Of a stretch of DNA of 64,000 nt, positions 1 through 64,000 are shown piece by piece. The number at the start of each line of letters is the position of its first letter. Position 1 is the stretch's first letter. The notes under the pieces are model-generated. The model saw only the letters and a list, made by a program, of their open reading frames with translations. It ran no database searches and had not been told where the DNA came from. Both the position numbers and the translations under genes were made by a program. This stretch comes from an uncultured archaeon (GTDB lineage: Archaea; Thermoplasmatota; Poseidoniia; MGIII; CAYLMJ01): contig CAYLMJ010000001.1 of the NCBI GenBank assembly GCA_964384995.1, positions 24,221 through 88,220 on the forward strand, given 5' to 3'.

Positions 1-147
1 GCAATCTGGTCGGTGGGTGATGGCATGGCGGGCAGTCGGAGGGTGGAGGGTGCTTAATGGTTTGGGAGCGGAGCGACGGCGGAGGTCGAGGTCGAGGTCG
101 CTCTGAGGGGCGCCTGTTGGTCGGGTCACCACAGTGTTCACCCAGAG

Positions 148-224
148 TTCACCACAGAGAACACAGAGAGCACAGAGTTGTCAACATGTGTTCATTCTTT
201 GTGAGCTCTGTGCACTTTGTGGTT
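148..224. repeat. ~77-bp imperfect palindromic element, copy A (TTCACCACAGAGA ... TGTGGTT)
   Basis: Left arm accacagagaacacagagagcacagag and right arm ctttgtgagctctgtgcactttgtggt are imperfect reverse complements. Same ends and same length as 7514..7589. Confidence 0.6.
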
Positions 225-319
225 CCCTCCAACGAGCCTGCCTTGTTGCCTGCCTTGATGCCTGCCTGGGGCTTGCCTGGGGCTTGCCTTTGCCCTTGCA
301 TGCTCTGTGAAAACTTTCC

Positions 320-429
320 AAAACGTACACCAATCGTGTATCTACCGTTTACCTACCGTGTACCTAGCGTATACAAAACGTATGGAAAACGTATAGCGAA
401 CGTATACCTTTCGTATGGAATTCGTATAT
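320..429. repeat. Phased tandem array, ten 11-bp units, consensus NNNNCGTNTAN
   Basis: Direct reading in exact 11-bp phase: aaaacgtacac caatcgtgtat ctaccgtttac ctaccgtgtac ctagcgtatac aaaacgtatgg aaaacgtatag cgaacgtatac ctttcgtatgg aattcgtatat. Confidence 0.8.
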
Positions 430-434
430 CGAAA

Positions 435-459
435 TGGTCTGGGCCCGGGGATCGAACCC
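435..459 (-). other. tRNA 3'-end-like fragment (T-loop, 3' T-stem, acceptor strand, CCA) with no matching 5' half
   Basis: Minus strand reads GGGTTCGATCCCCGGGCCCAGACCA, a canonical GTTCGATCC T-loop context ending in CCA. The upstream T-stem partner pairs for only 3 bp and no complementary 5' acceptor strand is present. It differs from the 3' end of the tRNA-Gln at 61494..61565. Confidence 0.4.
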
Positions 460-541
460 TTCTCACCTAACCTTTACGAAAAGGGTCCTATTGGTTAATC
501 AGGGTCTGCAATAACTTGGATCGAGGGGGCGCCCATGTACC

Positions 542-1051
542 TCAGTTCAACTGCTGACGGTACGCAATGTGCCGCAGGTAAGCCTGAAGGCCCGAGGTAT
601 CTGGTTTCCATATGTCGGCTTCGGTCAGCAGACGCCCATGGGCCACCCAGGCCTGCTCACGCCTGTCCCAGGTGCATCCAAGATGTTTGAACTTGCGGCG
701 CATCCTTTTCCAGGTCATCGACGGACCCTGTTTGGTGCTGGCCTTGATGAGCGTGTTGTTGTCCCGGTGTTCGATGGTGAGCTGAACAGTGGGGCGGGAG
801 AGGCGTTCCTGTTCCGCGATGATGAGCTCTTTCAGCCTGGGGATGGAGGCAGGATCATCCGGTGGAAGGGTACCTATGCGCGACTCGATCCAGTACACCA
901 GCTCATCGTAACCACCGTGGGCCGCGGCCTTCCTCTGAACGTGTCTTTTGACCGTGACCTTCTGACGGTATGACGTAGTGGTCTCCTCATGATGGTATGT
1001 CGCAGTTGTTTCCTTTTGATCGCCACCGAACAGCTTCTTGAGGAATCCCAT
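542..1051 (-). CDS. Hypothetical protein (169 aa)
   Basis: Longest ORF at this locus with ordinary amino-acid composition. No motif recognised. The overlapping + strand ORF 569..973 looks like a shadow frame. Confidence 0.45.
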   Translation of the reverse strand: MGFLKKLFGGDQKETTATYHHEETTTSYRQKVTVKRHVQRKAAAHGGYDELVYWIESRIGTLPPDDPASIPRLKELIIAEQERLSRPTVQLTIEHRDNNTLIKASTKQGPSMTWKRMRRKFKHLGCTWDRREQAWVAHGRLLTEADIWKPDTSGLQAYLRHIAYRQQLN

Positions 1052-1189
1052 GTTTGCTCCAGTGGGCGTCGAACCACCTCAGTTCAGACGCCCGGTCTAT
1101 TAGCGAACAGATGAATATCTGCATCATTTTCCCGAGGGAATCATTCGAGGTGCAGAAGCCGGATGGTTCAGAATGATAATAAGTCTTCC

Positions 1190-2377
1190 TCAGAGCCTGA
1201 GTTGGGCATCGATCACCTTGAACTCATCGCTCCCATGCACCCGGGGGTAGGTCAACGGCTCCATCCCATGCCGGCGCATGAAGTTCAGGTGTCCCGCGCT
1301 AACAAAACTGCGCTCACGCTGCTCAGGCGCCTCGAGCATGTTGAAGAACTCCGCTGGTGGCTCCAGTTCATGCAACGACCCATCCACCAATGGACCCATG
1401 CGCAGTGAGACGCGGCCGTATCTTCGCAATTGCTTGGCAGAGGCGGAGGCGGATGCATCGAGTATCTTCTGGTATCGATTGCGCTGGACGGTCTTGGGAC
1501 AGATGGCCTGGACCGACCGCATAAGGGCGAAGAGGTAGACATCGGATAGCTGATATCGCTCCATCACCTCAACGAGTTTGCGCTCGACGCGGGATCGTGA
1601 CCAGTTGGGGAACGACATCAGTATCGCGTGACGTCCCTTAAGGCCCAGTACCGGACTGAGCACGAAGGTCGTGAAACCGGCTCTCACCGGCCTCTGCGTT
1701 TCACGTTCCGGCAAGGGCAGGCGCGGCGATCTGAGAGTGGGCCAATTGAAGCGTTGGATCGGGCTGTGGGACGGCAATCGCTTCACCAGGGGCAGCCAAT
1801 GGTCCACAGGCGTGACGAGCTCTTCCGGTGTCAATCGGGTGCAGGCGTGGCCGGTGCGTGAGTTGATGGTCCCCGGGACGCGGATGATGCGACGGGTATC
1901 CACCGTCACCGAGGTGTCGATGGCGATGCCCTGGGCGATGACCTTTTCTGTCAGTGCTCGCCGGCGCACGATCAGCCTTTGCTCGCGCTCGAAGGGGTCG
2001 GCCACCGTTTCCCAGTCTGGGTCATCGAACAGCAGGTGGAAGCCTTTGCTGCCGCTGAAAGCGGCATACTTGAGCCTGTGCCCCTTGGCCTCCATGAATT
2101 CTAACAACCGTACCGCCTCGCCTCGCGTTCGCTCGAGCGTGCGTCGTGTCAGGGGCTGTCGGTCAAGGTCAAAGGCGATGTCGTGGTCCAGCAGGATCCC
2201 CGACCGCAGAAAACCCTCCCGCTCCTTTGGCCGCGGTCGAACGGCGGTGGGATTTAGATAGGTGGCCGTCGAGTAATAGACGTGGGTTGGTCTGTATCGC
2301 ACCAGCCATCTTTGCAATCCGGCTGCATCACGTATACGGTCCTTCACCTTGAAGAAACGCCCGCTGGGCAGGACCAA
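1190..2377 (-). CDS. Archaeo-eukaryotic primase catalytic subunit-like protein (PriS/AEP); true 5' end probably upstream of 2377
   Basis: AEP motif I LLDHDIAFDLD, motif II FSGSKGFHLLF, motif III IDTSVTVDTRRIIRVPGTINSRTG, and PTHVYYSTATYLNP. The frame stays open to 2491 and there encodes a PriS-like N-terminus (GRTEIKAFYRAHE) without a canonical start codon. Confidence 0.8.
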   Translation of the reverse strand: MVLPSGRFFKVKDRIRDAAGLQRWLVRYRPTHVYYSTATYLNPTAVRPRPKEREGFLRSGILLDHDIAFDLDRQPLTRRTLERTRGEAVRLLEFMEAKGHRLKYAAFSGSKGFHLLFDDPDWETVADPFEREQRLIVRRRALTEKVIAQGIAIDTSVTVDTRRIIRVPGTINSRTGHACTRLTPEELVTPVDHWLPLVKRLPSHSPIQRFNWPTLRSPRLPLPERETQRPVRAGFTTFVLSPVLGLKGRHAILMSFPNWSRSRVERKLVEVMERYQLSDVYLFALMRSVQAICPKTVQRNRYQKILDASASASAKQLRRYGRVSLRMGPLVDGSLHELEPPAEFFNMLEAPEQRERSFVSAGHLNFMRRHGMEPLTYPRVHGSDEFKVIDAQLRL

Positions 2378-2763
2378 ACGGAAGTGGCGGCGATGGGGTT
2401 CGGTAATGCAGGTCAGGTCGGGCTCATGCGCACGATAGAAGGCCTTGATCTCCGTACGACCCTGTTCATCATCTTCCAGCTGATCCCGCTCCTAGTTCTG
2501 TCTTATGCAGTACGTCAAAGCCCAACTGCTCCCCATGGTTATATGTGTGGAAGATAGAATGTGATTATGGACCTTTCGGTGTTATGATGTATCATGTAAT
2601 TTGAGTTCCCAAAACCAGCCTCTCTGTGACTTGCCAACAGGCAGGCAGACCGACCAGATCCAACCCCTACCACCGGATCCTGCATCAGAACTCCGCCCTG
2701 TGTACAGCGCTGTGGCATAATGGCCGGGACGACCCATCGGGACCCTTCACGCCAGCGGGGCCC

Positions 2764-4209
2764 TCACAGGAACTCCTCCTTGCCCCACTTCACCTCGATG
2801 CGGCTCCAGAACCAGGCGGTGGCCATCAGCAGCAGGAGGCACAGGAAGAGGACCGCCCCGGTGACCCTGACCAGCGGCCAGCCCTGGGAGAGCAGGTCCG
2901 ACAGGATGACCACGCAGATGAGGGGGATGGTGGAGATGATGTTGAACCTCAGCAGGACCATGGTGTCGAAGAGGTAGGTGTTGGTGCGCAGACCGGTGGC
3001 CTCGGCGGTGTATGAGACTGTGTAGAACGACACGACGATGAGCAGCAGCAGGGCCAGGGGCATCAGGTGGAGCTCGTCGGTGGCCGTGGCGATGATGGCC
3101 AGAAAGAGCAGGGGGATGGCAGTGGACAGGAACAGAAAGAGCAGGACCTTGGTCTTCACCACCTGGGCCACCGACACCGGCAATGTGGAGTAGAACGAGG
3201 TGGAATCCACTTTGTTGAGCCACGAGTAGAGCATCACCGTGAAGAAGCCCACCAGCCCGCCGTAGAACAATGTGTTGAAGTCGAAGGTGGCCTCCGGGGG
3301 CAGGCTGTGGGTCAGGAACCAGTCCAGGCCGGTGATTATCAGCAGGGGGAAGGCCAGCGAGAATATCATGCGGTAATGGGTCCGCGACCGCATGACGTCC
3401 AGCCACTCCTTGGCCAGCAGGTTGGGGATGCGGCCGTCCAGCCGGGCCAGGGGGCCAAAGCGCGATAGCAGGGGAGCATACCCGGCCGGATGGGTCTGGG
3501 GCGCACGACCCGTCTGCCCCTCCAACCGCTCGGGCAGGACCGCCGTGGCCAGGGCCACCACCAGCAGAACCAGGCCCCAGGCCGCAAGGAGGTAGGGCCA
3601 GTCGTGGGTGGCGTGGTAGGTCAGCGAGGGCAGGAACCATTCCAGCTCGGCAAGGCCGCCAAAACCCAACAGCAGGGGCACCAGCAGGATGGCCCCCACC
3701 AGAGTGGCCAACCAGACCCGATGGAGGTATATCGCCGCCAGAAGGTACGACAGGGCCAGTCCGGTGGCGAAGGAGGCCCCGGCGCCCACCGAAAAGTAGG
3801 CCACCGAGTCCAGCGGGATACCCGCCAACGAGCTGCCCACGAACAGACCTGCGACCAGGGGGCCGAAGGTGGTGATGAAGTAGTAGGCCACATCCTTCCA
3901 GAAGAAGAGCAGGAGCACCGACCGGTTGGACAGCGGCTGGGTTGCGGGCAGGCCCAAAAGCAGGGTGGTTTTGCCAAAGAGCCGTTCCATTATCTCCCTG
4001 CCAAAGAAGGTGAAGGAGCCGATGAAGAGACCGTAGGTCAGCAGGGACAGATGGGCGGCCGTGACCAAGGTGGAGAGACCCACATCCGAGCTGAGGGAGT
4101 CCAGGGAGAGCCCGGTGGCCACCGCCCCGCCGAAGATGAAGAGGGGGAACATCAGCAGGCCCCGCCGGGAGGCGAAGGCCAGGTTGAGCCGCCACTCCTC
4201 CTTGAGCAT
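2764..4209 (-). CDS. Polytopic membrane protein, probable permease partner of the adjacent ABC ATPase
   Basis: Long, very hydrophobic ORF with many predicted TM segments, directly downstream of the ABC ATPase (stop codon 4244-4246). Start taken at ATG 4209 (MLKEEWRLN). TTG 4242 is an alternative. The ORF-track start 4356 would overlap the ATPase. Confidence 0.65.
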   Translation of the reverse strand: MLKEEWRLNLAFASRRGLLMFPLFIFGGAVATGLSLDSLSSDVGLSTLVTAAHLSLLTYGLFIGSFTFFGREIMERLFGKTTLLLGLPATQPLSNRSVLLLFFWKDVAYYFITTFGPLVAGLFVGSSLAGIPLDSVAYFSVGAGASFATGLALSYLLAAIYLHRVWLATLVGAILLVPLLLGFGGLAELEWFLPSLTYHATHDWPYLLAAWGLVLLVVALATAVLPERLEGQTGRAPQTHPAGYAPLLSRFGPLARLDGRIPNLLAKEWLDVMRSRTHYRMIFSLAFPLLIITGLDWFLTHSLPPEATFDFNTLFYGGLVGFFTVMLYSWLNKVDSTSFYSTLPVSVAQVVKTKVLLFLFLSTAIPLLFLAIIATATDELHLMPLALLLLIVVSFYTVSYTAEATGLRTNTYLFDTMVLLRFNIISTIPLICVVILSDLLSQGWPLVRVTGAVLFLCLLLLMATAWFWSRIEVKWGKEEFL

Positions 4210-4243
4210 CAAGTGGAAGAGGGCGCCCCAGGGAGCGGTCAAT

Positions 4244-5164
4244 TCACACCTCCGGCTCGAAGGTGTAGCCCACCGCCTCGTAGAAGGCCTGCTCCAGCCC
4301 CCGGCCCGCCGAATCGAGCTCGGCCTTGGTCGCTGAGGCCACCACCTTGCCCGCATCGATGATGGCCACCTGGGTGCAGAGCCGCTCGGCCACCTCCAGG
4401 ATGTGGGTGGCCATGACCACCGTCCCGCCCCCGTTGACGTACTCGGTGAGCCAGCCTCTAAGCTTGCGCTGGATCAGGGGGTCCAGGTTGATGAAGGGCT
4501 CATCCAGGAAGAGCAAGGGCGGCCGGTGCAGGAAGGCCGCCGCCAGCATCACCTTCTGTCTCTGGCCCCGGGAGAGGTGGCGGCACAGGGTCTGAGCCTT
4601 GTCCTCCAGCTCGAAGTACTCGATCCAGTGGGCTATCAGCGAGGAGGGGTCCAGCTCTTCCGCGGGCCGGAACGGTGACGCGGCCGGAACGGGTTCATCG
4701 CCCCATCTGTACCGGGATTCCGAGCCTGCCGCCTCCCCGGTCCCAACCTGGGCTCCCGGGCTCGCATCTTCCGCACCCTCCACGCCTCGCAGGCGGGCCA
4801 CGAACTCCAGCACCTCCTCCACGGTGAGGAACGAGGGGGGCGACTCGGCCTCGGGCACGATGCCCACGGCGGCCCGCACCTCCAGGGACGCGTCCACCGG
4901 GTCCAGGCCCAGCACCAGGGCCTCCCCCCGGGTGGGGGTAAGCTGGCCGGTTAGTATCTTCAGCAGGGTCGACTTGCCCGCCCCGTTGGGCCCGAAAAGG
5001 CCGAAGAACTCGCCTTGGGGCACTTTCAGGTCCACGCTGTCCAGGGCGGTGACCTGCTTGCCGAACTGTTTGGTCAGACTCTTGACGTGGATGGCCGCGA
5101 ACCGGTTTCCGGGTTCATCGGAGGGTGTTTCTGCTGGCATGCTGGGGATGGGCAGACCCGCCAT
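4244..5164 (-). CDS. ABC transporter ATP-binding protein with a low-complexity insertion
   Basis: Walker A GPNGAGKST, signature LSRGQRQK, Walker B LLFLDEP. About 45 extra Gly/Ala/Glu/Pro-rich residues lie between the Q-loop region and the signature motif. Confidence 0.85.
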   Translation of the reverse strand: MAGLPIPSMPAETPSDEPGNRFAAIHVKSLTKQFGKQVTALDSVDLKVPQGEFFGLFGPNGAGKSTLLKILTGQLTPTRGEALVLGLDPVDASLEVRAAVGIVPEAESPPSFLTVEEVLEFVARLRGVEGAEDASPGAQVGTGEAAGSESRYRWGDEPVPAASPFRPAEELDPSSLIAHWIEYFELEDKAQTLCRHLSRGQRQKVMLAAAFLHRPPLLFLDEPFINLDPLIQRKLRGWLTEYVNGGGTVVMATHILEVAERLCTQVAIIDAGKVVASATKAELDSAGRGLEQAFYEAVGYTFEPEV

Positions 5165-5261
5165 CTCTTTTAGCTATCGTCTGGAGCCATCGTCCAACAG
5201 CGGGAGGCGAAAGAGCAATCAGAAACCCTAAAAGCCCCGCTTTGACTGGTCCTACGATTCC

Positions 5262-5531
5262 ATGCCAGATGAAGATTGTGCGATATGCGGGTCGGGCCAG
5301 AAGGTCCAGCAGGGTCACTTGATGGCTCCCAGCAAGGGCGGCAAGGCCACGACCCCCATGTGCCAGAAATGTGTCAAGTCCAAGGGTACCAAGGCCCTCA
5401 TGGAGTGGCTGCGCGACCTGAAGGACGCCACCAAGGATACACAGAAGTATCGGTGGAACCGCATCGTGGACTTTCAAAAGGGCAAGCGCAACGATATCGC
5501 CAAGAAGGTCCAGAAGATACGGGACGAGTAG
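5262..5531 (+). CDS. Small Lys-rich zinc-finger protein with a degenerate HNH-like Cys pattern
   Basis: CAICG ... GHLMAPSKGG ... CQKC followed by a basic helical tail. Composition is protein-like, unlike the overlapping frame 5276..5671. Confidence 0.45.
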   Translation: MPDEDCAICGSGQKVQQGHLMAPSKGGKATTPMCQKCVKSKGTKALMEWLRDLKDATKDTQKYRWNRIVDFQKGKRNDIAKKVQKIRDE

Positions 5532-5671
5532 GACCAGACCCACCCTCTGCGAATGAGCCCTCGTCGGGGCCACCTCAGGCTTGGCCAGGGCTCAAGCCCA
5601 TCCCTCCCGAGAGCTGTCGGTTCAAAGTCAACTCAAACCCCTTTATCTACCCTCAGGGTCCTCAACTGACA

Positions 5672-6703
5672 ATGGCAACCCAGAGCATGCCCGACAAGAG
5701 TGAACCCTCAGCGACAATCACCACCTCGAAGCTCACCAAGCGTTTCGGCGAGCTGACGGCGGTGAAGGAGCTGGACCTGTCGGTGCGCCAGGGCGAGATA
5801 TTCGGCCTGCTGGGGCCCAACGGCGCCGGCAAGACCACCACCATCTCCATGCTGGCCACCCTGCTGGACCCCACCTCGGGGGAGGCGACGGTGAACGGCT
5901 ATGACATCGACCGCCAGCCGCTCAAGGTCCGCCAATCCATCGGCATCGTCTTCCAGGACCCCAGTTCCGACGACATCCTAACCGGGTACGAGAACCTCTA
6001 CCTGCATGCCCTCATGTACGGTGTGCCCCAGGCCGAGCGGAAGGGGCGCATCCAGGAGGTGCTGGAGCTGGTGGGCCTGGCCGACCGGGCCGATGACATC
6101 GTGCGCAATTACTCTGGTGGCATGCGGCGACGGCTGGAGCTGGGCCGGGGTCTGCTCCATCAGCCCCAGGTACTCTTCCTGGATGAGCCGACGCTGGGCC
6201 TGGACCCCCAGACCCGGGAACATATCTGGGACTACATCGAGACCATCGTCCGCGAGCGTCAGGTCACCATCATCCTCACCACCCACTACATGGAGGAGGC
6301 CGACCGGCTCTGCGACCGGGTGGCCATCATCGACCACGGCGAGGTGGTGGTCCTGGACACTCCGGAGGCCCTGAAGGAGGGCATCGGCGGCGAGTCCCTG
6401 CACATCCGACTCGCGGACGACAGCGAGAGCGCCCGCGACGAGGCCATGACCGCCCTGGAGGATCTGTCCTTCGTCAGGGGCATAGAACAGCACGCCGGCG
6501 AGCTGGTGGTGGCCATCGAAGGGGTGGAGGTGCTGGAGAAACTGCCCGAGATAATGAACGCCACCGGCAAGATGGCCCGTCTGAACCTCCATTCCACCAC
6601 CCTCAACGATGTCTTTCTCCACTACTGCGGCCGGGACATCCGGGCCGAGAGCGCCGAGGACCGCATGGCCACCGTCCACGGCGTCATGACTGGAGGCAGG
6701 TAG
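5672..6703 (+). CDS. ABC-2 (DrrA-like) transporter ATP-binding protein
   Basis: GPNGAGKTT Walker A, YSGGMRRRLELG signature, VLFLDEPTLGLD Walker B. ATG 5672 is in frame with track ORF 5276..6703. A TATA-like cctttatcta lies about 30 nt upstream. Confidence 0.9.
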   Translation: MATQSMPDKSEPSATITTSKLTKRFGELTAVKELDLSVRQGEIFGLLGPNGAGKTTTISMLATLLDPTSGEATVNGYDIDRQPLKVRQSIGIVFQDPSSDDILTGYENLYLHALMYGVPQAERKGRIQEVLELVGLADRADDIVRNYSGGMRRRLELGRGLLHQPQVLFLDEPTLGLDPQTREHIWDYIETIVRERQVTIILTTHYMEEADRLCDRVAIIDHGEVVVLDTPEALKEGIGGESLHIRLADDSESARDEAMTALEDLSFVRGIEQHAGELVVAIEGVEVLEKLPEIMNATGKMARLNLHSTTLNDVFLHYCGRDIRAESAEDRMATVHGVMTGGR

Positions 6704-7504
6704 ATGGGCTCCCTGTCAGAATCGGGCCTGGACCTGCGTCAGGAACTGCGGGGCATCTACGCCATCTGGCTCAGGGAGCTGAAGGTCTTCAGGCGGGAGA
6801 AGTCACGCATCGTGTCATCGCTGGTCACCCCCATGCTCTGGCTCTTCGTGGTGGGCGGGGGCATCGGGGCTACCGTGGGCGAGATCGAACGCAACGGCCA
6901 CACCGTGGACTACCAGTCGTTCATCTACCCCGGCATCCTGGCCATGTCGGTGACCTTCACCTCGGTGTTCTTTGGCATGTACATCGTCTGGGACCGCAAG
7001 GTGGACTTTCTCAAGGAGGTGCTGGCAGCACCCATGACCCGCACCTCGGTCTTTCTGGGCAAGATGCTGGGAGGCTCCACCGACGCCCTGATCCAGGTGG
7101 CCCTGCTCCTGCTCTTTGCCGCCTACTTCGACATGAAGCTGACCGTGCTGTCGCTGGTGGGCACGGTGCTCTTCCTCTTCCTGCTGGCTCTCTGCATGAC
7201 CGCCGTGGGCCTCTCCATCGGCTCCCAGATGGAATCGCCCGAGGGCTTCTCCCTCATCGTCTCTTTCGTGGTCTTCCCCATGTTCTTCCTGTCCGGGGCC
7301 ATCTACAAACTGGACTGCCTGCCCGCCTGGCTGGGTATCGCCACCCGTTTTGACCCTGTGACCTACGCCGTGGACGGCCTGCGCAACATGCTCCTGCCCG
7401 ACATGGCCTTCTTCAGCGTGGCGGTGGACCTGGCGGTCCTGCTGGGCTTCTGCATCGTGATGGTGGCCGTGGGAACCTTCGGATTCAAGCGGATGCGGCT
7501 TTAG
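6704..7504 (+). CDS. ABC-2 type transporter permease
   Basis: ATG immediately follows the ATPase stop (tagatg). Six-TM hydrophobic profile and an N-terminal IWLRELKVFRREKSR motif typical of ABC-2 permeases. Confidence 0.85.
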   Translation: MGSLSESGLDLRQELRGIYAIWLRELKVFRREKSRIVSSLVTPMLWLFVVGGGIGATVGEIERNGHTVDYQSFIYPGILAMSVTFTSVFFGMYIVWDRKVDFLKEVLAAPMTRTSVFLGKMLGGSTDALIQVALLLLFAAYFDMKLTVLSLVGTVLFLFLLALCMTAVGLSIGSQMESPEGFSLIVSFVVFPMFFLSGAIYKLDCLPAWLGIATRFDPVTYAVDGLRNMLLPDMAFFSVAVDLAVLLGFCIVMVAVGTFGFKRMRL

Positions 7505-7513
7505 TTGCCATCA

Positions 7514-7589
7514 TTCACCACAGAGAGCACCGAGAGTTCACAGAGAAATTACTCTGTGATATCTCTGTGTACTCGGTGGCTCTGTGGTT
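7514..7589. repeat. ~76-bp imperfect palindromic element, copy B, between convergent genes (possible bidirectional terminator hairpin)
   Basis: ttcaccacagagagcaccgagagttcacagag ... ctctgtgatatctctgtgtactcggtggctctgtggtt. The arms are imperfect reverse complements. It shares termini and length with 148..224. Confidence 0.65.
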
Positions 7590-7600
7590 TTGCTTGATGC

Positions 7601-8179
7601 TTATAGCCGCTTTTCCACAGCCTCCCAGTCCACCAGTTCCCACCATGCGGCGACGTAGTCCGGTCGCTTGTTCTGGTAATCCAGGTAGTAGGCGTGCTCC
7701 CACACATCGCACACCAGCAGGGGGCGCAGGCCAGCGGTGATGGGGTTGTCGGCGTTGGAGGTGGAGGCTATCTTGAGGTTGTTCTCGGCGTCGGCGCAGA
7801 GCCAGGCCCAGCCCGAGCCGAAGTGGGTGGTGGCGGCCTTGGTGAACTGGGCCTTCAGGTTCGTGAAGTCTCCCAGGTCCTCCTCGATCATCTCCATCAG
7901 CTTGCCTCCTGGCTCCCCGCCGCCCTCGGGCGACATGGACTCCCAGTAGAAGGTGTGGTTCCAGACCTGGGCCGCGTTGTTGTAGATGCCTCCGGGCCCG
8001 GCGTCCTTGAGGATGAACTTCAGGCTCTGATTGGCGTAGTCGTTGTGCTCGGTGAGACCGTTGAGGTTGGCAACATAGGCGGCGTGGTGCCGGCCGTGGT
8101 GGATCTCCAGGGTCTTGGCCGAGATGTGTGGTTCCAGGGCATTCATTTCGTAGGGCAGGGAGGGCAACTCGAAGGGCAT
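7601..8179 (-). CDS. sod: Fe/Mn superoxide dismutase
   Basis: PFELPSLPY, EIHHGRHHAAYV, WNHTFYW and DVWEHAYYLDYQNKRPDY. All four metal ligands are present. Confidence 0.95.
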   Translation of the reverse strand: MPFELPSLPYEMNALEPHISAKTLEIHHGRHHAAYVANLNGLTEHNDYANQSLKFILKDAGPGGIYNNAAQVWNHTFYWESMSPEGGGEPGGKLMEMIEEDLGDFTNLKAQFTKAATTHFGSGWAWLCADAENNLKIASTSNADNPITAGLRPLLVCDVWEHAYYLDYQNKRPDYVAAWWELVDWEAVEKRL

Positions 8180-8342
8180 GGGAACACCGGACCCGAAAGT
8201 GACAGGCCGCTAATAAGATTGTGCGAAAACGGTCCGGCGCCAGCCGTGGTTGGGACCCCGTGGGAGGCGAAAGGTCCATTTGTGGAACGGGAACTGACAA
8301 CCCCTCATAGGCCACCGGCGGGAAGGATACAGGAGGCCTGTC

Positions 8343-10478
8343 ATGCCAGATATCAACAGAGAGAGCGGAACCGACACGGGAACCGACGGTCATCTGGACC
8401 ATGGCAAAGTGGGCAAGACCCCTCCTGCCAACCGGCTCATCCACGAGACCTCCCCCTACCTGCTCCAGCACGCCCGCAACCCGGTGGACTGGTACCCCTG
8501 GGGCGATGAGGCCCTGCGGAGGGCGAAAGAGGAGGCCAAGCCCATCCTGCTCTCCATCGGCTACTCGGCCTGCCACTGGTGCCACGTGATGGAGCGGGAG
8601 TCGTTCGAGGATGAGGCCACGGCGGCCCTGATGAACCAGCACTTTGTCAATGTCAAGGTGGACCGGGAGGTGCGTCCCGACCTGGACGCCGTCTACATGG
8701 CGGCCACCCAGACCATGAACCGGGGGCAGGGGGGCTGGCCCATGACCGTCTTCCTGACCCCCGAAGGAGAGCCCTTCTTCGCCGGCACCTATTTCCCTCC
8801 AGAGGACAGGTACGGACAGCCCGGTTTCCCCACCCTGCTGAGGAGCATCGGCCGGCTGTGGGAGGAGGACCGGGAACAGCTGGTTGAGCAGGCGGGCAGG
8901 CTCACCGAGCATCTGCGCAAGACGGCGGTGCCGCCGACGGCCGGGACCATCACCCGGGAAGAGCTGGCCGGGACCCTGAGCCATTTCAGTGACCGGTTCG
9001 ACCTCCTGCACGGCGGCTTCGGTCCGGCGCCCAAGTTCCCCCAGCCCGAGGGGCTGTCATTCCTGTTGCGGCTATACCATCGCACAGGTGATGCCGAGGC
9101 CCTGAGGATGGCCGAACGGACCCTGGAGGCCATGGCCCATGGCGGCATCTACGACCACATCGGCGGCGGCTTCTTCCGCTACTCCACCGACGCCCGCTGG
9201 CTGGTGCCCCACTTCGAGAAGATGCTCTACGACAACGCCCAGCTGGCCCGGGTCTACCTGGAGGCCCACCAGGTCACTGGCAAAGAGCTGTATCGCAAGG
9301 TCGCCTCTGAGACGCTGGACTACCTGCTGGCCGAGATGACCTCGCCCGAAGGTGGTCTCTACTCGGCCACCGACGCCGACTCCGAAGGGGTTGAGGGCAA
9401 GTATTTCGTGTGGACCTCGTCCGAGATGGAGGCCATCCTGGGCAAAGATACAGGACGGCTGTTCTGCGCATACTTCGATATCACCAGAGAGGGCAACTGG
9501 GAAGGATTCTCCATTCCCAACACCCCCCTGCTCCTGGAGGAAGTGGCCCTGACCCTGCAGGTGCCTGAGGTTGAGCTGGCTGAAGAGCTCGCCGTGGCGC
9601 GCAAGAAAGTGTACGAGGCCCGGCTGGAACGGGTGGCCCCTGGATTGGACGACAAGGTCCTGACCGGCTGGAACGGATTGGCCATCATGGCCCTGGCCGA
9701 GGGCTACCGGGTGCTGGGGGACGTACGATACCTCGAGGCCGCCTCCAGAGCCGCCGACTTCCTGCTGACCAGGATGAGGGGGAGCAAGGGGGAACTGATG
9801 CGGGTGTGGTGCAAGGATCAGGTGAGCCAGCTGGGGTTCCTGGAGGACCACGCCTATCTCGCCCAGGGTCTGACAGACCTATACGAGGCCGGTGGCGAGG
9901 TGCGCTGGCTGGAAGAGGCCCGGCGTCTGGCCGACATCGTCCTCGAACGGTTCCAGGATCCTGACAGCGGAGCCTTCTATTCCACCTCCAACCAGCACGA
10001 GCGATTGATCGTGCGAGAGGTGGAGGGCACCGACGGGGCGACCCCCTCGGCCAACAGCGTGGCCGCAAGCGTTTTGGCCCGCCTGTCTTACCACTACGAT
10101 GATAAGCGATTGCGGAAGGCCGCAGGGGAAGGCCTGGCACCCTTTGGCAAGAGGATGGTGGCGATGCCATTGGGTTTTGCCAGCGGTCTGACCGCCATGG
10201 ACCTGCTCCTGGAGGGGGGTGTTGAGCTGACCCTGGTGGGCTCCCCCGGACGGCCCGACCTCGAGGCCCTGAGGGAGCGGGTGAACGGACTTCACATCCC
10301 CAACCGGATTGTGGGTCGCAGGGACCCCGAACGACCCGAGGTTGACCAAACGCCCATGGTCCAGGGCAAGGAAACGGTGGATGGAAAGGCCGCACTCCAC
10401 CTCTGCAAGGACCGGACCTGTCAGGCACCCATAACCGACCCCGATGAGGTCACGAAGGTCCTGGAAGGAATGAGATGA
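8343..10478 (+). CDS. Thioredoxin-domain protein of the YyaL/DUF255 (SSP411-like) family
   Basis: [22 protein letters not shown] ... [21 protein letters not shown] followed by a long alpha/alpha-toroid-like region. GGAGG lies 8 nt upstream of the ATG. Confidence 0.9.
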
Positions 10479-10484
10479 ACCGCC

Positions 10485-12164
10485 TCAGGCCAGGCCTTCC
10501 ACCACGCCGTCATCGCTGAGCTTCATGTTCACCGCCGCGGGCACACGGCCCAGGCCGGGCATCTGGTTTATCTGGCCGGCGATGACCACCACGAAGCCGG
10601 CGCCATTGGAGACGTAGGCGTCACGGACCAGGAACTTGTAGCCGCTGGGAACGCCCTTGCGAGCGGGATTGTCGGATATGCTGGACTGGGTCTTGGCAAT
10701 GCACACCGGCAGGTGGCCGAAGCCGTTGGCCTCCAGGCGGGCGATGGACTTCTTGGCCTGCTTGTCGAACACCGTGACCGCCGCGCCGTAGATCTCCTTT
10801 GCGATGGTGTCCACCTTCTCCTCGATGGGTCGGTCCAGGTCGTAGAGGGGGGACTGGCAGGGGTGGTGGGTGTCGGCGATGTCCACCACCAGCTGGGCCA
10901 GGTCCACGGCCCCCTCGCCGCCGTCCACGAAGGCGGTGTGGACGGCCCACTTGACCCCGATGGTGTCGATCAGAGAGCCCAGCAGTTCCACCTCGGCGTC
11001 TGTGTCCGAGGCGAAGCGGTTGATGGCCACCACCACCGGGACCTTGTACTTCTGCATGTTCTCCACGTGCTTGGCCAGGTTGGCGAAGCCCTCATTCAGG
11101 GCCTCCAGGTTCTCGGTGCGCATCCCCTCCAGGTCCCGCTCGTCGACGCCGCCGTGGACCTTCAGGGCCCGGATGGTGGCCACGACCACCGTCACGCTGA
11201 CGCACAGGTCACCCTGGCGGGCCACGATGTTCATGAACTTCTCGGCCCCCAGGTCGGAGCCGAAGCCGCACTCGGTGACCACGTAGTCCCCCAGCTTAAG
11301 GGCCAGGTAATCGGCCAGCAGGGAGTTGGTGCCGTGGGCGATGTTGCCGAAGGGGCCGCCGTGGATCAGGGCCGGCGTGTGCTCCAGGGTCTGCACCAGG
11401 TTGGGATTGATGGCGTCCCGCAGGAGCAGGGCCATGGAGTCGGCGGCCGCAAGGTCCCGGGCGAAGATGGGTTTCTCGTCGTAGGTGTAGCCAACCACGA
11501 TGCGGCCCAGCCGCTCCTTCAGGTCGGCGATGGACTCGGCCAGGCAGAGGATGGCCATGACCTCGGAGGCGGCGGTGATGACCCAGCGGTCCTCCCTGGG
11601 CACGCCGGTGAGCCGTCCGCCCAGGCCCACCACGATGTTGCGCAGGACCCGGTCGTTCATGTCCACCGCCCGGGGCCAGGTCATGCGGTTCACGTCGAAG
11701 TTGAGGGGGTTGTTGAAGTGGATGGAGGCGTCGGCCAGGGCCGACAGGAGGTTGTGGGCCGAGGTGATGGCGTGCATGTCCCCGGTGAAGTGAAGGTTGA
11801 TGTTCTCCATGGGCACCACCTGGGAGTTACCTCCGCCGGCCGCCCCGCCCTTGATGCCGAACACCGGACCCAGCGAGGGCTCGCGGATGCAGATGAGGGA
11901 GCGTTTCCCCAGCCTGCCCAGGGCCTGGCCCAGCCCCACGGTGGTAAGGGTCTTGCCCTCGCCGAAGCGGGTGGGCGTGATGGCCGTCACCAGGATGAGC
12001 TTGCCGTCGGGTTCATCCTTCAGCCGCTGGCAGACCTCCAGCTTGACCTTGGCCATGTGGGGTCCGTAGGGCAGTATCTCGTCCTCTTCCAGTCCCAGTC
12101 CGGCGGCGATCTCCTTGATGGGTCTCAACCTCGCCTGCCGGGCTATCTCCACATCGGGAAGCAT
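10485..12164 (-). CDS. fhs: Formate--tetrahydrofolate ligase
   Basis: 559 aa. DVEIARQ N-terminus, TPTRFGEGKTLTTVGL, PSLGPVFGIKGGAAGGG, and a full-length FTHFS-like sequence. Confidence 0.95.
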   Translation of the reverse strand: MLPDVEIARQARLRPIKEIAAGLGLEEDEILPYGPHMAKVKLEVCQRLKDEPDGKLILVTAITPTRFGEGKTLTTVGLGQALGRLGKRSLICIREPSLGPVFGIKGGAAGGGNSQVVPMENINLHFTGDMHAITSAHNLLSALADASIHFNNPLNFDVNRMTWPRAVDMNDRVLRNIVVGLGGRLTGVPREDRWVITAASEVMAILCLAESIADLKERLGRIVVGYTYDEKPIFARDLAAADSMALLLRDAINPNLVQTLEHTPALIHGGPFGNIAHGTNSLLADYLALKLGDYVVTECGFGSDLGAEKFMNIVARQGDLCVSVTVVVATIRALKVHGGVDERDLEGMRTENLEALNEGFANLAKHVENMQKYKVPVVVAINRFASDTDAEVELLGSLIDTIGVKWAVHTAFVDGGEGAVDLAQLVVDIADTHHPCQSPLYDLDRPIEEKVDTIAKEIYGAAVTVFDKQAKKSIARLEANGFGHLPVCIAKTQSSISDNPARKGVPSGYKFLVRDAYVSNGAGFVVVIAGQINQMPGLGRVPAAVNMKLSDDGVVEGLA

Positions 12165-12186
12165 GGGGGGTTATGGGCCCTGGAGT

Positions 12187-12717
12187 TTAGGATTTGCGGT
12201 CCTTAACCTCATGTGGCCCCTCAGGCCTCTCCTCCACCGCAGGGGTGGGCAAGCTCAAGAGGTACAGGGTGACCAGCGAGGGGATGAGGATGAGGATGAC
12301 CCTCAGGTACAGCCCCCGGATGAATAGGATGAGGGTGACCAAGATGGTGGTCCACATGAGGAGAATGGCCCTGGCCTTGATCTTGAGCGGCAGACCCTGA
12401 CCCTCCCGGTAATCCCGGATGTATCGGCCGAACCAGGGGTGGTGCAACAGCCAGGCGTTCAGGCGTCGAGAGCTCTTGGAATAGCAGGCGGCGGCCAGGA
12501 GGAGGAAGGGCGTCGTTGGCAGCAGGGGCAGGACGATCCCGATGACCCCCAGACCCAGCGAGATGTGGCCCATGATGATGAGCAGGACGCGCAGGAACCG
12601 ACTGGATACCAGACCCTCGTTTGGGTCCACCTCCTCATCCGATGCCGGTGGGGTCTCCGCCGGCGGCAGGGTCTCAGGGCTCTCGCGGTCCATGGAACAG
12701 GCAGACTCAGTTCTCAA
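12187..12717 (-). CDS. DUF454/YbaN-family inner membrane protein
   Basis: GIVLPLLPTTPFLLLAAACYSKSSRRLNAWLLHHPWFGRYIRDY motif block preceded by an acidic, Pro-rich N-terminal extension. Confidence 0.75.
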   Translation of the reverse strand: MRTESACSMDRESPETLPPAETPPASDEEVDPNEGLVSSRFLRVLLIIMGHISLGLGVIGIVLPLLPTTPFLLLAAACYSKSSRRLNAWLLHHPWFGRYIRDYREGQGLPLKIKARAILLMWTTILVTLILFIRGLYLRVILILIPSLVTLYLLSLPTPAVEERPEGPHEVKDRKS

Positions 12718-12928
12718 GCTACATAGTCATTTGTCTTGAACGAGGATGACCCATCGGCCCCCAGCTTGAACCTGGCCCTTGCATCACCCAGTTGCATGCT
12801 GGTTGCAATTGTAGGGTTCAAGTAATTATCTGTGCTTATTTTAATTACATCGCATTTAAGTTCAAACTACGCTATTGTATAGATGTGGCACAGCCACAAA
12901 ATACCCTGTATGACCACCGGGTGATACC

Positions 12929-14158
12929 ATCAAGCGACTACTGATCCTTGGAGCAGGCAGCGGCGGCACGATGCTGGCCAACAAGATGCGCAAGAAGCTC
13001 TCGAACCAGGAGTGGGACATCACAGTGGTCGACCGTTTCAGGACCCACTACTATCAGCCCGGTTTTCTCTTCGTGCCCTTTGGCATCAACAAGCCCAAAC
13101 AGATAACCAAGCCCCAGAGCCAGTTCTTTCGCAAAGGCATCCAGCGCATCCAGGCCAAGGTGGAGAAGGTGGTCCCGGCATCGAACCGGGTGGAGCTGGA
13201 CAGCGGCGAGACGCTGGAATACGATTATCTGGTGATCGCCACCGGGACCCGCATCGTTCCCGAGGAGACCGAGGGCCTTGCCGGCGAGGGCTGGCACCGC
13301 GATATCTTTGACTTTTACACCTACGAGGGCTCCGTGGCCCTGGCCGAGAAGCTAAAGGACTGGAAGGGAGGCAAACTGGTGGTCTCCATCACCGAGATGC
13401 CCATCAAGTGCCCGGTGGCGCCCCTGGAGTTCGTTTTCCTGGCCGACTGGTGGTTGACCAAACGGGGCCTGCGCGACAAGGTGGAGCTGACCTACGTTAC
13501 CCCCCTTCCGGGGGCCTTCACCAAACCCAAGGCGGCAAAGCTCCTGGGCAACATGCTGAACGAGCGCAACATCAAGCTGGAGGCCGATTTCGCCACCGGC
13601 AGTGTGGACAGCGAGAGGCGCAAGCTCATCTCCTGGGATGAACGGGAGGTGGACTACGACCTGCTGATCATCACCCCGGTTAACATGGGCGCCGATTACA
13701 TTGAGGCCTCGGGCCTGGGCGACGACCTGAACTATGTGCCCACCGACCCCCACACCCTGCGTTCCAAGGCCCATGAGAACATCTTCGCCCTGGGCGATGC
13801 CACCAACCTGCAGACCTCCAAGGCCGGCTCGGTGGCCCACTTCCAGGCCGAACTGCTGGAGCAGAACCTTCTGCGGGCCATCCGTGGGGAGCCCCTGAAG
13901 GGCGATTTCGACGGCCATGCCAACTGCTTTGTGGAATCGGGATACGGCAAGGCCATCTGCATCGACTTCAACTACGACACCGAGCCTCTGCCTGGTAAGT
14001 TCCCGTTCAGCCACATCGGCCCCCTCTCCCTGCTCAGGGAGACCCGCATCAACCACTGGGCCAAGCTCATGTTCAGGCTGATCTACTGGCGCCTGCTCAA
14101 GGGGCTTAAGGTGCCCATGAAGCCCCAGATGTCCATGAAGGGCAAGGTGACCGAATGA
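12929..14158 (+). CDS. Sulfide:quinone oxidoreductase-like FAD-dependent oxidoreductase (start uncertain; first ATG is 12971)
   Basis: YYQPGFLFVPFG, PIKCPVAPLEF, FALGDATNLQTSKAGSVAHFQ, GHANCFVESG. The GxGxxG strand (KRLLILGAGSGGT) is encoded at 12932-12970, upstream of the first canonical start. Confidence 0.8.
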   Translation: MKRLLILGAGSGGTMLANKMRKKLSNQEWDITVVDRFRTHYYQPGFLFVPFGINKPKQITKPQSQFFRKGIQRIQAKVEKVVPASNRVELDSGETLEYDYLVIATGTRIVPEETEGLAGEGWHRDIFDFYTYEGSVALAEKLKDWKGGKLVVSITEMPIKCPVAPLEFVFLADWWLTKRGLRDKVELTYVTPLPGAFTKPKAAKLLGNMLNERNIKLEADFATGSVDSERRKLISWDEREVDYDLLIITPVNMGADYIEASGLGDDLNYVPTDPHTLRSKAHENIFALGDATNLQTSKAGSVAHFQAELLEQNLLRAIRGEPLKGDFDGHANCFVESGYGKAICIDFNYDTEPLPGKFPFSHIGPLSLLRETRINHWAKLMFRLIYWRLLKGLKVPMKPQMSMKGKVTE

Positions 14159-14230
14159 GGTACCAACCCATGGCCATGACCAAAAATCACTTTGAAGATC
14201 ATCCAACAACAAATCCCTGGAGGAACAATT

Positions 14231-14545
14231 TTGACCCAAGCTGAATATGGAGGCCACACCGTGGAGGTGGACGATGAGGGCTTCCTGACCGACCCCAACA
14301 CCTGGAACAAGGATATCGCCCTGGCCATCGCTGCCGAGGAGAACATCCAGATGTCCGACCGCCACTGGGTGGTCGTGGACTTCATGCGCGCCGACTTCAC
14401 CGAGAAGGGGCAAGCCCCCACCATCCGCCGCATCACCAAGGCGGGCGGTGTGCCCACCAAGGAGCTCTACGCCCTTTACCCCGGTGGACCGGCCAAGAAG
14501 GCCGCCCGCATCGCCGGGCTGGGGAAACCCACTGGCTGTCTCTGA
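14231..14545 (+). CDS. TusE/DsrC-family sulfur-relay protein (single C-terminal Cys type)
   Basis: VDDEGFLTDPNTWNKDIALAIA ... HWVVVDFMR ... C-terminal GKPTGCL. No second Cys 10 residues upstream, so TusE-like. TTG 14231 is preceded by GGAGGA. The track start 14192 (TTG) is an alternative. Confidence 0.85.
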   Translation: MTQAEYGGHTVEVDDEGFLTDPNTWNKDIALAIAAEENIQMSDRHWVVVDFMRADFTEKGQAPTIRRITKAGGVPTKELYALYPGGPAKKAARIAGLGKPTGCL

Positions 14546-14554
14546 GGTGACAAG

Positions 14555-15046
14555 ATGACCGACGAACCCGTCAAGGAAGAACCCATCCGCAAGCTGTCCA
14601 TCATCTGCTCCAAGGGCACCCTGGACATGGCCTATCCGGGCCTTGTGCTGGCCAATGCCGCCCGCATGGTGGGCATCGAGGTGAACCTCTTCTTCACCTT
14701 CTGGGGCCTGGAGATGATCCACAAGGAGCACCAGCACAAGATCAAGGTGGCCTCGGTGGGCAATCCCGTGCCCTACATGCCCATCCCCTCCATCATGGGG
14801 ATCCTTCCGGGCATGTCAGCCATGGCCACCAAGATGATGAAGAAGGAGATCGAGCGCATTGACGCCCCACCCATCCCCGAGTTCGTGGAGATGGTGGCTG
14901 ATTCGGGCGCCCACCTCTACGCCTGCAAGATGTCCATGGACATGATGAAGTTCACCCAGGATGACCTCGTGGAGCATGTGGAAGAGGTGCTGGGAGCCAT
15001 CGAGTTCTACGATAAATCGGCCGGCGCCCAGATCATCTTCATCTGA
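14555..15046 (+). CDS. DsrE/DsrF-like family protein
   Basis: LSIICSKGTLDMAYPGLVLANAA ... FFTFWGL ... LYACKMSMDMM pattern of DsrE2-type proteins. GAGGTGA SD lies upstream. Confidence 0.8.
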   Translation: MTDEPVKEEPIRKLSIICSKGTLDMAYPGLVLANAARMVGIEVNLFFTFWGLEMIHKEHQHKIKVASVGNPVPYMPIPSIMGILPGMSAMATKMMKKEIERIDAPPIPEFVEMVADSGAHLYACKMSMDMMKFTQDDLVEHVEEVLGAIEFYDKSAGAQIIFI

Positions 15047-15119
15047 ACTGATTTCCTGTCAGCTCAACTGTCACAGCTAGAACTAGAGCCAGGAGGCTCA
15101 CATCTGAGCTTCCTCAGCT

Positions 15120-16460
15120 TCAGACCTGCACGGCCAGGGGTTCGGAGGGGTCCGCGCCTTTGGCTCGGATCTCGTAGCGGCACTCTTTCTCGCCTGTGGC
15201 CCGGCAGCACTGCTTCTCCAGGGAGCATTCCAGGCCCAGCTTGACGCCCACGACCCCCTCCAGGATGCCCTTGTCCAGCTGGCACAGCAGGGTGCCCATC
15301 ATCTCGGGGGTGTCGCAGTTGGCGGCATCCTGAACGGTGAACGTGACACCGTCATCCTCCTCCTTCACTATCAGCTTGCCGAACTTGAGCTCCTCCCACA
15401 GGGGACCCATCTCGTCCCACAGGTCGGAAAGGGTCTCGGCCTCCATCTGGTTGGCGATCTCCCTGCCGATGCGGTTGCCCACGATGCGGAGCATGTTGGT
15501 GGTGTCGATGCCGAAGTCCTCCAGGGAGTACCTGAAGGGCTCCTTGTCGTTGCCGGCCGGGAGCTTGCCCCGCTCGCGCTCCTCGATGATGTCCCTCAGG
15601 CGCTGGTACATGGAGCCGTGGCCCAGCTCCAGCTTCAGGGGCTTGAGCACCAGACCGGTCTCCAGCTCGGTGATGCGGTCGGCGGCCGGGACCCCGTTGT
15701 CCCACAGATGCTCGAAGAAGTTGCGCTGGGCGTGGATGAAATCGGGGGAGTTCATCCACAGGGCGGTGTCATCGGTGCCGCTGGAGCCCCGGCGGTCGTC
15801 CAGGGATACCGACAGCAGGACCTCCCGATCGTCGATGACCAGCAGGTTGAAGTTGGGGATCTCGAAATGGGTGATATCATGGTCCTCGGCCAGGATCTTG
15901 GCCTGGCGCAGGTTGGGCTCGTTGATCTGGGTCATGACGCGGACTGTCAGACCGGCGGGCTGGCGCTTCTTTAGGGTGTTGAACAGACCGGCGGCCTTGG
16001 AGCGGATCAGGGCCTCCTGGGTCACCAGCAACCGGACCTCATGGTCGGCCGCCTCCACCATGCTCTCCACCTGCATCTGGATGTTCTTGCGCTCCTTGAT
16101 AATGCGGAAGCGATGCTCCACCTCGGATTCCACCTGGCTGAGCTTGACGTACTGTCCCAGGGTCTTCTTGGTGTCGTCGATCCGCTGGATCTCCAGCTCC
16201 TTCTCCTTGATCAGCAGTCCCAGGGCCTCCTCCACCGGGCGGGGCACGAACTTCATGGGCTTTTCCATGGTGGCCTCCACCAGGCCGTGGTTCTGGAGCT
16301 TCTTCAGTGAGTTGTAGGCGTCCATGCGGGAGAATCCGGCCCGCTTGGCCACCTCGGAGGCCTTGGCGATGCCGCCCATCAGGAGGCTGAGATAGGTCCG
16401 GGCCTCCTTGTCCTCCAGTCCGCATTCTTTGAGCCGTTCGATGATCTCGCTCTCTTTCAT
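15120..16460 (-). CDS. TrmB-family transcriptional regulator with a C-terminal Cys-rich V4R-like domain
   Basis: N-terminal winged HTH (LEDKEARTYLSLLMGGIAKASEVAKRAGFSRMDAYNSLKKLQNHGLV), a TrmB-type coiled linker and middle domain, and a C-terminus of LLCQLDKGILEGVVG ... CSLEKQCCRATGEKECRYEI. Confidence 0.8.
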   Translation of the reverse strand: MKESEIIERLKECGLEDKEARTYLSLLMGGIAKASEVAKRAGFSRMDAYNSLKKLQNHGLVEATMEKPMKFVPRPVEEALGLLIKEKELEIQRIDDTKKTLGQYVKLSQVESEVEHRFRIIKERKNIQMQVESMVEAADHEVRLLVTQEALIRSKAAGLFNTLKKRQPAGLTVRVMTQINEPNLRQAKILAEDHDITHFEIPNFNLLVIDDREVLLSVSLDDRRGSSGTDDTALWMNSPDFIHAQRNFFEHLWDNGVPAADRITELETGLVLKPLKLELGHGSMYQRLRDIIEERERGKLPAGNDKEPFRYSLEDFGIDTTNMLRIVGNRIGREIANQMEAETLSDLWDEMGPLWEELKFGKLIVKEEDDGVTFTVQDAANCDTPEMMGTLLCQLDKGILEGVVGVKLGLECSLEKQCCRATGEKECRYEIRAKGADPSEPLAVQV

Positions 16461-16869
16461 GGTTGGTCCTCGACGGTTCGGTCACACCCGATTGGTCTTT
16501 GGTTATTTTAGACCCTCGACCAAGTCCTGCGACCTTCTGGTCCGAATCCATAATCAGCAGGGGTGTGTTGTTCCTGTTGCAGAATGAACGAACTTTTTGA
16601 TATTTGGCTCGAGGTTTCATAATTTTTCATATTTGTTCATTGAACCGCGTGTCCTCCCGGGAATGGCAAGCCAACGCCGGAAAACCGAAACCCTTTAATA
16701 TTCGGTCAAAGGACCAGTCCAATTTTAATATAAACAATGGCGACTGATGGCATGATTGAGACGGGGGGTCTCCCGGGCATCGTTCTGTCTGGTGGGTTAA
16801 AAAACTGAAAATCCAGCCTAGCCAAGGTGTGGTTTCCTGCCCGCCCTTGATTTTGGTTCCTTTCGATCT

Positions 16870-16897
16870 CAGCATCACACGTATGTTGATGATGCTG
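16870..16897. promoter_or_regulatory. 8-bp perfect inverted repeat (CAGCATCA-N12-TGATGCTG) in the regulator/hcp intergenic region
   Basis: Read directly. Located between the divergent TrmB-like gene and hcp. Confidence 0.3.
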
Positions 16898-16931
16898 GTT
16901 TGCAGGCTACAGAACGGATGTTCAGCCATCA

Positions 16932-16979
16932 GAGCCTCCCTTTTGAGGTCATTATAATTATTCAGCTTTTAAGAGGCTC
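16932..16979 (+). promoter_or_regulatory. Putative hcp promoter: TATA-like ATTATAATTA (16951-16960) bracketed by inverted repeat GAGCCTC / GAGGCTC
   Basis: A/T box about 60 nt upstream of ATG 17016. GAGG SD at 17004-17007. 7-bp arms at 16932-16938 and 16973-16979. Confidence 0.4.
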
Positions 16980-17015
16980 ATCCTCTGGAATCCCATATCA
17001 TCCGAGGAACCATTC

Positions 17016-18308
17016 ATGTACTGCAATCAATGTGAACAGACCGCAAAGGGTGTGGCCTGCACCATCAAGGGCGTTTGCGGCAAGAACGAGGACCTGCAGA
17101 GCCTGCAGGAGACCCTGGTCTATGGACTGAAGGGCATCGCCGCCTATGCCTACCATGCCCGGGAGCTGGGCCAGAGGGATGAGCAGGTGGACGCCTTCAT
17201 GCACGAGGCCCTATTCAAGACCCTCACCAACGTGGACTTCTCACTTGATTCCCACATCCAGACCGCGCTCAAGGCCGGGGAGATGAACCTGCGAACCATG
17301 GAACTGCTGGACCGGGCCAATGTTGAGAACTTCGGCAGTCCCGAGCCGGCCGAGGTACCCACAGGCACCTTCACGGGACCGGGCATCCTGGTCACCGGTC
17401 ACGACCTGCACGACCTTCATGAACTGCTCCTTCAGACCGAGGGCACGGGCATCAACATCTACACCCACGGCGAGATGCTGCCGGCCCACGGCTATCCCAA
17501 GTTGCGTGCCTTCGATCATTTCAAGGGCCATTACGGAGGCGCCTGGCAGCTCCAGAAGCGGGAGTTCGCCGAGTTCATAGGACCCATCCTGGTGACCACC
17601 AACTGCGTCATGCCCCCTTCCGACAGCTACAGGGACCGGGTCTACACCATCGGCATCACCGCCCTGGAAGGAGTCAAGCACATCGAGTCCCGCAAGGACT
17701 ACTCGGCCATCATCGAGGACGCCAAACTGCTGGGCGACATCGGTGAGAACCCCGGCAAGCCCCTGACCACCGGATTCCATCACAACGCCATCCTGGGCCT
17801 GGCCGACAAGATAGTGGAGGCGGTCAAGGCGGGCAAGATCAAACGCTTCTTCCTCATCGGTGGATGCGACGGCGCCAATCCCGGACGCAACTACTACACC
17901 GAGCTGGCCGAGAAGATCCCCGACGATTGCGTCATCCTGACCCTGGCCTGCGGCAAGTTCCGCTTCAACGACCTGGACCTAGACGACATAGACGGCATCC
18001 CAAGGTTGCTCGACATGGGCCAGTGCAACAATGCCTACTCGGCCATCCAGGTGGCCCTGGCCCTGGCCGAGGTCTTCGAGTGCGGGGTCAACGACCTGCC
18101 CCTTTCCATCGTGCTCTCCTGGTTCGAGCAGAAGGCGGTGGCCATCCTGCTGACCCTGCTCCATCTGGGGGTCAAGAATATGCGCATCGGACCCAAGCCT
18201 CCGGCCTTCGTTAGCCCCAACGTTTTCAAGGTGCTCCAGGACAACTACAACCTCCAGCTAATCGGCGACCCCGACAAGGACCTGGAGGCCATGCTGGCAG
18301 GCAACTGA
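17016..18308 (+). CDS. hcp: Hybrid-cluster protein / hydroxylamine reductase (short, class III-size)
   Basis: MYCNQCEQTAKGVACTIKGVCGK N-terminal Cys cluster. GHDLHDL, YTHGEMLPAHGYP, NCVMPP and GGCDG blocks. 430 aa. Confidence 0.95.
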   Translation: MYCNQCEQTAKGVACTIKGVCGKNEDLQSLQETLVYGLKGIAAYAYHARELGQRDEQVDAFMHEALFKTLTNVDFSLDSHIQTALKAGEMNLRTMELLDRANVENFGSPEPAEVPTGTFTGPGILVTGHDLHDLHELLLQTEGTGINIYTHGEMLPAHGYPKLRAFDHFKGHYGGAWQLQKREFAEFIGPILVTTNCVMPPSDSYRDRVYTIGITALEGVKHIESRKDYSAIIEDAKLLGDIGENPGKPLTTGFHHNAILGLADKIVEAVKAGKIKRFFLIGGCDGANPGRNYYTELAEKIPDDCVILTLACGKFRFNDLDLDDIDGIPRLLDMGQCNNAYSAIQVALALAEVFECGVNDLPLSIVLSWFEQKAVAILLTLLHLGVKNMRIGPKPPAFVSPNVFKVLQDNYNLQLIGDPDKDLEAMLAGN

Positions 18309-18434
18309 GACCCCGACCGGACGGCAGGACATTGGGCCACAAACCTCACCATTCTGTGGCACCACCCGATGGAGCCATCGGCTGAAACGGTGGAACACAG
18401 GGCCGGTTTAATATCGGGCCTTCACTGCATCGCC

Positions 18435-19547
18435 ATGGCCAAGGCCAAGCCCAGGAAGAAGCCGGTCGCCAAGAAGACCGGAACCGAATCTGCGATGGGA
18501 CCCGCGCCCGAGCTCACGCTCCAGGCGGTGCGCAAGGAGGCCCTGGCCAAGCTCAAGGGCACCTGCGGGGTCTACAAGGTTTGCGACGGCAATCCCGCGA
18601 GGCTCTGCCAGGGACAGCACTACGGCGGCACCATCGGCATGGGAGGCGTGGGCAAGGGCCTGGCCTTTGCCGCCAACGTGGAGGCCCTGGACAATATCAG
18701 GCTCAAGACCCGGCTGGTCGTCCCCCACGCCGAGCCCGACCTGGGATTGACCTTCCTGGACCGGAAGCTGGACCTGCCGGTAATGGCCAGTTCCACCAGC
18801 GGCATGGGGGCGAGCCTGGGTGGTGCCATGGACGAGAACGAGTACGCCGTGGCGGTCCTGCAGGGCTCGAAGGCGGCGGGCACCCTGGGCTGGCTGGGCA
18901 ACACTCCCGAGGCCGGCCTGGAAGAGGCTGGGGTAAAGGCCCTGCAGGCCGCAGGTCCCGGCATCCCCATCTTCAAGCCCCAGTCCAACCAGCGGCTCAT
19001 CGAGCTCTTCGCCAAGGCCGAGTCGGCCGGTGCCGTGGCCGTGGGGGTGGACCTGGATGGTGTGGGCAGTACCCACTGGGAGCGGGCCGGCAAGCCGGTG
19101 TTCAGGAAGTCGCCTGATGAGCTGGAGGATCTGGTCCAGGCCACCGAGCTGCCATTCATCGCCAAAGGGCTGATGGGTGTCGAGGACGCCCTGGACTGCA
19201 TCGAAGCCGGAGTGGCCGCAATCGACGTCTCCAACCACGGCGGCCGGGCCCTGGAATCCACCCGGGGCGTGGCGGAGGTCCTGCCCGAGATAGCCGAGGC
19301 CGTGGAGGGGCGCTGTGTCATCACCGCCGGCGGTGGCGTGCGCACCGGCTTCGATGTCCTGAAGATGCTGGCCCTGGGGGCCGACGCCGTGCTCGTCGGC
19401 CGGGACATCATCCGAGCGGCGGTGGGAGGGGGCGCCCAGGGAGTCAGGCTCCACTTCGACTACCTGGCCAGTGACCTGCGGCGGGGCATGCTGCTCACCG
19501 GCTCCAACACTTTGTCTGACATCGGTTCCAGGGTCCTGGACCGGTAG
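18435..19547 (+). CDS. FMN-dependent alpha-hydroxy-acid dehydrogenase/oxidase family protein with an N-terminal Cys motif
   Basis: IAKGLMGVEDA, IDVSNHGGRALESTRG, ITAGGGVRTGFDVLKMLALGADAVLVGR. Start placed at ATG 18435, about 24 nt downstream of TATA-like gtttaatatc. The track start is 18369. Confidence 0.8.
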   Translation: MAKAKPRKKPVAKKTGTESAMGPAPELTLQAVRKEALAKLKGTCGVYKVCDGNPARLCQGQHYGGTIGMGGVGKGLAFAANVEALDNIRLKTRLVVPHAEPDLGLTFLDRKLDLPVMASSTSGMGASLGGAMDENEYAVAVLQGSKAAGTLGWLGNTPEAGLEEAGVKALQAAGPGIPIFKPQSNQRLIELFAKAESAGAVAVGVDLDGVGSTHWERAGKPVFRKSPDELEDLVQATELPFIAKGLMGVEDALDCIEAGVAAIDVSNHGGRALESTRGVAEVLPEIAEAVEGRCVITAGGGVRTGFDVLKMLALGADAVLVGRDIIRAAVGGGAQGVRLHFDYLASDLRRGMLLTGSNTLSDIGSRVLDR

Positions 19548-19651
19548 CCGGGATCGCACGTTGGGTGACAGCGCCTCCGGTCTGGTCGATGATTTACTAC
19601 CATTGATTTATATCTCAGGGCCCTGCTGGTTGTTCCATCGAAGGTGACCAG

Positions 19652-20839
19652 ATGGCAGTTGCCGAACTTGCACCCGGAGTCCACTACGTCGGAGCCCGTC
19701 ACTGGGACCGGCGGCTTTTCGACGAGCTCATACCCCTGCCCCAGGGCACCAGCTACAACGCCTATCTCATCCAGGGCAGTGAGGCCACGGCGCTCATTGA
19801 CACAGTGGAACCCGAGCTGGCTCAGGAGCTGATGGACCACCTGGACGAGCTGAAGGTGGCGAAGCTGGATTACGTGGTGGCCAACCATGCCGAGCAGGAC
19901 CACTCAGGGACCCTGCCCCAGGTGCTTGAAAGGTACCCCGAGGCCAAGGTGGTGACCAATCCCAAGTGCAAGACCTTCCTGGAGGACCACCTGCACATCG
20001 ACCCCGAACGCTTCCTCACCAGGGGGGACGGCGAGACCCTCTCGCTGGGCGACCGGACCCTGGAGTTCCTCATAGCCCCCTGGGTCCACTGGCCCGAGAC
20101 CATGCTCACCTACCTGCAGGAGGACCGGATCCTCTTCCCCTGCGACTTCCTTGGCTCTCATCTGGCCACCAGTGACATCTACGCCGACGATGAGGCCACC
20201 GTGTACGAGGCCGCCAAGCGCTACTACGCCGAGATAATGATGCCCTTCCGCCCCAGCATCAAGAAGCACCTGAAGCGGCTGGAAGGATACGACATCGACC
20301 TCATCGCCCCCAGCCATGGTCCCATCCACAGGCGACCCGAGTTCATCCTGGAGGCCTACCGGGAGTGGTCCGGCGATGACCTGGCCAACGTGGTGGTCCT
20401 GCCCTATGTCTCGATGCACGGCAGTACCGGGGTCATGGTCCAGCACCTTGTGGAAGCCCTGATGAAGCGCGGCGTGGGGGTCAAGCCCTTCAATCTGGTC
20501 AAGTCTGACCTGGGTGAGCTGGCCATCGCCCTGGTGGACTGCGCCACCATCGTCCTGGCCTCGCCCACGGTGAGCATCGGACCCCATCCCGCCGCCGCCT
20601 ACGCCGCGGTGCTGGTCAACGTGCTGCGGCCCAGGGCCAAGGTGGCGGCCATCATCGGCTCCTACGGCTGGGGCGGCAAGATGGTGGAGCAGGTGACGGG
20701 CATGCTGGGCAACCTCAGGGTTGAACTGCTGGAGCCGGTGCTGGCCAGGGGTCTGCCCAAGGAGGCCGACCTGGCGGCCCTGGACGAGCTGGCCGATGCC
20801 ATCCTGGCCAAACACCGGGAACTGGGTCTGATCGATTAG
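19652..20839 (+). CDS. fprA: Flavodiiron protein (FprA-type A flavoprotein: metallo-beta-lactamase plus flavodoxin domains)
   Basis: ANHAEQDHSG (HxExDH), VHWPETM, LFPCDFLGSH, IAPSHGP di-iron ligand blocks, and a C-terminal flavodoxin-like region (VVLPYVSMHGST). Confidence 0.9.
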   Translation: MAVAELAPGVHYVGARHWDRRLFDELIPLPQGTSYNAYLIQGSEATALIDTVEPELAQELMDHLDELKVAKLDYVVANHAEQDHSGTLPQVLERYPEAKVVTNPKCKTFLEDHLHIDPERFLTRGDGETLSLGDRTLEFLIAPWVHWPETMLTYLQEDRILFPCDFLGSHLATSDIYADDEATVYEAAKRYYAEIMMPFRPSIKKHLKRLEGYDIDLIAPSHGPIHRRPEFILEAYREWSGDDLANVVVLPYVSMHGSTGVMVQHLVEALMKRGVGVKPFNLVKSDLGELAIALVDCATIVLASPTVSIGPHPAAAYAAVLVNVLRPRAKVAAIIGSYGWGGKMVEQVTGMLGNLRVELLEPVLARGLPKEADLAALDELADAILAKHRELGLID

Positions 20840-20955
20840 GACCGACCATTGCGAGGCCCTGACGGTCATCCTTGCGAGAACGCCGCGGATGAGTGGTGTA
20901 ATATGGAGCATGCAGAGTGGCATCTGATAATCTCGAACATCCACTCGATTAATTT

Positions 20956-21002
20956 GGTGGGCCCCTGGTGTCCCTTCGCCTGTGAACACCATAAGGCCCA
21001 CC
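20956..21002. other. Compound stem-loop GGTGGGCC-cc-TGGTGT ... ACACCA-taa-GGCCCACC
   Basis: 8-bp outer and 6-bp inner perfect stems read directly, in the 245-bp fprA-dfx spacer. Confidence 0.4.
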
Positions 21003-21085
21003 GGGTCGCGGGACCGCGGTGAGGACCATGGTCTGCCACGCAGATAACAGGCAATGACCTTCACGCATTATCGGGAGCTGAAACC

Positions 21086-21469
21086 ATGCCCAAGAGAGCC
21101 GAAGTCTACAAGTGCGAGCTGTGCGGAAACATCGTCGAGGTCCTGACCGTGGGAGGCGGGGAGCTGACCTGCTGTGGAAAGGCCATGACCCTCCAGGCCG
21201 AGAAGGCCGAGGACCAGGGCCAGGAGAAGCATCTGCCGGTCATCGAGAGCACCGACGATGGTGTCACCGTCAACGTGGGTTCCATCGACCACCCCATGAC
21301 CGCCGAGCACTACATCGAGTGGATCGAGGTGGAGACCGTCTCGGGCCAGGTCCACCGGGCCTACCTGACCCCCGAGGACGCGCCTGCCGCCCAGTTCCGC
21401 CTCACCGAAGAAGTTAAACAGGTTCGCTCCTACTGCAACCTTCACGGTCTCTGGAAGAGCACCGTGTAG
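21086..21469 (+). CDS. dfx: Desulfoferrodoxin (2Fe superoxide reductase)
   Basis: Desulforedoxin-like YKCELCGNIVEV ... LTCCG. Centre II ligands EKHLPV, HPMTAEHYIEW, CNLHGLW. Confidence 0.95.
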   Translation: MPKRAEVYKCELCGNIVEVLTVGGGELTCCGKAMTLQAEKAEDQGQEKHLPVIESTDDGVTVNVGSIDHPMTAEHYIEWIEVETVSGQVHRAYLTPEDAPAAQFRLTEEVKQVRSYCNLHGLWKSTV

Positions 21470-21474
21470 AGAGT

Positions 21475-21990
21475 GTGCCCATGCTTAGCGAGAAGATGCA
21501 AGACGCCCTGAACGAGCAAGTGAAATGGGAGTTCTACTCGGCCTACATGTACCTCTCCATGGCCTCCTACTTCGAGTCGGTGAGCCTGGGAGGTTGCGCC
21601 AAGTGGATGTACGCCCAGTTCCAGGAGGAGCAGATGCACGCCATGAAGATGTTCCGCTACGTCAACGAGCGGGGCGGGCGGGCCCTCCTCAGGCAGATCG
21701 AGGAGCCACCCTCCCAGTGGGACTCGCCCCTGGCCGCCTTCCAGGAGACCTGCGAGCACGAGGCCCTGGTGACCGGACGCATCAACGACCTGATGGACCT
21801 GGCCCTGGACGAGCGTGACCACGCCACCGCAAACTTCCTGAACTGGTACGTGGACGAGCAGGTGGAGGAGGAGGACAACTGCGGCGGCATCCTGGAGCGG
21901 ATGAAGCTGGCCGGCGAGGGCGCCGGGCTCTTCATGCTGGACCAGGAGCTGGGCCAGCGGGTCTTCACCCCGCCCCCGGAAGAGGCCTGA
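21475..21990 (+). CDS. Ferritin
   Basis: Ferroxidase-centre pattern WEFYSAYMY, FQEEQMHAMK, CEHEALV, NWYVDEQVEEE. 171 aa. Confidence 0.9.
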   Translation: MPMLSEKMQDALNEQVKWEFYSAYMYLSMASYFESVSLGGCAKWMYAQFQEEQMHAMKMFRYVNERGGRALLRQIEEPPSQWDSPLAAFQETCEHEALVTGRINDLMDLALDERDHATANFLNWYVDEQVEEEDNCGGILERMKLAGEGAGLFMLDQELGQRVFTPPPEEA

Positions 21991-22190
21991 AGGGGACGGG
22001 ACCTCCCTTCAAACTCCCCCAACTGAAGATAATCACCGTGGACCGCCCCGGGACAGGGGCATTCACAGAGGCACCGGCCGAGGGTCAACGACCCCGGGTG
22101 TCAAGCCCGGACCAAGGTCCTGGACCGATCCGCCAATCGCAACCGCGATCACGATCGTGATCAAAGCCAAGCTGACAGGATAACAGACAG

Positions 22191-24290
22191 GTGAACTATA
22201 TGGCTTTCAAGGACGTTATCGAAAAAGAGCCCCGCCGGGCCTACATGCTCACCAACGAGGCCATTGTACGTGCGGCCCTGGAGGCCGACGTCAAGGTGGT
22301 CTCCTTCTACCCCGGCGCGCCCCAGACCGAGATCATGGACACCTTCGACAGGGCCCTGGCCCACTTCGACTACCGGATGGAGGTGGCGGCCAACGAGAAG
22401 GTGGCCCTGGAGACCGTGGCCGGAGCCGCCATGGTGGGCCAGCGGTCCCTCACTTCCATGAAGAGCGTGGGCACCAACGTGGCCGCCGACGCCCTCTACT
22501 CCCTGGCCTACACCGGGGTGAAGGGGGGCTGTGTTTGCTGCATCGCCGACGACCCCTACGCCCACTCCTCCCAGTCGGAGCAGGACGGCCGCTGGTTCGG
22601 CAGTACCTCCTACCTGCCCATGCTGGAGCCCTCGGACCCGGTGGAGGCGGCTGATATGGTCAAGGCCTCCTTCGACCTTTCGGAAAAGTACGAGAGCCTG
22701 GTGCTGTTGAGGACCACCACCAGGGTCAACCACCAGAGCGGCGTGGTCCAGCTGAATCCCATTACGCGGACGCCTTTCGAGAAACTGTCGTGGGTGGAGA
22801 ACCGCCGCAAGTACGTCACCCTGGGCGCCATCGCCCGGGCCGGCAAGGAGCGAGTGCTGGAGAAGATGGAGCGCATCCGCAATGAGGTGGACCTGGCCCG
22901 GTTCAACCGGGTGGAGCACTTCGACGGCCAGGAGCTGGTGATCGGGAAGGAGGCCGCGGCCAAGACCTGCAAGGTGGGGATCATCACCGCCGGGGTGGGT
23001 TACAGCTACGCCCTGGAGAGCCTGATGAGGCTGGGTGCTGCGGCCAAGATGTTGAAGATAGGTGTGCTGAACCCCCTTCCAGAGGATGTCATCTCGACCT
23101 TCCTGGGCACCGTGGACCAGGTGGTGGTGGTGGAGGAGCTGTCGCCCTACATCGAGAACACGGTGACGGCCCTGGCCAAGGATGCGAATCCCGCCTGCGA
23201 GATAATCGGCAAGCGGTCGGGTCACTTCTCCGAGGCCCTGGAGTACAACATCCCAATCGTCATCGGGGTCCTGGCCCAGGTCACGGGGAAGGAACTGCCC
23301 TTCGACCATCAGGCCCATTCGGAAAAGCTGATGAAGCTGGCCGAGAGCCTGCCCCAGCGCCTGCCGGTATTCTGTGCCGGCTGTCCCCACCGGGCCACCT
23401 TCTGGTCGGTGCGGCGGGCCCTGCGCAAGCCCGATTCCGTCTTCTTTGCCAACGACATCGGCTGTTACTCCATGCTCAGCCTGGAGCCCATCGACTGGAC
23501 CGACTCCCTGCTCTGCATGGGCTCGTCCATGGGCGTGGCCGCCGGGGTCCAGCACAGCGCCCAGGAGAGGGCCATCGTGGCCCTGGGCGACTCCACCTTC
23601 TTCCACGCCGCCCTGCCTGGTGTGGTCAACGCGGTCCACAACCAGGACGACATGACGCTGATCATCCTTCACAACTCGGTGACCGCCATGACCGGGCAAC
23701 AGACCCATCCGGCCCATCCCCACCGAGCGGGGGGCATGCCCGGCGAACAGTTGGATATCGGAGCGGTGCTGGAGGGGCTGGGCGTGGGCAAGATCGTCCA
23801 CATCGATTCCTACGCCGATGTCAAGGCCAACATCAAGGCCTGCAAGGAGGCCCTGGACCACGAGGGGGTCTCGGCCATCATCTCCCATGGCGAGTGCGCC
23901 CTCTACCACTTCCGCAACTACCGCCACGCCGGCGGCAAGCTGGTGCCCTTCTTCGTGGACAAGGACATCTGCCGCAAGGCCTACACCTGCATCCGGGACT
24001 TCATGTGCCCGGCCATCTCCATCGATCCTTCGGACGGCAAGGCCCAGATCGCCCCCGAGCTCTGCGTGGGCTGCGGGGTGTGTTCCCAGCTCTGCGGCTG
24101 GAAGGCCATCAAGTCCACAGCCACCCTGCAGGGAGGCGAGAACAAGGCCTACATGGAGCTGGAAGACTACCATGAACTGCAGAAGGTGATCCAGGGGAAA
24201 GGCAAGGGCAAGGACAATGGCAATGGCAAGAGCAAGAGCAAGGGTAAAAGCAAAGGCAAGGGCTCTGCCAAGAAGGGAGGTGATGCCTGA
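22191..24290 (+). CDS. iorA: Indolepyruvate:ferredoxin oxidoreductase alpha subunit with a C-terminal Lys/Gly-rich tail
   Basis: TPP-binding GDSTFFHAALPG, two ferredoxin-type Cys clusters (CIRDFMCPAI, CVGCGVCSQLC), and tail GKGKGKDNGNGKSKSKGKSKGKGSAKKGG. GTG 22191 or ATG 22200 is the start. Confidence 0.9.
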   Translation: MNYMAFKDVIEKEPRRAYMLTNEAIVRAALEADVKVVSFYPGAPQTEIMDTFDRALAHFDYRMEVAANEKVALETVAGAAMVGQRSLTSMKSVGTNVAADALYSLAYTGVKGGCVCCIADDPYAHSSQSEQDGRWFGSTSYLPMLEPSDPVEAADMVKASFDLSEKYESLVLLRTTTRVNHQSGVVQLNPITRTPFEKLSWVENRRKYVTLGAIARAGKERVLEKMERIRNEVDLARFNRVEHFDGQELVIGKEAAAKTCKVGIITAGVGYSYALESLMRLGAAAKMLKIGVLNPLPEDVISTFLGTVDQVVVVEELSPYIENTVTALAKDANPACEIIGKRSGHFSEALEYNIPIVIGVLAQVTGKELPFDHQAHSEKLMKLAESLPQRLPVFCAGCPHRATFWSVRRALRKPDSVFFANDIGCYSMLSLEPIDWTDSLLCMGSSMGVAAGVQHSAQERAIVALGDSTFFHAALPGVVNAVHNQDDMTLIILHNSVTAMTGQQTHPAHPHRAGGMPGEQLDIGAVLEGLGVGKIVHIDSYADVKANIKACKEALDHEGVSAIISHGECALYHFRNYRHAGGKLVPFFVDKDICRKAYTCIRDFMCPAISIDPSDGKAQIAPELCVGCGVCSQLCGWKAIKSTATLQGGENKAYMELEDYHELQKVIQGKGKGKDNGNGKSKSKGKSKGKGSAKKGGDA

Positions 24291-24910
24291 TGACCGGTGA
24301 CACCTTCGACCTCATCGCCTGCGGCGTGGGCGGCCAGGGAGTGGTGCTGATGTGCAACGCGGTGGGGGAGGCCTGCGCCCTGGCGGACATGAAGGCCATA
24401 TCGGGTGAGATGCATGGCCTGGCCCAGCGCAGTGGTTCGGTGTTCATCCACCAGCGGATAGGCGAGCGGGCCCTGGCGCCTCTTGTACCGTACGGGGAGG
24501 CCGATGTCATCCTGGCCCTGGAGCCCATGGAGGCCCTGCGGCATCTCCACTACCTGGCCCCCGGCGGCCTGGTCATCACCAACACCCATCTGGTCCATCC
24601 CCCGGGGGAGACCAACGCCCTGGCCACCAAGCAGGCCGAGGGCTACATCGAGTACGACACCGTCATGTCCACCATCAGGGAGGCGGGGGCCAGGGTCATC
24701 GAGATCGACGCCCTGGAGCTGGCCAACCGGGCCGGCAACGCCCTGACCGAGAACGTGGTGATGGTGGGCGCCCTGGCCGCCTCGGCCGGCTTCCCGGTGG
24801 CCAAGGAGGCCATGCTGGAAGGGGTCAAGGCCATCGTGCCGCCCAAGGCCGTGGCGGTGAACGAGAAGGCCTTCGAGAGCGGGTACGCCGCCTGCCGCAA
24901 AGCCCAATGA
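24290..24910 (+). CDS. iorB: Indolepyruvate:ferredoxin oxidoreductase beta subunit
   Basis: ATGA overlap with the iorA stop. [11 protein letters not shown] ... [10 protein letters not shown] ... [12 protein letters not shown] pattern. Confidence 0.9.
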
Positions 24911-24965
24911 TATTAGTACCGCCCCCGCTTGGCATCCTCAACCCAATCCATTGGGAGACCTGAAC

Positions 24966-25127
24966 ATGGACAAGTACATCTGCAACGTCTGCGGCTACGA
25001 GTACGACCCGGCACAGGGCGACCCCGACGGGAACGTGGACCCGGGCACCGCCTTCGAGAACATTCCCGACGACTGGGTCTGCCCCATCTGCGGCGTGGGC
25101 AAGGGCGAGTTCGAGAAGATGGATTGA
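24966..25127 (+). CDS. Rubredoxin (53 aa; too short for the ORF track)
   Basis: Own translation: [53 protein letters not shown], with the canonical CxxCG ... CPxCG pairs. Confidence 0.9.
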
Positions 25128-25138
25128 GGGCCCACAGG

Positions 25139-25224
25139 CGTCCCATTTGCCCCATTCGTCCTATTCGTCCCATCGTTCCATCAGTGCTATCCCTCCCATA
25201 GTTCCCTTCGTCCCATCGTTCCAC
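25139..25224. repeat. Drifting short tandem repeat (about 9-bp units: cccatttgc cccattcgt cctattcgt cccatcgtt ...)
   Basis: Read directly downstream of the rubredoxin gene. Its reverse complement shares words (ggatagg, gaatggg) with 27983-28010. Confidence 0.6.
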
Positions 25225-25481
25225 AAGGCCAAGCGGCCCCATCCTGCCCCCCTCCGCCATCTCTGCCTGGCCCGCCTGCTGCTATTGATGGATGCGGGGT
25301 TCCGATGGGATGGTGAAAGCGAATTCTGGCTACAGTGGCGAGGGTCCTCCCCAACACCCAGACCCAGGACGGGTAGACAGGGGCCGCCACGCCATGTCCA
25401 GGCGGGATGTATTTTTTTTCCACCTTCAGCTTTATTATGGCCCAAAAACTCCCAGTAGTCAAGGTCCAAGGGTTCGACCGG

Positions 25482-25784
25482 ATGTTGGCCGAGCCTCAAG
25501 GGGACCAGAACAGTACCAATTCAAAGCTGGTGAACCAACTGCTCCAGAACCTGATACCCGACGCCGAGCTCGATTGCATAGGCCTCTACTGCCCCATGCC
25601 CATGGCCATGACCAAGATGGAGATGGACAAGCTGAAGACCGGACAGGTGCTGATGGTGGAGGCCGACGACCCGGCCTCGGAGAAGGACATCACCGGCTGG
25701 GCCGACAAGGTGGGCCACGAGGTCGTGAGCCTGGAGCGGGAGGACACCATCCTCATCTTCCACATCCGCAAGGGAGGGTCCTGA
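25482..25784 (+). CDS. tusA: TusA/SirA-like sulfurtransferase
   Basis: LDCIGLYCPMPMAMTK (CPxP active-site motif) ... GQVLMVEADDPAS ... DITGWA. Start chosen at ATG 25482, downstream of TATA-like tttattat (25427-25434). The track start is 25407. Confidence 0.8.
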   Translation: MLAEPQGDQNSTNSKLVNQLLQNLIPDAELDCIGLYCPMPMAMTKMEMDKLKTGQVLMVEADDPASEKDITGWADKVGHEVVSLEREDTILIFHIRKGGS

Positions 25785-25786
25785 AG

Positions 25787-26989
25787 ATGGCCAAGGCCGG
25801 CGAGCGGGTCTACATGGACCACATCTCGGCCATGCCTGTGGACCCCAGGGTGGTGGACTTCGCCAGACCCTACCTGGAACAGGGCCATGGCAACCCCTCC
25901 TCCCTGCATCGCGTGGGCCAGGCGGCCAAGGGGGCCATCCAGGAGGCCAGGCAGAGGGTGGCCGACCTGATCAACGCCGAGAGTGCGGACACCATCATCT
26001 TCACCGGCGGGGCCACCGAGGCCAACAACCTGGCCATCCGGGGTACCGCCTCCCGCAACGCCCGCAAGGGCAAGCGGGTCGTATCCAGCGCCATCGAGCA
26101 CATGTCGGTGCTCAACCCCATGAAGGAGCTCCAGAAAGGGGGCTTCGAGTACGAGCGGGCCGGCGTCGACGAGCACGGTCTCGTGGACCTGGATGAGCTG
26201 GGCCGTCTGGTGACGAAGGAGACCACCGTCACCTCCCTCATGTACGCCAACAACGAGATAGGGACCCTGCAACCCATCGGCGAGGTGGCCGACATCGTTC
26301 ATGAGCAGGGTCACTTCCTCCACGTGGACGGCACCGCCGCCGCCGGACGGGTGCCCATCGACGTGCAAGCCGAGAACATCGACCTGCTGACCCTCTCGTC
26401 CAACGACCTCTACGGTCCCCAGGGCGTGGGCGCGCTCTACATCCGCCCCCGGCTGAGGCTCCAGACGGTGATGCCCGGTGGTGGCCAGGAGCGGGGCTTC
26501 CGCTCGGGCACCGAGAACCTGTTTGGCATTGCCGCCATGGGCGAGGCCGCCCGCCTTGCCTCCGCTGAGATGGAGAGCGAGAGCCAGCGGCTGAAGGGAC
26601 TGCGGGACGAACTGATATCGGGCATCCTGAAGATGGACGAGACCTACCTGACGGGCCATCCCGAGCGTCGTCTGCCCCATCATGCCAGCTTCCGCTTCGC
26701 CTACATCGAGGGCGAGAGCCTGCTGATGAACATGGACATGTACGACATCCAGGTGACCACCGGCTCGGCCTGCTCATCCAAGACCCTGGAGCCCTCCCAC
26801 GTACTGCTGGCAATCGGGCTCTCCCACGAGCAGGCCCACGGCTCGATGATCCTGTCACTGGGCCATTCCAACACCGAGGACCAGGTGCCCCGGGTGGTGA
26901 AAGCGACGGGGGAGTCGCTGGAACGCCTGCGAGCGCTGTCACCCCTTTACAATCCAAGACCTGACGACCCATCGAAGAGGACGGAGTAG
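25787..26989 (+). CDS. iscS: IscS/NifS-family protein lacking the PLP-binding lysine
   Basis: Collinear with class I cysteine desulfurases (SAIEHMSV, HVDGTAAAG, GGGQERGFRSGTEN, TTGSACSS). The SGHK motif is SSND (Asp207). ATG 25787 is in frame with track ORF 25292..26989. Confidence 0.9.
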   Translation: MAKAGERVYMDHISAMPVDPRVVDFARPYLEQGHGNPSSLHRVGQAAKGAIQEARQRVADLINAESADTIIFTGGATEANNLAIRGTASRNARKGKRVVSSAIEHMSVLNPMKELQKGGFEYERAGVDEHGLVDLDELGRLVTKETTVTSLMYANNEIGTLQPIGEVADIVHEQGHFLHVDGTAAAGRVPIDVQAENIDLLTLSSNDLYGPQGVGALYIRPRLRLQTVMPGGGQERGFRSGTENLFGIAAMGEAARLASAEMESESQRLKGLRDELISGILKMDETYLTGHPERRLPHHASFRFAYIEGESLLMNMDMYDIQVTTGSACSSKTLEPSHVLLAIGLSHEQAHGSMILSLGHSNTEDQVPRVVKATGESLERLRALSPLYNPRPDDPSKRTE

Positions 26990-26995
26990 ACACCC

Positions 26996-27484
26996 ATGGA
27001 CGACCAAGCGTACACCGAGCAAGTGATGGACCATTTCATGAAGCCCCGCAACGTGGGCACCCTGGACGACCCCGACGGCTACGGCAAGGTGGGCAACCCG
27101 GTCTGCGGCGACATGATGGAGATGTTCCTCAAAGTGAACGCCGAGGACGAGACCATCAGCGACATCCGCTTTCGGACCTTCGGATGCTGTTCGGCCATAG
27201 CGACGACCTCCATGGCCACCGAGATGGCAAAGGGCATGACCCTGGACGAGGCGCTGGACATCACCCGGGACGACGTGGCCGGGGAGCTGGGAGGCCTGCC
27301 GCCCAAGAAGATGCACTGCTCCAACCTGGCCGCCGACGCCTTGACCGCCGCCATCGAGGACTATCGGGCCAAGCAGAACGGCCGGGCCCCGGACCCAGAG
27401 GTCACCGAGGTAAACTCCTGCTGTTCCACCGTCCAGCGCTGTGAGCACATGGTCGAGGACTTCAAGGCCAAGCAGGAAGGATAG
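26996..27484 (+). CDS. iscU: IscU/NifU-type Fe-S cluster scaffold
   Basis: GNPVCGDMM, FRTFGCCSAIA, KKMHCSNLAADAL ligand blocks. C-terminal extension carries extra Cys residues (CCSTVQRC). Confidence 0.9.
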   Translation: MDDQAYTEQVMDHFMKPRNVGTLDDPDGYGKVGNPVCGDMMEMFLKVNAEDETISDIRFRTFGCCSAIATTSMATEMAKGMTLDEALDITRDDVAGELGGLPPKKMHCSNLAADALTAAIEDYRAKQNGRAPDPEVTEVNSCCSTVQRCEHMVEDFKAKQEG

Positions 27485-27740
27485 CCGAACACCCAATCGC
27501 CTCCTCCTGCCGCAAGCCGCCGGTGTTCCACATAAAATGAGATAACTTCTTATTCGAGCACGCGGTAATTATCATCAGATGAAGGAAGCCCGCGAGCCAG
27601 CCAGCGACCGGGGACCCGCGACCCTGGGTCCGGCCGCCGGAGCCCGCCCCGCGGCCCCAAAAAGGCCCAGCTGTGCCTGCCCGCCAGATAGTTCCGGGGA
27701 CCCCTGGCAGGGAATGGCGTCCAGTACGGGAGACCCGCAG

Positions 27741-28037
27741 ACAACTCGGAGACATCTCGGAGATAACTCGGAGATAACTCGAAGACAACTCGAAGCCACC
27801 TCGAAGCTACCTCGAAGCTTCTACGAACGATATACGAAGGAGTTACGAACGAGTACCGAAGGAGTAGCGAAGGTTGAATATAGCGGTACTATGGCGGTAC
27901 TTTAGCGGTACTTTAGGGGTACTATGGCGGCAATATAGGATCGATATAGAATTGATATACAATTGATACAGCCGGAATACAGGACGGATAGGGAATGGGT
28001 ATGGGGCGAGTCTCGGGAGAGTAGACAGGAGACACGA
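27741..28037. repeat. Phased tandem array of 27 consecutive 11-bp units that drift progressively in sequence
   Basis: Exact 11-bp register from 27741: acaactcggag acatctcggag ataactcggag ataactcgaag acaactcgaag ccacctcgaag ctacctcgaag cttctacgaac gatatacgaag gagttacgaac gagtaccgaag gagtagcgaag gttgaatatag cggtactatgg cggtactttag cggtactttag gggtactatgg cggcaatatag gatcgatatag aattgatatac aattgatacag ccggaatacag gacggataggg aatgggtatgg ggcgagtctcg ggagagtagac aggagacacga. Confidence 0.85.
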
Positions 28038-28098
28038 GCTATTCTCACCTGAGTTATGCTTTTTATCCTAAACCAGCATCAGGGTCATTGGAATCGAT

Positions 28099-31000
28099 AT
28101 GGCGGGCGCTCATACAACCCTGAGATGGATGCGGCTTGGCATCGTGATGTTCGGGACAGTCATCCTGTTACTGCTATGGGCAGGAGGAGAAGCCGAAGCT
28201 CAAGTGGACTACTCGATGGCCGTCGAGCACGACAGGATAAGGCTGTTGGAGAACGGGACCGGCGAGTCGAACCAGACCCTCTACCTTACCAACTTCTGCG
28301 CCCACACACTCACCATCGAATTAACGGTGGAACATGGGTCCCCAGTGGTCAATGTGACCCCCGTGGTGAGAACTGTGACACTGGGGTCTGGTGGTGATGG
28401 ACAGTACAATTATTCTATCGAATCCGAGAACGCGAATATCTCCAATGTTGAGGTGATCATCAACGGCAGGGTGACCCATGTCGATGGCGCAACCTCACCG
28501 GAACCGTACGAGCGCAGCGATACTTTCATTGTGCGAAAGCCTGCCAGTTTCGATTCTGATGGTTCACCCCTCATCTACTCAACATACGTGGGTGGCGAAG
28601 ACCGCGATCGAGGTTACAGCATGGCCGTCGATGATGATGGTTATGTCTATGTTACCGGTTATACCCGTTCAGCTGATTTCCCCATCACTGAAGGTGCCTT
28701 CAATGACACATTGAACGGATACCGGGACGTTTATGTTGCGAAACTGAGTCCCGACGGTTCGGATTTGATCTACTCCACATATGTAGGTGGGAGTAGTTAC
28801 GATGATATTGGTTCGGGAATTTGTGTCGATAATGAAGGAAGCGTTTACGTGGCAGGTTATACCGCTTCCGATGATTTTCCCACAACCCCAGGAGCGTACG
28901 ATAGGGAATACAACGGTGGTGAGGTGGACGGTTTCATATTCAAGCTTAGTCCCGATGGTTCAACTCTGGAGTACTCAACTTATATTGGTGGGAGTGCAAT
29001 TGATGGCATTCGGGATATTGCGATTGATAACAACAAGAACGTGACCGTGATCGGTATCACCAATTCCACGAACTTCCCAACCTCCACAACGGCAAAGGAC
29101 AGGTCTCACAACGGTCTCTTTGATGCCTTCGTCCTCAGGTTATCCGATAAAGGAACACAGCTCATGGCCTCCACATACCTAGGGGGCACGAATAATGACG
29201 AAGCTTATGCGATTGCACTTGACGACGATGGTCATGCATATGTGACAGGATACACAGAGTCTACAAACTTTCCGAAAACGAACGGGGTCTTTGACAGGAC
29301 CCACAACGGAGAGACCGACATCTTTGTTACCAAGGTCTCTCATAGTGGTACAACATTTCAATATTCAACCTTTGTGGGGGGTACGTATTGGGAGGAAGCA
29401 TACGATATCGTTCTGGACGATGAGGAATATGCCTATGTGACAGGCTTCACGGATTCCTACGATTTCCCCACTACTGATGGAGCATACAACCGATCCAAGA
29501 ATGGATGGTGGGAAGACATGTTCGTTTTCCAATTGAGTCCTTCGGGAACCTATCTCAAGTTCTCGACATACATTGGTGGGGAGGACGAAGATTACGGAAT
29601 GTCATTGGATGTGGATGTGGATGGCTCCGTTTACGCAGTTGGGCGTACATCTTCCAGGGACTTCCCCACCACTCCGGACACGTACAACCAGAGCACAGGC
29701 GGCAACATCATCCTTTTCATGCTAAAAGAGAATGGTACAGAGTTGGCATATTCATCAGCATTGGGTGGTTGGGAGGTGACTTATGTCTATGACATCGTCC
29801 ACTCGGGCAACGGCAACTGCTATGTCACGGGCTACACCTATTCCGGTTTCCCGGTTACGGATGGTGCCTATGATGAGACTCACAATATGGATAGTGACAT
29901 CTATGTCTTCAAGATGAAAGTGACCATCAACACTCCACTTATCGCCTCCATAAGATCCATATCACCGGCAGCTCCCAACGTGGGAGATGCGGTCAGCTTC
30001 AACGGCTCTGGTGAGGATTCCGACGGCTATATCACGGCCTATCAATGGCACTCGTCCATAGACGGCAACCTCAGCACCAATGTTTCGTTCACCACATCAA
30101 CACTCTCTCCTGGTGAGCACCTCATCACGTTCAGGGTCATGGACAATCGTAGTTACTGGTCAGAGAATGTCAGTCAGCTCCTCAATGTGAACCTCGTACC
30201 AACAGCTCACATTCAGTTGATGACCCCCGCCTACCAGCTCCAGGGCAAGACGGTCTATTTCAGAGGCTCAGGCAACGACACCGATGGTTCGGTGGAGGGC
30301 TACCAATGGGTCTCCAGCATCGATGGGACCATTTCCTCCAAGATGACCTTCAGCAAAACGACCCTCTCCAACGGAACCCACACCATCTCCTTCCGGGTCC
30401 AGGACGATGATGGTGCCTGGTCCTCCTGGGCCAATGCCTCCCTGAATATCCTGAATCCCGGAGAGGCTCCACCGGTGGCATCGATCATCTCCATCACCCC
30501 CACCTCTCTCAAAGCGGGTGAGCTGGTCAGCTTTCAGGGCAAGGGCGTCCACGCCTACTGGAATGTCACCCACTTTGCCTGGCATTCTGACATTCAGGGT
30601 TCGCTGGATCGGAACGAGACGTTCCATACCGATGAGCTGGTCCCCGGGACCCATACCATCAGCTTCAAGGTCACCGACGAGATGGGCGAGGAATCTGTGG
30701 AAGCGACCGCCATCGTGGTGGTGAGAGCGCCTGAAGGACAGGAGGACGATGACGACGGTCTGCCCCTCTTCCTCATCATCGGCGTCGTGGTCGTCCTCGT
30801 CGGTGCGGTGGGTGGATTCATGGCCTACAAGCAGAGACAGGGCGGGACTCCCGCGGTTCCAGCAGGCAAGGCCCAAGCCCCAGCAGCCAAAGCTCCTGCG
30901 CCAGCACCAGCACCAGCACCACCTTCTCCAGAAGCCGCCTACCAGCCTCCAGCAAAGGCTCCGGCTCCCGAACCTCAGAAGCCTCCTGCGCCAGAGACCG

Positions 31001-31110
31001 TCACGATCCAGTGTCCAAGCTGTCAGGGACGGATGAGGATACCGAAACTGGGCAGGCTTCAGCAGATCAAGTGTGAGGCGTGTGGATTGGAAGGTGAGTT
31101 GGAGGTCTAG
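28099..31110 (+). CDS. Surface protein: signal/anchor, SBBP-type beta-propeller repeats, three PKD-like domains, TM helix, Pro/Ala linker, C-terminal zinc ribbon
   Basis: Seven repeats of the form YSTY(V/I/L)GG ... D ... A(V/I)D ... G ... YVTGYT ... DFPTT.GA. Three repeats of GSG.D.DG ... Y.W.SSIDG. TM helix LFLIIGVVVVLVGAVGGFMAY. APAPAPAP linker. IQCPSCQGRMRIP ... IKCEACG. Confidence 0.85.
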   Translation: MAGAHTTLRWMRLGIVMFGTVILLLLWAGGEAEAQVDYSMAVEHDRIRLLENGTGESNQTLYLTNFCAHTLTIELTVEHGSPVVNVTPVVRTVTLGSGGDGQYNYSIESENANISNVEVIINGRVTHVDGATSPEPYERSDTFIVRKPASFDSDGSPLIYSTYVGGEDRDRGYSMAVDDDGYVYVTGYTRSADFPITEGAFNDTLNGYRDVYVAKLSPDGSDLIYSTYVGGSSYDDIGSGICVDNEGSVYVAGYTASDDFPTTPGAYDREYNGGEVDGFIFKLSPDGSTLEYSTYIGGSAIDGIRDIAIDNNKNVTVIGITNSTNFPTSTTAKDRSHNGLFDAFVLRLSDKGTQLMASTYLGGTNNDEAYAIALDDDGHAYVTGYTESTNFPKTNGVFDRTHNGETDIFVTKVSHSGTTFQYSTFVGGTYWEEAYDIVLDDEEYAYVTGFTDSYDFPTTDGAYNRSKNGWWEDMFVFQLSPSGTYLKFSTYIGGEDEDYGMSLDVDVDGSVYAVGRTSSRDFPTTPDTYNQSTGGNIILFMLKENGTELAYSSALGGWEVTYVYDIVHSGNGNCYVTGYTYSGFPVTDGAYDETHNMDSDIYVFKMKVTINTPLIASIRSISPAAPNVGDAVSFNGSGEDSDGYITAYQWHSSIDGNLSTNVSFTTSTLSPGEHLITFRVMDNRSYWSENVSQLLNVNLVPTAHIQLMTPAYQLQGKTVYFRGSGNDTDGSVEGYQWVSSIDGTISSKMTFSKTTLSNGTHTISFRVQDDDGAWSSWANASLNILNPGEAPPVASIISITPTSLKAGELVSFQGKGVHAYWNVTHFAWHSDIQGSLDRNETFHTDELVPGTHTISFKVTDEMGEESVEATAIVVVRAPEGQEDDDDGLPLFLIIGVVVVLVGAVGGFMAYKQRQGGTPAVPAGKAQAPAAKAPAPAPAPAPPSPEAAYQPPAKAPAPEPQKPPAPETVTIQCPSCQGRMRIPKLGRLQQIKCEACGLEGELEV

Positions 31111-31160
31111 TCTCTAACTTGAACGTTCGACGCCTCGGCCCCACCTGACAACACTAAAAC

Positions 31161-31284
31161 CGAGATGGTGGAACCAAACAGCCTGTGGATGGCCGGACGC
31201 CTAACCGTGGAACCTACCAGCCTGATGGCGGCCTGTCGCCAGCCTATCTCAGACCTGGCCCCTAACCGTGGAACCAGCCGGTGG
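31161..31284. repeat. Three degenerate copies of a GTGGAACC-containing unit; the last copy is the 3' end of CDS 31262..31546
   Basis: gatggtggaaccaaacagcctgtggatgg (31164-), ctaaccgtggaacctaccagcctgatggcgg (31201-), ctaaccgtggaaccagccggtgg (31262-). Confidence 0.55.
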
Positions 31285-31546
31285 TCTCGGGGCCGCCCTT
31301 GGCCGCGGCTATCATCTTGAGGGCCTGCTCCATCTCGACGGCTTCGGCCTCGCCCATGAGCTTGCGGAACTTCTCGGTCCACTCCTCGTCGGCCAGCACC
31401 TTCCAGGGACAGCCCGAGTAGCTCTGGGCCCCCTCCTCGGTGAAAATGACTATCTGCTCGAACTGGGGGTTGGCCTGGAACTCGATGTCCTCGAAGACAT
31501 CCGAATCGCCGCTGGGCAGGAACACCTCGATGCGCTGGGCTTTCAT
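31262..31546 (-). CDS. Hypothetical small acidic protein (94 aa)
   Basis: ORF with balanced, protein-like composition, flanked by repeat tracts. No motif recognised. Confidence 0.5.
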   Translation of the reverse strand: MKAQRIEVFLPSGDSDVFEDIEFQANPQFEQIVIFTEEGAQSYSGCPWKVLADEEWTEKFRKLMGEAEAVEMEQALKMIAAAKGGPETTGWFHG

Positions 31547-31627
31547 GGTCGGTCTCCATCTATCGGATACCTACACGCAGGGCACCGGGGCTATTTGGGT
31601 TTTGGGCCTGGGCCTGCCTTTGCTGGT

Positions 31628-31697
31628 GGAGGAAGCGCAGGAGGAGAAGGAAGCGTAGGAGGCGCAGGAGGCCGAGGATGCATGGAAGTGCAGGAGG
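31628..31697. repeat. Purine-rich GGAGG/GCAGGAGG drifting repeat
   Basis: ggaggaagcgcaggaggagaaggaagcgtaggaggcgcaggaggccgaggatgcatggaagtgcaggagg, read directly. It abuts the stop codon of CDS 31698..33737. Confidence 0.5.
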
Positions 31698-33737
31698 CTA
31701 AGGCGGGTTGCGCGGCTTCCAGTGGTCGGGGTCGGCGGCCAGCTCCCTGCGTCTGGCCTTCCTGCCGGCGTTCCATGTGGCTATCTGAGTGGCCTTGTCC
31801 TCATCGAGCTCTCTCTCACGTTGGCGTCCAAGATAGTTGAACAGGGCCACTATGACGACCAGCAGGAGCAGGAGGCTTTGGGCGAACATGGCGTGAACAT
31901 CGGCTCTATCGACGTTCGAAGCATCATCCTCTCCGGGATATGACTCCCATATGGTTGCAGGCATCTTTCCCTTCTCCACAGGCAGTACCAGATTCTGGAA
32001 GTAATAGTGACTGGGAGTCTTCCTAATGGATATCAATACATTCATGTGGTCCTCATCGTAAAATGGAGGTACCTGGACCACGACCTCTTGTTCTTTCATG
32101 AACGGTGAAATTCGATAGTCTTGCTGGTAGGTGCTAATAGGGGCCCATAATCCAGCCATCATTTGACTATATACATTGAATCTTACCTCAGAATTATACG
32201 CGTACGAAGGGACCTCATCCTTCAACCTCATTCCATCCGGAATATGAAGTTTCAGACTATTCTTACTCCCCGTGAGGAGGGTTCCATTGGCTTCGACCAC
32301 CTGCATTTCAATGTCTTCGGCATGCTTATCACCACCATTCTCCCATGAGAACCATATACATTCAATATGGTTTCGATGGGAATAGGTGGATGAATTGTTG
32401 TAATACACATAGATCATCCCTTTCATTCCCCTTTCAACCGACACTTCAGGGCGGTCGAATTGTACTATCAGAGCGCCATCCAACCCGATGTGGTAATTAC
32501 CCTCATGCAGTATCCCGAAATCAGATAGATAGATCACTTTGACCTCCTCTCCTGCAGGCATCGGACTGTTGTTGGAGATCATCTGAAACTGTTGATAATG
32601 GCTATGATTAAAGCTCAAATAATCATGATACCACCGGTATAATCGAATTCGGCTAAATTTACTAGACTTATAGATATCAACTGAGTTGCCATTATAATGT
32701 GAGGTGCTCGAACCGTTGACCCACACTGCCCAGTCGAGATATGAGGATGACTTCTTGATGTACGAATAATCAAGGGTGAACTCTACCACACCACTTGCAT
32801 TGGTAACTCCACTCTCCCTGTGATCTGTTCCTCTGATACTCCAGGGGACCTCGACCTTCACCCCGCCAACCGGATGAGCATGTTTTTCTACGACCCCGAT
32901 CAACAGCACAGCTCGTTCCTCTTCGATGTTCTTCCACTTGTACCATGCCCTGTATGGTTCGTAGTAGACCTGGTAGTTGCTGAAGAGCTGATATGTTCCT
33001 TGTCCCTGCTCGTGAAAAACCGTACTTCGAAATTCGACAAAATCAACACTGGTTGAATTGAAGCGATGGGTGTCTGGTACCGTGTAGTTAAGTCCGTAAA
33101 TCCCCACCCCCCATCGCTCAAAATGGATCGTCTTTCCATCAGCTTTAATATCTACATTTGTCGGATCCACCATTGTCTGGTTGAATTGACATATCAATAC
33201 CAGGGTGAATTTCTCTCCGGGCAGGACCCGATCATAAGAACCGTATCTTATGAATTGGGTCTTCAGTCCGGTTGGTTCATCTCCCACGGTGTACTCGTAT
33301 TTTGAATGGGGATATTCCAGGGGTAATTCCCAACTCTCAATGTTGTACTCTAGAGTATATTCACCGATCAAACGGTGCCTGGCTTGAATATGGATAGAAT
33401 TGGACCACAGATGCGACTCTTCCAATTGAAAACTGATCAGATACTCCCCCACGCCAATTTGAACAGGTTGTAAGTAGAATCTTTCATGACGCTGGTTGGT
33501 AATGGTCACATTCAATTCCGGCAGTTCGACCCTTTCACCGTTCTTGAACCCATGCAGGGTCAGGTTGACGGTCTCATTCACTCTGAAGACACTTTGCTCC
33601 CGGGTAAGGTAAATATCCCAGTTAGGAAGGGTAGAGCTACTACTGCCAGAACCTCCCTCTGCATCCATCTTGAAGCTGAACACCATGCAGAAAAAGAGAA
33701 AGAAACACAGTGAAGCTGCTACCCTTAGGCGAACCAT
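31698..33737 (-). CDS. Low-GC secreted/membrane-anchored glycoprotein-like protein (679 aa) of unknown family
   Basis: N-terminal signal peptide (VAASLCFFLFFCMVFSF), many NxS/T sequons, C-terminal TM (LLLLLVVIVALFNYL) and a basic cytoplasmic tail. Ectodomain DNA is strongly A/T-enriched. Confidence 0.75.
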   Translation of the reverse strand: MVRLRVAASLCFFLFFCMVFSFKMDAEGGSGSSSSTLPNWDIYLTREQSVFRVNETVNLTLHGFKNGERVELPELNVTITNQRHERFYLQPVQIGVGEYLISFQLEESHLWSNSIHIQARHRLIGEYTLEYNIESWELPLEYPHSKYEYTVGDEPTGLKTQFIRYGSYDRVLPGEKFTLVLICQFNQTMVDPTNVDIKADGKTIHFERWGVGIYGLNYTVPDTHRFNSTSVDFVEFRSTVFHEQGQGTYQLFSNYQVYYEPYRAWYKWKNIEEERAVLLIGVVEKHAHPVGGVKVEVPWSIRGTDHRESGVTNASGVVEFTLDYSYIKKSSSYLDWAVWVNGSSTSHYNGNSVDIYKSSKFSRIRLYRWYHDYLSFNHSHYQQFQMISNNSPMPAGEEVKVIYLSDFGILHEGNYHIGLDGALIVQFDRPEVSVERGMKGMIYVYYNNSSTYSHRNHIECIWFSWENGGDKHAEDIEMQVVEANGTLLTGSKNSLKLHIPDGMRLKDEVPSYAYNSEVRFNVYSQMMAGLWAPISTYQQDYRISPFMKEQEVVVQVPPFYDEDHMNVLISIRKTPSHYYFQNLVLPVEKGKMPATIWESYPGEDDASNVDRADVHAMFAQSLLLLLVVIVALFNYLGRQRERELDEDKATQIATWNAGRKARRRELAADPDHWKPRNPP

Positions 33738-33749
33738 CAGTAGTACACC

Positions 33750-35690
33750 TTGCTAGCATCTGTCAGACTCTTCCAGGCCATAACCTTTTGGCCGCAGCTG
33801 GGCTCTCACGACACCTTGGTCACCAACAAGGAGGGGCCCGGCCCCAACACGCCCAGCGCTCCCCGCCACGACCATCCGCCCTCACACCCCCTCAGGGAGG
33901 AGGCGGCCCGGCTCCCCAGGTCGCCCGGGGTCTATCTCTTCAAGGACCGTCAGGGCAAGGTGCTCTACGTGGGCAAGGCCGTGCGCCTGCGGGAGCGGGT
34001 GCGCAGCTACTTTGCCCCCTCCCATCAGAGCCGGTTCTGGCAGGACATGGTGGCCCGACTCCTCCGCTCGGCCCGGCGGCTGGACCACATCGTCACCTCC
34101 AACGAGCGGGAGGCCCTGGTCCTGGAGGCCAGCCTCATCCAGCTCCACCGGGCACCCTTCAACGTCCGCTTCACCGATGACAAGCGCTACCCCTACCTCA
34201 AGCTCACCAACGAGCCCTATCCCCGGGTCACCATCGTCCGCCGACTGAGGGACGACGGCGCCCGCTACTTCGGCCCCTTCACCGACATGAAGGTCAAGCA
34301 GACGGTGCGGCTGGTCCGCGCCCTCTTTGGCATCCGGGACTGCAAGAAGCTCCCCGACCGGGCCTGCCTCAACTTCCATATCGGGCTCTGCACCGCCCCC
34401 TGCATCGGTGAGGTGGACCACGAGACCTACGCCAGCCAGGTGCGGGACACCACCGACTTCCTCCGGGGCCGCAACCGGCCGGCCCGCAAAGCTGTCCGCC
34501 AGATGATGGAGCAGGCGGCCAAGAAGGAGGAGTTCGAGCGGGCCGCCGACCTGCGGGACCATCTGGGCCGCCTGGAGGTGCTGGCCGAAGGGCAGTCAGC
34601 CGAACTGCGGTCCACGAAGGAGGCCGATGTCATCGCCCTGGACACCGCCTCGGGCCTGGTGCTGATTGTCCATGTCCGGGAAGGGCGCTTGCTGGGCCGC
34701 TCCCACTTCAAGCTGGACCATACCAGCGAGCCAGAGCCGGGAGAGGTCATGGCCCAGTTCCTGGCCCAGTACTACGGGGGCAGTGAACTGCCGCCCCTGG
34801 TGCTCCTGGAACTCCAGCCCTCCGACCACGCCACCATCCAGGATTGGCTGACCTCCCTTCGGGGCTCCCGGGTGACCCTGGCGGTCCCGGCCAAGGGAGA
34901 GAAGCGCAGACTGCTGGACCTGGCGCTGGAGAACCTCGCCAACCTGAAGGTGGAGCGGGGCAGGCATCCTTCCCCGCCTGACCTGGCCCTGGGCGCTGAC
35001 CAGCGGGAGCTGGAGGTTGTCCTGGATGGACTGCAAGGTGTCCTGGGGCTGAACCTGCGGCCCACCACCATCGAGGGCTTCGATGTCTCCACCCTCCAGG
35101 GCTCCCACACCGTGGGGGCCAGGGTGACCTTCCATGAAGGCCTGCCCGACAAGTCCCGGTACCGGCGCTACCGCATGCGGCGCAAGGCGGGGCAGGACGA
35201 CTACTCCGCCATGGAGGAGATGCTGGGTCGCAGACTGGCCCGGGGAGGACCACCACCCGACTGGCTGCTCATTGACGGCGGGCCCGGACATGTCTCCGCC
35301 GCCGCCTCGGCCCTCAAGGAAGCGGGCCTGGTCCCGGGTGAGGATGTGGAACTGCTGGGTCTGGCCAAGCGGGAGGAACAGCTCCACCTGCATGGAAGGG
35401 GCGCTCCGGTGAACCTGGACCGGAAGGACCCAGGCCTGCGATTGCTCCAGCGGGTCCGGGACGAGGCCCACAGGTTCGGCCTGGCCTACCATCGGCTCCT
35501 GCGCTCCAAGGCCCTGCAAGGTTCTGCCATCGAGGATATCCCCGGCATCGGCCCCAAGAAGGCGGCCCAACTGCTCACCCAATTCGGCTCCCTGGAAGGT
35601 ATCAGGCGGGCCAGCACGAGGTCCATCGCCGCTCTGCCCGGCTGGAGCGAGAGGTCGGCTGTGAAACTGAAGGCGGCCCTGAGACGGTGA
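33750..35690 (+). CDS. uvrC: Excinuclease ABC subunit C
   Basis: GIY-YIG block PGVYLFKDRQGKVLYVGKAVRLRERVRSYF, UVR domain, RNase H-like endonuclease region and C-terminal (HhH)2 (IPGIGPKKAAQLL). The start may be TTG 33816 rather than ATG 33750. Confidence 0.9.
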   Translation: MLASVRLFQAITFWPQLGSHDTLVTNKEGPGPNTPSAPRHDHPPSHPLREEAARLPRSPGVYLFKDRQGKVLYVGKAVRLRERVRSYFAPSHQSRFWQDMVARLLRSARRLDHIVTSNEREALVLEASLIQLHRAPFNVRFTDDKRYPYLKLTNEPYPRVTIVRRLRDDGARYFGPFTDMKVKQTVRLVRALFGIRDCKKLPDRACLNFHIGLCTAPCIGEVDHETYASQVRDTTDFLRGRNRPARKAVRQMMEQAAKKEEFERAADLRDHLGRLEVLAEGQSAELRSTKEADVIALDTASGLVLIVHVREGRLLGRSHFKLDHTSEPEPGEVMAQFLAQYYGGSELPPLVLLELQPSDHATIQDWLTSLRGSRVTLAVPAKGEKRRLLDLALENLANLKVERGRHPSPPDLALGADQRELEVVLDGLQGVLGLNLRPTTIEGFDVSTLQGSHTVGARVTFHEGLPDKSRYRRYRMRRKAGQDDYSAMEEMLGRRLARGGPPPDWLLIDGGPGHVSAAASALKEAGLVPGEDVELLGLAKREEQLHLHGRGAPVNLDRKDPGLRLLQRVRDEAHRFGLAYHRLLRSKALQGSAIEDIPGIGPKKAAQLLTQFGSLEGIRRASTRSIAALPGWSERSAVKLKAALRR

Positions 35691-35800
35691 ACCTCCCTAT
35701 CTTAGCGTTCAAGGCGGTCGTAACAGCCCGGTATCCCAGGCCAATGCCCCGGAGGCGGGCCTAAAGGTTAATTAGACGACCTGGGGTTCACATCCCGTTC

Positions 35801-36775
35801 ATGACCCGGTGGAGAACCAAGCCCTCGCCAACAGCTGGACCGCTCTTGCTCACAGCCCTTGTGGTCCTGGCCTGCCTGATAGCCTCCTCTGAGGCCCAGG
35901 CTTCCCAGACCGCGCCGAGCAAGGATGGCGACAAGGTACCCCTCTCAGACGAATGGGAGGATGGCCCCGAGCAGGAGGACTCGCCCATGGACTGGTCCTA
36001 TGTGGGCAATCCCATCATCGACATCGAGGTCAGGTACCGCCCCGGCCTCACCGGCGATCTGGAGGAGGGCTCCATCGTGCTGGAGCTCTTCGAGAACTGG
36101 GCTCCCATCACCGTGGGCAACTTCGTGAACCTCACCGAGCGACACTTCTACGATGACACCATCTTCCACCGCATCATCGACGACTTCGTCATCCAGGGCG
36201 GCGACCCCGACGCCAACGACCCCTTCGATGACGGCACGGGCGAGCCCATCCCCCTGGAGATAGACCACCGTCTGTCACATGTGGACGGGGCCATCGGCAT
36301 GGCCCGCGAGACCGACCCCGACACCGCCGAGAGCCAGTGGTACATCACCGACGGCGAGGAACACCGGCTCGATGACTGGGAGCGGCAGAACGAGACCCCG
36401 CCCTCCCGGGGCTACGCCGTCTTCGGTGTGGTCCGCGACGGCATGAGCCATGTGCGGACCCTGGCCTGCGTCCCCACCTCTCGGGCCCCCCTGGGGTGCG
36501 AGTATCCCGAGAACAATGCCGACCAGCCAGCCCGCCCCCTGCGGGAGACCGACGTGCTCTCCATCCGGGTGGCCTACCGGGTCCAGCCCCTTCCGGTGGA
36601 GGAGGACGACGGACTGCCCCTCCTGCCCATCGCCGTGGTGGGGACCCTGGTGCTGGCGGCCGTGGTCATCGGCGCTACCGACCTCAAGGAGCACTTCGTT
36701 CGCAAGCCGCTCCAGGCCGAATCGTTGGACACCCCGCAAGAGGAGGCGGCCGAACTGGATCGACGCTGGAAGTGA
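35801..36775 (+). CDS. Cyclophilin-type peptidyl-prolyl isomerase with a signal peptide and a C-terminal TM anchor
   Basis: LELFENWAPITVGNFVNL ... FHRIIDDFVIQGGDP ... GAIGMAR. N-terminal LLLTALVVLACLIASSEAQA. C-terminal LLPIAVVGTLVLAAVVIGA. Confidence 0.9.
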   Translation: MTRWRTKPSPTAGPLLLTALVVLACLIASSEAQASQTAPSKDGDKVPLSDEWEDGPEQEDSPMDWSYVGNPIIDIEVRYRPGLTGDLEEGSIVLELFENWAPITVGNFVNLTERHFYDDTIFHRIIDDFVIQGGDPDANDPFDDGTGEPIPLEIDHRLSHVDGAIGMARETDPDTAESQWYITDGEEHRLDDWERQNETPPSRGYAVFGVVRDGMSHVRTLACVPTSRAPLGCEYPENNADQPARPLRETDVLSIRVAYRVQPLPVEEDDGLPLLPIAVVGTLVLAAVVIGATDLKEHFVRKPLQAESLDTPQEEAAELDRRWK

Positions 36776-36863
36776 CCCCTCCCTTCCCCTTCGTTGAGCC
36801 CGCCAGTGCCTGTTTCACGACCATCGAATAGTCTTTTATAGCGCACCGGGCCCCTTTCAAGCC

Positions 36864-37730
36864 ATGGCCCAGCAAGTGCTCCTCAACTGCGCCGCCTCGG
36901 TGGACGGCCGCATCGCCCAGGCTGGCGGGGCCCAGACCACCCTGAGCAACCTGGCCGACCGCAGCCGGGTCCAGGCCCTGAGGGCCGGAAGCGACGCCGT
37001 GGTGGTGGGCTCGGGGACCATCCTCACCGATGACCCCCACCTGACCGTGAAGCCGGCCCTGACCGCCCGCTGGCTCAAGCTGGTGGCCGAGGAGCCGGAG
37101 CTGGCCGACTGGACCTGGCAGATCAGGGATGGCTGGACCAGGACCCTGACCGAACCGGGGGCGCTGGAGCGTTTCCTCACCCTGTCCGAGCGGCTCAAAG
37201 GCCAGCGGGCCGACGGCCTGGGTTCCAAGGAGCAGGAGCAGGCCCGGGAGCTGTGGGACCTCAATCCCCTGCGGGTCATCCTGGACGGCCAGGGGCGGAC
37301 GCCCAAGAAGGCCAACGTGGTGGACGCCCGGGCCCGGACCCTCATCTTCACCTCCCAGCTGGGCAGCGTCCAGCTCTGGGGCCGGTTCAACGGCTGGCCC
37401 AACGTGGAGGTGGTGCTCATGGACAAGGCCATGGAGGACGAGGGGGTCAACCTGAAGGGGGTCCAAAAGGGACTGGAGAGCCACGGTGTGGAGCGGGCCC
37501 TGGTGGAGGGCGGTTCCCGGATCCTGGGCTCCTACATGGCCGAGGGCATGGCCCAGACCCTGACCGTGTTCCACCGCCCCCAGCTTCTGGGCAGTGGTGG
37601 GGTGGCCCTGGCCGACATGACCGAGATGGCCTCCTCGGGTGAGGTGAACCTTGACCTGGAGGCGCTCAGGAGATTGCCAGCCCTGGAGCCCGATGACTGG
37701 GAGGGCTTCCTGGTCCGGTATCGCATCTGA
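36864..37730 (+). CDS. RibD C-terminal-domain (pyrimidine reductase) family protein with an internal insertion
   Basis: LLNCAASVDGRIA, VVVGSGTILTDDPHLTVK, LRVILDGQGR, ALVEGGSRILGSYM. About 70 extra residues lie between LTVKP and LRVILD. Confidence 0.8.
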   Translation: MAQQVLLNCAASVDGRIAQAGGAQTTLSNLADRSRVQALRAGSDAVVVGSGTILTDDPHLTVKPALTARWLKLVAEEPELADWTWQIRDGWTRTLTEPGALERFLTLSERLKGQRADGLGSKEQEQARELWDLNPLRVILDGQGRTPKKANVVDARARTLIFTSQLGSVQLWGRFNGWPNVEVVLMDKAMEDEGVNLKGVQKGLESHGVERALVEGGSRILGSYMAEGMAQTLTVFHRPQLLGSGGVALADMTEMASSGEVNLDLEALRRLPALEPDDWEGFLVRYRI

Positions 37731-37750
37731 TCCTTCCATCAAGGCCTCCG

Positions 37751-37883
37751 CCGAACATCCCGCACACCGAACATTCCCCGCACCGGACATCGCCTGGCAC
37801 AGCACTGGTCAACCCCTGACTCTGGGCCGATCATATCCTGACTCTGCGCTGGTGATATCCCCATCCCCCATCCGATGACATCC
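37751..37883. repeat. Drifting tandem repeats (3 x 16 bp, 2 x 22 bp, 2 x 7 bp)
   Basis: ccgaacatcccgcaca ccgaacattccccgca ccggacatcgcctggca. Then cctgactctgggccgatcatat cctgactctgcgctggtgatat. Then ccccatc ccccatc. Confidence 0.55.
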
Positions 37884-37924
37884 GGGTCTCAATGCTTTCT
37901 TAAACCACAGTCCAATATCTCCCC

Positions 37925-38560
37925 ATGACCCTCAAGGTGGCGGTGATGGCCTCGGGCGGGGGCACCGACTTTCAATCCCTCATCGATGCCCAGGCAAAGG
38001 GGGAACTGGCGGGCGCGGAACTGGTGGTGCTCATCACCAACAACCCTGAAGCCTATGCCCTGGAACGGGCCACCAAGGCCGGCATCCCCTCGGTGGTGAT
38101 ACCCCATCTGGGCAAGAGCCGCGAGGCCTTCGACGCCGAGGTGATGGAGAAGCTGGAGTGGTTCGGCCTCTCTCCCGGGACCAAGGGAGAGGGGCTGGTG
38201 GTCCTGGCTGGCTTCATGCGCCTGCTGTCCGCCGGCTTCGTGACCGCCTACAACCATCGGCTCATCAACATCCATCCCGCCTTGCTGCCCAGCTTTCCGG
38301 GCACCCATGCCCACCGGGATGTCCTGGCCTACGGTTGCAAGGTCTCGGGGTGCACGGTCCACTTCGTTGACGAGGGCACCGATTCGGGGCCGGTCATCCT
38401 GCAGAGGACCGTACCGGTGCTGGAGGGGGATGACGAGGCCAGCCTGGGGGCCCGGGTCCTGGTGGAGGAGCACAAGGCCCTGCCCGAGGCCGTGCGCCTC
38501 TTCGCCACCGGCCGCCTGACCCTCGAGGGACGTATCGTTCACGTGACACCCCCGGCCTGA
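37925..38560 (+). CDS. purN: Phosphoribosylglycinamide formyltransferase
   Basis: VAVMASGGGTDFQSL, LAGFMRLL, NIHPALLPSFPG, GCTVHFVDEGTDSGPVILQ. Confidence 0.95.
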   Translation: MTLKVAVMASGGGTDFQSLIDAQAKGELAGAELVVLITNNPEAYALERATKAGIPSVVIPHLGKSREAFDAEVMEKLEWFGLSPGTKGEGLVVLAGFMRLLSAGFVTAYNHRLINIHPALLPSFPGTHAHRDVLAYGCKVSGCTVHFVDEGTDSGPVILQRTVPVLEGDDEASLGARVLVEEHKALPEAVRLFATGRLTLEGRIVHVTPPA

Positions 38561-38648
38561 GCGGACCTCCCGCCACCCCGGTCAACCCTGTTCCGGGTAA
38601 ATGGCCCTTATCAGAGCCCATAAATAGTCCTAAGCCCAATTTTACCCA

Positions 38649-41099
38649 ATGCGAAAGGCCACGACCTGGTGGGGACCCATACCCATAGCCCTCGTGACCG
38701 GGGTAGCGCTCCTGGTCCTGATGCTGTTCCTGATGGTCCTGGCGGCACCGGGTGGAAAGGCGGCCTCGCGTTCCGATGCAACTCCCCTGGTCGAAGACAA
38801 TGACGAGGTTGTCGGCGATGTGGACAAGTTCATGGAACAGTGTTGCGGTCTCTTCGTGGTCCTGGGGGCCATCTGGATCTCCTGGTCCTACTTCAGACGC
38901 TACTTCACGCGCAACAGCCTGGAGCGGGAGCTGGAGGAGCTCCATCGCATGCTCTCAGGGATCTCCCACACCATGCCCGTCCACAGCCTGGAGCAGGCCT
39001 ACCTGGCTCCCGGATACCGCGCTCTGGCCAACAAACACCACCGGGGGATGAAGATGGGGCTTCGTCTGGCCCGGGAGGGCAAGGAGAAGGTCAAGCGACT
39101 GGGTACCGACAACCAGCGCCTGCGCCATGTGCTCATGGAGGCCCAGAAGGCCTACCAGGAGTGCCGGGCCACCGGTTCCAACCCCGACCCCCTGCCCCTG
39201 AAGCAGGCCCAGAACGCCGCCAACCAGGGGCTTCCGGCCAACCAGGTCCATGATCTGGCCAGCCGGGCCCTGGAGACCTACCGGGGCTTCCTGGAGGTCT
39301 GCGAGGATGTGCGCCACACCCTGGAGGAGCTGGCCCACGAGATCGAGCGGGTAAAACCCTACCTGGCCGTGGCCCAGGCCCGCACCAACCTGAACCAGGG
39401 AAAGGCCGCCTGGCTTTCTGGGAAGATCGACCTGGCCGACCGCCTGGCCTACAGCAGTCTGAACCAGCTGCGCACCGACCTCAAGCAGGCCGAGCCCGAG
39501 CTGGTGGCCCAGATCGAGCGCAAGATACCAGCGGGTCTCTGGTTCCGCACCAAGCTCAAGATATCCAACGTGGGACGGGCCCATGCCCGGGAGGTCAGGG
39601 TCCGCCTGGAGGGGATCGAGTCCCAGCCCCTGCCCGCCGTGGAGAGCCTGCCGGCCGGGGAGACCGTGAAGCTGGATGTGGCCCTGAGGACCGCCCAGCC
39701 CGGCACCATCCCCCTGACCATCATCCTCACCGGCGCCCGCATCTACGACAACGGCCTGGTATCGTGCGAGCAGAGCGAATGGCTGGAGGTGGGTGTCGGA
39801 CCCCAGGCCGAGGCCCCGCCGGCGGACCAGCAATGGCAGGCCCCCAAACCTGTCGAGCCCGAGACCCCGGTGAAGCTCCTTCGGGAGCACGAGTTCTACA
39901 GGGGCTACGTGAGGGTGAAGGTGGCGGCCCACAACCGGACGGACACCGTGGTCACCGATGCCGCCGTGGAGCTCCATTTCGACGAGCAGGCCTTCCGCCT
40001 GGACCATGTGGAGCCCGAGTTCCGCGTGCTGGGCACCAAGGCCGTTCTGGGCAACCTGGGTCCGGGACAGAAACGGACCCTGGCCTTCTACCTGGACCCC
40101 CTCATCTGCACCCGTTCCCAGCTGGATGGCACCCTGGTCTACAAGGACATCCAGGGCAAATTGCACCTGGCCAAGATGCGCTCCAAGCAGGTGGAGGTCA
40201 TCTGCCCCATCTTCGTCACCCCCGAGAGTGCCAACGTGGCCACCCTGACCAACCTGGTGGGGGAGGTCCTGGAGCATTCCGATTCCAAGGTCTACAACCT
40301 GCCTCCTGCACTGGGACCGGCCGAGGCCTTCCTTCTGGCCCGGGAGGTACTGGGAGGACGGGAGATCCAGCATGTGCGCAACTTCTGCACCCCCCAGCCC
40401 TACACCGCCGAGGCCTGGTATTACGGCAAGACCAAGGTCAAGGGCCACGAGCTGGTGATGCGGGTGGCGGTGGACGAATCCACCAACTCCATCGAGCTCT
40501 TCGCCGCGGCCCCGGCCCAGGAGCCCCTAACCGGACTGCTGGCCGAGCTGGGTCACGACCTTCACGAACGGATGGAAGCCAGGGGCTGGCCGGTCAAGCA
40601 GGTCACCAACGTCACCATCCGCGACAGCGTCCTCAACCGCACCTCACTGCTCTTCAACCCACCGGAGGAGGCCCAGGAGGTGAAGGAGGCCAACGGGTCC
40701 ACCACCCTCACCGCGGTCTGTCCGGAGGATGGTCTCGATTTGCTGGGTGAAGAGGAGCAACCAGCCGGCGGCAGTAGCAAAGCGGGATCGCCGGCCGACC
40801 GCGAGGTCAATATCAGCATCGAGGATTCGGTGGTGAATCGAAGCGACATCACCACCGAACAAGACCTCTTGGAGACTCACGAAGGGACCAATGGCAGAGC
40901 ACCCGAATCGGTGGGACAGCCAGACCGAACCGACGAGGGACGACCCGAACCTGACATGGGAACGACCTTGACGGACTCCGACCCGGAGCCGGATGAAGAG
41001 GAAGCTCGGGCGGCAAAGAAGAGGCGCAAGCGGGGACGCCCCAACAGCCTGGACGAGGGATTGGAGAAACTGCGGGAGATCGAGCGGGAACTCTCTTAG
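38649..41099 (+). CDS. Membrane-anchored, mostly cytoplasmic 816-aa protein: 2 TM, long helical region, two beta-sandwich-like segments, alpha/beta segment, acidic tail with an AT-hook-like KRGRP
   Basis: TM1 aa 9-33 and TM2 aa 65-82. CARDB-like KISNVGRAHAREVRVRLEG ... GETVKLDVAL. A second module at aa 412-645 resembles the cytoplasmic end of the giant protein. Duplicated V.N(V/I)(T/S)I(R/E)DSV(L/V)NR(T/S) motif. TATA-like cataaatag lies about 25 nt upstream. Confidence 0.8.
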   Translation: MRKATTWWGPIPIALVTGVALLVLMLFLMVLAAPGGKAASRSDATPLVEDNDEVVGDVDKFMEQCCGLFVVLGAIWISWSYFRRYFTRNSLERELEELHRMLSGISHTMPVHSLEQAYLAPGYRALANKHHRGMKMGLRLAREGKEKVKRLGTDNQRLRHVLMEAQKAYQECRATGSNPDPLPLKQAQNAANQGLPANQVHDLASRALETYRGFLEVCEDVRHTLEELAHEIERVKPYLAVAQARTNLNQGKAAWLSGKIDLADRLAYSSLNQLRTDLKQAEPELVAQIERKIPAGLWFRTKLKISNVGRAHAREVRVRLEGIESQPLPAVESLPAGETVKLDVALRTAQPGTIPLTIILTGARIYDNGLVSCEQSEWLEVGVGPQAEAPPADQQWQAPKPVEPETPVKLLREHEFYRGYVRVKVAAHNRTDTVVTDAAVELHFDEQAFRLDHVEPEFRVLGTKAVLGNLGPGQKRTLAFYLDPLICTRSQLDGTLVYKDIQGKLHLAKMRSKQVEVICPIFVTPESANVATLTNLVGEVLEHSDSKVYNLPPALGPAEAFLLAREVLGGREIQHVRNFCTPQPYTAEAWYYGKTKVKGHELVMRVAVDESTNSIELFAAAPAQEPLTGLLAELGHDLHERMEARGWPVKQVTNVTIRDSVLNRTSLLFNPPEEAQEVKEANGSTTLTAVCPEDGLDLLGEEEQPAGGSSKAGSPADREVNISIEDSVVNRSDITTEQDLLETHEGTNGRAPESVGQPDRTDEGRPEPDMGTTLTDSDPEPDEEEARAAKKRRKRGRPNSLDEGLEKLREIERELS

Positions 41100-41233
41100 G
41101 ACCGTCCCCGGTCTTTTCAGAGACATGCCAGGGCCCAATGTTCAACCCCGGCCAGTTCCCGCTTCCTCTTGATGCCCTACCCCACCCAATCCCTTATATC
41201 GAGGGGCAATCTGGCCATTTGCGGAGAAGAGCC

Positions 41234-41827
41234 ATGGTGGATTTCGACCGCCTGATGGCCCTGGGAGATCTTGAGGGCCTCTACGAACTGCTGGACCACA
41301 GCGACCCCGCCACCCGCGGTCAGGCGGTTCAGGTCCTCGGTGAGCTGGGCCGGCCCAAGGCGGCTGCCCGTCTGGTGAAAGCCCTCTCGGATGAGGTCTG
41401 GGAGGTCCGCCAGGCCGCCAAGGAGGCCCTCATCAACCTGGGCGAGGCGACCCTGCCCGAACTGGAGGCGGTCCTGAAAGGTTCCGATGGCGATGTGCGG
41501 CGCTGGTGCGGCGAGACCATCTGCGCCATCGGCGGCCCGGCCACCTACGACATGCTCAGGAACCTGCTCAGGGACCCCGACGACCCTCGCCTGCGCATCG
41601 CCGCGGCGGAGGCCCTGGGGATGACCCGGGAGACCTTCACCATGGAGGTCCTGCTCCGGGCCCTGAAGGACGACTCCTGGGAGGTCCGCCAGGTGGCTCT
41701 GAAGGGGCTGGGACGGCTGGGGGACAAGGAGGCGTTGAAGCCCATCCGGAAGGTGCTGGCCAACGAAAGCAACGGCAAGGTCCAGACCACCGGCGAGACC
41801 GTGGTGGAACAGCTGGAACTGCTCTGA
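41234..41827 (+). CDS. HEAT-repeat (PBS-lyase HEAT-like) protein
   Basis: Repeated D ... VR ... A ... ALG ... A ... LL ... L.D units (SDEVWEVRQAAKEAL, DGDVRRWCGETI, DPRLRIAAAEALG, DSWEVRQVALKGLG). ATG 41234 was chosen. The track start 41138 would add a Pro-rich leader. Confidence 0.8.
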   Translation: MVDFDRLMALGDLEGLYELLDHSDPATRGQAVQVLGELGRPKAAARLVKALSDEVWEVRQAAKEALINLGEATLPELEAVLKGSDGDVRRWCGETICAIGGPATYDMLRNLLRDPDDPRLRIAAAEALGMTRETFTMEVLLRALKDDSWEVRQVALKGLGRLGDKEALKPIRKVLANESNGKVQTTGETVVEQLELL

Positions 41828-41938
41828 CCGGACCGAGCCATCCCATCACCACCGGATGCTCCGGGTCTGTCAACCATCTTCACCGAAGAGGGTATAAGCC
41901 ACCAGGGCCCATTACCGCTATCTGCCAGGTGGAAATCC

Positions 41939-43426
41939 ATGCCGACCGACTATGAGAAGTTCATCAAGCGCGTGAGGGAGATCAAGCACCTCGAATCGGT
42001 GGCCGGAATCCTGGGCTGGGACCAGGAGACCATCATGCCCGTCAAGGGAGGCAAGGCGCGGGCCGAGGCCCTGGCCTGTCTCTCCTCCATCAGCCATGCC
42101 AAGATAACCGACCCCGAACTGGGAAAACTGCTGAATACCCTCGAGAGCGCAGAGCTGGAGCCCGACCAGGCGGTGAACGTGCGTGAGCTCCGCCGGGAAT
42201 ACGACAAGGCCACCAAACTGCCCACTGATCTGGTGGAGGAGCTGGCCCGCACCCGTTCACTGGCCCAGCAGGTATGGCAGGAGGCCCGGGAGCGCAAGGA
42301 CTTCGATCACTTCATCAAGACCCTGGAGAAGATGGTGGGATTGACCCGCCAGGTGGCTGAATGCTACGGCTACGAGAAGGAGCCCTACGACGCCCTGCTG
42401 GACATCTACGAGCCGGGGCTCACGGCGGCCCAGGCGGGTCCAATGTTCGCCGGGCTCAGGGAGCGCATCGTGCCCCTGGTGCAGGCCATCGCCGAATCGG
42501 GTGGTGACCAGCCCACCCTGGCGGGGACCTTCTCCCAGAGCGCCCAGGATGAACTGGGACGCTTCGTCGCCAAAGCCATCGGCTTCGACTTCGAGGCCGG
42601 ACGGATGGACATCTCGACCCACCCGTTCTGCTCGGGCCTCAACCCCGGTGACGTGCGTTTCACCACCCGCTACAACGAGTCCGAGCCCTTCAGCTCCCTC
42701 TTCGCCATCATGCACGAGACCGGCCACTCCCTCTACGAGCAGGGGCTGCTGGAGGAGCATCTGGCAACGCCCATGGGCACCTCGGTGTCGCTGGGCATCC
42801 ACGAGTCCCAGTCCCGCACCTGGGAGAACCTGGTGGGCCGCAGCCGTTCCTTCGCCGACTACCTTCTGCCCCACTTCCAGAAAGCCTTCCCCAACCTTCC
42901 GGGGGATTTCGACGCCGAATTCCTCTACCGCTCGGTGAACCAGGTCAAGCCCAGCTTCATCCGGGTGGAGGCCGATGAGGTGACCTACAACCTGCACATC
43001 CTGATGCGCTTCGAGCTGGAGCGGGAGCTGGTGAACGGCGAGCTGGACCTGACCACCCTGCCCAAGCTGTGGGACAGCCGGATGGAGCAGTACCTGGGCG
43101 TGACCCCGCCCGACGTGGCTCTGGGGGTCCTCCAGGACATCCACTGGTCCATGGGCTACATCGGCTACTTCCCCACCTACACCCTGGGCAACCTTTACGG
43201 CGCCCAGTTCATGGAGACCATCCGCAAAGCCCTGCCTGACCTGGATGAGCAGATAGCCAAGGGCGATTTCGGTCCCCTGCTGGAGTGGCAGAGGGAGAAC
43301 ATCCACACCCAGGGCATGCGCTACCGGGCCAGAGAGCTAGTGGAAGTGGTGACCGGAAAGGAACCCACAAGCGAGCCCTTCCTGAAATACCTGAAGACCA
43401 AGTTCGAGACGCTGTACGGACTGTAG
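41939..43426 (+). CDS. M32 (Taq-type) metallocarboxypeptidase
   Basis: GILGWDQETIMP, HPF, HETGHSLYEQG (HExxH), IRVEADEVTYNLHI, DIHWS.G.IGYFPTYTLG. Confidence 0.95.
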   Translation: MPTDYEKFIKRVREIKHLESVAGILGWDQETIMPVKGGKARAEALACLSSISHAKITDPELGKLLNTLESAELEPDQAVNVRELRREYDKATKLPTDLVEELARTRSLAQQVWQEARERKDFDHFIKTLEKMVGLTRQVAECYGYEKEPYDALLDIYEPGLTAAQAGPMFAGLRERIVPLVQAIAESGGDQPTLAGTFSQSAQDELGRFVAKAIGFDFEAGRMDISTHPFCSGLNPGDVRFTTRYNESEPFSSLFAIMHETGHSLYEQGLLEEHLATPMGTSVSLGIHESQSRTWENLVGRSRSFADYLLPHFQKAFPNLPGDFDAEFLYRSVNQVKPSFIRVEADEVTYNLHILMRFELERELVNGELDLTTLPKLWDSRMEQYLGVTPPDVALGVLQDIHWSMGYIGYFPTYTLGNLYGAQFMETIRKALPDLDEQIAKGDFGPLLEWQRENIHTQGMRYRARELVEVVTGKEPTSEPFLKYLKTKFETLYGL

Positions 43427-43561
43427 TGCTGCTGGTGGTCAAGCCTGCTTTAATTGACGTTCTGCCTCTTCGAGGGTGACCCAGTCCTCGAATTCCGTAT
43501 CCTCCATCCGCCTATTGTGGATCTTCAGGAGCTTGGTGTGTAGTCTTCTGGCATCTAGAAG

Positions 43562-45766
43562 TCACTGAGTGTCGATGACCCAGTGGACATCCTCGGTGAT
43601 GTTCTCGACGGTGACCCAGGCGGTGTACTCGCCATCCTCCAGGTCGTAGAGATGGAGATAGCCGTAGACGTTGGTGTAGCCCACGACCTCGTTCCCCATG
43701 TGAACGGCCACATCATCTATGCCGTAGCCGTTGGCGTTGGTCACCCGCAGACGAACATCGTCCATTGTCCCGTCCTGGCCGCCGGCGAAGACCTCGGCGG
43801 TTAAGGTGATGGTGGGTTCCGGTTCCTCGATGACGAAGGTCACGACGTACTCTTGGTCCTCGGGATCGATGGTCCAGGCCGTGTAGGTGCCCGGCTCCCA
43901 GTCGTAGATGTGGTGGTAATAGATACCGTTGTAAGTGGTATGGCCCAGAAGCTCATCGCCAACGTAGATGGGTGCCTCGTCTATGGGCTCGCCCTCCTCG
44001 TCCTTGACCGTGAACTGGGCATAGTAGCGCTGTTGGACCTTGACGGTGAAGACCCAGGGGGAGGGTTCGGGATCGGGCTCCTCCTCGACGAAGAACTCGG
44101 CCTCGGCCTCGTAGACGTCGCCATAAGGTGATTCCCAGCGGGCGGTGACCCAGTGCTCGCCGGGCTCGGGGTCGCCCAGGGAGATTACGCCGTGCTCGTT
44201 GGTCTGGCCAAGGTAGGTCCCGTCCAGCTTGACATTGGCGCCTTGGATGCGGTGCTCGCCGACACCCACGATGGCGATCAGGCCCAGATCACCCTCTGTC
44301 ACCTCGATCCACATGTGGGGTGGCTCGGGTTCAGGTTCCACCTCCTCCAGCTCGATGGTCACGACGGTGGGTTTGCCGGCGATTACCTCGACGATGACCT
44401 CGGCCACATGGTAATCCTCGTGGCTGACCCGCAGTTCCCATTCACCGGCGGGCACCTCGCCGAAGCGGAAGCCGCCACGCTCACAGGTCTCGGTGCGGGC
44501 GAACTCCTCCCGCCAGTTGTCGGCGGGACGCAGCTGGACCAGGGCTCCGTGGACACGCCACTCCTCATCATCGTTGAAGCCGATGACCACACCCTCGATG
44601 ACGCCGAACCTCGGTTCGGGGTCGGGATCGTCCCGGGGCTCGACCCAGAACTCCCGCTCGACCCACATCTCACCGTATCCGACCTCGACCCAGTGGTCGC
44701 CGCCCCGCTCGACGCGGTAGTCGGCCAGGCCTCGGGGTCCGGTCTCGCCGGCTCTCTGGCCGTCCACAATGACCTTGGCCCCTTCCACAGGGGCCCCATC
44801 GGGGCCGTAGACGTGGATCAGGACCAGCTCGGTGAAGCCGTCGTCGTCACGGTCCAGGAGCTCTATCTTCAGTTCCAGGCGCTCCTTGGGCGGCTCGGGG
44901 GGTTCGGGCCCCTCCTTTAGGCAGAACTTGGTCTGGGCCCATGACCAGCGGTCGCCGGGCTGATAGAGGGCTTTGACCACATGACAGCCCTCCTTGGCCT
45001 CGTCGAGCCAGAGCCAGCCCTGCTCGTTGGTGATGAAGGGGCGGGGCAGGTTGTCCATCCAGATGGCCACACCCGGCAGGGGGCCGTTGGGACCACCGGC
45101 GAGGATCAATACACCCTCCTGGGTCACCACCGCGGTCACCCAGAGCTTGAAGTCATGCTGGGGCCGCTCATCACGGTATGGACGGTCGGTGCCATCGGGT
45201 CGGACATTGGGGTCGCGGTCAGGATCGCCCAGAAGCTCCCTGAGCCGCTGACAGTACTGCTGGCGTTCCCGGTCACGTTCGCCCTGGCGCTCCCGTTGGC
45301 GCTGGCAATCGCTGTTTGTATCGTCACAGTTGGGCCGATCCCGGTCGGGATAGTCGTTGCCGGGACGGTCGTCGGGACGGCTGTTGGGATCTCCATCCTG
45401 ATAGTACTGGCCGTTGGCGTTGGCCTTGCCGTAATGGCCTCCCTCCTCGTCGCAGTCCCAGAAGAACTGCCCATTCTCATCGAGGTCCCAATCGTACTCG
45501 CCACTGGCAGCGGGATCGTTGTACTTGCCCTCCTTGGTTCGTTCCTTTCCCGAACTATACCATTCAGATTTGGGGTCGTCGGGGTCGGTGTTGGGATCTT
45601 GACCCTTCTTCCGGTCATCGGAATTGGTGTTCTCCCTGGTCTGATCACCAAGGTCATCGGCAGTGTCATTCGACGGGTTCTCCGCCACCACCAGGGCCGC
45701 ACCGGAAGCCAGCAATAGGCCGGAAAGGATTAGCACCAGCAGTTGATTGGAACCAAGGGCAGGCAT
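43562..45766 (-). CDS. Secreted protein with an Asp/Pro/Asn/Arg-rich calcium-binding-like N-region and repeated carboxypeptidase-regulatory-like beta-sandwich domains
   Basis: Signal peptide LLVLILSGLLLASGAALVVA. DPNTDPDD / DGDPNSRPDD / DPDRDPNVRPDG repeats. Repeated G.V.G.V ... G..V....G....T...G.F....PG.Y modules. Confidence 0.8.
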   Translation of the reverse strand: MPALGSNQLLVLILSGLLLASGAALVVAENPSNDTADDLGDQTRENTNSDDRKKGQDPNTDPDDPKSEWYSSGKERTKEGKYNDPAASGEYDWDLDENGQFFWDCDEEGGHYGKANANGQYYQDGDPNSRPDDRPGNDYPDRDRPNCDDTNSDCQRQRERQGERDRERQQYCQRLRELLGDPDRDPNVRPDGTDRPYRDERPQHDFKLWVTAVVTQEGVLILAGGPNGPLPGVAIWMDNLPRPFITNEQGWLWLDEAKEGCHVVKALYQPGDRWSWAQTKFCLKEGPEPPEPPKERLELKIELLDRDDDGFTELVLIHVYGPDGAPVEGAKVIVDGQRAGETGPRGLADYRVERGGDHWVEVGYGEMWVEREFWVEPRDDPDPEPRFGVIEGVVIGFNDDEEWRVHGALVQLRPADNWREEFARTETCERGGFRFGEVPAGEWELRVSHEDYHVAEVIVEVIAGKPTVVTIELEEVEPEPEPPHMWIEVTEGDLGLIAIVGVGEHRIQGANVKLDGTYLGQTNEHGVISLGDPEPGEHWVTARWESPYGDVYEAEAEFFVEEEPDPEPSPWVFTVKVQQRYYAQFTVKDEEGEPIDEAPIYVGDELLGHTTYNGIYYHHIYDWEPGTYTAWTIDPEDQEYVVTFVIEEPEPTITLTAEVFAGGQDGTMDDVRLRVTNANGYGIDDVAVHMGNEVVGYTNVYGYLHLYDLEDGEYTAWVTVENITEDVHWVIDTQ

Positions 45767-45784
45767 AATTATCCCATCTGCCCC

Positions 45785-45808
45785 AACCTCTTAAGTTATA
45801 AAGAGGTT
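45785..45808. promoter_or_regulatory. Perfect 8-bp inverted repeat AACCTCTT-aagttata-AAGAGGTT enclosing a TATA-like TTATAAA, about 33 nt upstream of the minus-strand start at 45766
   Basis: Read directly in the divergent 244-bp spacer. A second TATA-like aatatata lies about 39 nt upstream of ATG 46011. Confidence 0.4.
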
Positions 45809-46010
45809 CTGGAGTGGTTATTTGCATGTGGAATCCGGGTTGCAGGATAAGATGTCCAATGGTTTGCGGGACCGAGGGAGAACCGAAGGTCAAAAATGCC
45901 CAAGAACGACGAAATAAGGACGAACAGGGAATAACTTTCATCCATTCAACCACAATGGGGAACCAAGGAATATATAGCGGGCCCGGCTGGTCAGCAACAG
46001 AAGCGTTCCC

Positions 46011-48152
46011 ATGGCCTTGGCGCGAGATTGGTACAGAACTGCCCTGCCTCCTCCATGCCGGAGGGTTGCCTGGGTGGCCCTGCTGGCCCTTCTGGGAGGC
46101 TTGTTTTCGGGAGCGCTGGACGGGACGGTCCTGGGAGCCAGGGGCGAGGGGCTGACCGTGGTGCTGTTGCTGGTGGATGACAGGGTCTATCAGCCCGATG
46201 ATCCCATCGAGGTGAACTTCTACTTCCAGAAGGAGGGGAACCGGGTCAACCCCGACGACGCGCCGGTGCTTCAGATCAATCCCGACACCCACGCCAACAA
46301 TGGCAGGGAATCCCGGGAGGTGAGCACGGAATGGGAGAACACCGGCCACTACACCTGCAACTTCAGACTTCAGGATGAGGATTACGGGGATATCGAAAGC
46401 GCCTACCTCTACGTGTCGGTCAAGGTCAAGGGCAAGCAGGTGGAGGACCATGACTACATCGATGTCGACGTGGGCTCGGCACCCCACGTCATCGACCTGC
46501 GGCTCTCCCACCTGGAGGCCCTGCCTGGGGACGAGGTGATGGCCACCCTCACCGCCAGGGACCGCACCCAGGATGATGCGCCCCTGGAAATGGAGGAGCT
46601 CGAGTTCCGGTACCGGCTCCCGGGGTCCGAACAGCAGAGCAGTCTCGATTTCGAACAGACCACCGGAAGGGCCACGGCCAGCCTCAGGATACCCATCAAT
46701 CTGGAACAGGCCGGAGCCTTGACCTTCACCGCCGAGGGCAAGGTTGGAGACGAACCGGTCTTCACCCGCTACGCCACGGTTTGGGTGCCCCTGATGCGCA
46801 TCTGGTTCCACGGCGTCTCCCTGGAAAGCGACAGCGCCTCCTTCCAGCTGTGGACAGCCGATGGTTCAGGCGAGTCATTGCCCGGGGTGGACCTGGAACT
46901 GGAATACCGCATCTACGACGAGGACGACAAACTGCTCAGGGAGGGCGACCTGACCGGGGAGACCGGGCCGACCGGGAGCCGCAAGTTCACCCTCGATCGG
47001 CCCAAGAAGGCCCACGAGCTGAGGCTCACCGGCTCGGCCTACCACAGTGTTGCCAACCGGGATTTCGTCTTCGACTGGGATGTGGCCCAGGTCTCGGATG
47101 CGGGTTTCAGGCTCGATCCCGTCTTCGATCGGTTCCACAACCAGAGCTTCTTCCCAGACAGCCAGGTCAACGTCCCCCTGCGGGTCCTGCGTGATGGGGC
47201 TCCTCTGGCCAACGCCAAGGGGACGGTGGTGGCCTTCTCGGCCGTGGACCTGCTGCACCAGGGTCGCATCGAGACCAACAGCCTGGGTCGCTTCGTCCTG
47301 CCCCTGGACCTGCCCGACCGGCCCGGTCCCATCAACGTGGCCGTCTTCGACCTGGCCGATGGTGGATTCGCCCTGTGGGAACTGGTGGTCAGGGACCTGC
47401 GGGTCAACCTGACCGTGGAGCTGTTCGACCTGGCCGGTCCCACCAACATGAGCCTGGAGATGCCCCTGGAACTCTCGACCACCGATCCCAACAACGGCTT
47501 TCCCCGTCTGAAGCTGGAGACGGCCGAGGAGGGACCTGGCCTGGGCTGGTATCCTGTGGCCGACCCGGCCAACGAGGCCAGCCAGCCCCGGTATCGCTAC
47601 CTCTCTCCCGGGGAGCCCGGGAACGACACCACTATGACCCTCTTCCATCTGACCATCCCCGATTTCCTGCCCCAGGAGGGAAAGGTCAGGTTCGCCATCG
47701 AGACCCTGGATCGCGACCGGGGGCGTACCACGACAGGCTACTGGGTGCTCCATCCTGGCGAGTCCACCGCTGATCTGCCTGGTCCACCCGACCCCATTGC
47801 CACTCCCGATGATGACACCGAATGGGGCTTGTACGCGGCCTCGCTGGTCTCGCTGGTCCTGTTGCTGTCTGTGGTCCTTATCGTGGTGATCCGCCGGAGG
47901 GGAGCTGGCGAGAAGGAGAAGGAGCGGGAGAGCTGGGAGCTACCTGTCGAGTCCGAAGTGGAGGCCACTCCAACAGCGCCCCAGCCACCCTCCGAGCCCT
48001 ACTACGGCGCGCCGGCCGAGGCCCCGCCTCCGCTGAGCCTGGTACCCTGTCCCCATTGCGGCAACACCATGGGAGTGGCCCTTCAGCCCGGCCAGCAGGT
48101 GCTGGTGGCCTGCCCTCACTGCGCCGGTCAGTGCCGGGTGGGTGGAGGATAG
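46011..48152 (+). CDS. Surface protein (713 aa): signal/anchor, Ig-like ectodomain, TM helix, Pro-rich linker, C-terminal zinc ribbon
   Basis: N-terminal VAWVALLALLGGLF. C-terminal TM LVSLVLLLSVVLIVVI, then PTAPQPPSEPYYGAPAEAPPP, then VPCPHCGNTMGV ... VACPHCAG. Confidence 0.8.
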   Translation: MALARDWYRTALPPPCRRVAWVALLALLGGLFSGALDGTVLGARGEGLTVVLLLVDDRVYQPDDPIEVNFYFQKEGNRVNPDDAPVLQINPDTHANNGRESREVSTEWENTGHYTCNFRLQDEDYGDIESAYLYVSVKVKGKQVEDHDYIDVDVGSAPHVIDLRLSHLEALPGDEVMATLTARDRTQDDAPLEMEELEFRYRLPGSEQQSSLDFEQTTGRATASLRIPINLEQAGALTFTAEGKVGDEPVFTRYATVWVPLMRIWFHGVSLESDSASFQLWTADGSGESLPGVDLELEYRIYDEDDKLLREGDLTGETGPTGSRKFTLDRPKKAHELRLTGSAYHSVANRDFVFDWDVAQVSDAGFRLDPVFDRFHNQSFFPDSQVNVPLRVLRDGAPLANAKGTVVAFSAVDLLHQGRIETNSLGRFVLPLDLPDRPGPINVAVFDLADGGFALWELVVRDLRVNLTVELFDLAGPTNMSLEMPLELSTTDPNNGFPRLKLETAEEGPGLGWYPVADPANEASQPRYRYLSPGEPGNDTTMTLFHLTIPDFLPQEGKVRFAIETLDRDRGRTTTGYWVLHPGESTADLPGPPDPIATPDDDTEWGLYAASLVSLVLLLSVVLIVVIRRRGAGEKEKERESWELPVESEVEATPTAPQPPSEPYYGAPAEAPPPLSLVPCPHCGNTMGVALQPGQQVLVACPHCAGQCRVGGG

Positions 48153-48166
48153 GCTCATACCGTTTG

Positions 48167-48246
48167 GCATGAATCGCTGAAGATGCTGATGCAATGTCGG
48201 GGGGAAAGTCGATTGGAATGTCGGATGGAATTCCGGTAGGTTAGAT
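48167..48246. repeat. Drifting tandem repeat, seven 12-bp units
   Basis: gcatgaatcgct gaagatgctgat gcaatgtcgggg ggaaagtcgatt ggaatgtcggat ggaattccggta ggttagatattt. Confidence 0.5.
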
Positions 48247-48279
48247 ATTTAAGTCCGGGTTCGCTGTCCACTCTGTACC

Positions 48280-48876
48280 ATGACCATTGAGAACCTGATC
48301 CAGAAGGCCCTGAAGTTGCACGAGAAGGGCCTATCCGAGCGCGAGATATGTGAGGACCTCCACCTCTCCCAGCAGACCGTGGAGTGGTTGCTGGCCAAGG
48401 GCCTCAAGCGGGAGGCTCCCGACGGACCTCCGGCCGACGTGAAGATCGGCTGGCGTTCCATCGGCGTGATGACCCATCGCATGGTCGCCATCGCCGAGAT
48501 CATGGCCGACATCATCCTGGAGGAGGCCACCAAGCACGACTTCATCCCCGAGACCATCGGGGGGATCATCACCAACGGAGTGCCCCTGGCCACCCTGGTG
48601 GCCGAGCAGCTGGAGGCCGAGCTGACGATCCTGCGCCCCGATGATGAGTCCCTCTCCGGTATCTTTGGCTCCAACTACTCCGGGGTTGAGAACAAGCAGG
48701 TTGTGATGGTGGACGATGTGATCTCCTCGGGTACCACCATGCGCGCCGCCATCAACGCGGTCCAGGAGGCCAAGGGCCAGGTGGTGCTCTGCCTAGGTCT
48801 GGTGAACAAGAAGAAGCGGGATGACATCGACGGGATCCCCCTGAGAGCCCTGATCCGCGCCCGGGCCCTCGTCTGA
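48280..48876 (+). CDS. GfcR-like protein (N-terminal HTH plus phosphoribosyltransferase domain; orotate PRTase-like)
   Basis: N-terminal GLSEREICEDLHLSQQTVEWLL. PRPP-binding VVMVDDVISSGTTM. Confidence 0.8.
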   Translation: MTIENLIQKALKLHEKGLSEREICEDLHLSQQTVEWLLAKGLKREAPDGPPADVKIGWRSIGVMTHRMVAIAEIMADIILEEATKHDFIPETIGGIITNGVPLATLVAEQLEAELTILRPDDESLSGIFGSNYSGVENKQVVMVDDVISSGTTMRAAINAVQEAKGQVVLCLGLVNKKKRDDIDGIPLRALIRARALV

Positions 48877-48883
48877 GCCGAGC

Positions 48884-50443
48884 ATGCACTGGGCCGAGGT
48901 CATCGCCAGAAAACTGGCTGAACGGGACCAGCGACAGGTGATAGCCACCGGCATCACCCCCTCGGGACCCATCCATGTGGGCAACATGCGGGAGGTGCTC
49001 ACCGGCGACGCCATCCACCGTTGTCTGAAGGAGCTGGAAGTGGATTGCGAGCTGGTCTTCGTGGGCGACACCTTCGACCCGCTGCGCAAGGTCTACCCCT
49101 TCCTGGACGATTCCTACAGCGAGCATGTGGGCCGGCCCCTGAGCGCCATCCCCTGCCCCTGCGATGAACACGACTCCTACGCCACTCACTTCCTGGCCCC
49201 CTTTCTGGAGGTGCTGGAACGCCTGGGGATCGAGGCCCGGGTGGTCAAGGCCCACGAGCTCTACGCCAGCGGAGCCTACGGCAAGGGTGCCGCCAGGGTC
49301 CTGGAGCTGGCCCCCAACATCGCCGAGGTGTTGGGCCGGGTCTCGGGTCGTGAGCTGGCCGACGGCTGGGTACCCTACAATCCCCTCTGCCAGGCCTGCG
49401 GTCGCATCTCGGGCGTGGAGGTCACCAGCAGGGAGAACGAGCTGGTGGCCTATCATTGCCAGTGCGGTCACGAGGGTCAAGCCGATCCCACCAAAGGCGA
49501 GGGGAAACTGCCCTGGCGGGTGGACTGGCCCACTCGCTGGCACTTCCTGGGGGTCACCATGGAGCCCTTCGGCAAGGACCACGCGGCGGCCGGCGGCTCA
49601 TACGACACCGGGTCCGAGCTGGTGCGGATGCTCTACGACCGGGAACCCCCCGAGCCCCTGGTCTACGAGTGGATCCAGCTCAAGTCGGGAGGCAAGGCCG
49701 CGCCCATGTCCTCCTCCACTGGCGTCACGGTGGCGGCCACCGAGATGCTGGCCATCACGCCTCCCGAGGTCCTGCGCTGGCTAATCATGCGGGTCCAGCC
49801 CCAGCGCCACATCGACTTCGACCCGGGCCTGCCCCTGCTGGACCTGGTGGACGACTACGACCGGGCCGAGGCCGAGTATTTTACCGGCAAGGAGGCCATG
49901 GAGGAGAACCGGGCCAAAGCCTATGAACTGAGCCAGCCCCGCGCTCTGCCATCCGAGGCTCCCGTGCCCCTGCCCTTTCGCCACCTGGTTACCCTCACCC
50001 AGTCCAAACCCGACTTTTCGGCCATCGTGGCCGCTCTCTCCCGGACCGAACACTTCGAGACCGGGTCACTGACCGAACAGCAGAGCCGGCGGCTGGAGGC
50101 CAGGGTGGTGTGCGTGAAGGAGTGGCTCAAGGCCTACGCTCCCGAGGGTGTTAGATTCACCATCCAGGATGAATCACCCGATCTGGAACTTTCACCGGAG
50201 GCAAAAAATGGATTGAGCGCCCTGGTGGAGACCCTAGAAGCCCTTTCCCATGATGACTGGGTACCCGAGAACCTGCACAACGCCTTTTACCAGGCCGGGG
50301 AGCAGGCGGGAATGAAGGCCAACAAGCTGTTCAAGGTGACCTACCAGGCCCTGCTGGACAAGAGCCGGGGACCCCGCCTGGGCTTCTTCCTGGCGACACT
50401 TGAACGGGATTGGGTCGTAAAGAGACTGCGCGGTTACATCTGA
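48884..50443 (+). CDS. lysK: Lysine--tRNA ligase, class I
   Basis: TGITPSGPIHVGNMREV (HIGN-type), GKDHAAAGGSYDTG, PMSSSTG loop. Length 519 aa, typical of archaeal class I LysRS. Confidence 0.95.
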   Translation: MHWAEVIARKLAERDQRQVIATGITPSGPIHVGNMREVLTGDAIHRCLKELEVDCELVFVGDTFDPLRKVYPFLDDSYSEHVGRPLSAIPCPCDEHDSYATHFLAPFLEVLERLGIEARVVKAHELYASGAYGKGAARVLELAPNIAEVLGRVSGRELADGWVPYNPLCQACGRISGVEVTSRENELVAYHCQCGHEGQADPTKGEGKLPWRVDWPTRWHFLGVTMEPFGKDHAAAGGSYDTGSELVRMLYDREPPEPLVYEWIQLKSGGKAAPMSSSTGVTVAATEMLAITPPEVLRWLIMRVQPQRHIDFDPGLPLLDLVDDYDRAEAEYFTGKEAMEENRAKAYELSQPRALPSEAPVPLPFRHLVTLTQSKPDFSAIVAALSRTEHFETGSLTEQQSRRLEARVVCVKEWLKAYAPEGVRFTIQDESPDLELSPEAKNGLSALVETLEALSHDDWVPENLHNAFYQAGEQAGMKANKLFKVTYQALLDKSRGPRLGFFLATLERDWVVKRLRGYI

Positions 50444-50450
50444 TCGAACC

Positions 50451-53400
50451 TCAGCTTCCTTCCAGGAGCTCGTAGACCTCGCCCAGCTTCTCCTTGAACT
50501 GCTCCCTGAAGGCGGCGACCCCCTGGACCAGGGTGAGGGGGCGCTCGGCCACCAGCTCGACGGCCATGGTGTCGTGGCGCAGGCTCAGCCAGGCCACCAC
50601 CTGCTCGGCGTGGGCATCCTGTCCGCCCCACACCGAGTCCTCCACGATGGCGGGTCCCGTGGGGTCGGCCTCCAGGACCAGCTCGGGCAGGGTGCGCAGT
50701 CCCAATTGGTGGAGGGCCGACCTGGCCCTCTGAGCCACCATCTCGCCCTTGATCAGCTCGGGCAGAGGATACTCGATTGTGATGCGATCGCCTCCTGTGC
50801 CCTCCAGCAGGCGGTGGGCCCGGGCCACATCGCTGATGATTGTGAGCTTGGTCAGGTTCGACTGGATAGTCTTGGGCTCCAGCTCCATTATCTCCCAGCG
50901 GCCGGGGATGTGGTAGCCCAGCTTGCCGGTGCATTCGCCCTCGCCCTGGGTCCTGGGCTCCAGGGGGAAGAGGAAGGTCTCGGTGCTGGAATTGGGGATG
51001 CGGGGCAGGTCCACCCGATTTGTCGCCGGACCGTGGGCCAATCTTCCATCCCAGGTGAGGTGGATGACGCCGCGATTCATGTCGAACCGCCCGTTGTTGA
51101 CCACCTTGACCTGCCACAGCAGGCGGCCCCTTCTTGCCACCAGGCTGGTGTCCAGCTCCACCTGGCGCAGGGCCAGCCGGCCCTTCAGCTGCTTGGGCAG
51201 GAGGGCCCGGGTGGGGTCCAGCAGGGTCTCCAGTTCGGCGGTGATGGCCGTCCGCTCCTCGGGACTGATCTTCACCGGCTCGCCGTCCACGAAGGCCGTG
51301 CGCCCCTCGAAATAGCGCAGGAGGTCCTCGGCCGCCTCCCAGATGGGCTGAGGAGGACGCCCCTGGCAGACAAGGGCCAGGAAGTGATGCTGACCGGTGA
51401 TGAGCATCATGGTCTGCCCCCGCTCCAGCTGCCAGGGTCCCAGGTAGCCCAGCTGACCCGGTCGGGCGCCGGCCATCTCCCTGGCGCTGTCCAGGATCTC
51501 TCGGGCCAGCACCGGGTCGACCCCTGCGCCACCCACGACATCCTCCCTGGAGGCGTGGGCGATGGGGCGACCTTCCCAGCTCACCAGGAAGGCCTCCTCC
51601 ACCATGTAGGGCGGCATCTGGGCCAGTTCCCGCAGGGTGGCGTTGTGAGCCCGGGCCGTTGCGCCGCCCAACACCATGGTCATCAGTCCCGCCACCATGA
51701 TGATGCCGATAAGTCGGGCGGTGATCCAGGGCTTGTTGGCGTTGGCACCGATGGGCGGCGCGTCGACCTTGAAGGTAACCTCTTGGGGCTCGGAGAGGCC
51801 GCCATCGTTGTCCACGGCCACCACCACGAAGGTGCGGTTGCCTCCCCCCACGTTGAAGGCCTTGAGGGAGAACTGTGACTGGCGGCCCAGCAGTGAGCTG
51901 TTCTTCAGGCTCCAGAGGTATTCCACCACCTCGCCATCCTGGTCGGCGCCCTCGGCGGTGAACACCAGGTCACCCAGCTCCTGCTCCACCGACATCCTGG
52001 TGATCTCGGGGGGCTTGTTGAGCACCTGGAAGGGCACCACCACCTCGGGCCAGGCCCGGCCGCCCTCGCCATCCTCCAGGGTCAGGTTGACCCGGTAGTG
52101 TCCCATGGGCCAGGTGGCCGCTACGGTGAAGGTGGCCCGGTGGGTCTGGTTGGCCGGATGGTAGACCACCTCCTGCAACGGATAGTAGCTGGCCGAGGAG
52201 CCGTTCTCGGGGTTCAGGCGGAGGGTCCAGCCCAGGACGGCAACCGGGGTCTCCAGGTCGGTGCCATTGACCCACAGGGTGGCCTCGTGGGTGCGGGTCA
52301 CGATCCCGGTGAGGTTGACCCCCGTGAGGTTGGGGGCGTTGTTGCGCACCGAAAGGTTCACCGGCCCCCACCACCCAGATAGACCGCCCTCGTCATCCAC
52401 CAGGCGGGCGTAAAGCTCCATGGCACCCAGATCGGCCGTCAGGGGCACCAGCACCTCACGCTGATAGGCCGCCGGCTCGCCACGTCCACCCATTCCGCCG
52501 AGACCGTCATCTGAGGGGCCTCGGCCGCTCTCATTGAGGGGCCACAAGAGGGGTCGAATGGTCTCACCGTCCAGATAACCGAACTGGGGTGTCAGATCCC
52601 AGGGAAGGGACTCGGGGTCACTGCCATCGAGGAGGATGAACAGCGACCCACCCCGCAGGATGGTGTCGGCTTCGAGGCTGAAGTTGGCCACCCGGGGCGG
52701 GTTGTTGAGCACCTTGAGGGCAGATCTCAATCTAAAGAGGGTGGAGGTCCCGTTGTCGGGGTCGGTGAGCTGGACCTGGAAGGTGTAGTTGCCCAGGGTG
52801 GCGTTGGAAGGAGGGGTGAAAGTGGCCTCCCAGCGGCCTCCGCCCAGGGGTGACCAATTGGGTTCCGAGAGCCATAGGCCGGTGAAGGCATCGAGATCTG
52901 TGGGGCCCTGGGTTACATTGACAAGCATCTGGTCGGAGAGATGGTCGAGGTCTAGGGTTTGGATCTGCAACAGGGCCTCCTGACCCCGAAAGACCTGGGT
53001 CAAGTTCAGGGTTATCTCCTCTACCCGGGGCAGATTGTTGTGCGCCTCCAAAGCTGGTGTCTGGGACTCCCACCAGGGGGTGGAATTGCCATCACCATCG
53101 GTCACCTGCACCCGCATCGAGTAGTTGCCAAGGGTCACTCCCGCCGGCAGGGGCCAGGTCACGTTGTAGCCGCCTGACGCAACATCACGGGTTGTGACGG
53201 AGGCCGCGACCCAGGTGGCGTTGGTGCCAAAGGGCCGGTACTCAAGGCGGGTCGACAAGGAGGGGGCCGGGGTCTCGAAGTCATGGGCCAAAACCATGAC
53301 CCTGACCTCTGAATTGCGCAGGGGGGTGGCATTGTGGACTACATATCCCTGGAGGTGGGGTGGGGTGTTGTTCAACGTGAACAGCCCGTTCACCACGAAC

Positions 53401-56400
53401 CAGTTACTGACCCCGCCATCGGGATCGGATACCTCCACCCGGGCCGAATACAGCCCCAGCTGGGCCGAGGCGTTGGGTGACATGTTGAGCCCACATCGAC
53501 CGTTGATGAAGATCGGCTCGTCCATCCAGCCGGATATCCATCCGGCCTCACCTTCTGGCTGTACCTCGAACGTGGCGTTGAGCAGGGCCGGCTGTTCGTC
53601 ATTCACTTGAGCGGATAGGGTCAGGGTCCCATTGCGCAGGATGGTCTCTTGGTCAACGGTAAGGTTCAGCACCACGGGCGGGCGATTGGTCACCTGGAAT
53701 GCAGAACCAAGTTCCATCCATCCCGAAGGGGTACCGTCGGTATCCGCCAGCCTTGCCCGCAGATCGTAATGACCCAGCATGGAGGTGGCGTTGGGGGTGT
53801 AGGCCGCCTCCCATCGCTGAGCGAGGCCGCCGTAGTAGGGGATGCCCATTCCGGCACCGCTCCAGTTGTCCTGGGAACCGTTCCTGCGATACTGGAAGGT
53901 TGGCACCAACGAGGGCAGGGGATCCTCAAGGTCGGTGCCATTGGCCCACAGGGTGAGGGAGGCCTCTCGCTGAACAGTCGCCAGCGGCCCATCCGCGGGG
54001 CCCACTGACAGTACGCTGGGTGGATTGTTGAGCACCTCCAGCAGAAGGGCGAACACCGGACTCGAGGTGATGTTGGACGAGGCATTGTGGAAGGTCACGG
54101 CGAACTGCCGGGGACCCAGTACCGCATCGGCGGGAGGGGTGAAGTTGACCCGCCACACCTCAAGGTCTCCATCGTAATGCTGGCCGGAGAGGGAGGCATT
54201 GCTCCAGGGACCGCCTCCCAGGGGCCTGTGGCTGAACTCCACCTCCATCTCCCGGGAGTCGTAATGGGACAGGTTGGCCCAGATGGAGGCCGTGGTTGTG
54301 CGAAGGACCGTGACCGAGGGACTGCCCAGATGGACCTCCAGGACCCGGACCCCCTCGCTCAGGGCCACCCAGTCTGAACTCCCCCCATCGGTGTCGTTGT
54401 GGCTGACCCGCAGATCGTAGATGGCCGGCATGATATCCGAGGGAGGAGTGAACCACAGCTCGTGGACCCGGCGGCTGAAGTTCCAGGTCCAGTTCTGGCC
54501 GGAGGCGGAGGTCCAGTTGGTGGTTCCGGTGAGGGTGAACTGAAGGGTCGGTTCCAGCTCCAGCGCCTGGTCCTCCTCGTCGGTGCCCTCGGCCCAGACC
54601 ATCACCGCCTGACCGGGCAGGAGCCATCGGTCGTCGCCTCCCAGAAAGAGGGTCGCGGGGCGGTTGTTGAGCACGTTCAGGACCGGACCTGGACGCCAGC
54701 CAGAGTTGCCGCCCTCGTCATCGGCCAGATGGGCCAGGAAGGTGTAGCTTCCCGGAACCGCATCGTAGGGTGGGCTGAAGAGGGCCAGCCAGACCCCGGA
54801 GCTGGCATTGTAGCTTATGGGCCACAGGTGGGCGGTTCCCAGAAAACCATCGGGGTCGCGATAGGCCAGGGAGGGGGTCAAGTTCTCGCTTGCCGTGGCG
54901 TCGTCATAACCGCTGAAGGTCACCATCAGGGAGCGGCCCCGCAGCACCTGACCGGCCTCCGGTGTGGGTCGGGTGACCACCGGCCGGCCGTTGACCCTGA
55001 GCTGGACCGAGGCCGGGGCCGACCATTCCCAGTGCTCGTCCAGGGCCCAGAAGGAGAGGTTGTGGGTGCCGTTGGAAAGGCCGGGGGTAGAGAAGGCGGC
55101 CTCGATGGATAGCAGGCCGTCAAGGTCCGAACGCCATTCGTACCCGGCCAGCTCGCCATCATCGGATCCCTGGCCGGAAAGATCGGCCGGTGCCCCCTCC
55201 TGGACCAGGGCCGGGGCGGTGGTGATGCGAGACCGGGGTCGGCCGTTGACGGTGATGTTGAAGGTGATGGGCGCAGACCAGGAGGAGTCTGGCCAGCGGG
55301 CTTGAAGGGAGAGGCGGTGGGTGCCGTTGGCCAGCCAGGCCATTCCGGTGCCCTCATCCAGGACCGGGCCCTGAAGGTCGGAAACCCAGCGCATCTGGGC
55401 CCCCGCCTGTGGGGTTGAGCCATTGAGCTGGACCGGTTCACCGCCCACGACATATGATGGAGCCGACGCATCGTTGAGCTCGATGCCTGGCAGTTGGAAC
55501 CAGAAGCCATCGTCGGTCTGCGCCGACGTGGTCAGGGCCTGGCCCTGCAATGTGCCGTTGGGATGGAGGGTCAGTCGCAGGTATCCGAGAGAGCTGTTGT
55601 CGGCCACCATGGACCAGGCCGGGAGGGGCTCGTCCAGGTCTCCCAGACCCCCACCGCCATGGCCCACCATCAGATGGACCGTGCCGTTGGTGGCGTCGGT
55701 GGCGTCCGAGCCGTTCACCAGGGGGCGGGAGCGCTGGTAGTGGCTGTCGGCGGCGCTGGCCAGCAGGGTACCCGGATAGCGGGCCAGAAGGGGTTCCAGA
55801 TGGCTCTGCAGGGTGGCGTTGGAGCCATGGACGGTGCCCGAGCTGTAGAGGGGCTGATGGAGGGATACAAGTCGCCAGCTGACAGACGCATCATCCCAGC
55901 CATCGTCCAGCCTCTCCTCCAGCCACTGGTACTGGGATGACCCTGAGGACAGATCGGCCGAACCGTTGAGGACCAGGAGCTGGAGGCCACCCAACCGGGC
56001 CTCGTACCAGCCCCCTTCGGCCAGGTGCGGCAGGCGTTCCAGGATCCAGTCATCGGCCTGGGCGGAGCCGCTCAGGTCAGCTCCACCGATTCCCGGCAGG
56101 AGCAGGGTCTCTGCGCTGAAGTTGGAGACCAGTCGGGCCCAGTCATCCCAGGCCGTGTGGTTATCTCCGGGAGCCAGGGCCAGGCCGCCTGGGGAGACCA
56201 GCGCGTCCAGCCCGGCCTCGGCCAGGGTCTCAGCGACAGACCGGGCCCCGGCACCAGTGCCCATGGAGCCGAACAGCCCCAGGCTCACCGTGGTGGCTTC
56301 GTGTGGGTCGGGTAGGGTGGTGAAGGTGAGGCTGGAGGATGTGTTGCCTGCGCCGTCGCCCACCCGGAAGTGGTAGGTCGTGTCAGGGTTCAGTCCAGAC

Positions 56401-56732
56401 AGCTCGACCCGGTGGAGCCGCCCCTGCCAGCTCGAACCCATAAGATGAGAACTGTTGCCGGAGGTGGAGAGGTCCAGCTGGGTGTCCGGGCCGTAATCGA
56501 TCTGGCTGGCGAGGGTGTCGTTGTCGGTGGTCCAGATGACGCCCACCGAGGTGCTGGGATCGGCCCCTGCTGGGAGATAGAGCCTGACACCCTCGGGCTC
56601 GACAGAGAGGGCCTGGGCCTGGGTGGCCAGGAAGAGGGAGGCCAGCAGCGCCAGGAGGAACGGGATGGCCCAGGCTAAAGGGGAGCGAGAAGGGCCTCGC
56701 TGAACAACTTCAAGTTCGATGGGGAGGACCAT
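50451..56732 (-). CDS. Giant single-pass membrane protein (about 2,093 aa from ATG 56732): signal peptide, degenerate purple-acid-phosphatase-like domain, PKD-like domains, about 8 Ig-like modules, TM, about 400-aa cytoplasmic region with a Roadblock/LC7-like domain
   Basis: AIPFLLALLASLFLATQAQA. PAP N-domain (TTYHFRVGDG). Metallophosphatase scaffold with most ligands substituted. Modules are delimited by (V/L)(L/T/R)N(N/R/K)(P/A/T)P. TM IGIIMVAGLMTMVLGG. VEEAFLVSWEGRPIAHASRE ... LITGQHHFLALVCQG. The track start 56837 lies in A/T-rich promoter-like DNA. Confidence 0.85.
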   Translation of the reverse strand: MVLPIELEVVQRGPSRSPLAWAIPFLLALLASLFLATQAQALSVEPEGVRLYLPAGADPSTSVGVIWTTDNDTLASQIDYGPDTQLDLSTSGNSSHLMGSSWQGRLHRVELSGLNPDTTYHFRVGDGAGNTSSSLTFTTLPDPHEATTVSLGLFGSMGTGAGARSVAETLAEAGLDALVSPGGLALAPGDNHTAWDDWARLVSNFSAETLLLPGIGGADLSGSAQADDWILERLPHLAEGGWYEARLGGLQLLVLNGSADLSSGSSQYQWLEERLDDGWDDASVSWRLVSLHQPLYSSGTVHGSNATLQSHLEPLLARYPGTLLASAADSHYQRSRPLVNGSDATDATNGTVHLMVGHGGGGLGDLDEPLPAWSMVADNSSLGYLRLTLHPNGTLQGQALTTSAQTDDGFWFQLPGIELNDASAPSYVVGGEPVQLNGSTPQAGAQMRWVSDLQGPVLDEGTGMAWLANGTHRLSLQARWPDSSWSAPITFNITVNGRPRSRITTAPALVQEGAPADLSGQGSDDGELAGYEWRSDLDGLLSIEAAFSTPGLSNGTHNLSFWALDEHWEWSAPASVQLRVNGRPVVTRPTPEAGQVLRGRSLMVTFSGYDDATASENLTPSLAYRDPDGFLGTAHLWPISYNASSGVWLALFSPPYDAVPGSYTFLAHLADDEGGNSGWRPGPVLNVLNNRPATLFLGGDDRWLLPGQAVMVWAEGTDEEDQALELEPTLQFTLTGTTNWTSASGQNWTWNFSRRVHELWFTPPSDIMPAIYDLRVSHNDTDGGSSDWVALSEGVRVLEVHLGSPSVTVLRTTTASIWANLSHYDSREMEVEFSHRPLGGGPWSNASLSGQHYDGDLEVWRVNFTPPADAVLGPRQFAVTFHNASSNITSSPVFALLLEVLNNPPSVLSVGPADGPLATVQREASLTLWANGTDLEDPLPSLVPTFQYRRNGSQDNWSGAGMGIPYYGGLAQRWEAAYTPNATSMLGHYDLRARLADTDGTPSGWMELGSAFQVTNRPPVVLNLTVDQETILRNGTLTLSAQVNDEQPALLNATFEVQPEGEAGWISGWMDEPIFINGRCGLNMSPNASAQLGLYSARVEVSDPDGGVSNWFVVNGLFTLNNTPPHLQGYVVHNATPLRNSEVRVMVLAHDFETPAPSLSTRLEYRPFGTNATWVAASVTTRDVASGGYNVTWPLPAGVTLGNYSMRVQVTDGDGNSTPWWESQTPALEAHNNLPRVEEITLNLTQVFRGQEALLQIQTLDLDHLSDQMLVNVTQGPTDLDAFTGLWLSEPNWSPLGGGRWEATFTPPSNATLGNYTFQVQLTDPDNGTSTLFRLRSALKVLNNPPRVANFSLEADTILRGGSLFILLDGSDPESLPWDLTPQFGYLDGETIRPLLWPLNESGRGPSDDGLGGMGGRGEPAAYQREVLVPLTADLGAMELYARLVDDEGGLSGWWGPVNLSVRNNAPNLTGVNLTGIVTRTHEATLWVNGTDLETPVAVLGWTLRLNPENGSSASYYPLQEVVYHPANQTHRATFTVAATWPMGHYRVNLTLEDGEGGRAWPEVVVPFQVLNKPPEITRMSVEQELGDLVFTAEGADQDGEVVEYLWSLKNSSLLGRQSQFSLKAFNVGGGNRTFVVVAVDNDGGLSEPQEVTFKVDAPPIGANANKPWITARLIGIIMVAGLMTMVLGGATARAHNATLRELAQMPPYMVEEAFLVSWEGRPIAHASREDVVGGAGVDPVLAREILDSAREMAGARPGQLGYLGPWQLERGQTMMLITGQHHFLALVCQGRPPQPIWEAAEDLLRYFEGRTAFVDGEPVKISPEERTAITAELETLLDPTRALLPKQLKGRLALRQVELDTSLVARRGRLLWQVKVVNNGRFDMNRGVIHLTWDGRLAHGPATNRVDLPRIPNSSTETFLFPLEPRTQGEGECTGKLGYHIPGRWEIMELEPKTIQSNLTKLTIISDVARAHRLLEGTGGDRITIEYPLPELIKGEMVAQRARSALHQLGLRTLPELVLEADPTGPAIVEDSVWGGQDAHAEQVVAWLSLRHDTMAVELVAERPLTLVQGVAAFREQFKEKLGEVYELLEGS

Positions 56733-56969
56733 GTCTTGGAGTCTGCCTGTGGAGCCACCGGCCGAATATATTGACCTTCGCCCCCGATTATTGAATTTAA
56801 GTTTGTTGGTCATGGGGAGCTTGCTCGAGCAGAACATGTCAGTTCGATTTTATTATCATCATTCTCAATTAGGAATGAGACAGGGTGCTACAATGGTCTG
56901 GAAGTTAGCTTAAAATACCAACACCAGTTTGCATAAGCCTCCAAATAACTGGAGTGATAGGTGGAACAT

Positions 56970-57101
56970 ATGGATCCGGTCAACCTGATATTATTGTTGA
57001 TAGTCATAGGTATGTGGGGCTTAACGAGCTACTGGTTTTACACAGTACCATCGAAGTACAAACTACTCAATCAGATCCTCAAAGAGCGCATGGGGGAGTG
57101 A
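56970..57101 (+). CDS. Possible 43-aa single-TM peptide (too short for the ORF track)
   Basis: Own translation: MDPVNLILLLIVIGMWGLTSYWFYTVPSKYKLLNQILKERMGE. It ends 6 nt before the next ATG. Weak SD-like ggagtgataggtgg lies upstream. Confidence 0.35.
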   Translation: MDPVNLILLLIVIGMWGLTSYWFYTVPSKYKLLNQILKERMGE

Positions 57102-57107
57102 GCAGTC

Positions 57108-57533
57108 ATGGTTTTTGTCGGTTATGTGTCCAAAGGCCACCCCATCGGAATGGGGCGCATGTTCTGTTCCTCATGCCAATCCGAGACCACCTGGGTCCGG
57201 GTATTGCAAAAGAAAGCGTTCACGTTGCTCTTCATCCCCTTGTTCCCACTGGGTCGATCGATAAAAGTGATATGTGGTGGATGCGGTCTGAAGCAGAAGA
57301 ACACCGAGTTCACTGATGATCTGGGAGCTGCCATCATGCAGCAGATGGCCGCCGGTCAGGCCTCTGAATTGAACCAGACCCCGGGTTTGGAGCAGACCCC
57401 GGCCGAATCACCAGCTCCACCCATGGTTGCGGCCAACGGGAGTACAGGGAACAGTTGCCTGGGATGCGGCCGTCCGGTAAAATTGCCCCCAGGACAGTCT
57501 TATTGCTTTTCCTGCCGGGAAGGACAATCATAG
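57108..57533 (+). CDS. Zinc-ribbon membrane protein (zinc_ribbon_15-like N-domain plus a second C-terminal zinc ribbon)
   Basis: FCSSCQSETTW ... AFTLLFIPLFPLG ... VICGGCG architecture, a Gln/Pro/Ala linker, then CLGCGRPV ... YCFSC. Confidence 0.7.
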   Translation: MVFVGYVSKGHPIGMGRMFCSSCQSETTWVRVLQKKAFTLLFIPLFPLGRSIKVICGGCGLKQKNTEFTDDLGAAIMQQMAAGQASELNQTPGLEQTPAESPAPPMVAANGSTGNSCLGCGRPVKLPPGQSYCFSCREGQS

Positions 57534-57588
57534 AACACCAACGACAAGTGCCGCAACCCCTTTGAAGGTCAGGGTCCATTCGGGGCCG

Positions 57589-58302
57589 ATGAGTCGTGCC
57601 GAAGAGCTCAAGGAGCAGGCGGCGTTGAAGGCCCTTGAGGAGGTCAAGGAGGGGATGCTGGTGGGTCTGGGAACCGGTTCCACCACCGCCTACTTCATCG
57701 CCGGACTGGGACACCGCATCGCCAACGAGGGGCTCAAGGTCATCGGGGTTCCCACAAGCAACGCGGCCCACGAACTGGGTCTGGCGGCCAGGGTGCCCAT
57801 GACCGAGCTGGACCCCCAACGGAGACTGGATGTCACCGTGGATGGCGCCGACGAGGTGGACCCCCAGCTCAACCTGATCAAGGGAATGGGTGGGGCCCTG
57901 CTGAGAGAGAAGGTGGTTGCCGCTCACAGCCGGCTGCACATCACCGTGGTGGACGATTCCAAGCTCACCGAGCCCCTGGGCACCAAGGGCCCCTTGCCGG
58001 TGGAGGTGGTGACCTTCGGCCACACCGTGACCGAGGCCCAGCTGGTGGACCTGGGCTGCCAACCAGAGCTGAGGCTGGAAGCCGATGGAAAGCCCTTCGT
58101 CACCGACAATGGCAACTACATCTACCACTGCACCTTCCCTTCGGGGATGAAGGACCCGAGAGCGACAGATCGAGCCCTGCTGGACCTTCCCGGGGTGGTG
58201 CAGACCGGGCTCTTCCTGGGCCTGACCCACAGGGTCATCGTGGCCGGCGAGAAGGGTGTCTACGAGATCAATGAACCTGCGGCCGGAACATCGGAGGCCT
58301 GA
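57589..58302 (+). CDS. rpiA: Ribose-5-phosphate isomerase A
   Basis: GLGTGSTTAYF, VDGADEVD, IKGMGGALLREK, TDNGNYI. ATG 57589 is in frame with the track TTG 57562. Confidence 0.95.
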   Translation: MSRAEELKEQAALKALEEVKEGMLVGLGTGSTTAYFIAGLGHRIANEGLKVIGVPTSNAAHELGLAARVPMTELDPQRRLDVTVDGADEVDPQLNLIKGMGGALLREKVVAAHSRLHITVVDDSKLTEPLGTKGPLPVEVVTFGHTVTEAQLVDLGCQPELRLEADGKPFVTDNGNYIYHCTFPSGMKDPRATDRALLDLPGVVQTGLFLGLTHRVIVAGEKGVYEINEPAAGTSEA

Positions 58303-58304
58303 GC

Positions 58305-59267
58305 TTGGGACGCGGCGCCTCGTGGCTGACCCTCTGCATCTGCCTGGCCCTGACTTGCCTGACCCTGTTGCCGGCCGGGGAAGGCGGGACCGTTGGTATC
58401 GAGGACCGCTTTCTGGTGGGCTGTGGCGGCGGGAGCTGTCATGGCATTGCCACCCCCGCACTCCAGTTCGAGCTGGAAGGTGTGCCCGCAGAGTACGAGG
58501 CCGACGAGGTCTACACCCTGAACCTGTCCATCACCGGGGGACCGGCGGTGGCCAACGCCTCGTCCCGGGGTCAGGGGGGCTTCGATCTCTTCGTGACCCA
58601 GGGGGAGTTCCAGCTCATGGGGCCCGACTCGGGGAACCTGCGACTGGGACGTTCTGATCGTGAGCTCTCCCACACCGCCAACGAGACCACCCGCCGGTAC
58701 TGGAACTTCCGCTGGATGGCCCCGGAGTCGGGTTCGGGGGACGTGGAGTTCCAGCTGGCGGTGCTGGCCGGTGACGCCAACGGTGACAAGGCCGGCGACC
58801 AGTGGGAGACCCAGCGCATCATCTGCGAAGGCTCCAACTTCAGCTGGCGCGCCTGGGCCCTCAAGGGCCTGGGCATCGCCGTGGTGGTGGCGGTCCTGCT
58901 CTACCTGCGATCCATGCTCAAGGAGGCCGACAGGGCCCAGCGGGAGAAGCTGGCGCGGGAGGCTGAGGCCGGGGCAGAGGGCGAGGCGGGAGCGGATGGG
59001 GCGGAGGACGGCTCCACCGACATCCAGGACCCCCTGGCGCCCATGCCCATCGATATCGGCAGGGACCTGGGCCTGGCGGGTAAGGAGGCACCTTCCCAGA
59101 AAGAACCCGATGACAAGACCGATGACAAGACCGATGTCGGATCCGAGACCGAGCCGGAAGCTGATGAGGACGAGGAACAGGGAACACCCTCTGGCCCATC
59201 TGAGGAACAGGACGAACCGGAAGAACCGGATACAGAGAGCACCGCGAGCCCAGGCAAGGAAGGATGA
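58305..59267 (+). CDS. Membrane-anchored extracytoplasmic protein with a CGGGSCHG motif and a long acidic cytoplasmic tail
   Basis: TTG start, signal peptide WLTLCICLALTCLTLL, beta-rich ectodomain, TM IAVVVAVLLYL, then a Glu/Asp/Pro-rich tail. Confidence 0.7.
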   Translation: MGRGASWLTLCICLALTCLTLLPAGEGGTVGIEDRFLVGCGGGSCHGIATPALQFELEGVPAEYEADEVYTLNLSITGGPAVANASSRGQGGFDLFVTQGEFQLMGPDSGNLRLGRSDRELSHTANETTRRYWNFRWMAPESGSGDVEFQLAVLAGDANGDKAGDQWETQRIICEGSNFSWRAWALKGLGIAVVVAVLLYLRSMLKEADRAQREKLAREAEAGAEGEAGADGAEDGSTDIQDPLAPMPIDIGRDLGLAGKEAPSQKEPDDKTDDKTDVGSETEPEADEDEEQGTPSGPSEEQDEPEEPDTESTASPGKEG

Positions 59268-59308
59268 GCCGCAGGAAGAGCCTTTAAGGAGGCGCCGACT
59301 GGAACTCC

Positions 59309-59965
59309 ATGACCCGGAACCCTGACCACCCAGGTGAGCGAAGCGGCAGACCAGGACCCGCCTTGATGCCGGCCCTGCTGAACGGAGCGTGCCTGCTCCT
59401 GCTGTTGCTGGTGGCGCTACCGGGGCAGGCGGAGGGCAATGACCTGAGCCTGGACCCCATCATGGTCACACCCAAGGAGCCGGAGAAGGGAGACCGCATA
59501 GCGGTGGTCTTCGTCGTGGAGAACCAGGGGGACAAGGTGGACCAGGTGCTGGTGGAAGGACGGGTGAACAACCGGACCCTGCTCTCCCGCACCATCTCGG
59601 TGGAGGCCGACAACGCCACGGCGCTGACCTTCTCCTTCGAGCTGGACTCAACGGTGGCCATCATAACGGTGGTGGTTGACCCCTACCAGGAAGTGAACGA
59701 TACCGACCGGACCAACAACCATCAGGTCCATGCCATCGAGGTGGAGGAGAAGGACAAGGGCGCTGGGATGCTGCTGGTGATAGTGGGCCTGGCGGTGCTG
59801 GGAGGCGGTCTGGTGGCCTACATGTACGTCATCAGGACCTCCAGCGTCGAAGGCTCGGGCGCTGAGGGTCAAAGGCCTGCTCCTGGAAGGCGCAATGATG
59901 AAGGTTCGAAGGATGAAGCCCGGGATGGCGACCGGGATGGGAAAGAGGCTGGAAAGGGGCCATAA
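59309..59965 (+). CDS. CARDB-like domain membrane protein
   Basis: Signal region LLNGACLLLLLLVALPG. GDRIAVVFVVENQGD ... VVVDPYQEVNDTDRTNN (CARDB-type end motif). TM MLLVIVGLAVLGGGLVAY. Alternative start ATG 59366. Confidence 0.75.
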   Translation: MTRNPDHPGERSGRPGPALMPALLNGACLLLLLLVALPGQAEGNDLSLDPIMVTPKEPEKGDRIAVVFVVENQGDKVDQVLVEGRVNNRTLLSRTISVEADNATALTFSFELDSTVAIITVVVDPYQEVNDTDRTNNHQVHAIEVEEKDKGAGMLLVIVGLAVLGGGLVAYMYVIRTSSVEGSGAEGQRPAPGRRNDEGSKDEARDGDRDGKEAGKGP

Positions 59966-60064
59966 GAAGGGGACTGAGCGGCCCGGAACGGAACGGGACA
60001 AGGCTCGGCTCGAGACCCCGGTCTGGGGACAGGAAGATGATGAGGAGGAAGGGAGCGAAAGGGC

Positions 60065-60229
60065 TCAGGCGTCGAACTCGTCCTGAAGCTCGGTGACCAG
60101 CTGGTCGAGCACCTCGTCGAACTCGGAGGAGCGCAGGACCTTCTGGTTCTGGAACCGGGAGGAATCGACCCGGACGATGTAGCTGGCGCCTTCCTTGAGC
60201 AATTCGATGGAACAGACGTCTTCACTCAT
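60065..60229 (-). CDS. Possible 54-aa acidic protein (too short for the ORF track)
   Basis: Own translation: MSEDVCSIELLKEGASYIVRVDSSRFQNQKVLRSSEFDEVLDQLVTELQDEFDA. More protein-like than the overlapping 118-aa frame 59869..60225. Confidence 0.35.
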   Translation of the reverse strand: MSEDVCSIELLKEGASYIVRVDSSRFQNQKVLRSSEFDEVLDQLVTELQDEFDA

Positions 60230-60459
60230 GGGGCTCAACGAGGCGCCGCATCGACGGGGGGTTTAAAAAGCTTCCCAACGACCTTTTCTGAGAAAAGGTC
60301 GAACAAAAGAGGTTGACCCCCCGCTCGCTACGCTCGCGGGAGGTCCATGGTCAGTGATGGTTATAGATATTGGATGGTCGAGGGAAGACCCATCTGGATG
60401 AGGTGCCGGTCGAATGAGAGGACGAGCGTGTGGACCCAAAAAGAGAGTAGAGAAGCAAT

Positions 60460-60580
60460 AAGCCAGTACTTTATCAGTACTTTACCAGCACTATGGCAGT
60501 AGTATAGGATCAGTATAGCCGGAGTATAGAATGAGTATAGCGGGAGTATAGAGAGATTCTCAATTTAGTATGCAAGATGT
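60460..60580. repeat. Phased tandem array, eleven 11-bp units, partly collinear with 27895..27949
   Basis: aagccagtact ttatcagtact ttaccagcact atggcagtagt ataggatcagt atagccggagt atagaatgagt atagcgggagt atagagagatt ctcaatttagt atgcaagatgt. Weaker periodic words continue to about 60700. Confidence 0.8.
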
Positions 60581-60736
60581 GGACCCCGAGTGCCCCGGTC
60601 GGACCGAACTGTCGGGTCGGAACTGGCGGTGAGGAAGCGTCACAGAAGGCTAAGCGTTACAGAAGTCGGTCGATGATGGGAGGGAGAGGAGCGGTGTTAC
60701 TGAGGGGCAGGGATTTGTGATAATACCGAGGCGGTT

Positions 60737-61267
60737 CTATGGGTCCACTTGTTGACAATAATATTTCATGTAATATTTCACTTTATTCGGTTCACCGAAT
60801 TCCGAGGCGAAAGCATCAATGAACCGTTCGCTATGAGGTGTAAATAGTACGAGTTCTTTTTGATACGTTCTATTTGCTTTGTGGTATTCAATCGTATCAG
60901 CCCATGAATCACAATATATATTGATATAAAGTCCAGTTCTATTCTCTCTGATCCAACCTTCTGCAGCCATTGGGGCATCAGTATAATTGTTATAAAGATG
61001 GAATATGCCAAGTGTAAATACTGTCTCATTCACATGCCATTCGTCTAGTATGAATGTTCGATTATATGTCTCATTTTGGAAAAAATGATAAAGTTGGGTA
61101 TGATTAATTGAATCCAAATCGTATTCAATCCTGACTGCGGGACCCATATAGTAACAGCCTGAACCAGATGGATCGTCATCCTTCAGAAAATAAGATGCTA
61201 GAATAACCAATGAAATGATAATTACAATAATCAAGAATATCAGGGCAGGTTTTCGACCCACTTTCAT
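60737..61267 (-). CDS. Very low-GC membrane-anchored protein (176 aa), unknown family
   Basis: N-terminal anchor ALIFLIIVIIISLVILASYF. Asn/Tyr-rich ectodomain with 7 NxS/T sequons. DNA is about 33% GC in a hand-counted 60-nt sample. Confidence 0.65.
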   Translation of the reverse strand: MKVGRKPALIFLIIVIIISLVILASYFLKDDDPSGSGCYYMGPAVRIEYDLDSINHTQLYHFFQNETYNRTFILDEWHVNETVFTLGIFHLYNNYTDAPMAAEGWIRENRTGLYINIYCDSWADTIEYHKANRTYQKELVLFTPHSERFIDAFASEFGEPNKVKYYMKYYCQQVDP

Positions 61268-61493
61268 CAGTATTTTATTGTTAGGTTCTTATTTAATGAT
61301 GTTGTTGACGAATCAACCTACTTACTTACTAATCCGATGAGCGTTGTCCGGTGGACAGACGCCCGTTCCAGAACCCAGCCTCTTTGTGACAGATAACAAT
61401 CACCAAGGCCCCATCGCGAGGCTCGCTTGCGAGTCGAGTCGATGGGGCATTATTCTTCCCTATGAGCTTTATCCCGAAGGGAGAAAGAGAAGG

Positions 61494-61565
61494 TAGCCCC
61501 GGACGGATTTGAACCGTCGTCACCGGCTCCAAAGGCCGGTATGATTACCCCTACACTACGGGGCC
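61494..61565 (-). tRNA. tRNA-Gln (anticodon TTG)
   Basis: Minus strand GGCCCCG TA GTGT AGGGGTAA TCAT A CCGGC CTTTGGA GCCGG TGAC GACGG TTCAAAT CCGTC CGGGGCT A. The 7-bp acceptor has G1-U72, there are 5-bp anticodon and T stems, the T-loop is TTCAAAT, and the anticodon loop is C-T-TTG-G-A. 72 nt, no encoded CCA. Confidence 0.85.
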
Positions 61566-61640
61566 ACGCCGCGTCGATGAGCCCTCGGGTTTTAGCGTTT
61601 ATGGTCCCGAATGTCCCAGCTGGAGGTTTATTCACACAAC

Positions 61641-61757
61641 CAGGCAGGGGAGGCATTGAGGAGGAGGCACTGTAGATGAGGCTCCAAGGAGAGGCATGGA
61701 AGAGGAGGCGAAGGAAGCAGGGGAGGCAACGGAGGCACAGGAGGCAAGGGAGGCGAA
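61641..61757. repeat. Purine-rich GGAGGC(A) drifting repeat (about 9-11-bp units)
   Basis: caggcaggggaggcattgaggaggaggcac ... ggaggcaac ggaggcaca ggaggcaag ggaggcgaa. The track ORF 61676..62134 is its translation. Confidence 0.55.
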
Positions 61758-61811
61758 TATGCTTCGATGGTCATGAACAATCGTTAAGTAGACTCCAATC
61801 TCCTTCCGCCC

Positions 61812-62489
61812 ATGGACACCCGTTCAAGGGCTCTCGACAAGGTCCACCAGGTCTACGATTCGGGCGACACCCTCGAGTCCTTCTACGACGACTGGGCCAG
61901 CTCCTACGACGAGGATGTCCACGACCTCCATTACGCCGGTCCCGGGCTCATCTGCGACCTTCTCCTGAAGGACAACGGACATCCCGCCGTCAAGGTCGAT
62001 GTCAGCGACCCCAAGCTCAGGATCATCGATGTGGGTTGCGGCACCGGGCTGGTGGGCAAGGAACTGGCCAGGCGGGCGAGCTATCGCAACCTCACCGGGG
62101 TCGACCTCTCGCGAAGCATGCTCTCCACCTGTGAGCGGCTGGGCGTCTATGCCGAGCTGAAGAAAGGGAAGCTTACCGGGATGAAAGATGAGGCTGAGAG
62201 CCGCCTGCCTTACCCCGATGACCAGTTCGACGTGACCCTGTGCTGTGGGGTCTTCACCCTGGGCCATGTCCATCCCAAGGGCCTCCTGGAGCTTGTCCGC
62301 ATCACCCGACCGGGGGGGCTGGTGGTCTTCACCACCAAGGTGACCTACTTTGCCACCTCCAAGATGCAGAGCACCCTGGACGGTCTGAGCGCTTCCGAAC
62401 GGTGGCAGCTAGTTGACCGGTGGCTGGACCGGCCCTACGTGGGTGAGCCCGGCGGCGAGGCCCACTACTGGAAATTCGTCGTCATGTGA
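61812..62489 (+). CDS. Class I SAM-dependent methyltransferase
   Basis: Motif I IIDVGCGTGLVG, motif post-I GVDLSRSML, FDVTLCCGVF, RPGGLVVFT. Confidence 0.85.
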   Translation: MDTRSRALDKVHQVYDSGDTLESFYDDWASSYDEDVHDLHYAGPGLICDLLLKDNGHPAVKVDVSDPKLRIIDVGCGTGLVGKELARRASYRNLTGVDLSRSMLSTCERLGVYAELKKGKLTGMKDEAESRLPYPDDQFDVTLCCGVFTLGHVHPKGLLELVRITRPGGLVVFTTKVTYFATSKMQSTLDGLSASERWQLVDRWLDRPYVGEPGGEAHYWKFVVM

Positions 62490-62626
62490 ATCGGGCTCCC
62501 GTTCCCATCAACCTTTCAAGAAGCGGGGCAACTGGGTCGATGACGCCGTGAATACCGGGCCAAGGGTTGGCATTGCGTAAACAGAATAATTTAAGGTGAG
62601 TAAACCAATCGGGAGGCGGCCAAAGC

Positions 62627-64000
62627 ATGGACGAGCGGGCGATAAAGCTGCTGAAGAAGCACTCGGAGGACCGGGACCTTACCCAAGAGAAGGATATCTC
62701 CGGCATCGACTGGTCGGGGGCGGACCTCAGCGGTTACAACCTTGCGGAGCTCACCCTCTCCAACATGGAGGGTCAGGCCAACTTCGATGGTTGCAAGCTC
62801 AACGGCGCCAACCTGTTCAACGCGGTGCTGGACTACGCCCAGATGAACAAGGCCGACCTGAGCGACTCGGACATGCGCGGGGTGAGCTGCGAGGGCACCT
62901 TCATGGAGAAGGCCGTGATGAACTACGCCCAGATGGAGAGCGCCAAGCTCAGCGCCTCCTTCCTCACCAACGCACGGATGGTGGGGGCCGACCTCTCCTA
63001 CGCCACCATCGACTGCTGCGACTTCAACCACATCGACCTGGAGTTCGCCAATCTGTCGGGGACGACCCTGGACAGCATCGAGGGCACCTACGCCAAGCTC
63101 ACCAATGCCTCGTTCCGGGCCGCCAAGCTCAGCACCATCATCCTCAACAAATGCCGCATGGGCCAGGTCGAGCTGGACGATGCCACCATGGAGAACTGCG
63201 AGTTCACCAAGTGCACCATGGACGGGGGGAGCCTGGAGGGGGCAACCCTCACCAACTGCACCTTCACCGACACCCACATCAACGATGGCAATCTGCAGAA
63301 CATGAAGGCCACCGATACCAACTTCTACCGTTCCCACCTGAAGACCGCCCTGCTCATCTCCAGCGAGTTCAAGGATTGCTCCTTCGAGCGTTCGGAACTG
63401 CAGGGAGCCTACATCAACGAGACCTCTCTGCTCGATTGCAATCTCGAAGGCACCAAACTGGAATCGGCCAACATGCAGGACGCCGACCTCACCGGTTGCA
63501 AGCTCTTCCAGGCTACCCACACCCTCTCCAACATCGAGTACGCCAAGCTGGATGACATCCATCGGTACGAGGATGAGGGCCGCTACTTCGAGGCCGAGGT
63601 GGTCTACCGCAACCTCAAGAAGACCCTGCGGTGGAACCATGTCCTCTTCGTCGCCAGCGACTTCTCCCACAAGGAGAGCGTCATGCAGCGCAAACAGCAT
63701 TACGCGAATAAGGAGATGGCGATGTGGTTCCTCTACCTCATCGCCGACGCCGTTTGCGGCTACGGTGAGAAGGTCCCCCAGATCTTCAAGTTCGGCTTCG
63801 TGGCCATCCTGGCCTTCTCCCTGATCTACAACGTCGGTGACGGCATCGCCGATTCGGACGAGGATCGGGACCGGGACGCCCAGTTCAAGGACCATCTCTA
63901 CTTCAGCCTGACCACCTTCTTCGGGGCCAACAATTACAGCGGCTTTACGCCTCGCTCCAAGATGTGGGAGATCCTCTCCGCCTCGGAGACGGTGATGGGG
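62627..64000 (+). CDS. Pentapeptide-repeat protein fused to a C-terminal two-TM pore-loop (ion-channel-like) domain; 3' end beyond the window
   Basis: Own translation, with no stop through 64000. About 60 A(D/N)LxX-type pentapeptides (GADLSGYNLAELTLSNMEGQANFDGCKLNGANLFNAVLDYAQMNKADLSD ...). Then WFLYLIADAVCGYG, FVAILAFSLIY, HLYFSLTTFFGANNYSGFTP. GGGAGG lies 9 nt upstream of ATG 62627. Confidence 0.85.
   Translation, partial: MDERAIKLLKKHSEDRDLTQEKDISGIDWSGADLSGYNLAELTLSNMEGQANFDGCKLNGANLFNAVLDYAQMNKADLSDSDMRGVSCEGTFMEKAVMNYAQMESAKLSASFLTNARMVGADLSYATIDCCDFNHIDLEFANLSGTTLDSIEGTYAKLTNASFRAAKLSTIILNKCRMGQVELDDATMENCEFTKCTMDGGSLEGATLTNCTFTDTHINDGNLQNMKATDTNFYRSHLKTALLISSEFKDCSFERSELQGAYINETSLLDCNLEGTKLESANMQDADLTGCKLFQATHTLSNIEYAKLDDIHRYEDEGRYFEAEVVYRNLKKTLRWNHVLFVASDFSHKESVMQRKQHYANKEMAMWFLYLIADAVCGYGEKVPQIFKFGFVAILAFSLIYNVGDGIADSDEDRDRDAQFKDHLYFSLTTFFGANNYSGFTPRSKMWEILSASETVMG

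Follow-up and report, generated by a model that had tools for sequence, protein, structure and literature searches.

The parC centromere of plasmid R1 consists of ten near-identical 11-bp direct iterons, which are bound by ParR and lie next to parM and parR. PHO boxes are bacterial 11-bp direct-repeat units bound head-to-tail by PhoB or PhoP (OmpR family), with 2–8 units conforming to one consensus. The omega protein, which binds heptads, provides a model for a protein that polymerizes along one face of the helix, and the arm-type sites bound by recombinases occur in sets of 2–7. Satellite and minisatellite DNA that evolves in concert and forms higher-order repeats is usually eukaryotic and far longer than the arrays considered here.

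Other repeats are distinguished by their mobility, their perfection or their statistical nature. BrickBuilt of Porphyromonas gingivalis is a minisatellite-bearing MITE with a 23-nt unit, a conserved leader and tail and inverted-repeat ends, present in 19 copies (PMC4596501). The repeats of Borgs (extrachromosomal elements of Methanoperedens) are perfect and A-rich, have many unit lengths and are unique to each locus (PMC9879509). The 10–11-bp periodicity of prokaryotic DNA, associated with curved DNA and phased A-tracts, is a weak statistical signal of A/T runs that extends over kilobases (PMC3372288).

Here we describe an 11-bp tandem array, array 2, in the genome of an uncultured archaeon. 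The window, i.e. the whole stretch of DNA that was analyzed, comprises 64,000 nucleotides. A preliminary description made from the sequence had considered such an element to be undescribed in archaea, and limited literature searches (open-access text only) likewise found none. The feature is statistically robust and richer than first described, with a family of arrays, paralogy between two of them, and an association with the edges of insertions. It is largely shown that array 2 is a non-coding degenerate minisatellite, the 11.0-bp unit length being its sole strictly kept property. The features discussed below are collected in Table 1.

The host carries an archaeal-type tRNA-Gln, a class I LysRS and a TrmB/V4R regulator, and the nearest named protein homologues come from Methanomassiliicoccales and Thermoplasmata MAGs (53–63% identity), which together mark it as a euryarchaeon. 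Array 2 is preceded by the genes for IscS and IscU and followed by a gene for a 1003-aa protein, which has a cytoplasmic, Pro/Ala-rich tail and also contains CxxC...CxxC. This gene has a GC content of 0.53 (vs 0.62 for the window) and a GC3 of 0.60 (vs 0.83–0.90 in housekeeping genes), and its product is a membrane-anchored SBBP/PKD protein, in agreement with the initial view that a low-GC surface-protein gene lies downstream.

Table 1. Period-11 arrays and associated features, in coordinates of the window (R, S, W, Y and N are ambiguity codes)
Feature	Position	Strand	Description
Array 1, GC-rich part	236..290	+	GCCTGCCTTG-type units, 11/12 bp
Array 1, AT-rich part	324..433	+	10 units CGTRTAY / CGTATRS + variable 4-nt spacer; 33-bp higher order
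3.8-kb segment	27485..31267	+	Array 2 + 1003-aa gene; missing from relative A
Spacer, insertion left end	27485..27740	+	AT-rich patch, then 75% GC stretch; aperiodic, non-coding
Array 2	27741..28026	+	26 units of exactly 11 bp, head-to-tail; non-coding; GC 0.48
Block a	27741..27817	+	7 units NNNNCTCGRAG
Block b	27818..27872	+	5 units NNNNTACGAAS / CCGAAG / GCGAAG; 22-bp higher order
Block c	27873..27938	+	6 units, mostly SGGTACTWTRG (family D7)
Block d	27939..28026	+	8 units, drift GATCGATATAG -> GGTATGG -> GAGTAGAC
Candidate TATA box TTTTTATC	28060..28067	+	Putative; 32–39 nt before ATG; 34 bp past array end
Surface-protein gene	28099..31110	+	1003 aa; signal peptide, SBBP propeller, 3 PKD domains, C-terminal transmembrane helix
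1.1-kb segment	60264..61398		Array 3 + 176-aa secreted-protein gene (GC3 0.31); missing from relative B
Array 3	60445..60573	+	~11 units of 11 bp; 22-bp higher order

When the sequence is cut every 11 bp from position 27741, neighboring units of array 2 differ by Hamming distances of 0–7 (mean 3.2), compared with 8–10 for flanks cut in the same phase. Autocorrelation against shuffled controls, proposed at the outset as a check, gives a lag-11 identity of 0.709 vs 0.261 ± 0.026 (5000 shuffles, z=17), and the identity at every other lag in the range 5–17 is 0.20–0.27. The claim that the register never slips is borne out, as none of the 22-nt sub-windows favors another lag. The continuous drift is likewise confirmed: the mean distance between units climbs smoothly from 3.2 (adjacent) through 5.4 (four apart) to ∼7.5 (at least eight apart), and TRF resolves the array into a chain of overlapping period-11 arrays, the consensus unit differing along the chain. 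Blocks a and b together contain nine CGAA words spaced 11 bp. The limits of the array required correction. The preliminary description counted 27 units, of which 26 stand, while the 27th (28027–28037) differs from unit 26 at 9 of 11 positions; the array therefore ends at 28026, 72 nt before the ATG. The proposed GC-rich periodic extension upstream to about 27585 is not supported, the identity in 27585–27740 being 0.27 vs a composition expectation of 0.32.

Array 2 is real and non-coding. Its sequence is base-for-base identical in at least ten independently assembled contigs (ENA, JGI and Logan; several samples), as is the whole intergenic region from IscU to the ATG across the ten contigs. Five short contigs terminate within the array, as expected for a repeat. 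The contigs carrying the array are 99.99–100% identical over many kb and include no length variants, and the identity implies that the sample represents one clone. No gene is called over array 2 in any assembly's annotation. A coding reading of the ORF at 27579–27905 was rejected, since it has no Pfam match and its codon-position GC is flat (0.70/0.77/0.74, vs ∼0.68/0.44/0.85 in real genes of the window). A reading as structured RNA was also rejected: an Rfam scan of the window yields tRNA-Gln as the sole match, with none at array 2, and the RNA fold of the array (z-score −1.9) is barely better than that of shuffles.

In a window-wide scan, 11 is the only period of long arrays that is not divisible by three, and it occurs at three loci. 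These loci are arrays 1, 2 and 3, giving three period-11 arrays within ∼91 kb of this genome, with no further ones in the ∼10 kb to the left and the ∼7 kb to the right of the window. None were found in ∼54 kb from two relatives (A and B), or in 862 kb flanking unrelated bacterial loci, which served as a control. Judged from three arrays and two relatives, such a density is therefore peculiar to this genome, or to this part of it. All three arrays have units composed of a core and a variable spacer every 11 bp: CGTATRS plus 4 nt in array 1, AGTATAG plus 4 nt in array 3, and NNNNCTCGRAG in array 2. In array 1, CGT is invariant in 10/10 units and CGTAT in the last six, and in array 3, AGTATAG is invariant in five units with differing 4-nt spacers. 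The stretch at 126–225, considered as a left part of array 1, was rejected as a hairpin element that is not an 11-bp array. A relationship between arrays 1 and 2 was also rejected, their only exact match being one of 11 nt that does not rise above shuffles.

Searches with GTATRS ×4 in genome contigs and with GTACTWTR ×3 in metagenome contigs returned, among the matches listed, unrelated bacterial or eukaryote-like 11-bp repeats. A match of the motif common to arrays 2 and 3 in viral contigs was dismissed as a single chance match inside a phage tail-fibre gene, and BLAST of the intergenic region against plasmid and phage collections gave no match.

Judged by their alignment, arrays 2 and 3 are paralogous. 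Starting at unit GAGTAGCGAAG (27862), the second half of array 2 is collinear with array 3, and the unit types follow in the same order. The ungapped comparison gives 63% identity over 122 nt at a single in-phase placement (54% for the next best 11-bp shift), a value matched by shuffles of the unit order of array 3 in 1/2000 trials. The gapped alignment scores 51 (maximum of 33 for mononucleotide shuffles), and BLAST within the window aligns 53 nt at 79% identity (E=4e-7). The gapped path runs from GAGTAG(C/A)GAAG through two copies of GTACTTTA, ACTATGG and TATAG-GATC to a common ATTCTCA..AGT(T)ATGC flank, and BLAST within the window finds no flank homology beyond the arrays. The shared order of unit types and the alignment scores indicate that the drift trajectory was inherited, and not made independently at each site. 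The gaps in the well-aligned center are 22 and 11 nt, and these length differences, along with the 22- and 33-bp block repeats, suggest growth by whole-unit slippage or unequal exchange. In the five best-aligned paralogous units, positions 7–10 are unchanged (0/20) compared with 12/35 changes at other positions, counts that are not independent since the recurrent CGG/CAG difference indicates concerted evolution.

Comparison with relatives shows that arrays 2 and 3 each form the left border of an insertion that is lineage-specific and compositionally foreign. In relative A, IscU (83% identical) is followed by 103 bp and then by a 94-aa gene, a 715-aa gene and UvrC; as IscU there leads directly to the 94-aa gene, the segment carrying array 2 and the surface-protein gene is a 3.8-kb indel. 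The segment carrying array 3 is bounded by a 54-aa gene on one side and by the 3' flank of tRNA-Gln on the other. Relative B has 145 bp between the 54-aa gene and the tRNA-Gln block, so that this segment is a 1.1-kb indel, and in relative A the equivalent site carries an IS200/IS605 transposase element. A role as a recombination boundary, one of several roles floated in the preliminary description, thereby gains unexpected support, as arrays 2 and 3 both edge DNA that is missing in close relatives. Array 1 adjoins a synteny breakpoint, and a single nucleotide separates its end from a 24-nt fragment that looks like the 3' half of a tRNA; a gene nearby has weak primase matches. No integrase or transposase domain is present in the three array-bearing segments. 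An att duplication at a tRNA was considered and rejected, as neither the tRNA-Gln end nor the tRNA-like 24-mer has a second copy.

The arrays show no consistent orientation or distance relative to neighboring genes. Array 2 lies upstream of the 5' end of a gene on the + strand and array 3 faces the 3' end of a gene on the − strand, with a terminator-like hairpin between array 3 and the 54-aa gene. No homology was found between the proteins beside arrays 1 and 3. The possibility that the array belongs to a surface-protein gene family was rejected, since the closest homologues of the 1003-aa protein (60% and 54%) are encoded inside operons without arrays. Several other genes of the window have TATA-like words 23–45 nt 5' of the ATG, a spacing that makes TTTTTATC the likely TATA box of the surface-protein gene. 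Relative to this candidate box array 2 spans roughly −35 to −320, which is the position of an upstream element and not that of a promoter ladder.

Along array 2, the numbers of changes at the successive unit positions are 11, 10, 10, 10, 6, 7, 1, 5, 6, 7 and 7, which do not differ significantly from uniformity (chi-square, p=0.31); the single change at position 7 is from C to T. A pyrimidine–purine step occupies unit positions 7–8 in 23/26 units, compared with at most 11 for any other phase. The step is CG in units 1–12 and TA in 11 of units 13–26. Given the flexibility of such steps, its retention could be due to constraint, or it could reflect common descent alone, because the change from CG to TA requires transitions only.

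Curvature was predicted with a wedge model, using Bolshoy–Trifonov-type parameters. With these parameters, the predicted mean curvature of array 2 is 20° per 32 bp (window 12.8°), the maximum, at 27956, ranks fourth among the peaks of the 64 kb, the end-to-end/contour ratio is 0.75 (0.91 in shuffles), and the bend per unit is 5–12° (mean of 10.3° for random tandem 11-mers), the A-tract unit of array 1 being the sole unit with an outstanding bend. As the per-unit bends are ordinary, the predicted curvature would be a generic outcome of 11-bp phasing and would not stem from special units. Phased A/T tracts of at least 4 nt are absent from array 2, where neither A4 nor T4 recurs in phase, and AAAA units occur in array 1 only. 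With regard to the earlier proposal of a curved-DNA role, predicted curvature is above background, but individual units bend no more than random 11-mers do.

The minisatellite origin of the array is reasonably well supported, through expansion and contraction by whole units and 22/33-bp blocks with mutation between events. Whole units and blocks of 22 or 33 bp would be duplicated or lost via replication slippage or unequal exchange and would also accumulate point mutations; this whole-unit turnover with point mutation explains why neighbors are alike and distant units unrelated, with the register intact. The arrays may travel with, or arise in, recently inserted DNA. What appears to survive the drift is the period, the pyrimidine–purine step at a fixed helical phase, and the short cores with variable spacers, and this survival suggests that the array most likely acts on duplex DNA.

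Our main reading, held tentatively at a probability of about 0.4, is that array 2 is a helically phased platform presenting one face of the duplex, bendable or cooperatively binding an architectural protein, just upstream of the promoter of the acquired gene. The platform, of ∼290 bp, would consist of anisotropically bendable or curved DNA, or would serve as a lattice for an abundant architectural protein, or both. With 34 bp between its end and the probable TATA box downstream, it could tune or insulate expression of the acquired gene, and would not itself be a ladder of promoters. A multi-site protein platform had already been among the suggested roles; the cores with spacers and the step phased in 23/26 units are compatible with it, while a cognate protein was not found.

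An alternative that is credible, though in our estimate somewhat unlikely, is that the arrays are a neutral by-product, i.e. functionless minisatellites of rearranged non-coding DNA that owe their 11 bp to a mutational mechanism and not to selection (e.g. a slippage or flap length favored during replication or repair). Higher-order duplications and whole-unit indels fit this explanation, as do the lack of significant non-uniformity of change along the unit, the inconsistent gene orientation, the array-free orthologous sites of relatives, the ordinary per-unit bends, and the fact that public genomes and metagenomes commonly contain tandem repeats of period 11 with many different sequences. It is harder to reconcile with the occurrence at three loci of at least six unrelated unit types, all of 11 bp (or 11/12), when other periods that are not multiples of three form no long arrays. 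Nor does it readily account for paralogues that are ∼35% diverged yet both keep the register and a T-W-T-R core, or for the invariant cores of arrays 1 and 3 beside fully variable spacers. Such an architecture of core plus variable spacer would be expected of a sequence-specific operator or iteron lattice, on which a dimeric protein polymerizes along one helix face, as modeled on ParR, omega and PhoP/PhoB, with blocks for different proteins or affinities. The short palindromic cores GTAC, GTATAC and TCGA spaced 11 bp, the nine phased CGAA words, and the GTATRS core common to the non-collinear arrays 1 and 3 also favor this lattice. We nevertheless regard it as unlikely, since the core itself drifts, the 26 sites are far above those of known operators, and no ribbon-helix-helix, ParR, ParM or OmpR-type gene was found beside any array. 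MsvR-type boxes (TTCG-N8-CGAA), which were suggested by the TACGAA words and the nearby TrmB/V4R regulator, were searched for and are absent from the window.

The position of the arrays raises the further alternative of a mobile-element remnant, in which subterminal or arm-type recombinase binding repeats were left at one end of each insertion. This would explain why the paralogous arrays 2 and 3 are both on the left edge of insertions, and is in line with the 1.1-kb insertion abutting the tRNA-Gln 3' flank, at a site where relative A has its IS200/IS605 element, and with the tRNA-3'-half-like 24-mer and the gene with weak primase matches near array 1. However, the three segments lack an integrase or transposase, the other end of the insertion has no matching array or inverted repeat, the tRNA-Gln end has no direct repeat, and the insertions share no flank homology beyond the arrays. 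Plasmid and phage collections contain no similar DNA, viral contigs contribute one chance match, and known arm-site sets have 2–7 sites; a remnant of this kind therefore seems very unlikely. A broader proposal, which we consider quite unlikely and rank just above the remnant, is that of a dedicated genome-architecture element: a family of composite arrays strictly phased at 11.0 bp, with an inherited order of unit types, would mark the borders of newly acquired low-GC surface-protein cassettes and seed the growth of a chromatin or silencing protein into a filament along one helical face, equivalent in archaea to xenogeneic silencing or insulation, or would form a recombination-active end that captures cassettes. 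Least probable is the ladder of alternative TATA boxes, or slippage-controlled promoter leading to phase variation of the surface protein, which the preliminary description had raised; in its favor, the AT-rich words TATAG, TTTAG and ATATA are in phase in units 13–24, 5' of the surface-protein gene. A single site of array 2 (27952–27959) fits the archaeal TATA consensus TTTAWATA when up to one mismatch is allowed, and the better-placed word, the likely TATA box, lies outside it, 32–39 nt before the ATG. Whole-unit changes would leave the spacing from TATA box to start unaffected, no gene lies downstream of the paralogous array 3 on the same strand, and the clonal contigs contain no length variants. 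Neither the ladder nor the slippage-prone promoter is supported.

If the phase is under selection, the arrays would represent a natural archaeal case in which the helical register, and not the sequence, carries the function. They would then offer a handle on the reading of DNA shape by archaeal chromatin or architectural proteins, and on the wiring or quieting of newly acquired surface-protein genes. If they are neutral, they would instead reveal that the replication or repair machinery of the organism strongly prefers to slip by 11 bp. In this uncultivated lineage from methanogenic enrichments, the arrays are candidate markers or agents of genome plasticity, as two paralogous arrays edge insertions and the third lies at a synteny breakpoint. 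A practical warning is that short-read assemblies break within such arrays.

Array 2 resembles R1 parC in its head-to-tail 11-bp units and promoter-proximal position, parC sites forming a one-face, cooperative lattice. It differs in having 26 drifting units and a chromosomal location, with no partition genes found nearby: the neighboring genes have no Pfam, NCBIfam or PHROG match to a centromere-binding protein or partition NTPase. Its units are ∼7.5/11 positions apart within eight units, unlike near-identical iterons. With PHO boxes, the arrays share a core of 6–7 bp and a spacer of 4–5 bp per 11 bp, as seen in the CGTATRS and AGTATAG blocks; in contrast to the PHO box, the consensus of array 2 shifts over 26 units, and no OmpR/PhoB-type winged-helix regulator occurs among the window proteins scanned. 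BrickBuilt is likewise a multicopy, strictly intergenic tandem array, a marker of variable sites in the genome that can act as a promoter (PMC4596501), but the arrays described here have no terminal inverted repeats or common flanks, an 11-nt unit, strong drift, and only two related copies. Borg repeats are also archaeal, partly intergenic, fast-evolving and locus-specific, and are thought to derive from polymerase slippage (PMC9879509), whereas the present arrays are degenerate, fixed at 11 bp, and have a unit order common to two loci. The 10–11-bp periodicity of prokaryotic genomes shares with the arrays a phasing at the helical repeat and additive bending, and is often found 5' of promoters (PMC3372288). 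It differs in that the arrays are literal tandem repeats, with A-tracts only in a few units of array 1.

Array 2 shares with satellite and minisatellite DNA a gradient of similarity between neighbors, a 22/33-bp higher order, whole-unit indels and variants held in common by adjacent units (CGG vs CAG). It is unusual for a compact archaeal genome to maintain a unit of one helical turn at several loci and in unit sequences that are unrelated. The array lacks the defining features of parC, PHO boxes, BrickBuilt, Borg repeats and phased A-tracts, and is best described as an unusual type of minisatellite with helically phased units.

The 3.8-kb insertion, a segment absent from relative A that comprises array 2 and the gene for a 1003-aa surface protein, is marked at its right junction by a repeated GTGGAACC-containing word (see the table). 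Two of its three copies read CCTAACCGTGGAACC, and the copies duplicate the 3' end of a 94-aa gene. Two copies of the GTGGAACC-containing word are also present in relative A, one of the two related genomes compared for synteny. These repeats may act as a terminator or as a site of recurrent recombination.

On the far side of tRNA-Gln, there is a second indel relative to the other compared genome, relative B, with a 475-aa gene and two genes for SAM-methyltransferases. This indel and the IS200/IS605 element that relative A has at the same site identify the surroundings of tRNA-Gln as a hot spot for insertions. In the left flank of array 3, a near-perfect hairpin is followed on the minus strand by a T-rich run and then by TTTTTAAA, which lies 24-33 nt ahead of a small, highly conserved 54-aa gene (92-94 % DNA identity to relatives). 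The hairpin with its T-rich run and TTTTTAAA are likely a terminator plus promoter pair, and this putative pair sets array 3 apart from the 54-aa gene.

Two imperfect long hairpin elements (RNA fold z of -4.5 for the first and -6.5 for the second) are composed of a pair of short words; one is located 5' of a thiolase operon, and the other sits where an ABC-permease gene and a SOD gene converge. Both resemble members of a family of palindromic repeats of the REP or MITE type. The first had been fused with array 1 in the TRF output. The last unit of array 1 lies 1 nt from a tRNA-like fragment, GGTTCGATCCCCGGGCCCAGACCA, present as a single copy in the window. Close to this fragment lie genes of 169 aa and 395 aa, the second of which gives weak matches to the primase small subunit, and this arrangement may be what is left of an integrated element. 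Elsewhere in the window, there is a dense cluster of oxidative-stress and Fe-S genes, and an intergenic patch of short tandem repeats sits 5' of the gene starting at 37925.

Positions of the features in and beyond the window
Feature	Position	Strand	Details
Imperfect long hairpin elements (2)	150-225; 7516-7590		CACAGAG / CTCTGTG
tRNA-like fragment	435-458	-	24 nt; resembles tRNA T-arm and acceptor 3' end
Sulfide:quinone reductase family match	12971-14158		selenoprotein-type
TrmB-HTH/V4R regulator	15120-16460	-	MsvR-like C-terminus
Oxidative-stress and Fe-S cluster	17016-27484		hybrid-cluster protein, FMN dehydrogenase, flavodiiron protein, desulfoferrodoxin, ferritin-like protein, 2-oxoacid:ferredoxin oxidoreductase, rubredoxin, TusA, IscS, IscU
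Right-junction word	31168-31275		3 copies
Short tandem repeat patch	37751-37873		16-bp x2.6, 22-bp x2.1, 7-bp x2
TTTTTAAA	60262-60269	-	
Near-perfect hairpin	60300-60327	-	CGACCTTTTC...GAAAAGGTCG
Second indel	61608-64000 and beyond		to ~64938 in the coordinates of locus L262

Among the bacterial matches listed, 11-bp direct-repeat sets are conserved lineage-wide in Rhodobacteraceae (GTATGGCAAGC x4-5 in many genera, loci L015-L082, with several loci per genome in Puniceibacterium), Flavobacterium (GTATGGATAGT; L014, L021, L038, L070) and Chitinophaga (GTATGGGGAGT x8-11; L041, L054, L063). These sets, a few of which adjoin tRNA genes, resemble operator or iteron sets of regulators. A short array, ATACTTTAGCA GTACTTTAACG GTACTTTACCG GTACTTTAGGA ACACTTTAACG, flanked by inverted CTTTTAAAGTG / ACTAAAGT, is common to more than 10 freshwater metagenome contigs among the matches listed (L142, L148, L165, L172, L180, L190, L216, L220, L229, L246, L252), and is a conserved repeat locus with an ACTTTA core. 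Drifting intergenic period-11 arrays are found in Bacteroidales, Sediminicola, Pedobacter and Sphingobacteriaceae (L011, L032, L049, L052, L079), where the unit type changes along the array (e.g. CAAGTTTTTCT ... CATAGTGTAGC ... GTATGGCATCA in L011); register-locked drifting arrays thus occur beyond this archaeon, in Bacteroidota too.

Follow-up and report, generated by a model that had tools for sequence, protein, structure and literature searches.

An 816-aa protein encoded in the window, the whole stretch of 64,000 nucleotides analysed here, from an uncultured marine archaeon, is rather likely to be a membrane-anchored, cytoplasm-facing scaffold with an adaptin-appendage-like core, which by analogy with adaptor proteins would act as a docking platform in a network without ESCRT. 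The fold family of this core is already known in archaea (2024); its setting in this genome combines a membrane anchor with no detectable ESCRT genes. The gene and the parts of its product that precede the core are listed here.

38649..41099, + strand: gene for the 816-aa membrane-anchored protein with an adaptin-appendage-like module (ORF list and translation)
38676..38747, + strand: hydrophobic segment 1, aa ~10-33, a first TM helix or signal peptide (Kyte-Doolittle)
38838..38894, + strand: hydrophobic segment 2, aa ~64-82, a membrane anchor, followed by RRYFTR (hydropathy)
38901..39518, + strand: helical region, aa ~85-290, between segment 2 and the first beta-sandwich
39522..39803, + strand: first beta-sandwich, aa ~292-385, CARDB-like (block kept with P0007-P0012)

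Homologs of the protein number 38 (E 1e-266 to 1e-45), and its N-terminus, MRKATTWW, is common to the 85% ortholog P0006. In keeping with the first-pass annotation, which had read two N-terminal TM helices and a cytoplasmic remainder, hydropathy gives two hydrophobic segments. Segment 1 is strong, with 19-residue Kyte-Doolittle means of up to 3.0; P0006 has it too, and the shorter gene calls P0004 and P0005 lack it. Segment 2 is weaker (hydropathy ~1.5) and is kept in three of three orthologs. Because RRYFTR follows segment 2, hydropathy and the positive-inside rule together predict that the remainder of the protein is cytoplasmic. No Pfam family falls below E 0.06 in the helical region. Its aa 164-290 can be aligned with two Thermoplasmata relatives, L006 and L007, whose N-terminal regions have weak YfdX-like matches. 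The block conserved with P0007-P0012 starts at aa ~281. The first sandwich itself has no Pfam match, CARDB (PF07705) included, and the order described earlier, a long helical region, a sandwich and then the module, holds. The 35%-identical relatives L006 and L007 do match CARDB at the equivalent position with E 1.2e-6 (29.1 bits) and 2.6e-5 (24.8 bits), respectively, against a gathering cut-off of 22.7 bits. The neighbourhood of the gene consists of housekeeping genes.

The core is a module of ~265 aa (aa ~405-670), a sandwich followed by an alpha/beta platform.

39870..40196, + strand: module sub-domain 1, Ig-like beta-sandwich, aa ~408-516, matching the appendage 'sandwich' (AF2 and Foldseek)
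40236..40583, + strand: module sub-domain 2, alpha/beta platform, aa ~530-645 (AF2 secondary structure and Foldseek)

The AF2 model of the module (mf78e32fb2aee), for which a family alignment of 16 sequences was the input, has an overall pLDDT of 84.3 and a pTM of 0.72. The strands of sub-domain 1, which contains an invariant YLDPxIC, lie at model residues 9-117 with pLDDT ~90, and sub-domain 2, with conserved ExWYYG and LTGLLAELG, has the TBP-like order H-E-H-E-E-E-E-H. In the PDB, the top 15 Foldseek matches are COPI gamma/beta and AP2 alpha/beta2 appendages (E 5.6e-10 to 8.5e-6; alignments of 241-270 columns), with 9qpq_H, 1pzd, 1r4x, 1e42 and 1b9k as named examples (E 5.6e-10 to 1e-6). The appendage alignments span 243-267 columns and therefore cover both sub-domains, which bears out the likeness to adaptors and appendages suggested earlier. 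GAE/gamma-ear domains are matched by sub-domain 1 alone, and the BBSome subunit 6vbv_7 stands lower in the list. The module is thus predicted to be an Ig-like sandwich plus a TBP-like platform resembling adaptor ears.

By sequence, the module belongs to the archaeal adaptin-appendage-region family of 'Meth_adaptin' ESCRT loci, and the earlier statement that it could be placed in no named family is superseded. The family was described in 2024, with WP_013898571.1 and WP_013898578.1 of Methanosalsum zhilinae as Meth_adaptin examples (Makarova et al., PMC11188069). The fold family counts as already published because the locus of a Methanolobus relative is a locus of this kind: the protein of Methanolobus sp. 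ZRKC2 (L016) is 39% identical over module residues 7-269 (tblastn E 1e-61), and its gene order of SPFH plus Zn, Snf7, a Vps4-like AAA ATPase and module plus Zn-ribbon agrees with the published description (PMC11188069). An ANME-2 locus likewise has an AAA ATPase with a Vps4_C match close to the module. As a domain the module is mobile in archaea; among the 38 homologs it lies beside WD40, TPR/HEAT, PKD, FGE-sulfatase, bPH_3 (bacterial PH), Zn-ribbon, archaellin and CHAT domains, and this genome holds further copies in paralogs on C4, C27 and C3.

One more copy lies within the window, in a giant protein of 2128 aa.

51300..51614, - strand: Roadblock/longin-like domain in the cytoplasmic tail of the giant protein, aa ~1742-1846 (AF2 and Foldseek)
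50457..51161, - strand: diverged sandwich plus platform module, giant protein aa ~1893-2127 (HMM, hhalign, AF2, Foldseek)

The tail of the giant protein ends in a diverged copy of the module, downstream of the Roadblock/longin-like domain. BLASTP gives no match between the module of the 816-aa protein and the giant protein; the family HMM recovers the giant-tail module at E 0.003 (one target), and hhalign aligns the two with a probability of 60% and E 8.4e-5 over 218 collinear columns. The real pair scores 38.6, above all of 60 column-shuffled controls (at most 23.5). An independently built, low-confidence AF2 model of the giant-tail module (pLDDT 52) matches the beta2-adaptin appendage 1e42 at 4e-5 as well as gamma-COP appendages in Foldseek. 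The sandwich and alpha/beta module that the first-pass annotation had matched block for block between the two proteins is thereby confirmed, with the family HMM and hhalign returning the same three-block register. The Roadblock/longin-like domain has the order beta-beta-alpha-beta-beta-beta-alpha (pLDDT 60-82 in a low-confidence AF2 tail model) and matches MglB, the Sec22b longin, sedlin and the AP mu N-terminal domain at TM ~0.5 on the target (Foldseek). A search of 1.8 billion proteins shows its homology with P0044 aa 223-389 (E 5e-4), and Pfam Robl_LC7 does not reach it. P0044 and the paralog on C4 form a bridge, with a Roadblock-like domain and a canonical module in one architecture; such a domain is present in three paralogs, the giant protein included.

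These paralogs, together with four strong Ras-family GTPases and a Roadblock plus GTPase gene pair in the genome, could favour a reading in which a Roadblock/LC7 or longin domain makes up the alpha/beta unit of the 816-aa protein and regulates a small GTPase, as had been tentatively suggested. We give that reading hardly any credence, since it is already contradicted by the fold prediction for the unit: Roadblock domains have the order alpha-beta-beta-alpha-beta-beta-beta and longins beta-beta-alpha-beta-beta-beta-alpha, neither of which is the platform-like order of aa 530-645. The top 50 Foldseek matches contain no MglB, longin or LC7, there is no Robl_LC7 Pfam match, and in this genome no GTPase gene adjoins a module gene.

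A further reading takes the ear likeness as convergent or generic and the module as an output domain of surface receptors, specific to the lineage, for signalling or ligand binding and unrelated to trafficking. An Ig sandwich followed by a helix-grip or TBP-like domain is a common pairing, and the module stands behind many extracellular sensor-like domains and beside Roadblock-like domains, as a receptor output would. There is also no sequence-level tie to the eukaryotic families: searches of the whole 816-aa protein at Pfam E up to 1 give none of Alpha_adaptinC2, Alpha_adaptin_C, B2-adapt-app_C or COP-gamma_platf, NCBIfam provides no link to eukaryotic appendage families, and the sole match of the family profile among PDB sequences is an engineered protein (E 0.014). 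Unrelated two-domain proteins such as DUF4466 and GH20 are matched as well, at E ~1e-4, and the module superposes on the appendages with a TM of only ~0.3 (rmsd ~15 A), a low value that arises because the inter-domain orientation differs. We regard convergence as unlikely, though a serious alternative.

At the end of the module and beyond it, the 816-aa protein contains several short elements.

40617..40643, + strand: tail motif copy 1, IRDSVLNRT, aa 657-665 (regex)
40818..40844, + strand: tail motif copy 2, IEDSVVNRS, aa 724-732 (regex)
41010..41096, + strand: basic patch KKRRKRGRP and C-terminal helix NSLDEGLEKLREIERELS (ortholog comparison)

Both copies of the duplicated I(R/E)DSV(L/V)NR(T/S) motif reported earlier are found by regex, and the tail around copy 2 is acidic and probably disordered. 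The xDSVxNR(S/T)-type motif occurs 8 times in the genome versus 0.4 expected from shuffles, the over-represented form being xDS(V/I)(V/I)x(R/K)(S/T), and it ends the module in 44 of the 65 module-bearing ORFs of the fetched loci. Six proteins of this genome carry it. The peptide lies in the C-terminal part of proteins with the module and of proteins without it, the latter including a GYF plus Zn-ribbon protein and another HEAT-repeat protein, in whose 78-86% orthologs it is kept. In the AF2 model the DSV peptide shows no confident docking (pLDDT 61 falling to 31). By analogy with adaptor ears, the motif is a candidate ligand of the module. Further on, the last 18 residues of the protein are identical in three orthologs and the tail just before them varies; the paralog C3:53913-57065 ends in a similar SLDEGIDQLRKF, and the relatives P0008 and P0009 have a SHOCT-type C-terminus at the position of the C-terminal helix.

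In line with the proposal made for Meth_adaptin systems, an ear with a DSV tail might also be the cargo adaptor of an ESCRT machine, recruiting to the membrane an ESCRT-III and a Vps4 whose genes are here unassembled or too divergent. The Methanolobus and ANME-2 loci speak for this, as do MIT-like matches in the relatives P0015 and P0027, which are weak and below the curated cut-off, and a genome that is only 89.8% complete. Against it, this genome shows no Snf7 (E up to 1), MIT (best E 0.3), Vps4_C or Vps4-type AAA, and the only AAA proteins here that match the Methanolobus Vps4-like query are PAN and a Cdc48 fragment. A same-genus genome, searched with MIT and the Methanolobus Snf7-like protein, matches neither query. 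No ESCRT-III, Vps4, SPFH or ProX gene lies near the 816-aa gene, most fetched module loci have no Vps4 nearby, and the DSV motif is kept on its six proteins nevertheless. The lineage apparently lacks ESCRT genes, as judged from a genome of the stated completeness and for an ESCRT-III that is hard to detect by sequence, and an ESCRT adaptor is in our view a long shot.

In the docking platform that we prefer, the module would bind partner proteins or short peptides on the inner side of the membrane, much as eukaryotic adaptor ears do, and the disordered tail, with its two DSV peptides, basic patch and invariant C-terminal helix, would display ligands or oligomerisation elements. The resulting network would join the 816-aa protein, module-bearing surface proteins and soluble motif-bearing proteins, and could cluster or sort membrane proteins, in this lineage apparently without ESCRT-III or Vps4. 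A bolder version, to which we assign a slender chance, holds that ear modules act as receptors and the xDSVVxRS peptide as their ligand in a self-contained code. The ears on the 816-aa anchor and on giant surface proteins would then bind the DSV tails of each other and of soluble HEAT and GYF/Zn-ribbon proteins, and a lattice of HEAT trunks plus ears would sort or cluster surface proteins independently of ESCRT. If true, adaptor-coat logic would have a prokaryotic analogue, perhaps even a relative, beyond the Asgard archaea.

The gene downstream of the 816-aa gene encodes HEAT repeats.

41194..41199, + strand: TTATAT, a TATA-box-like element 35-40 nt 5' of the HEAT start codon (sequence read)
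41234..41827, + strand: HEAT-repeat gene, 197 aa from ATG 41234; longest ORF from 41138 (Pfam)

Its product matches HEAT_2 (4.5e-36), HEAT (5.5e-22) and HEAT_PBS (1.3e-15) in Pfam. ATG 41234, 134 nt downstream and preferred from the outset, is favoured as the start because orthologs are called at 197 aa and begin MVDFDRL. The block AATCCCTTATATCGA is kept in the ortholog loci L040 and L042 while the remaining spacer differs, and we infer from the nucleotide sequence that TTATAT is a putative promoter element of the HEAT gene's own.

The two genes had been described as paired, which would fit a split 'proto-adaptin', that is, an obligate two-subunit membrane complex of the 816-aa ear and a HEAT alpha-solenoid trunk. 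The adjacency does exist, on the same strand and 134 nt apart, in this genome and three ortholog contexts, and a 47%-identical relative of different synteny (L045) has two HEAT genes within 6 kb. A HEAT solenoid is fused N-terminally to the module in two independent relatives, P0011, whose Adaptin_N match of 2.6e-12 scores 46.5 bits (cut-off 37), and a Methanomicrobiales protein (L028), and another HEAT protein of this genome bears a DSV tail. However, conservation of the pair is limited to same-genus orthologs in which the whole uvrC-PPIase-RibD_C-PurN-...-M32 synteny is kept; no HEAT gene turns up within 8 kb in L006 and L007, which share the architecture, or in some 30 further loci, and elsewhere HEAT is near or fused to the module only sporadically. 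Since the genome has ~12 HEAT genes, chance alone would give about the neighbour rate seen, the one next to the 816-aa gene comes with a conserved TATA-like element of its own, and the module is as readily fused to WD40, TPR, Kelch, PKD or CHAT. An obligate complex is accordingly improbable and the link between the two genes weak. A functional HEAT link is kept possible by the two fusions and the motif-bearing HEAT protein, and for the docking platform the neighbour would be at most one optional partner.

Among the closest known systems, the Meth_adaptin loci share a homologous module of Ig-like sandwich plus TBP-fold domain and a DS(I/V)(I/V)QRS-type motif at the module end. They differ in that they occur in Methanosarcinales rather than Thermoplasmatota and with ESCRT-III, Vps4, SPFH or ProX, none of which is near the 816-aa gene or detected in the genome. 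The 816-aa protein has a membrane anchor, a helical region and a CARDB-like sandwich ahead of the module and no Zn ribbon, and several paralogs exist here, some with Roadblock-like domains.

Eukaryotic ears bind short linear motifs (DPF/W, FxDxF, WxxF) at platform and sandwich sites. With the COPI gamma/beta-COP and AP2 alpha/beta2 ears (1pzd, 1r4x, 9qpq_H, 1e42, 1b9k), the module shares only its predicted sandwich plus platform fold; sequence-profile similarity is absent and the inter-domain orientation is other. Adaptin and COPI ears hang from a trunk by a hinge, whereas the 816-aa protein sits directly in the membrane, and the HEAT trunk that adaptins have in the same polypeptide is here a separate gene, the 816-aa protein having no HEAT repeats by Pfam. 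In P0011 and the L028 protein the module does follow a HEAT solenoid, as in the large subunits of eukaryotic adaptins.

Multidomain proteins of Asgard archaea contain both a longin domain and an adaptin appendage region (Makarova et al. 2024, PMC11188069). The present host lies outside the Asgard archaea, neither a Vps28-C nor a Steadiness-box domain is involved, and the 816-aa protein has neither a longin nor a Roadblock domain. The giant tail and the C4 and C27 paralogs, however, pair a Roadblock/longin-like domain with an appendage-like module in the same manner, here as the cytoplasmic tail of single-pass surface proteins.

The 816-aa protein lies among housekeeping genes in a window with a mean GC of about 62% that also encodes a class I LysRS, in keeping with archaeal origin. 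Its MRKATTWW start is shared with an 85%-identical ortholog. The features around it are as follows:

28099-31110, + strand: 1003-aa SBBP beta-propeller and PKD surface protein, within the low-GC stretch 28001-34000
31698-33737, - strand: 679-aa unassigned ORF, within the same low-GC stretch
upstream of the 816-aa gene: uvrC, cyclophilin, RibD_C and PurN (housekeeping)
38649-41099, + strand: gene of the 816-aa protein (ORF translation)
ATG at 41234, + strand: 197-aa HEAT-repeat protein, the HEAT neighbour (HEAT_2, E 4.5e-36)
downstream of the HEAT neighbour: M32 carboxypeptidase (housekeeping)

The two N-terminal transmembrane helices proposed in the first-pass annotation correspond in the hydropathy profile to two segments, of which the one at aa ~10-33 is strongly hydrophobic and the one at aa ~64-82, with RRYFTR after it, less so; with topology taken from hydropathy, the remaining ~730 residues are predicted to be cytoplasmic. 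The helical region at aa 85-290 has no family match, apart from weak YfdX-like matches in relatives. The C-terminal 18 residues, NSLDEGLEKLREIERELS, are identical across all three orthologs, while the acidic tail before them is variable; 47%-identical relatives have a SHOCT-type C-terminus at this position. An AT-hook-like polybasic patch containing RGRP (KKRRKRGRP, window 41010-41036) could bind acidic lipids or nucleic acid. A relative at 35% identity (L006:3997-6087) has KRGRPKKKGKK in its C-terminus, and a paralog on contig C4 also has a polybasic tail at its end.

Elsewhere in the window, the 28001-34000 stretch is low in GC (0.48-0.50 in the 28-30 and 32-34 kb bins, 0.60 between them, surroundings ~0.64) and may be an acquired island; GC is also low in the 60001-62000 bin. 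The 713-aa ORF at 46011-48152 (+) and the 375-aa and 320-aa ORFs beside the giant gene (57334-59267) have no family in Pfam or NCBIfam.

A search with aa 280-680 of the 816-aa protein matched 38 proteins, which have in common a block of ~265 aa, the ear module (aa ~405-670), located at either protein end. Its partners among these homologs include WD40/PQQ propellers, TPR and HEAT repeats, PKD and CARDB domains, as well as FGE-sulfatase, bPH_3 with Zn-ribbon, archaellin-like domains, Kelch repeats and a CHAT protease. Neither Pfam nor NCBIfam, run on the whole 816-aa protein, has a model for the module, and a PDB sequence-profile search with it returned one spurious engineered protein only. In a 16-sequence alignment YLDPxIC, CPIxxT, ExW and GxxA(E) residues, including two cysteines, are invariant, and WYYG and LTGLLAELG are nearly so.

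AlphaFold2 modelled this alignment with a pLDDT of 84.3 and a pTM of 0.72 as a beta-sandwich, which takes up residues 9-117 of 291, and after it an H-E-H-E-E-E-E-H alpha/beta unit. The best 15 Foldseek matches in the PDB are the appendages of COPI beta/gamma and AP2 alpha/beta2 (E 5.6e-10 to 8.5e-6), which bears out the adaptor or appendage resemblance suspected in the first-pass annotation. In eukaryotes, such adaptor 'ears' are hubs in the assembly of vesicle coats. The same ranking disposes of a Roadblock/longin reading of the alpha/beta unit, and of arrestin/Spo0M and CARDB readings of the module; a viral structure library gave no meaningful match. It is unlikely that the ear resemblance reflects fold convergence in a module with a signalling role. 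Global superposition on the appendages is poor (TM-scores ~0.3, rmsd ~15 A) and the match rests on local structural-alphabet similarity; we attribute the low TM-scores to sub-domains that are set at another angle to each other. The appendage alignments span 241-270 columns, covering both sub-domains, while GAE/gamma-ear domains match the sandwich alone.

Until now, archaeal appendage-like domains have figured in discussion as components of ESCRT loci (Makarova et al. 2024, PMC11188069). 'Adaptin appendage region' proteins, composed of Ig-like and TBP-fold domains, were described from 'Meth_adaptin' ESCRT loci of Methanosalsum zhilinae, loci that also contain Vps4, ESCRT-III, an SPFH + Zn-ribbon protein and ProX, and appendage and longin combinations were reported in Asgard archaea (PMC11188069). 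Our search for related loci, made with a 6-sequence module alignment, found a locus in Methanolobus sp. ZRKC2 that matches the module at 39% identity (E 1e-61). Its gene order, SPFH+Zn-ribbon / Snf7 / AAA ATPase / module+Zn-ribbon protein, fits the published description of Meth_adaptin systems. The module of the 816-aa protein, which had been left without a named family, therefore belongs by sequence homology, through this Methanolobus locus, to the published adaptin appendage region family. Module genes also lie a few kb away from a Vps4_C-positive AAA ATPase in an ANME-2 locus.

These loci would suit a reading of the 816-aa protein as an ESCRT adaptor whose partner genes have gone unseen in a genome of 2.63 Mb that is 89.8% complete. 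We consider this very unlikely. Searches of the genome with Snf7 (E up to 1) and Vps4_C gave no match, nor did MIT (best E 0.3), and with the Methanolobus Vps4-like protein as query the only matches were PAN and a Cdc48 fragment. In a genome of the same genus, MIT and the Methanolobus Snf7-like protein were likewise without a match. The Thermoplasmata archaeon bin983 chromosome has a weak Vps4_C match, which maps within the module protein and was discounted as spurious.

The genome encodes four small GTPases (Pfam Ras, E ~1e-36 to 1e-39; C54:4449-4943, C15:51180-51674, C6:38429-38920 and C25:18460-18951), which seems many for a non-Asgard archaeon, and a Robl_LC7 gene (9e-15) adjoins a 509-aa GTPase-containing ORF (C6:79421-80925). 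Neither these Ras-family genes nor the Roadblock and GTPase pair adjoins a module gene.

Among 201 sampled genomes of the class, the full module is confined to this genus. Order-mates with genomes of 1.0-1.3 Mb (G022, G066, G068 and others) have the sandwich half alone, in giant ORFs of 2,000-7,474 aa, suggesting that giant surface proteins whose cytoplasmic tail resembles an ear occur widely in the order. Two further loci show other arrangements. In the bin983 chromosome (CP070629.1; L010:6969-9950) one protein joins the module to a CHAT (caspase-like) protease at its C-terminus (E 2.5e-32), suggesting that the module may also deliver an enzymatic effector. In a Candidatus Methanoperedens MAG four successive genes match the module HMM (L012:2215-10628; E 2e-129 to 1e-13), indicating a tandem family expansion.

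A second member of the family in the window is probably the cytoplasmic tail of the giant protein, the 2128-aa surface protein encoded on the - strand. BLASTP between the 816-aa and giant proteins found no significant similarity, so that profiles were needed. With hhalign, the tail and its 79% ortholog, a shallow alignment of two sequences, matched the family alignment with a probability of 60% and an E-value of 8.4e-5 over 218 collinear columns. All three block pairs of the originally proposed block-for-block match were recovered, and the score of 38.6 compares with a maximum of 23.5 among 60 column-shuffled tails. The family HMM also aligns to aa 1940-2098 of the giant protein (E 0.003, single target). 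An exhaustive phmmer search of 1.8 billion representatives with the tail returned only the ortholog, P0044 and one spurious repeat protein. P0044 bridges the two proteins, matching the Roadblock-like part of the tail (E 5e-4) and then running into a canonical module (E 1e-97); the paralog C4:3159-5537 of the same genome has this layout as well (PKD, TM, Zn-ribbon, Roadblock-like domain, module). With so few matches no deep alignment of the tail was possible, and the AlphaFold2 model, made without the module family, is poor (pLDDT 52). Its secondary structure runs longin/Roadblock, helical linker, sandwich, alpha/beta unit, and Foldseek, supportive only, pairs it with the beta2-adaptin appendage (4e-5), with AP mu subunits and with gamma-COP appendages, and pairs its N-terminal part with MglB and longin domains.

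Additional module copies in the genome lie on contigs C4 and C27 and in three tandem genes on C3. Both copies of the duplicated I(R/E)DSV(L/V)NR(T/S) motif reported in the 816-aa protein are present, and a motif of this type closes the module in 44 of 65 module-bearing ORFs from the collected loci. Six-frame ORFs of the genome contain 8 instances of the DSV pattern, 0.4 being the expectation from shuffles, and each lies in the C-terminal part of one of six proteins:

window, 38649-41099, + strand: the 816-aa protein, two copies
contig C3: three tandem module proteins
C5:86539-87402, - strand, outside the window: 287-aa HEAT-repeat protein with the C-terminal end GDYVSGSKTTVTDSVISRS
C20:28787-29683, - strand, outside the window: 298-aa GYF_2 protein, with VSDSVISRS

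The C20 protein lacks an ear module and has an N-terminal GYF_2 domain, the motif and a C-terminal CxxC...CxxC Zn-ribbon. Among the 120 best homologs of the C5 HEAT protein, the DSV tail is kept in its three 78-86% orthologs and absent from the 117 more distant proteins, so these homologs do not show a wider family of HEAT proteins with this tail. A literature search for the motif yielded nothing. Since it is conserved where ESCRT is undetectable, its partner is not solely a Vps4 MIT domain.

The first-pass annotation had paired the 816-aa protein with its HEAT neighbour. The preferred ATG at 41234 agrees with orthologs, which are called at 197 aa and start MVDFDRL. In orthologs at 81-85% identity the HEAT gene lies directly downstream, but the entire uvrC-to-M32 synteny is kept with it, so this adjacency says little on function. 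A block with TTATAT (41194-41199) is conserved 35-40 nt upstream of the HEAT start amid otherwise differing spacer sequence, suggesting a promoter of its own. L006 and L007, Thermoplasmata relatives with the same architecture and 35% identity over aa 164-680, are without a HEAT neighbour. A HEAT ORF occurs in 9 of 50 loci compared, seven being the window itself or own-genus ortholog contexts and the other two L045 and the L028 fusion described below; with ~12 HEAT genes in the genome this rate is near chance. On the other side stand L045, where two HEAT genes lie within 6 kb of a 47%-identical relative, the DSV tail on a separate HEAT protein, and two fusions: P0011 (1064 aa, Logan assembly), in which TPR and HEAT repeats precede the module and Adaptin_N matches above cut-off (2.6e-12), and a second HEAT-TPR-module protein in a Methanomicrobiales MAG (L028:6330-8885). 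A split HEAT-plus-ear 'proto-adaptin' made of the 816-aa and HEAT proteins, which the fusions recall and the bare L006 and L007 loci do not, is quite unlikely. We conclude that the module has several interchangeable partner domains, HEAT among them, and that the pair is not a fixed one.

The module may offer peptides or proteins a docking platform on the inner face of the membrane, with the probably disordered tail of the 816-aa protein displaying DSV peptides and, at its end, a conserved helix. Together with other module- or motif-bearing proteins, the 816-aa protein could form an interaction network that clusters or sorts surface proteins. A dedicated short tail peptide accompanies the module and is found on a HEAT-repeat protein too. 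Should the module bind this peptide, the two would constitute a simple interaction system open to experiment, with a bearing on adaptor-type sorting in the time before the eukaryotic endomembrane system, or outside it; otherwise the module is one further member of a recently described domain family. Set beside the ESCRT loci of that family, the module appears here in another role, as the cytoplasmic terminus of membrane and surface proteins encoded by a Thermoplasmatota genome without detectable ESCRT genes, and the P0011 and L028 fusions have a domain order like that of adaptin large subunits, here outside Asgard archaea.

Follow-up and report, generated by a model that had tools for sequence, protein, structure and literature searches.

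Dispersed 11-bp repeat arrays with a common unit order in an uncultured archaeon and their association with a small-protein gene family

The CarH operator consists of three to four 11-bp direct repeats that overlap a promoter and are read by a repressor oligomer through a MerR-type DNA-binding domain; the number of repeats is fixed and small, and the array is not known to expand or disperse. The operator is described as a set of tandem 11-bp direct repeats (PMC9304148). At parC of R1, two sets of five 11-bp iterons lie around the promoter and each iteron is bound by one ParR dimer; parC is situated at the promoter of the operon of its own binding protein, and one protein unit binds per repeat, cooperatively and with autoregulation (PMC2241845). 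PhoP binds direct repeat units of 11 nt, one monomer to each, and extends cooperatively into poorly conserved units, the units of PHO boxes (PhoP/PhoB) being made up of a conserved core and a variable part and occupied by monomers arranged head to tail (PMC2691820). The tandem repeats of Borg elements are reported to arise independently at each site (PMC9879509).

The array described here is found at 60.46 kb of a 64,000-nt window (the whole stretch of DNA that was analysed), corresponding to C1:24221-88220 of a 2.63-Mb, 79-contig assembly of an uncultured archaeon. It comprises eight clear units with degenerate units flanking it on both sides, and it matches part of a much longer array near 27.9 kb of the same window. 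The features concerned are as follows.

60464..60551, + strand: the array under study, eight in-phase 11-bp units, namely CAGTACTTTAx twice, CAGCACTATGG, CAGTAGTATAG, GATCAGTATAG and then three of the form NNNGAGTATAG
60431..60463, + strand: three degenerate in-register units on its 5' side, TGGACCCAAAA AGAGAGTAGAG AAGCAATAAGC
60552..60584, + strand: three decaying in-register units on its 3' side, AGAGATTCTCA ATTTAGTATGC AAGATGTGGAC
27719..28015, + strand: a long composite array of 24-27 units without indel (start at 27719 or 27741)
27884..27982, + strand: segment of the long array that shows homology with the array at 60.46 kb, a GTACT module leading to GATCGATATAG and CCGGAATACAG

From its fifth unit onwards (60508), the 60.46-kb array has in each unit 4 variable bases and the 7-bp core AGTATAG, a 4+7 layout like that of PhoP operators. 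The degenerate flanking units are also represented elsewhere in the genome, as AAAAAGAGA..CAATAAGC on the 5' side is common to the 5' flank of the paralogous array C7:90721, and TTTAGTATG-N4-ATGTG on the 3' side is common to the 3' end of the paralogue C6:70577. The long array passes through AACTCGGAG, CCTCGAAG, CTTCTACGAA and GAGTAxCGAAG to the GTACT module, and from there through GATCGATATAG, AATTGATAyAs and CCGGAATACAG to a decaying tail, ending 84 nt 5' of the ATG of an SBBP/PKD gene. A BLAST search with this array gave 11 paralogous pieces, all of them in the same genome.

An earlier note on this DNA had aligned five units of the two arrays by hand and had held that independent slippage would not have produced the same succession of units twice. 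Its units, letters and coordinates were reproduced exactly at both sites. The units at 60464-60518 (CAGTACTTTAT CAGTACTTTAC CAGCACTATGG CAGTAGTATAG GATCAGTATAG) and those at 27895-27949 (CGGTACTTTAG CGGTACTTTAG GGGTACTATGG CGGCAATATAG GATCGATATAG) agree at 9, 9, 8, 8 and 9 positions, giving 43/55 in a single 11-bp register, while the ten remaining registers of the same array pair give 18-26 matches each. When unit order was shuffled in both arrays, a score of 43 was reached in 11 of 20,000 trials (mean 33.0 and sd 2.5 for the best 5-unit in-register block), and when letters were shuffled within columns it was reached in 44 of 20,000. Shuffling only the units of the short array, which is conservative because the long array then retains its local blocks, gave 199 of 20,000. 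By unit-level Smith-Waterman alignment of the 60.46-kb array with the whole 24-unit array, the observed score was attained in 2 of 5,000 shuffles, and with the GTACT part of the 27.9-kb array only in 62 of 3,000 (p ~0.02). The ordered match is real, although this pair taken alone reaches only moderate significance; what makes it convincing is the recurrence of the same unit order at three other loci (12/3,000 for C6:70577, 48/3,000 for C34:1090-1367 and 197/3,000 for C7:90721 in the unit-order test). The two arrays are homologous copies, with a unit order common to dispersed loci, and not the outcome of independent slippage; the templated process that the note named as an alternative is not required to account for them.

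To place these arrays within the genome, a self-match scan was conducted at each lag from 5 to 24. Lag 11 gave 50-52 arrays and lags divisible by neither 3 nor 11 gave 0-7; the 52 arrays of period 11 compare with 4-7 for periods 10, 13 and 14, and no other period was enriched. Removing eight weak matches and merging neighbours left ~40 array loci. The steps from unit to unit are exactly 11 bp in 299 of 304 cases. Clustering across the genome, in which orientation and register were assigned greedily through common 7- and 8-mers, joined all arrays into one network with unit orders recurring among loci. We thus have high confidence that the 60.46-kb array is a member of a superfamily of ~40 non-coding arrays that are phase-locked at 11 bp, grow and shrink by whole units and are homologous in the order of these units.

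One recurring order of this superfamily runs AACTCGGAG > CCTCGAAG > CTTCTACGAA > GAGTAACGAAG, after which it branches to GAGTATAG, GACCTTAG, GAGCGAAG or AACCATCGAAG, and a second runs CGTACACCAAT > CGTGTATCTAC > CGTTTACCTAC > AACGTATAG. The order of the 60.46-kb module was found at five loci, these being 27.9 kb and 60.46 kb of the window together with C6:70577, C7:90721 (reverse strand) and C34:1090-1367 (reverse strand). It starts with at least one CAGTACTTTxx, followed by at least one CAGTACTATGG and by CAGTA(G/C)TATAG, and proceeds through GAT(C/T)(G/A)(A/G)TATAG and an optional AATTGATATAC to CCGGA(A/G)TA(T/C)AG. The 60.46-kb array is most closely related to C6:70577 (unit-order p=0.004), not to the 27.9-kb array. 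The arrays are mosaics of modules, since this module sits behind a CTCGAAG module in the 27.9-kb and C34 arrays and starts alone at the other three loci. CGG or GGG opens five consecutive units of the 27.9-kb array where the other loci have CAG, which points to homogenisation within the array or to independent expansion after the split; simple duplication is insufficient for that detail.

The window holds a third array of the superfamily near its start, preceded by repeats of another composition.

324..433, + strand: third window array, of the CGTATAG branch, which starts CGTACACCAAT CGTGTATCTAC CGTTTACCTAC and continues with the core CGTATAs
236..300, + strand: a pyrimidine-rich 12/11-bp array with GCCTGCCTTGAT and TGCCTGGGGCT, 5' of the purine-rich array

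The sharp 5' start of the array at 324..433 is common to C11:10158, C54:326 and C62:9863. A GCCTGATGCCTGCCTG stretch similar to the pyrimidine-rich array is found 5' of arrays associated with small-protein genes (described below) at C22 in this genome and in two relatives. At 437-462, after the array, there is a motif, CCCGGGGATCGAACC, resembling the reverse complement of the T-loop and acceptor end of a tRNA, and similar motifs follow arrays at L220, L222 and L223 of a sister species, just before the start codon. Neither ARAGORN nor Rfam called a tRNA at motifs of this type or beside the first window array; the motif may be what is left of an att site, or it may belong to a conserved leader. 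At 120-235, runs of the heptamer CACAGAG are followed by an inverted copy (CTCTGTG...), and the arrays at C7:90570, C13:43003 and C51:5115 directly adjoin a related hairpin, CACGGATTTCACAGAT...AATCCGTG.

The arrays coincide with many of the contig breaks in these MAGs, as many contigs end inside arrays or have N runs there. Since assembly breaks at the arrays, both the number and the length of arrays given here are underestimates. Examples of N runs inside arrays are C34:1195-1268 and C50:6630-6728, and at least eight contigs end in an array or no more than 350 bp from one.

The genomic context of the arrays was read from rough home-made gene calls, ARAGORN and an ORF listing. The neighbours of the two matching arrays are given here.

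28099..31110, + strand: gene of a 1003-aa surface protein, GC 49-51%, with signal peptide, SBBP beta-propeller repeats and PKD domains
60737..61267, - strand: gene of a 176-aa membrane-anchored protein, very low GC, without Pfam match
61492..61565, - strand: tRNA-Gln(TTG), its 3' end facing into the low-GC islet, which runs up to the array

The surface protein gene is co-oriented with the long array and lies directly 3' of it, and the gene of the 176-aa protein points with its 3' end at the 60.46-kb array, from whose 3' side it is separated by 185 nt. The low-GC neighbourhood that had been remarked upon in the earlier note holds for the neighbour genes of both arrays and is also present genome-wide, where a 1-kb flank below 55% GC was found for 35% of arrays as against 13% of control spacers (Mann-Whitney p=3e-5). 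The adjacency has a polarity, with the lower-GC flank on the 3' side of the array in 24 of 33 cases (binomial p=0.014). Orientation with respect to the neighbouring genes is not fixed, since ~16 arrays precede a co-oriented gene by 20-300 nt and ~14 face the 3' end of a convergent one.

It had further been proposed that such arrays form mobile or recombinogenic boundaries of surface-gene cassettes, and this part of the proposal fared poorly. The arrays are not paired around segments and have no inverted termini, and surface-like neighbour genes are not significantly linked to them (13/30 vs 308/1037, p=0.11). Inspection of 59900-61620 revealed neither terminal inverted repeats nor target duplications, and no att-type duplicate of a tRNA end, that of tRNA-Gln included; the flanks of the paralogous arrays compared are unrelated on both sides. 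The exact junction words CCTCGAAGCTTCTACGA and CAGYACTATGGCAGTA gave chance matches only, without arrays, in metagenome and viral contigs.

Among 40 genomes of the same order, arrays were present in one sister species only, in which CGAAG-type arrays occur and GTATRS triplets number 0, compared with 68 in this genome. At the equivalent positions of the sister species nothing corresponds to the 27.7-kb array and its SBBP gene, or to the tRNA-Gln islet at 60.2-61.5 kb; the DNA of that species is ~71-85% identical over matched segments and too rearranged and fragmented for insertion boundaries to be defined. The neighbour on the nifU side differs in that species and both relevant contigs end near the islet. 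The low-GC surface-protein genes at 31698-33737 and 28099-31110 also have no match at the corresponding places there, and the conserved genes flanking them lie ~590 bp apart in the sister species as opposed to 2.2 kb.

When the 3' sides of all arrays were read, three were seen to be followed, 40-93 nt on, by paralogous genes whose products start MAKIRK or MAKMEQ. These are the family genes of this genome.

C8:93232-93840, - strand: small-protein family gene
C20:40177-40926, + strand: small-protein family gene
C22:32230-32706, + strand: small-protein family gene

All three copies thus have an array upstream, against a background of only ~1% of the genes of this genome with a co-oriented array in that position. 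The sister species has eight copies, six with an array upstream, while the remaining two each come second in a tandem pair. Over the whole sample of ~36 family loci, which is non-random, the array is clear at 23 of the 36 genes read, weak at three and missing from ten, five of the latter again being second genes of tandem pairs. The arrays are located mostly 20-200 nt upstream of the start (~370-460 nt in one contig) and their sense at the linked genes is constant, with the purine-rich strand in the direction of the gene. Seen from the side of the arrays, only three of the ~40 in this genome adjoin a family gene, and no pseudogene remnants of the family were found beside the orphan arrays of this genome. 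The 60.46-kb and 27.9-kb arrays are both orphans, so functional statements about these two rest on their membership of the superfamily.

The array of the C22 copy is conserved across species. Its orthologues in three more species (ENA assemblies), with 58-72% protein identity across the alignment, have arrays of the order ..GATAGCTGG > ATACGAGAGAG > CAAGCTCAG(T/G)ATACCCTG > AAAGACCTTAG > (GATGACCTTAG)n, where n=3-7 among species. This trajectory is conserved in five species, and the DNA farther upstream is unalignable. Change by whole units was observed directly between samples of one species, L232 having one more 11-bp unit than L231 and L233. As one array trajectory stays before an orthologous gene in five species, which is not the behaviour of a mobile boundary, the array at this gene behaves, judged by its conservation, like a gene-linked cis element.

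A number of other elements were observed around the family genes. Beside the array-linked gene of C22, a 477-aa low-scoring ORF (C22:32748-34181) looks by eye like a DDE transposase of the IS1634/IS4 type. Upstream of a family gene in a related species, L236 and L237, from two samples (ENA ERZ24794671, ERZ24794656), differ by an inserted segment whose start coincides exactly with a tRNA gene's 3' end and which resembles an integrated-element polymorphism. A conserved AT-rich box, TTTTTTAAAA-N10-GTACCACAAG-N3-TTTTAT, is found upstream, ~60-230 nt from the array start, before small-protein genes at L219, L220, L222, L223 and L226 of the sister species and at C8:94149(-), C22:150(-) and C37:12199(-) of this genome. 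It resembles a BRE/TATA promoter of the archaeal type in which the initially transcribed region is conserved, all promoter calls in this work being consensus matches only.

The gene family is not confined to archaea. A profile search of 1.84 billion representative proteins gave 1,995 clusters defined at 50% identity (1,004 at E<=1e-10), most members having 180-195 aa; of six clusters sampled, one had a name from its source, and this was only 'hypothetical protein'. The distribution of the family is patchy, with one genus among 138 sampled in Thermoplasmatota and 4 of 251 Anaerolineae genomes, and it also occurs in Hymenobacter. The family is often multi-copy in Chloroflexota, Bacteroidota and the one Thermoplasmatota genus, and often encountered on very short metagenome contigs. 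Among 14 Anaerolineae and Hymenobacter genes read, a clear 11-bp array lies at -200 to -10 of the start codon in nine and a weak one in one, and further metagenome contigs provided two clear cases and one weak; Anaerolineae and other metagenome-contig family genes together give 11 clear and two weak cases of 21. No 11-bp array was found elsewhere in 37 kb of Anaerolineae and Hymenobacter loci, and in Anaerolineae genomes arrays occur almost exclusively at family genes. Arrays and gene family are statistically linked in both domains.

These further arrays also draw on units known from the archaeal ones. G335:C10 has GATCAGTATAG three times, identical to window 60508-60518, and G335:C46 has CAGCACTATAG GATCACTATAG GATGAGTATAG GATCAGTATAG; G455 carries GTACGAAGGAT, G333 CCCGAAGGATG and L288 CAGAAGCGAAC, and CAGTACAGGAA is carried by three loci. 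Among these, GATCAGTATAG, CAGCACTATAG, GTACGAAGGAT and CCCGAAGGATG belong to the archaeal unit vocabulary. It is the vocabulary alone that is in common, the cross-domain unit order being not significant when compared with the window arrays (p=0.18-0.38). The G335:C46 array (23921-23957, L280) is an orphan in Anaerolineae, situated between a gene end and an RHS/YD-repeat-like frame (QYFYDGNG...), and its units are nearly equal to those of the 60.46-kb array. In a tree of 28 family proteins the archaeal copies form one clade (support 85/76), and the type of array follows the protein clade, with GTACAGG at 100/100, xxACTATA/AGTATAG at 96/98 and the CTCGAAG/CTCGGAG orthologue pair at 99/99.

For the proteins of this family, of ~187 aa and starting MAK(I/V)..., searches of Pfam, NCBIfam and PHROGs gave nothing but weak Ig-like hits, and a PDB sequence search was empty. 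AlphaFold with 102 sequences gave a confident model (pLDDT 91.6), in which residues 1-92 are predicted to form a small beta sheet with three helices and residues 96-189 a beta sandwich (Ig-like). Foldseek against PDB and BFVD recognised the sandwich only, leaving the N-terminal domain without fold match, and neither a ribbon-helix-helix nor another recognisable DNA-binding fold was found in the model, all matches being Ig-like. The median pI is 10.2 for the N-terminal domain (basic) and 4.7 for the C-terminal domain (acidic). As no signal peptide is present in the sequences read, the protein is probably cytoplasmic. No ParM/ParA-type gene was present among the neighbours of family loci in the gene lists.

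The reading that we favour, tentatively and with rather less than even confidence, is that the arrays are helically phased docking sites for the ~187-aa family as candidate reader. Each 11-bp unit would be one docking site consisting of 4 variable bases and a core of ~7 bp and, with one site per helical turn, all sites would lie on the same face of the DNA. Protomers of a sequence-reading protein would bind head to tail and spread cooperatively from a well-conserved core into drifting units, so that the period would be kept under selection while the sequence wanders. The candidate reader would be the protein described above, with its basic N-terminal domain and its acidic Ig-like C-terminal domain, and the position of arrays upstream of the family's own genes in archaea and bacteria suggests that these proteins autoregulate. 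In this archaeon the sites would have multiplied into many spacers, preferentially beside lower-GC DNA, and from such dispersed sites the same proteins would be able to influence the genes nearby. We favour action at the DNA level because one site per turn explains the invariance of the period across cores, species and domains. The strict period, the homology of unit order, the gene link, the clade-matched array type and the confident protein model all count for docking; the facts that most arrays are orphans and that about a third of the sampled family genes have no array count against it, as does the failure to recognise a DNA-binding fold in the protein, and strong drift of the core within one array is a poor fit to a single sequence-specific reader.

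The arrays might instead act as RNA, which we consider less likely. They would be transcribed as 5' leaders or stand-alone non-coding RNAs, offering tandem sites to the linked or another RNA-binding factor, or Shine-Dalgarno-like AGGA repeats that hold ribosomes or sequester a regulator. Seven Anaerolineae loci have their best sigma-70-like -10 box 2-60 nt upstream of the array, examples being TGCTATAAT and TTGACT-N18-TATACT, which places the array between promoter and start codon; the array there is probably transcribed, and at these loci a role at the RNA level is equally possible. The AT-rich, TATA-like TTTTTTAAAA-N10-GTACCACAAG is upstream of the array at C8 and in the sister species, but at the SBBP gene and the C22-type genes a TATA-like box is downstream of the array. 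The fixed sense of the purine-rich strand at linked genes would suit an RNA, as would the AGGA(T/G) found in many units; AGGA is, however, absent from many archaeal units, including most of those at 60.46 kb and 27.9 kb, and AGGR occurs in every unit of some arrays only, these two not among them. Furthermore, there is no obvious reason for a strict 11-nt period in single-stranded RNA, and about half of the arrays of the genome face convergent 3' ends, where a sense RNA would serve no gene. GGA-repeat regulatory RNAs of the CsrB/RsmZ type, or known leader RNAs, would be expected to match a curated RNA family and the former to have GGA in every repeat; over 11 array-bearing loci no Rfam match was obtained, even at E<=1.

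It is improbable, in our judgement, that the arrays are functionless minisatellites, in which case an ancestral 11-bp array would have spread by duplication or recombination, the period would come from slippage by whole units and the gene link would be a matter of hitch-hiking. Identical neighbouring units (CCAGAGTATAG x4, GATGACCTTAG x4-7) and the whole-unit polymorphism of L232 against L231 and L233 are classic signatures of slippage, copy numbers and sets of arrays differ sharply between the sister species, as the GTATRS counts illustrate, and contigs often break in arrays. Minisatellites or VNTRs should nevertheless not be conserved beyond close relatives, and here one trajectory has been kept in five species at 58-72% protein identity with unalignable DNA upstream. 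Both the association and the vocabulary recur in Chloroflexota and other contigs, a recurrence that neutral hitch-hiking would not predict, and the lack of enrichment of any other period also argues against this explanation.

Least probable of all is the mobile cassette end or recombination site carrying low-GC (surface) genes, for although the arrays are enriched with polarity beside lower-GC DNA, neither the 27.7-kb array and its SBBP gene nor the tRNA-Gln islet has an equivalent at the corresponding places in the sister species, one array-linked gene adjoins an IS-type transposase (called by eye) and the linked family is patchy and multi-copy, each structural hallmark tested (pairing, inverted termini, target duplications, a tRNA-end duplicate) was missing, paralogues have unrelated flanks on both sides, exact junction words gave no array-bearing matches in viral and metagenome collections, and the array keeps its place ahead of one gene from species to species.

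A broader form of the docking reading may also be put forward, as a speculation that we regard as doubtful. Arrays and ~187-aa protein would together make up a previously undescribed two-part system of Chloroflexota, other bacteria and one Thermoplasmatota lineage, in which the protein, with a new basic N-terminal fold, polymerises head to tail along 11-bp (or 11-nt) repeats, spreading from a conserved core; in this genome ~40 polar nucleation sites would edge recently acquired low-GC genes, silencing or insulating foreign DNA. The logic of xenogeneic silencing is analogous, but there without dedicated repeat 'landing strips'.

Phase-locked repeat arrays recur in prokaryotic spacers without explanation. 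Here arrays, vocabulary and a candidate partner protein are conserved together from bacteria to archaea, which turns odd repeats into a testable pair. If the link holds, a function could be assigned to ~2,000 sequence clusters that carry no annotation and, if the docking reading is true, the arrays would show that a cis element can preserve its period alone while its sequence drifts. They might also reveal how newly acquired surface-protein genes are controlled in an uncultured archaeon.

When set against the described systems, the arrays resemble Borg repeats in being intergenic, head to tail and subject to fast change by whole units (PMC9879509); compared with the independent origins reported there, they share period, vocabulary and unit order among loci and species, with period and vocabulary extending even across domains, and are tied to one gene family. 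Phased operators have a period of about one helical turn (10-11 bp), and this is the step observed here. With parC-ParR the arrays have in common exact 11-bp tandem direct repeats in sets of five or more. They differ from parC in being chromosomal, in numbering ~40 per genome with up to 27 units each, in their drifting cores and in having a putative reader, which has no ribbon-helix-helix fold and no ParM/ParA-type partner nearby. PHO operators have 2-9 units, one core motif and a winged-helix response regulator as reader, while the arrays are longer and have many core motifs and an unrelated candidate reader. By analogy, PHO-box operators would still be the best available model for a period that is conserved while the sequence drifts.
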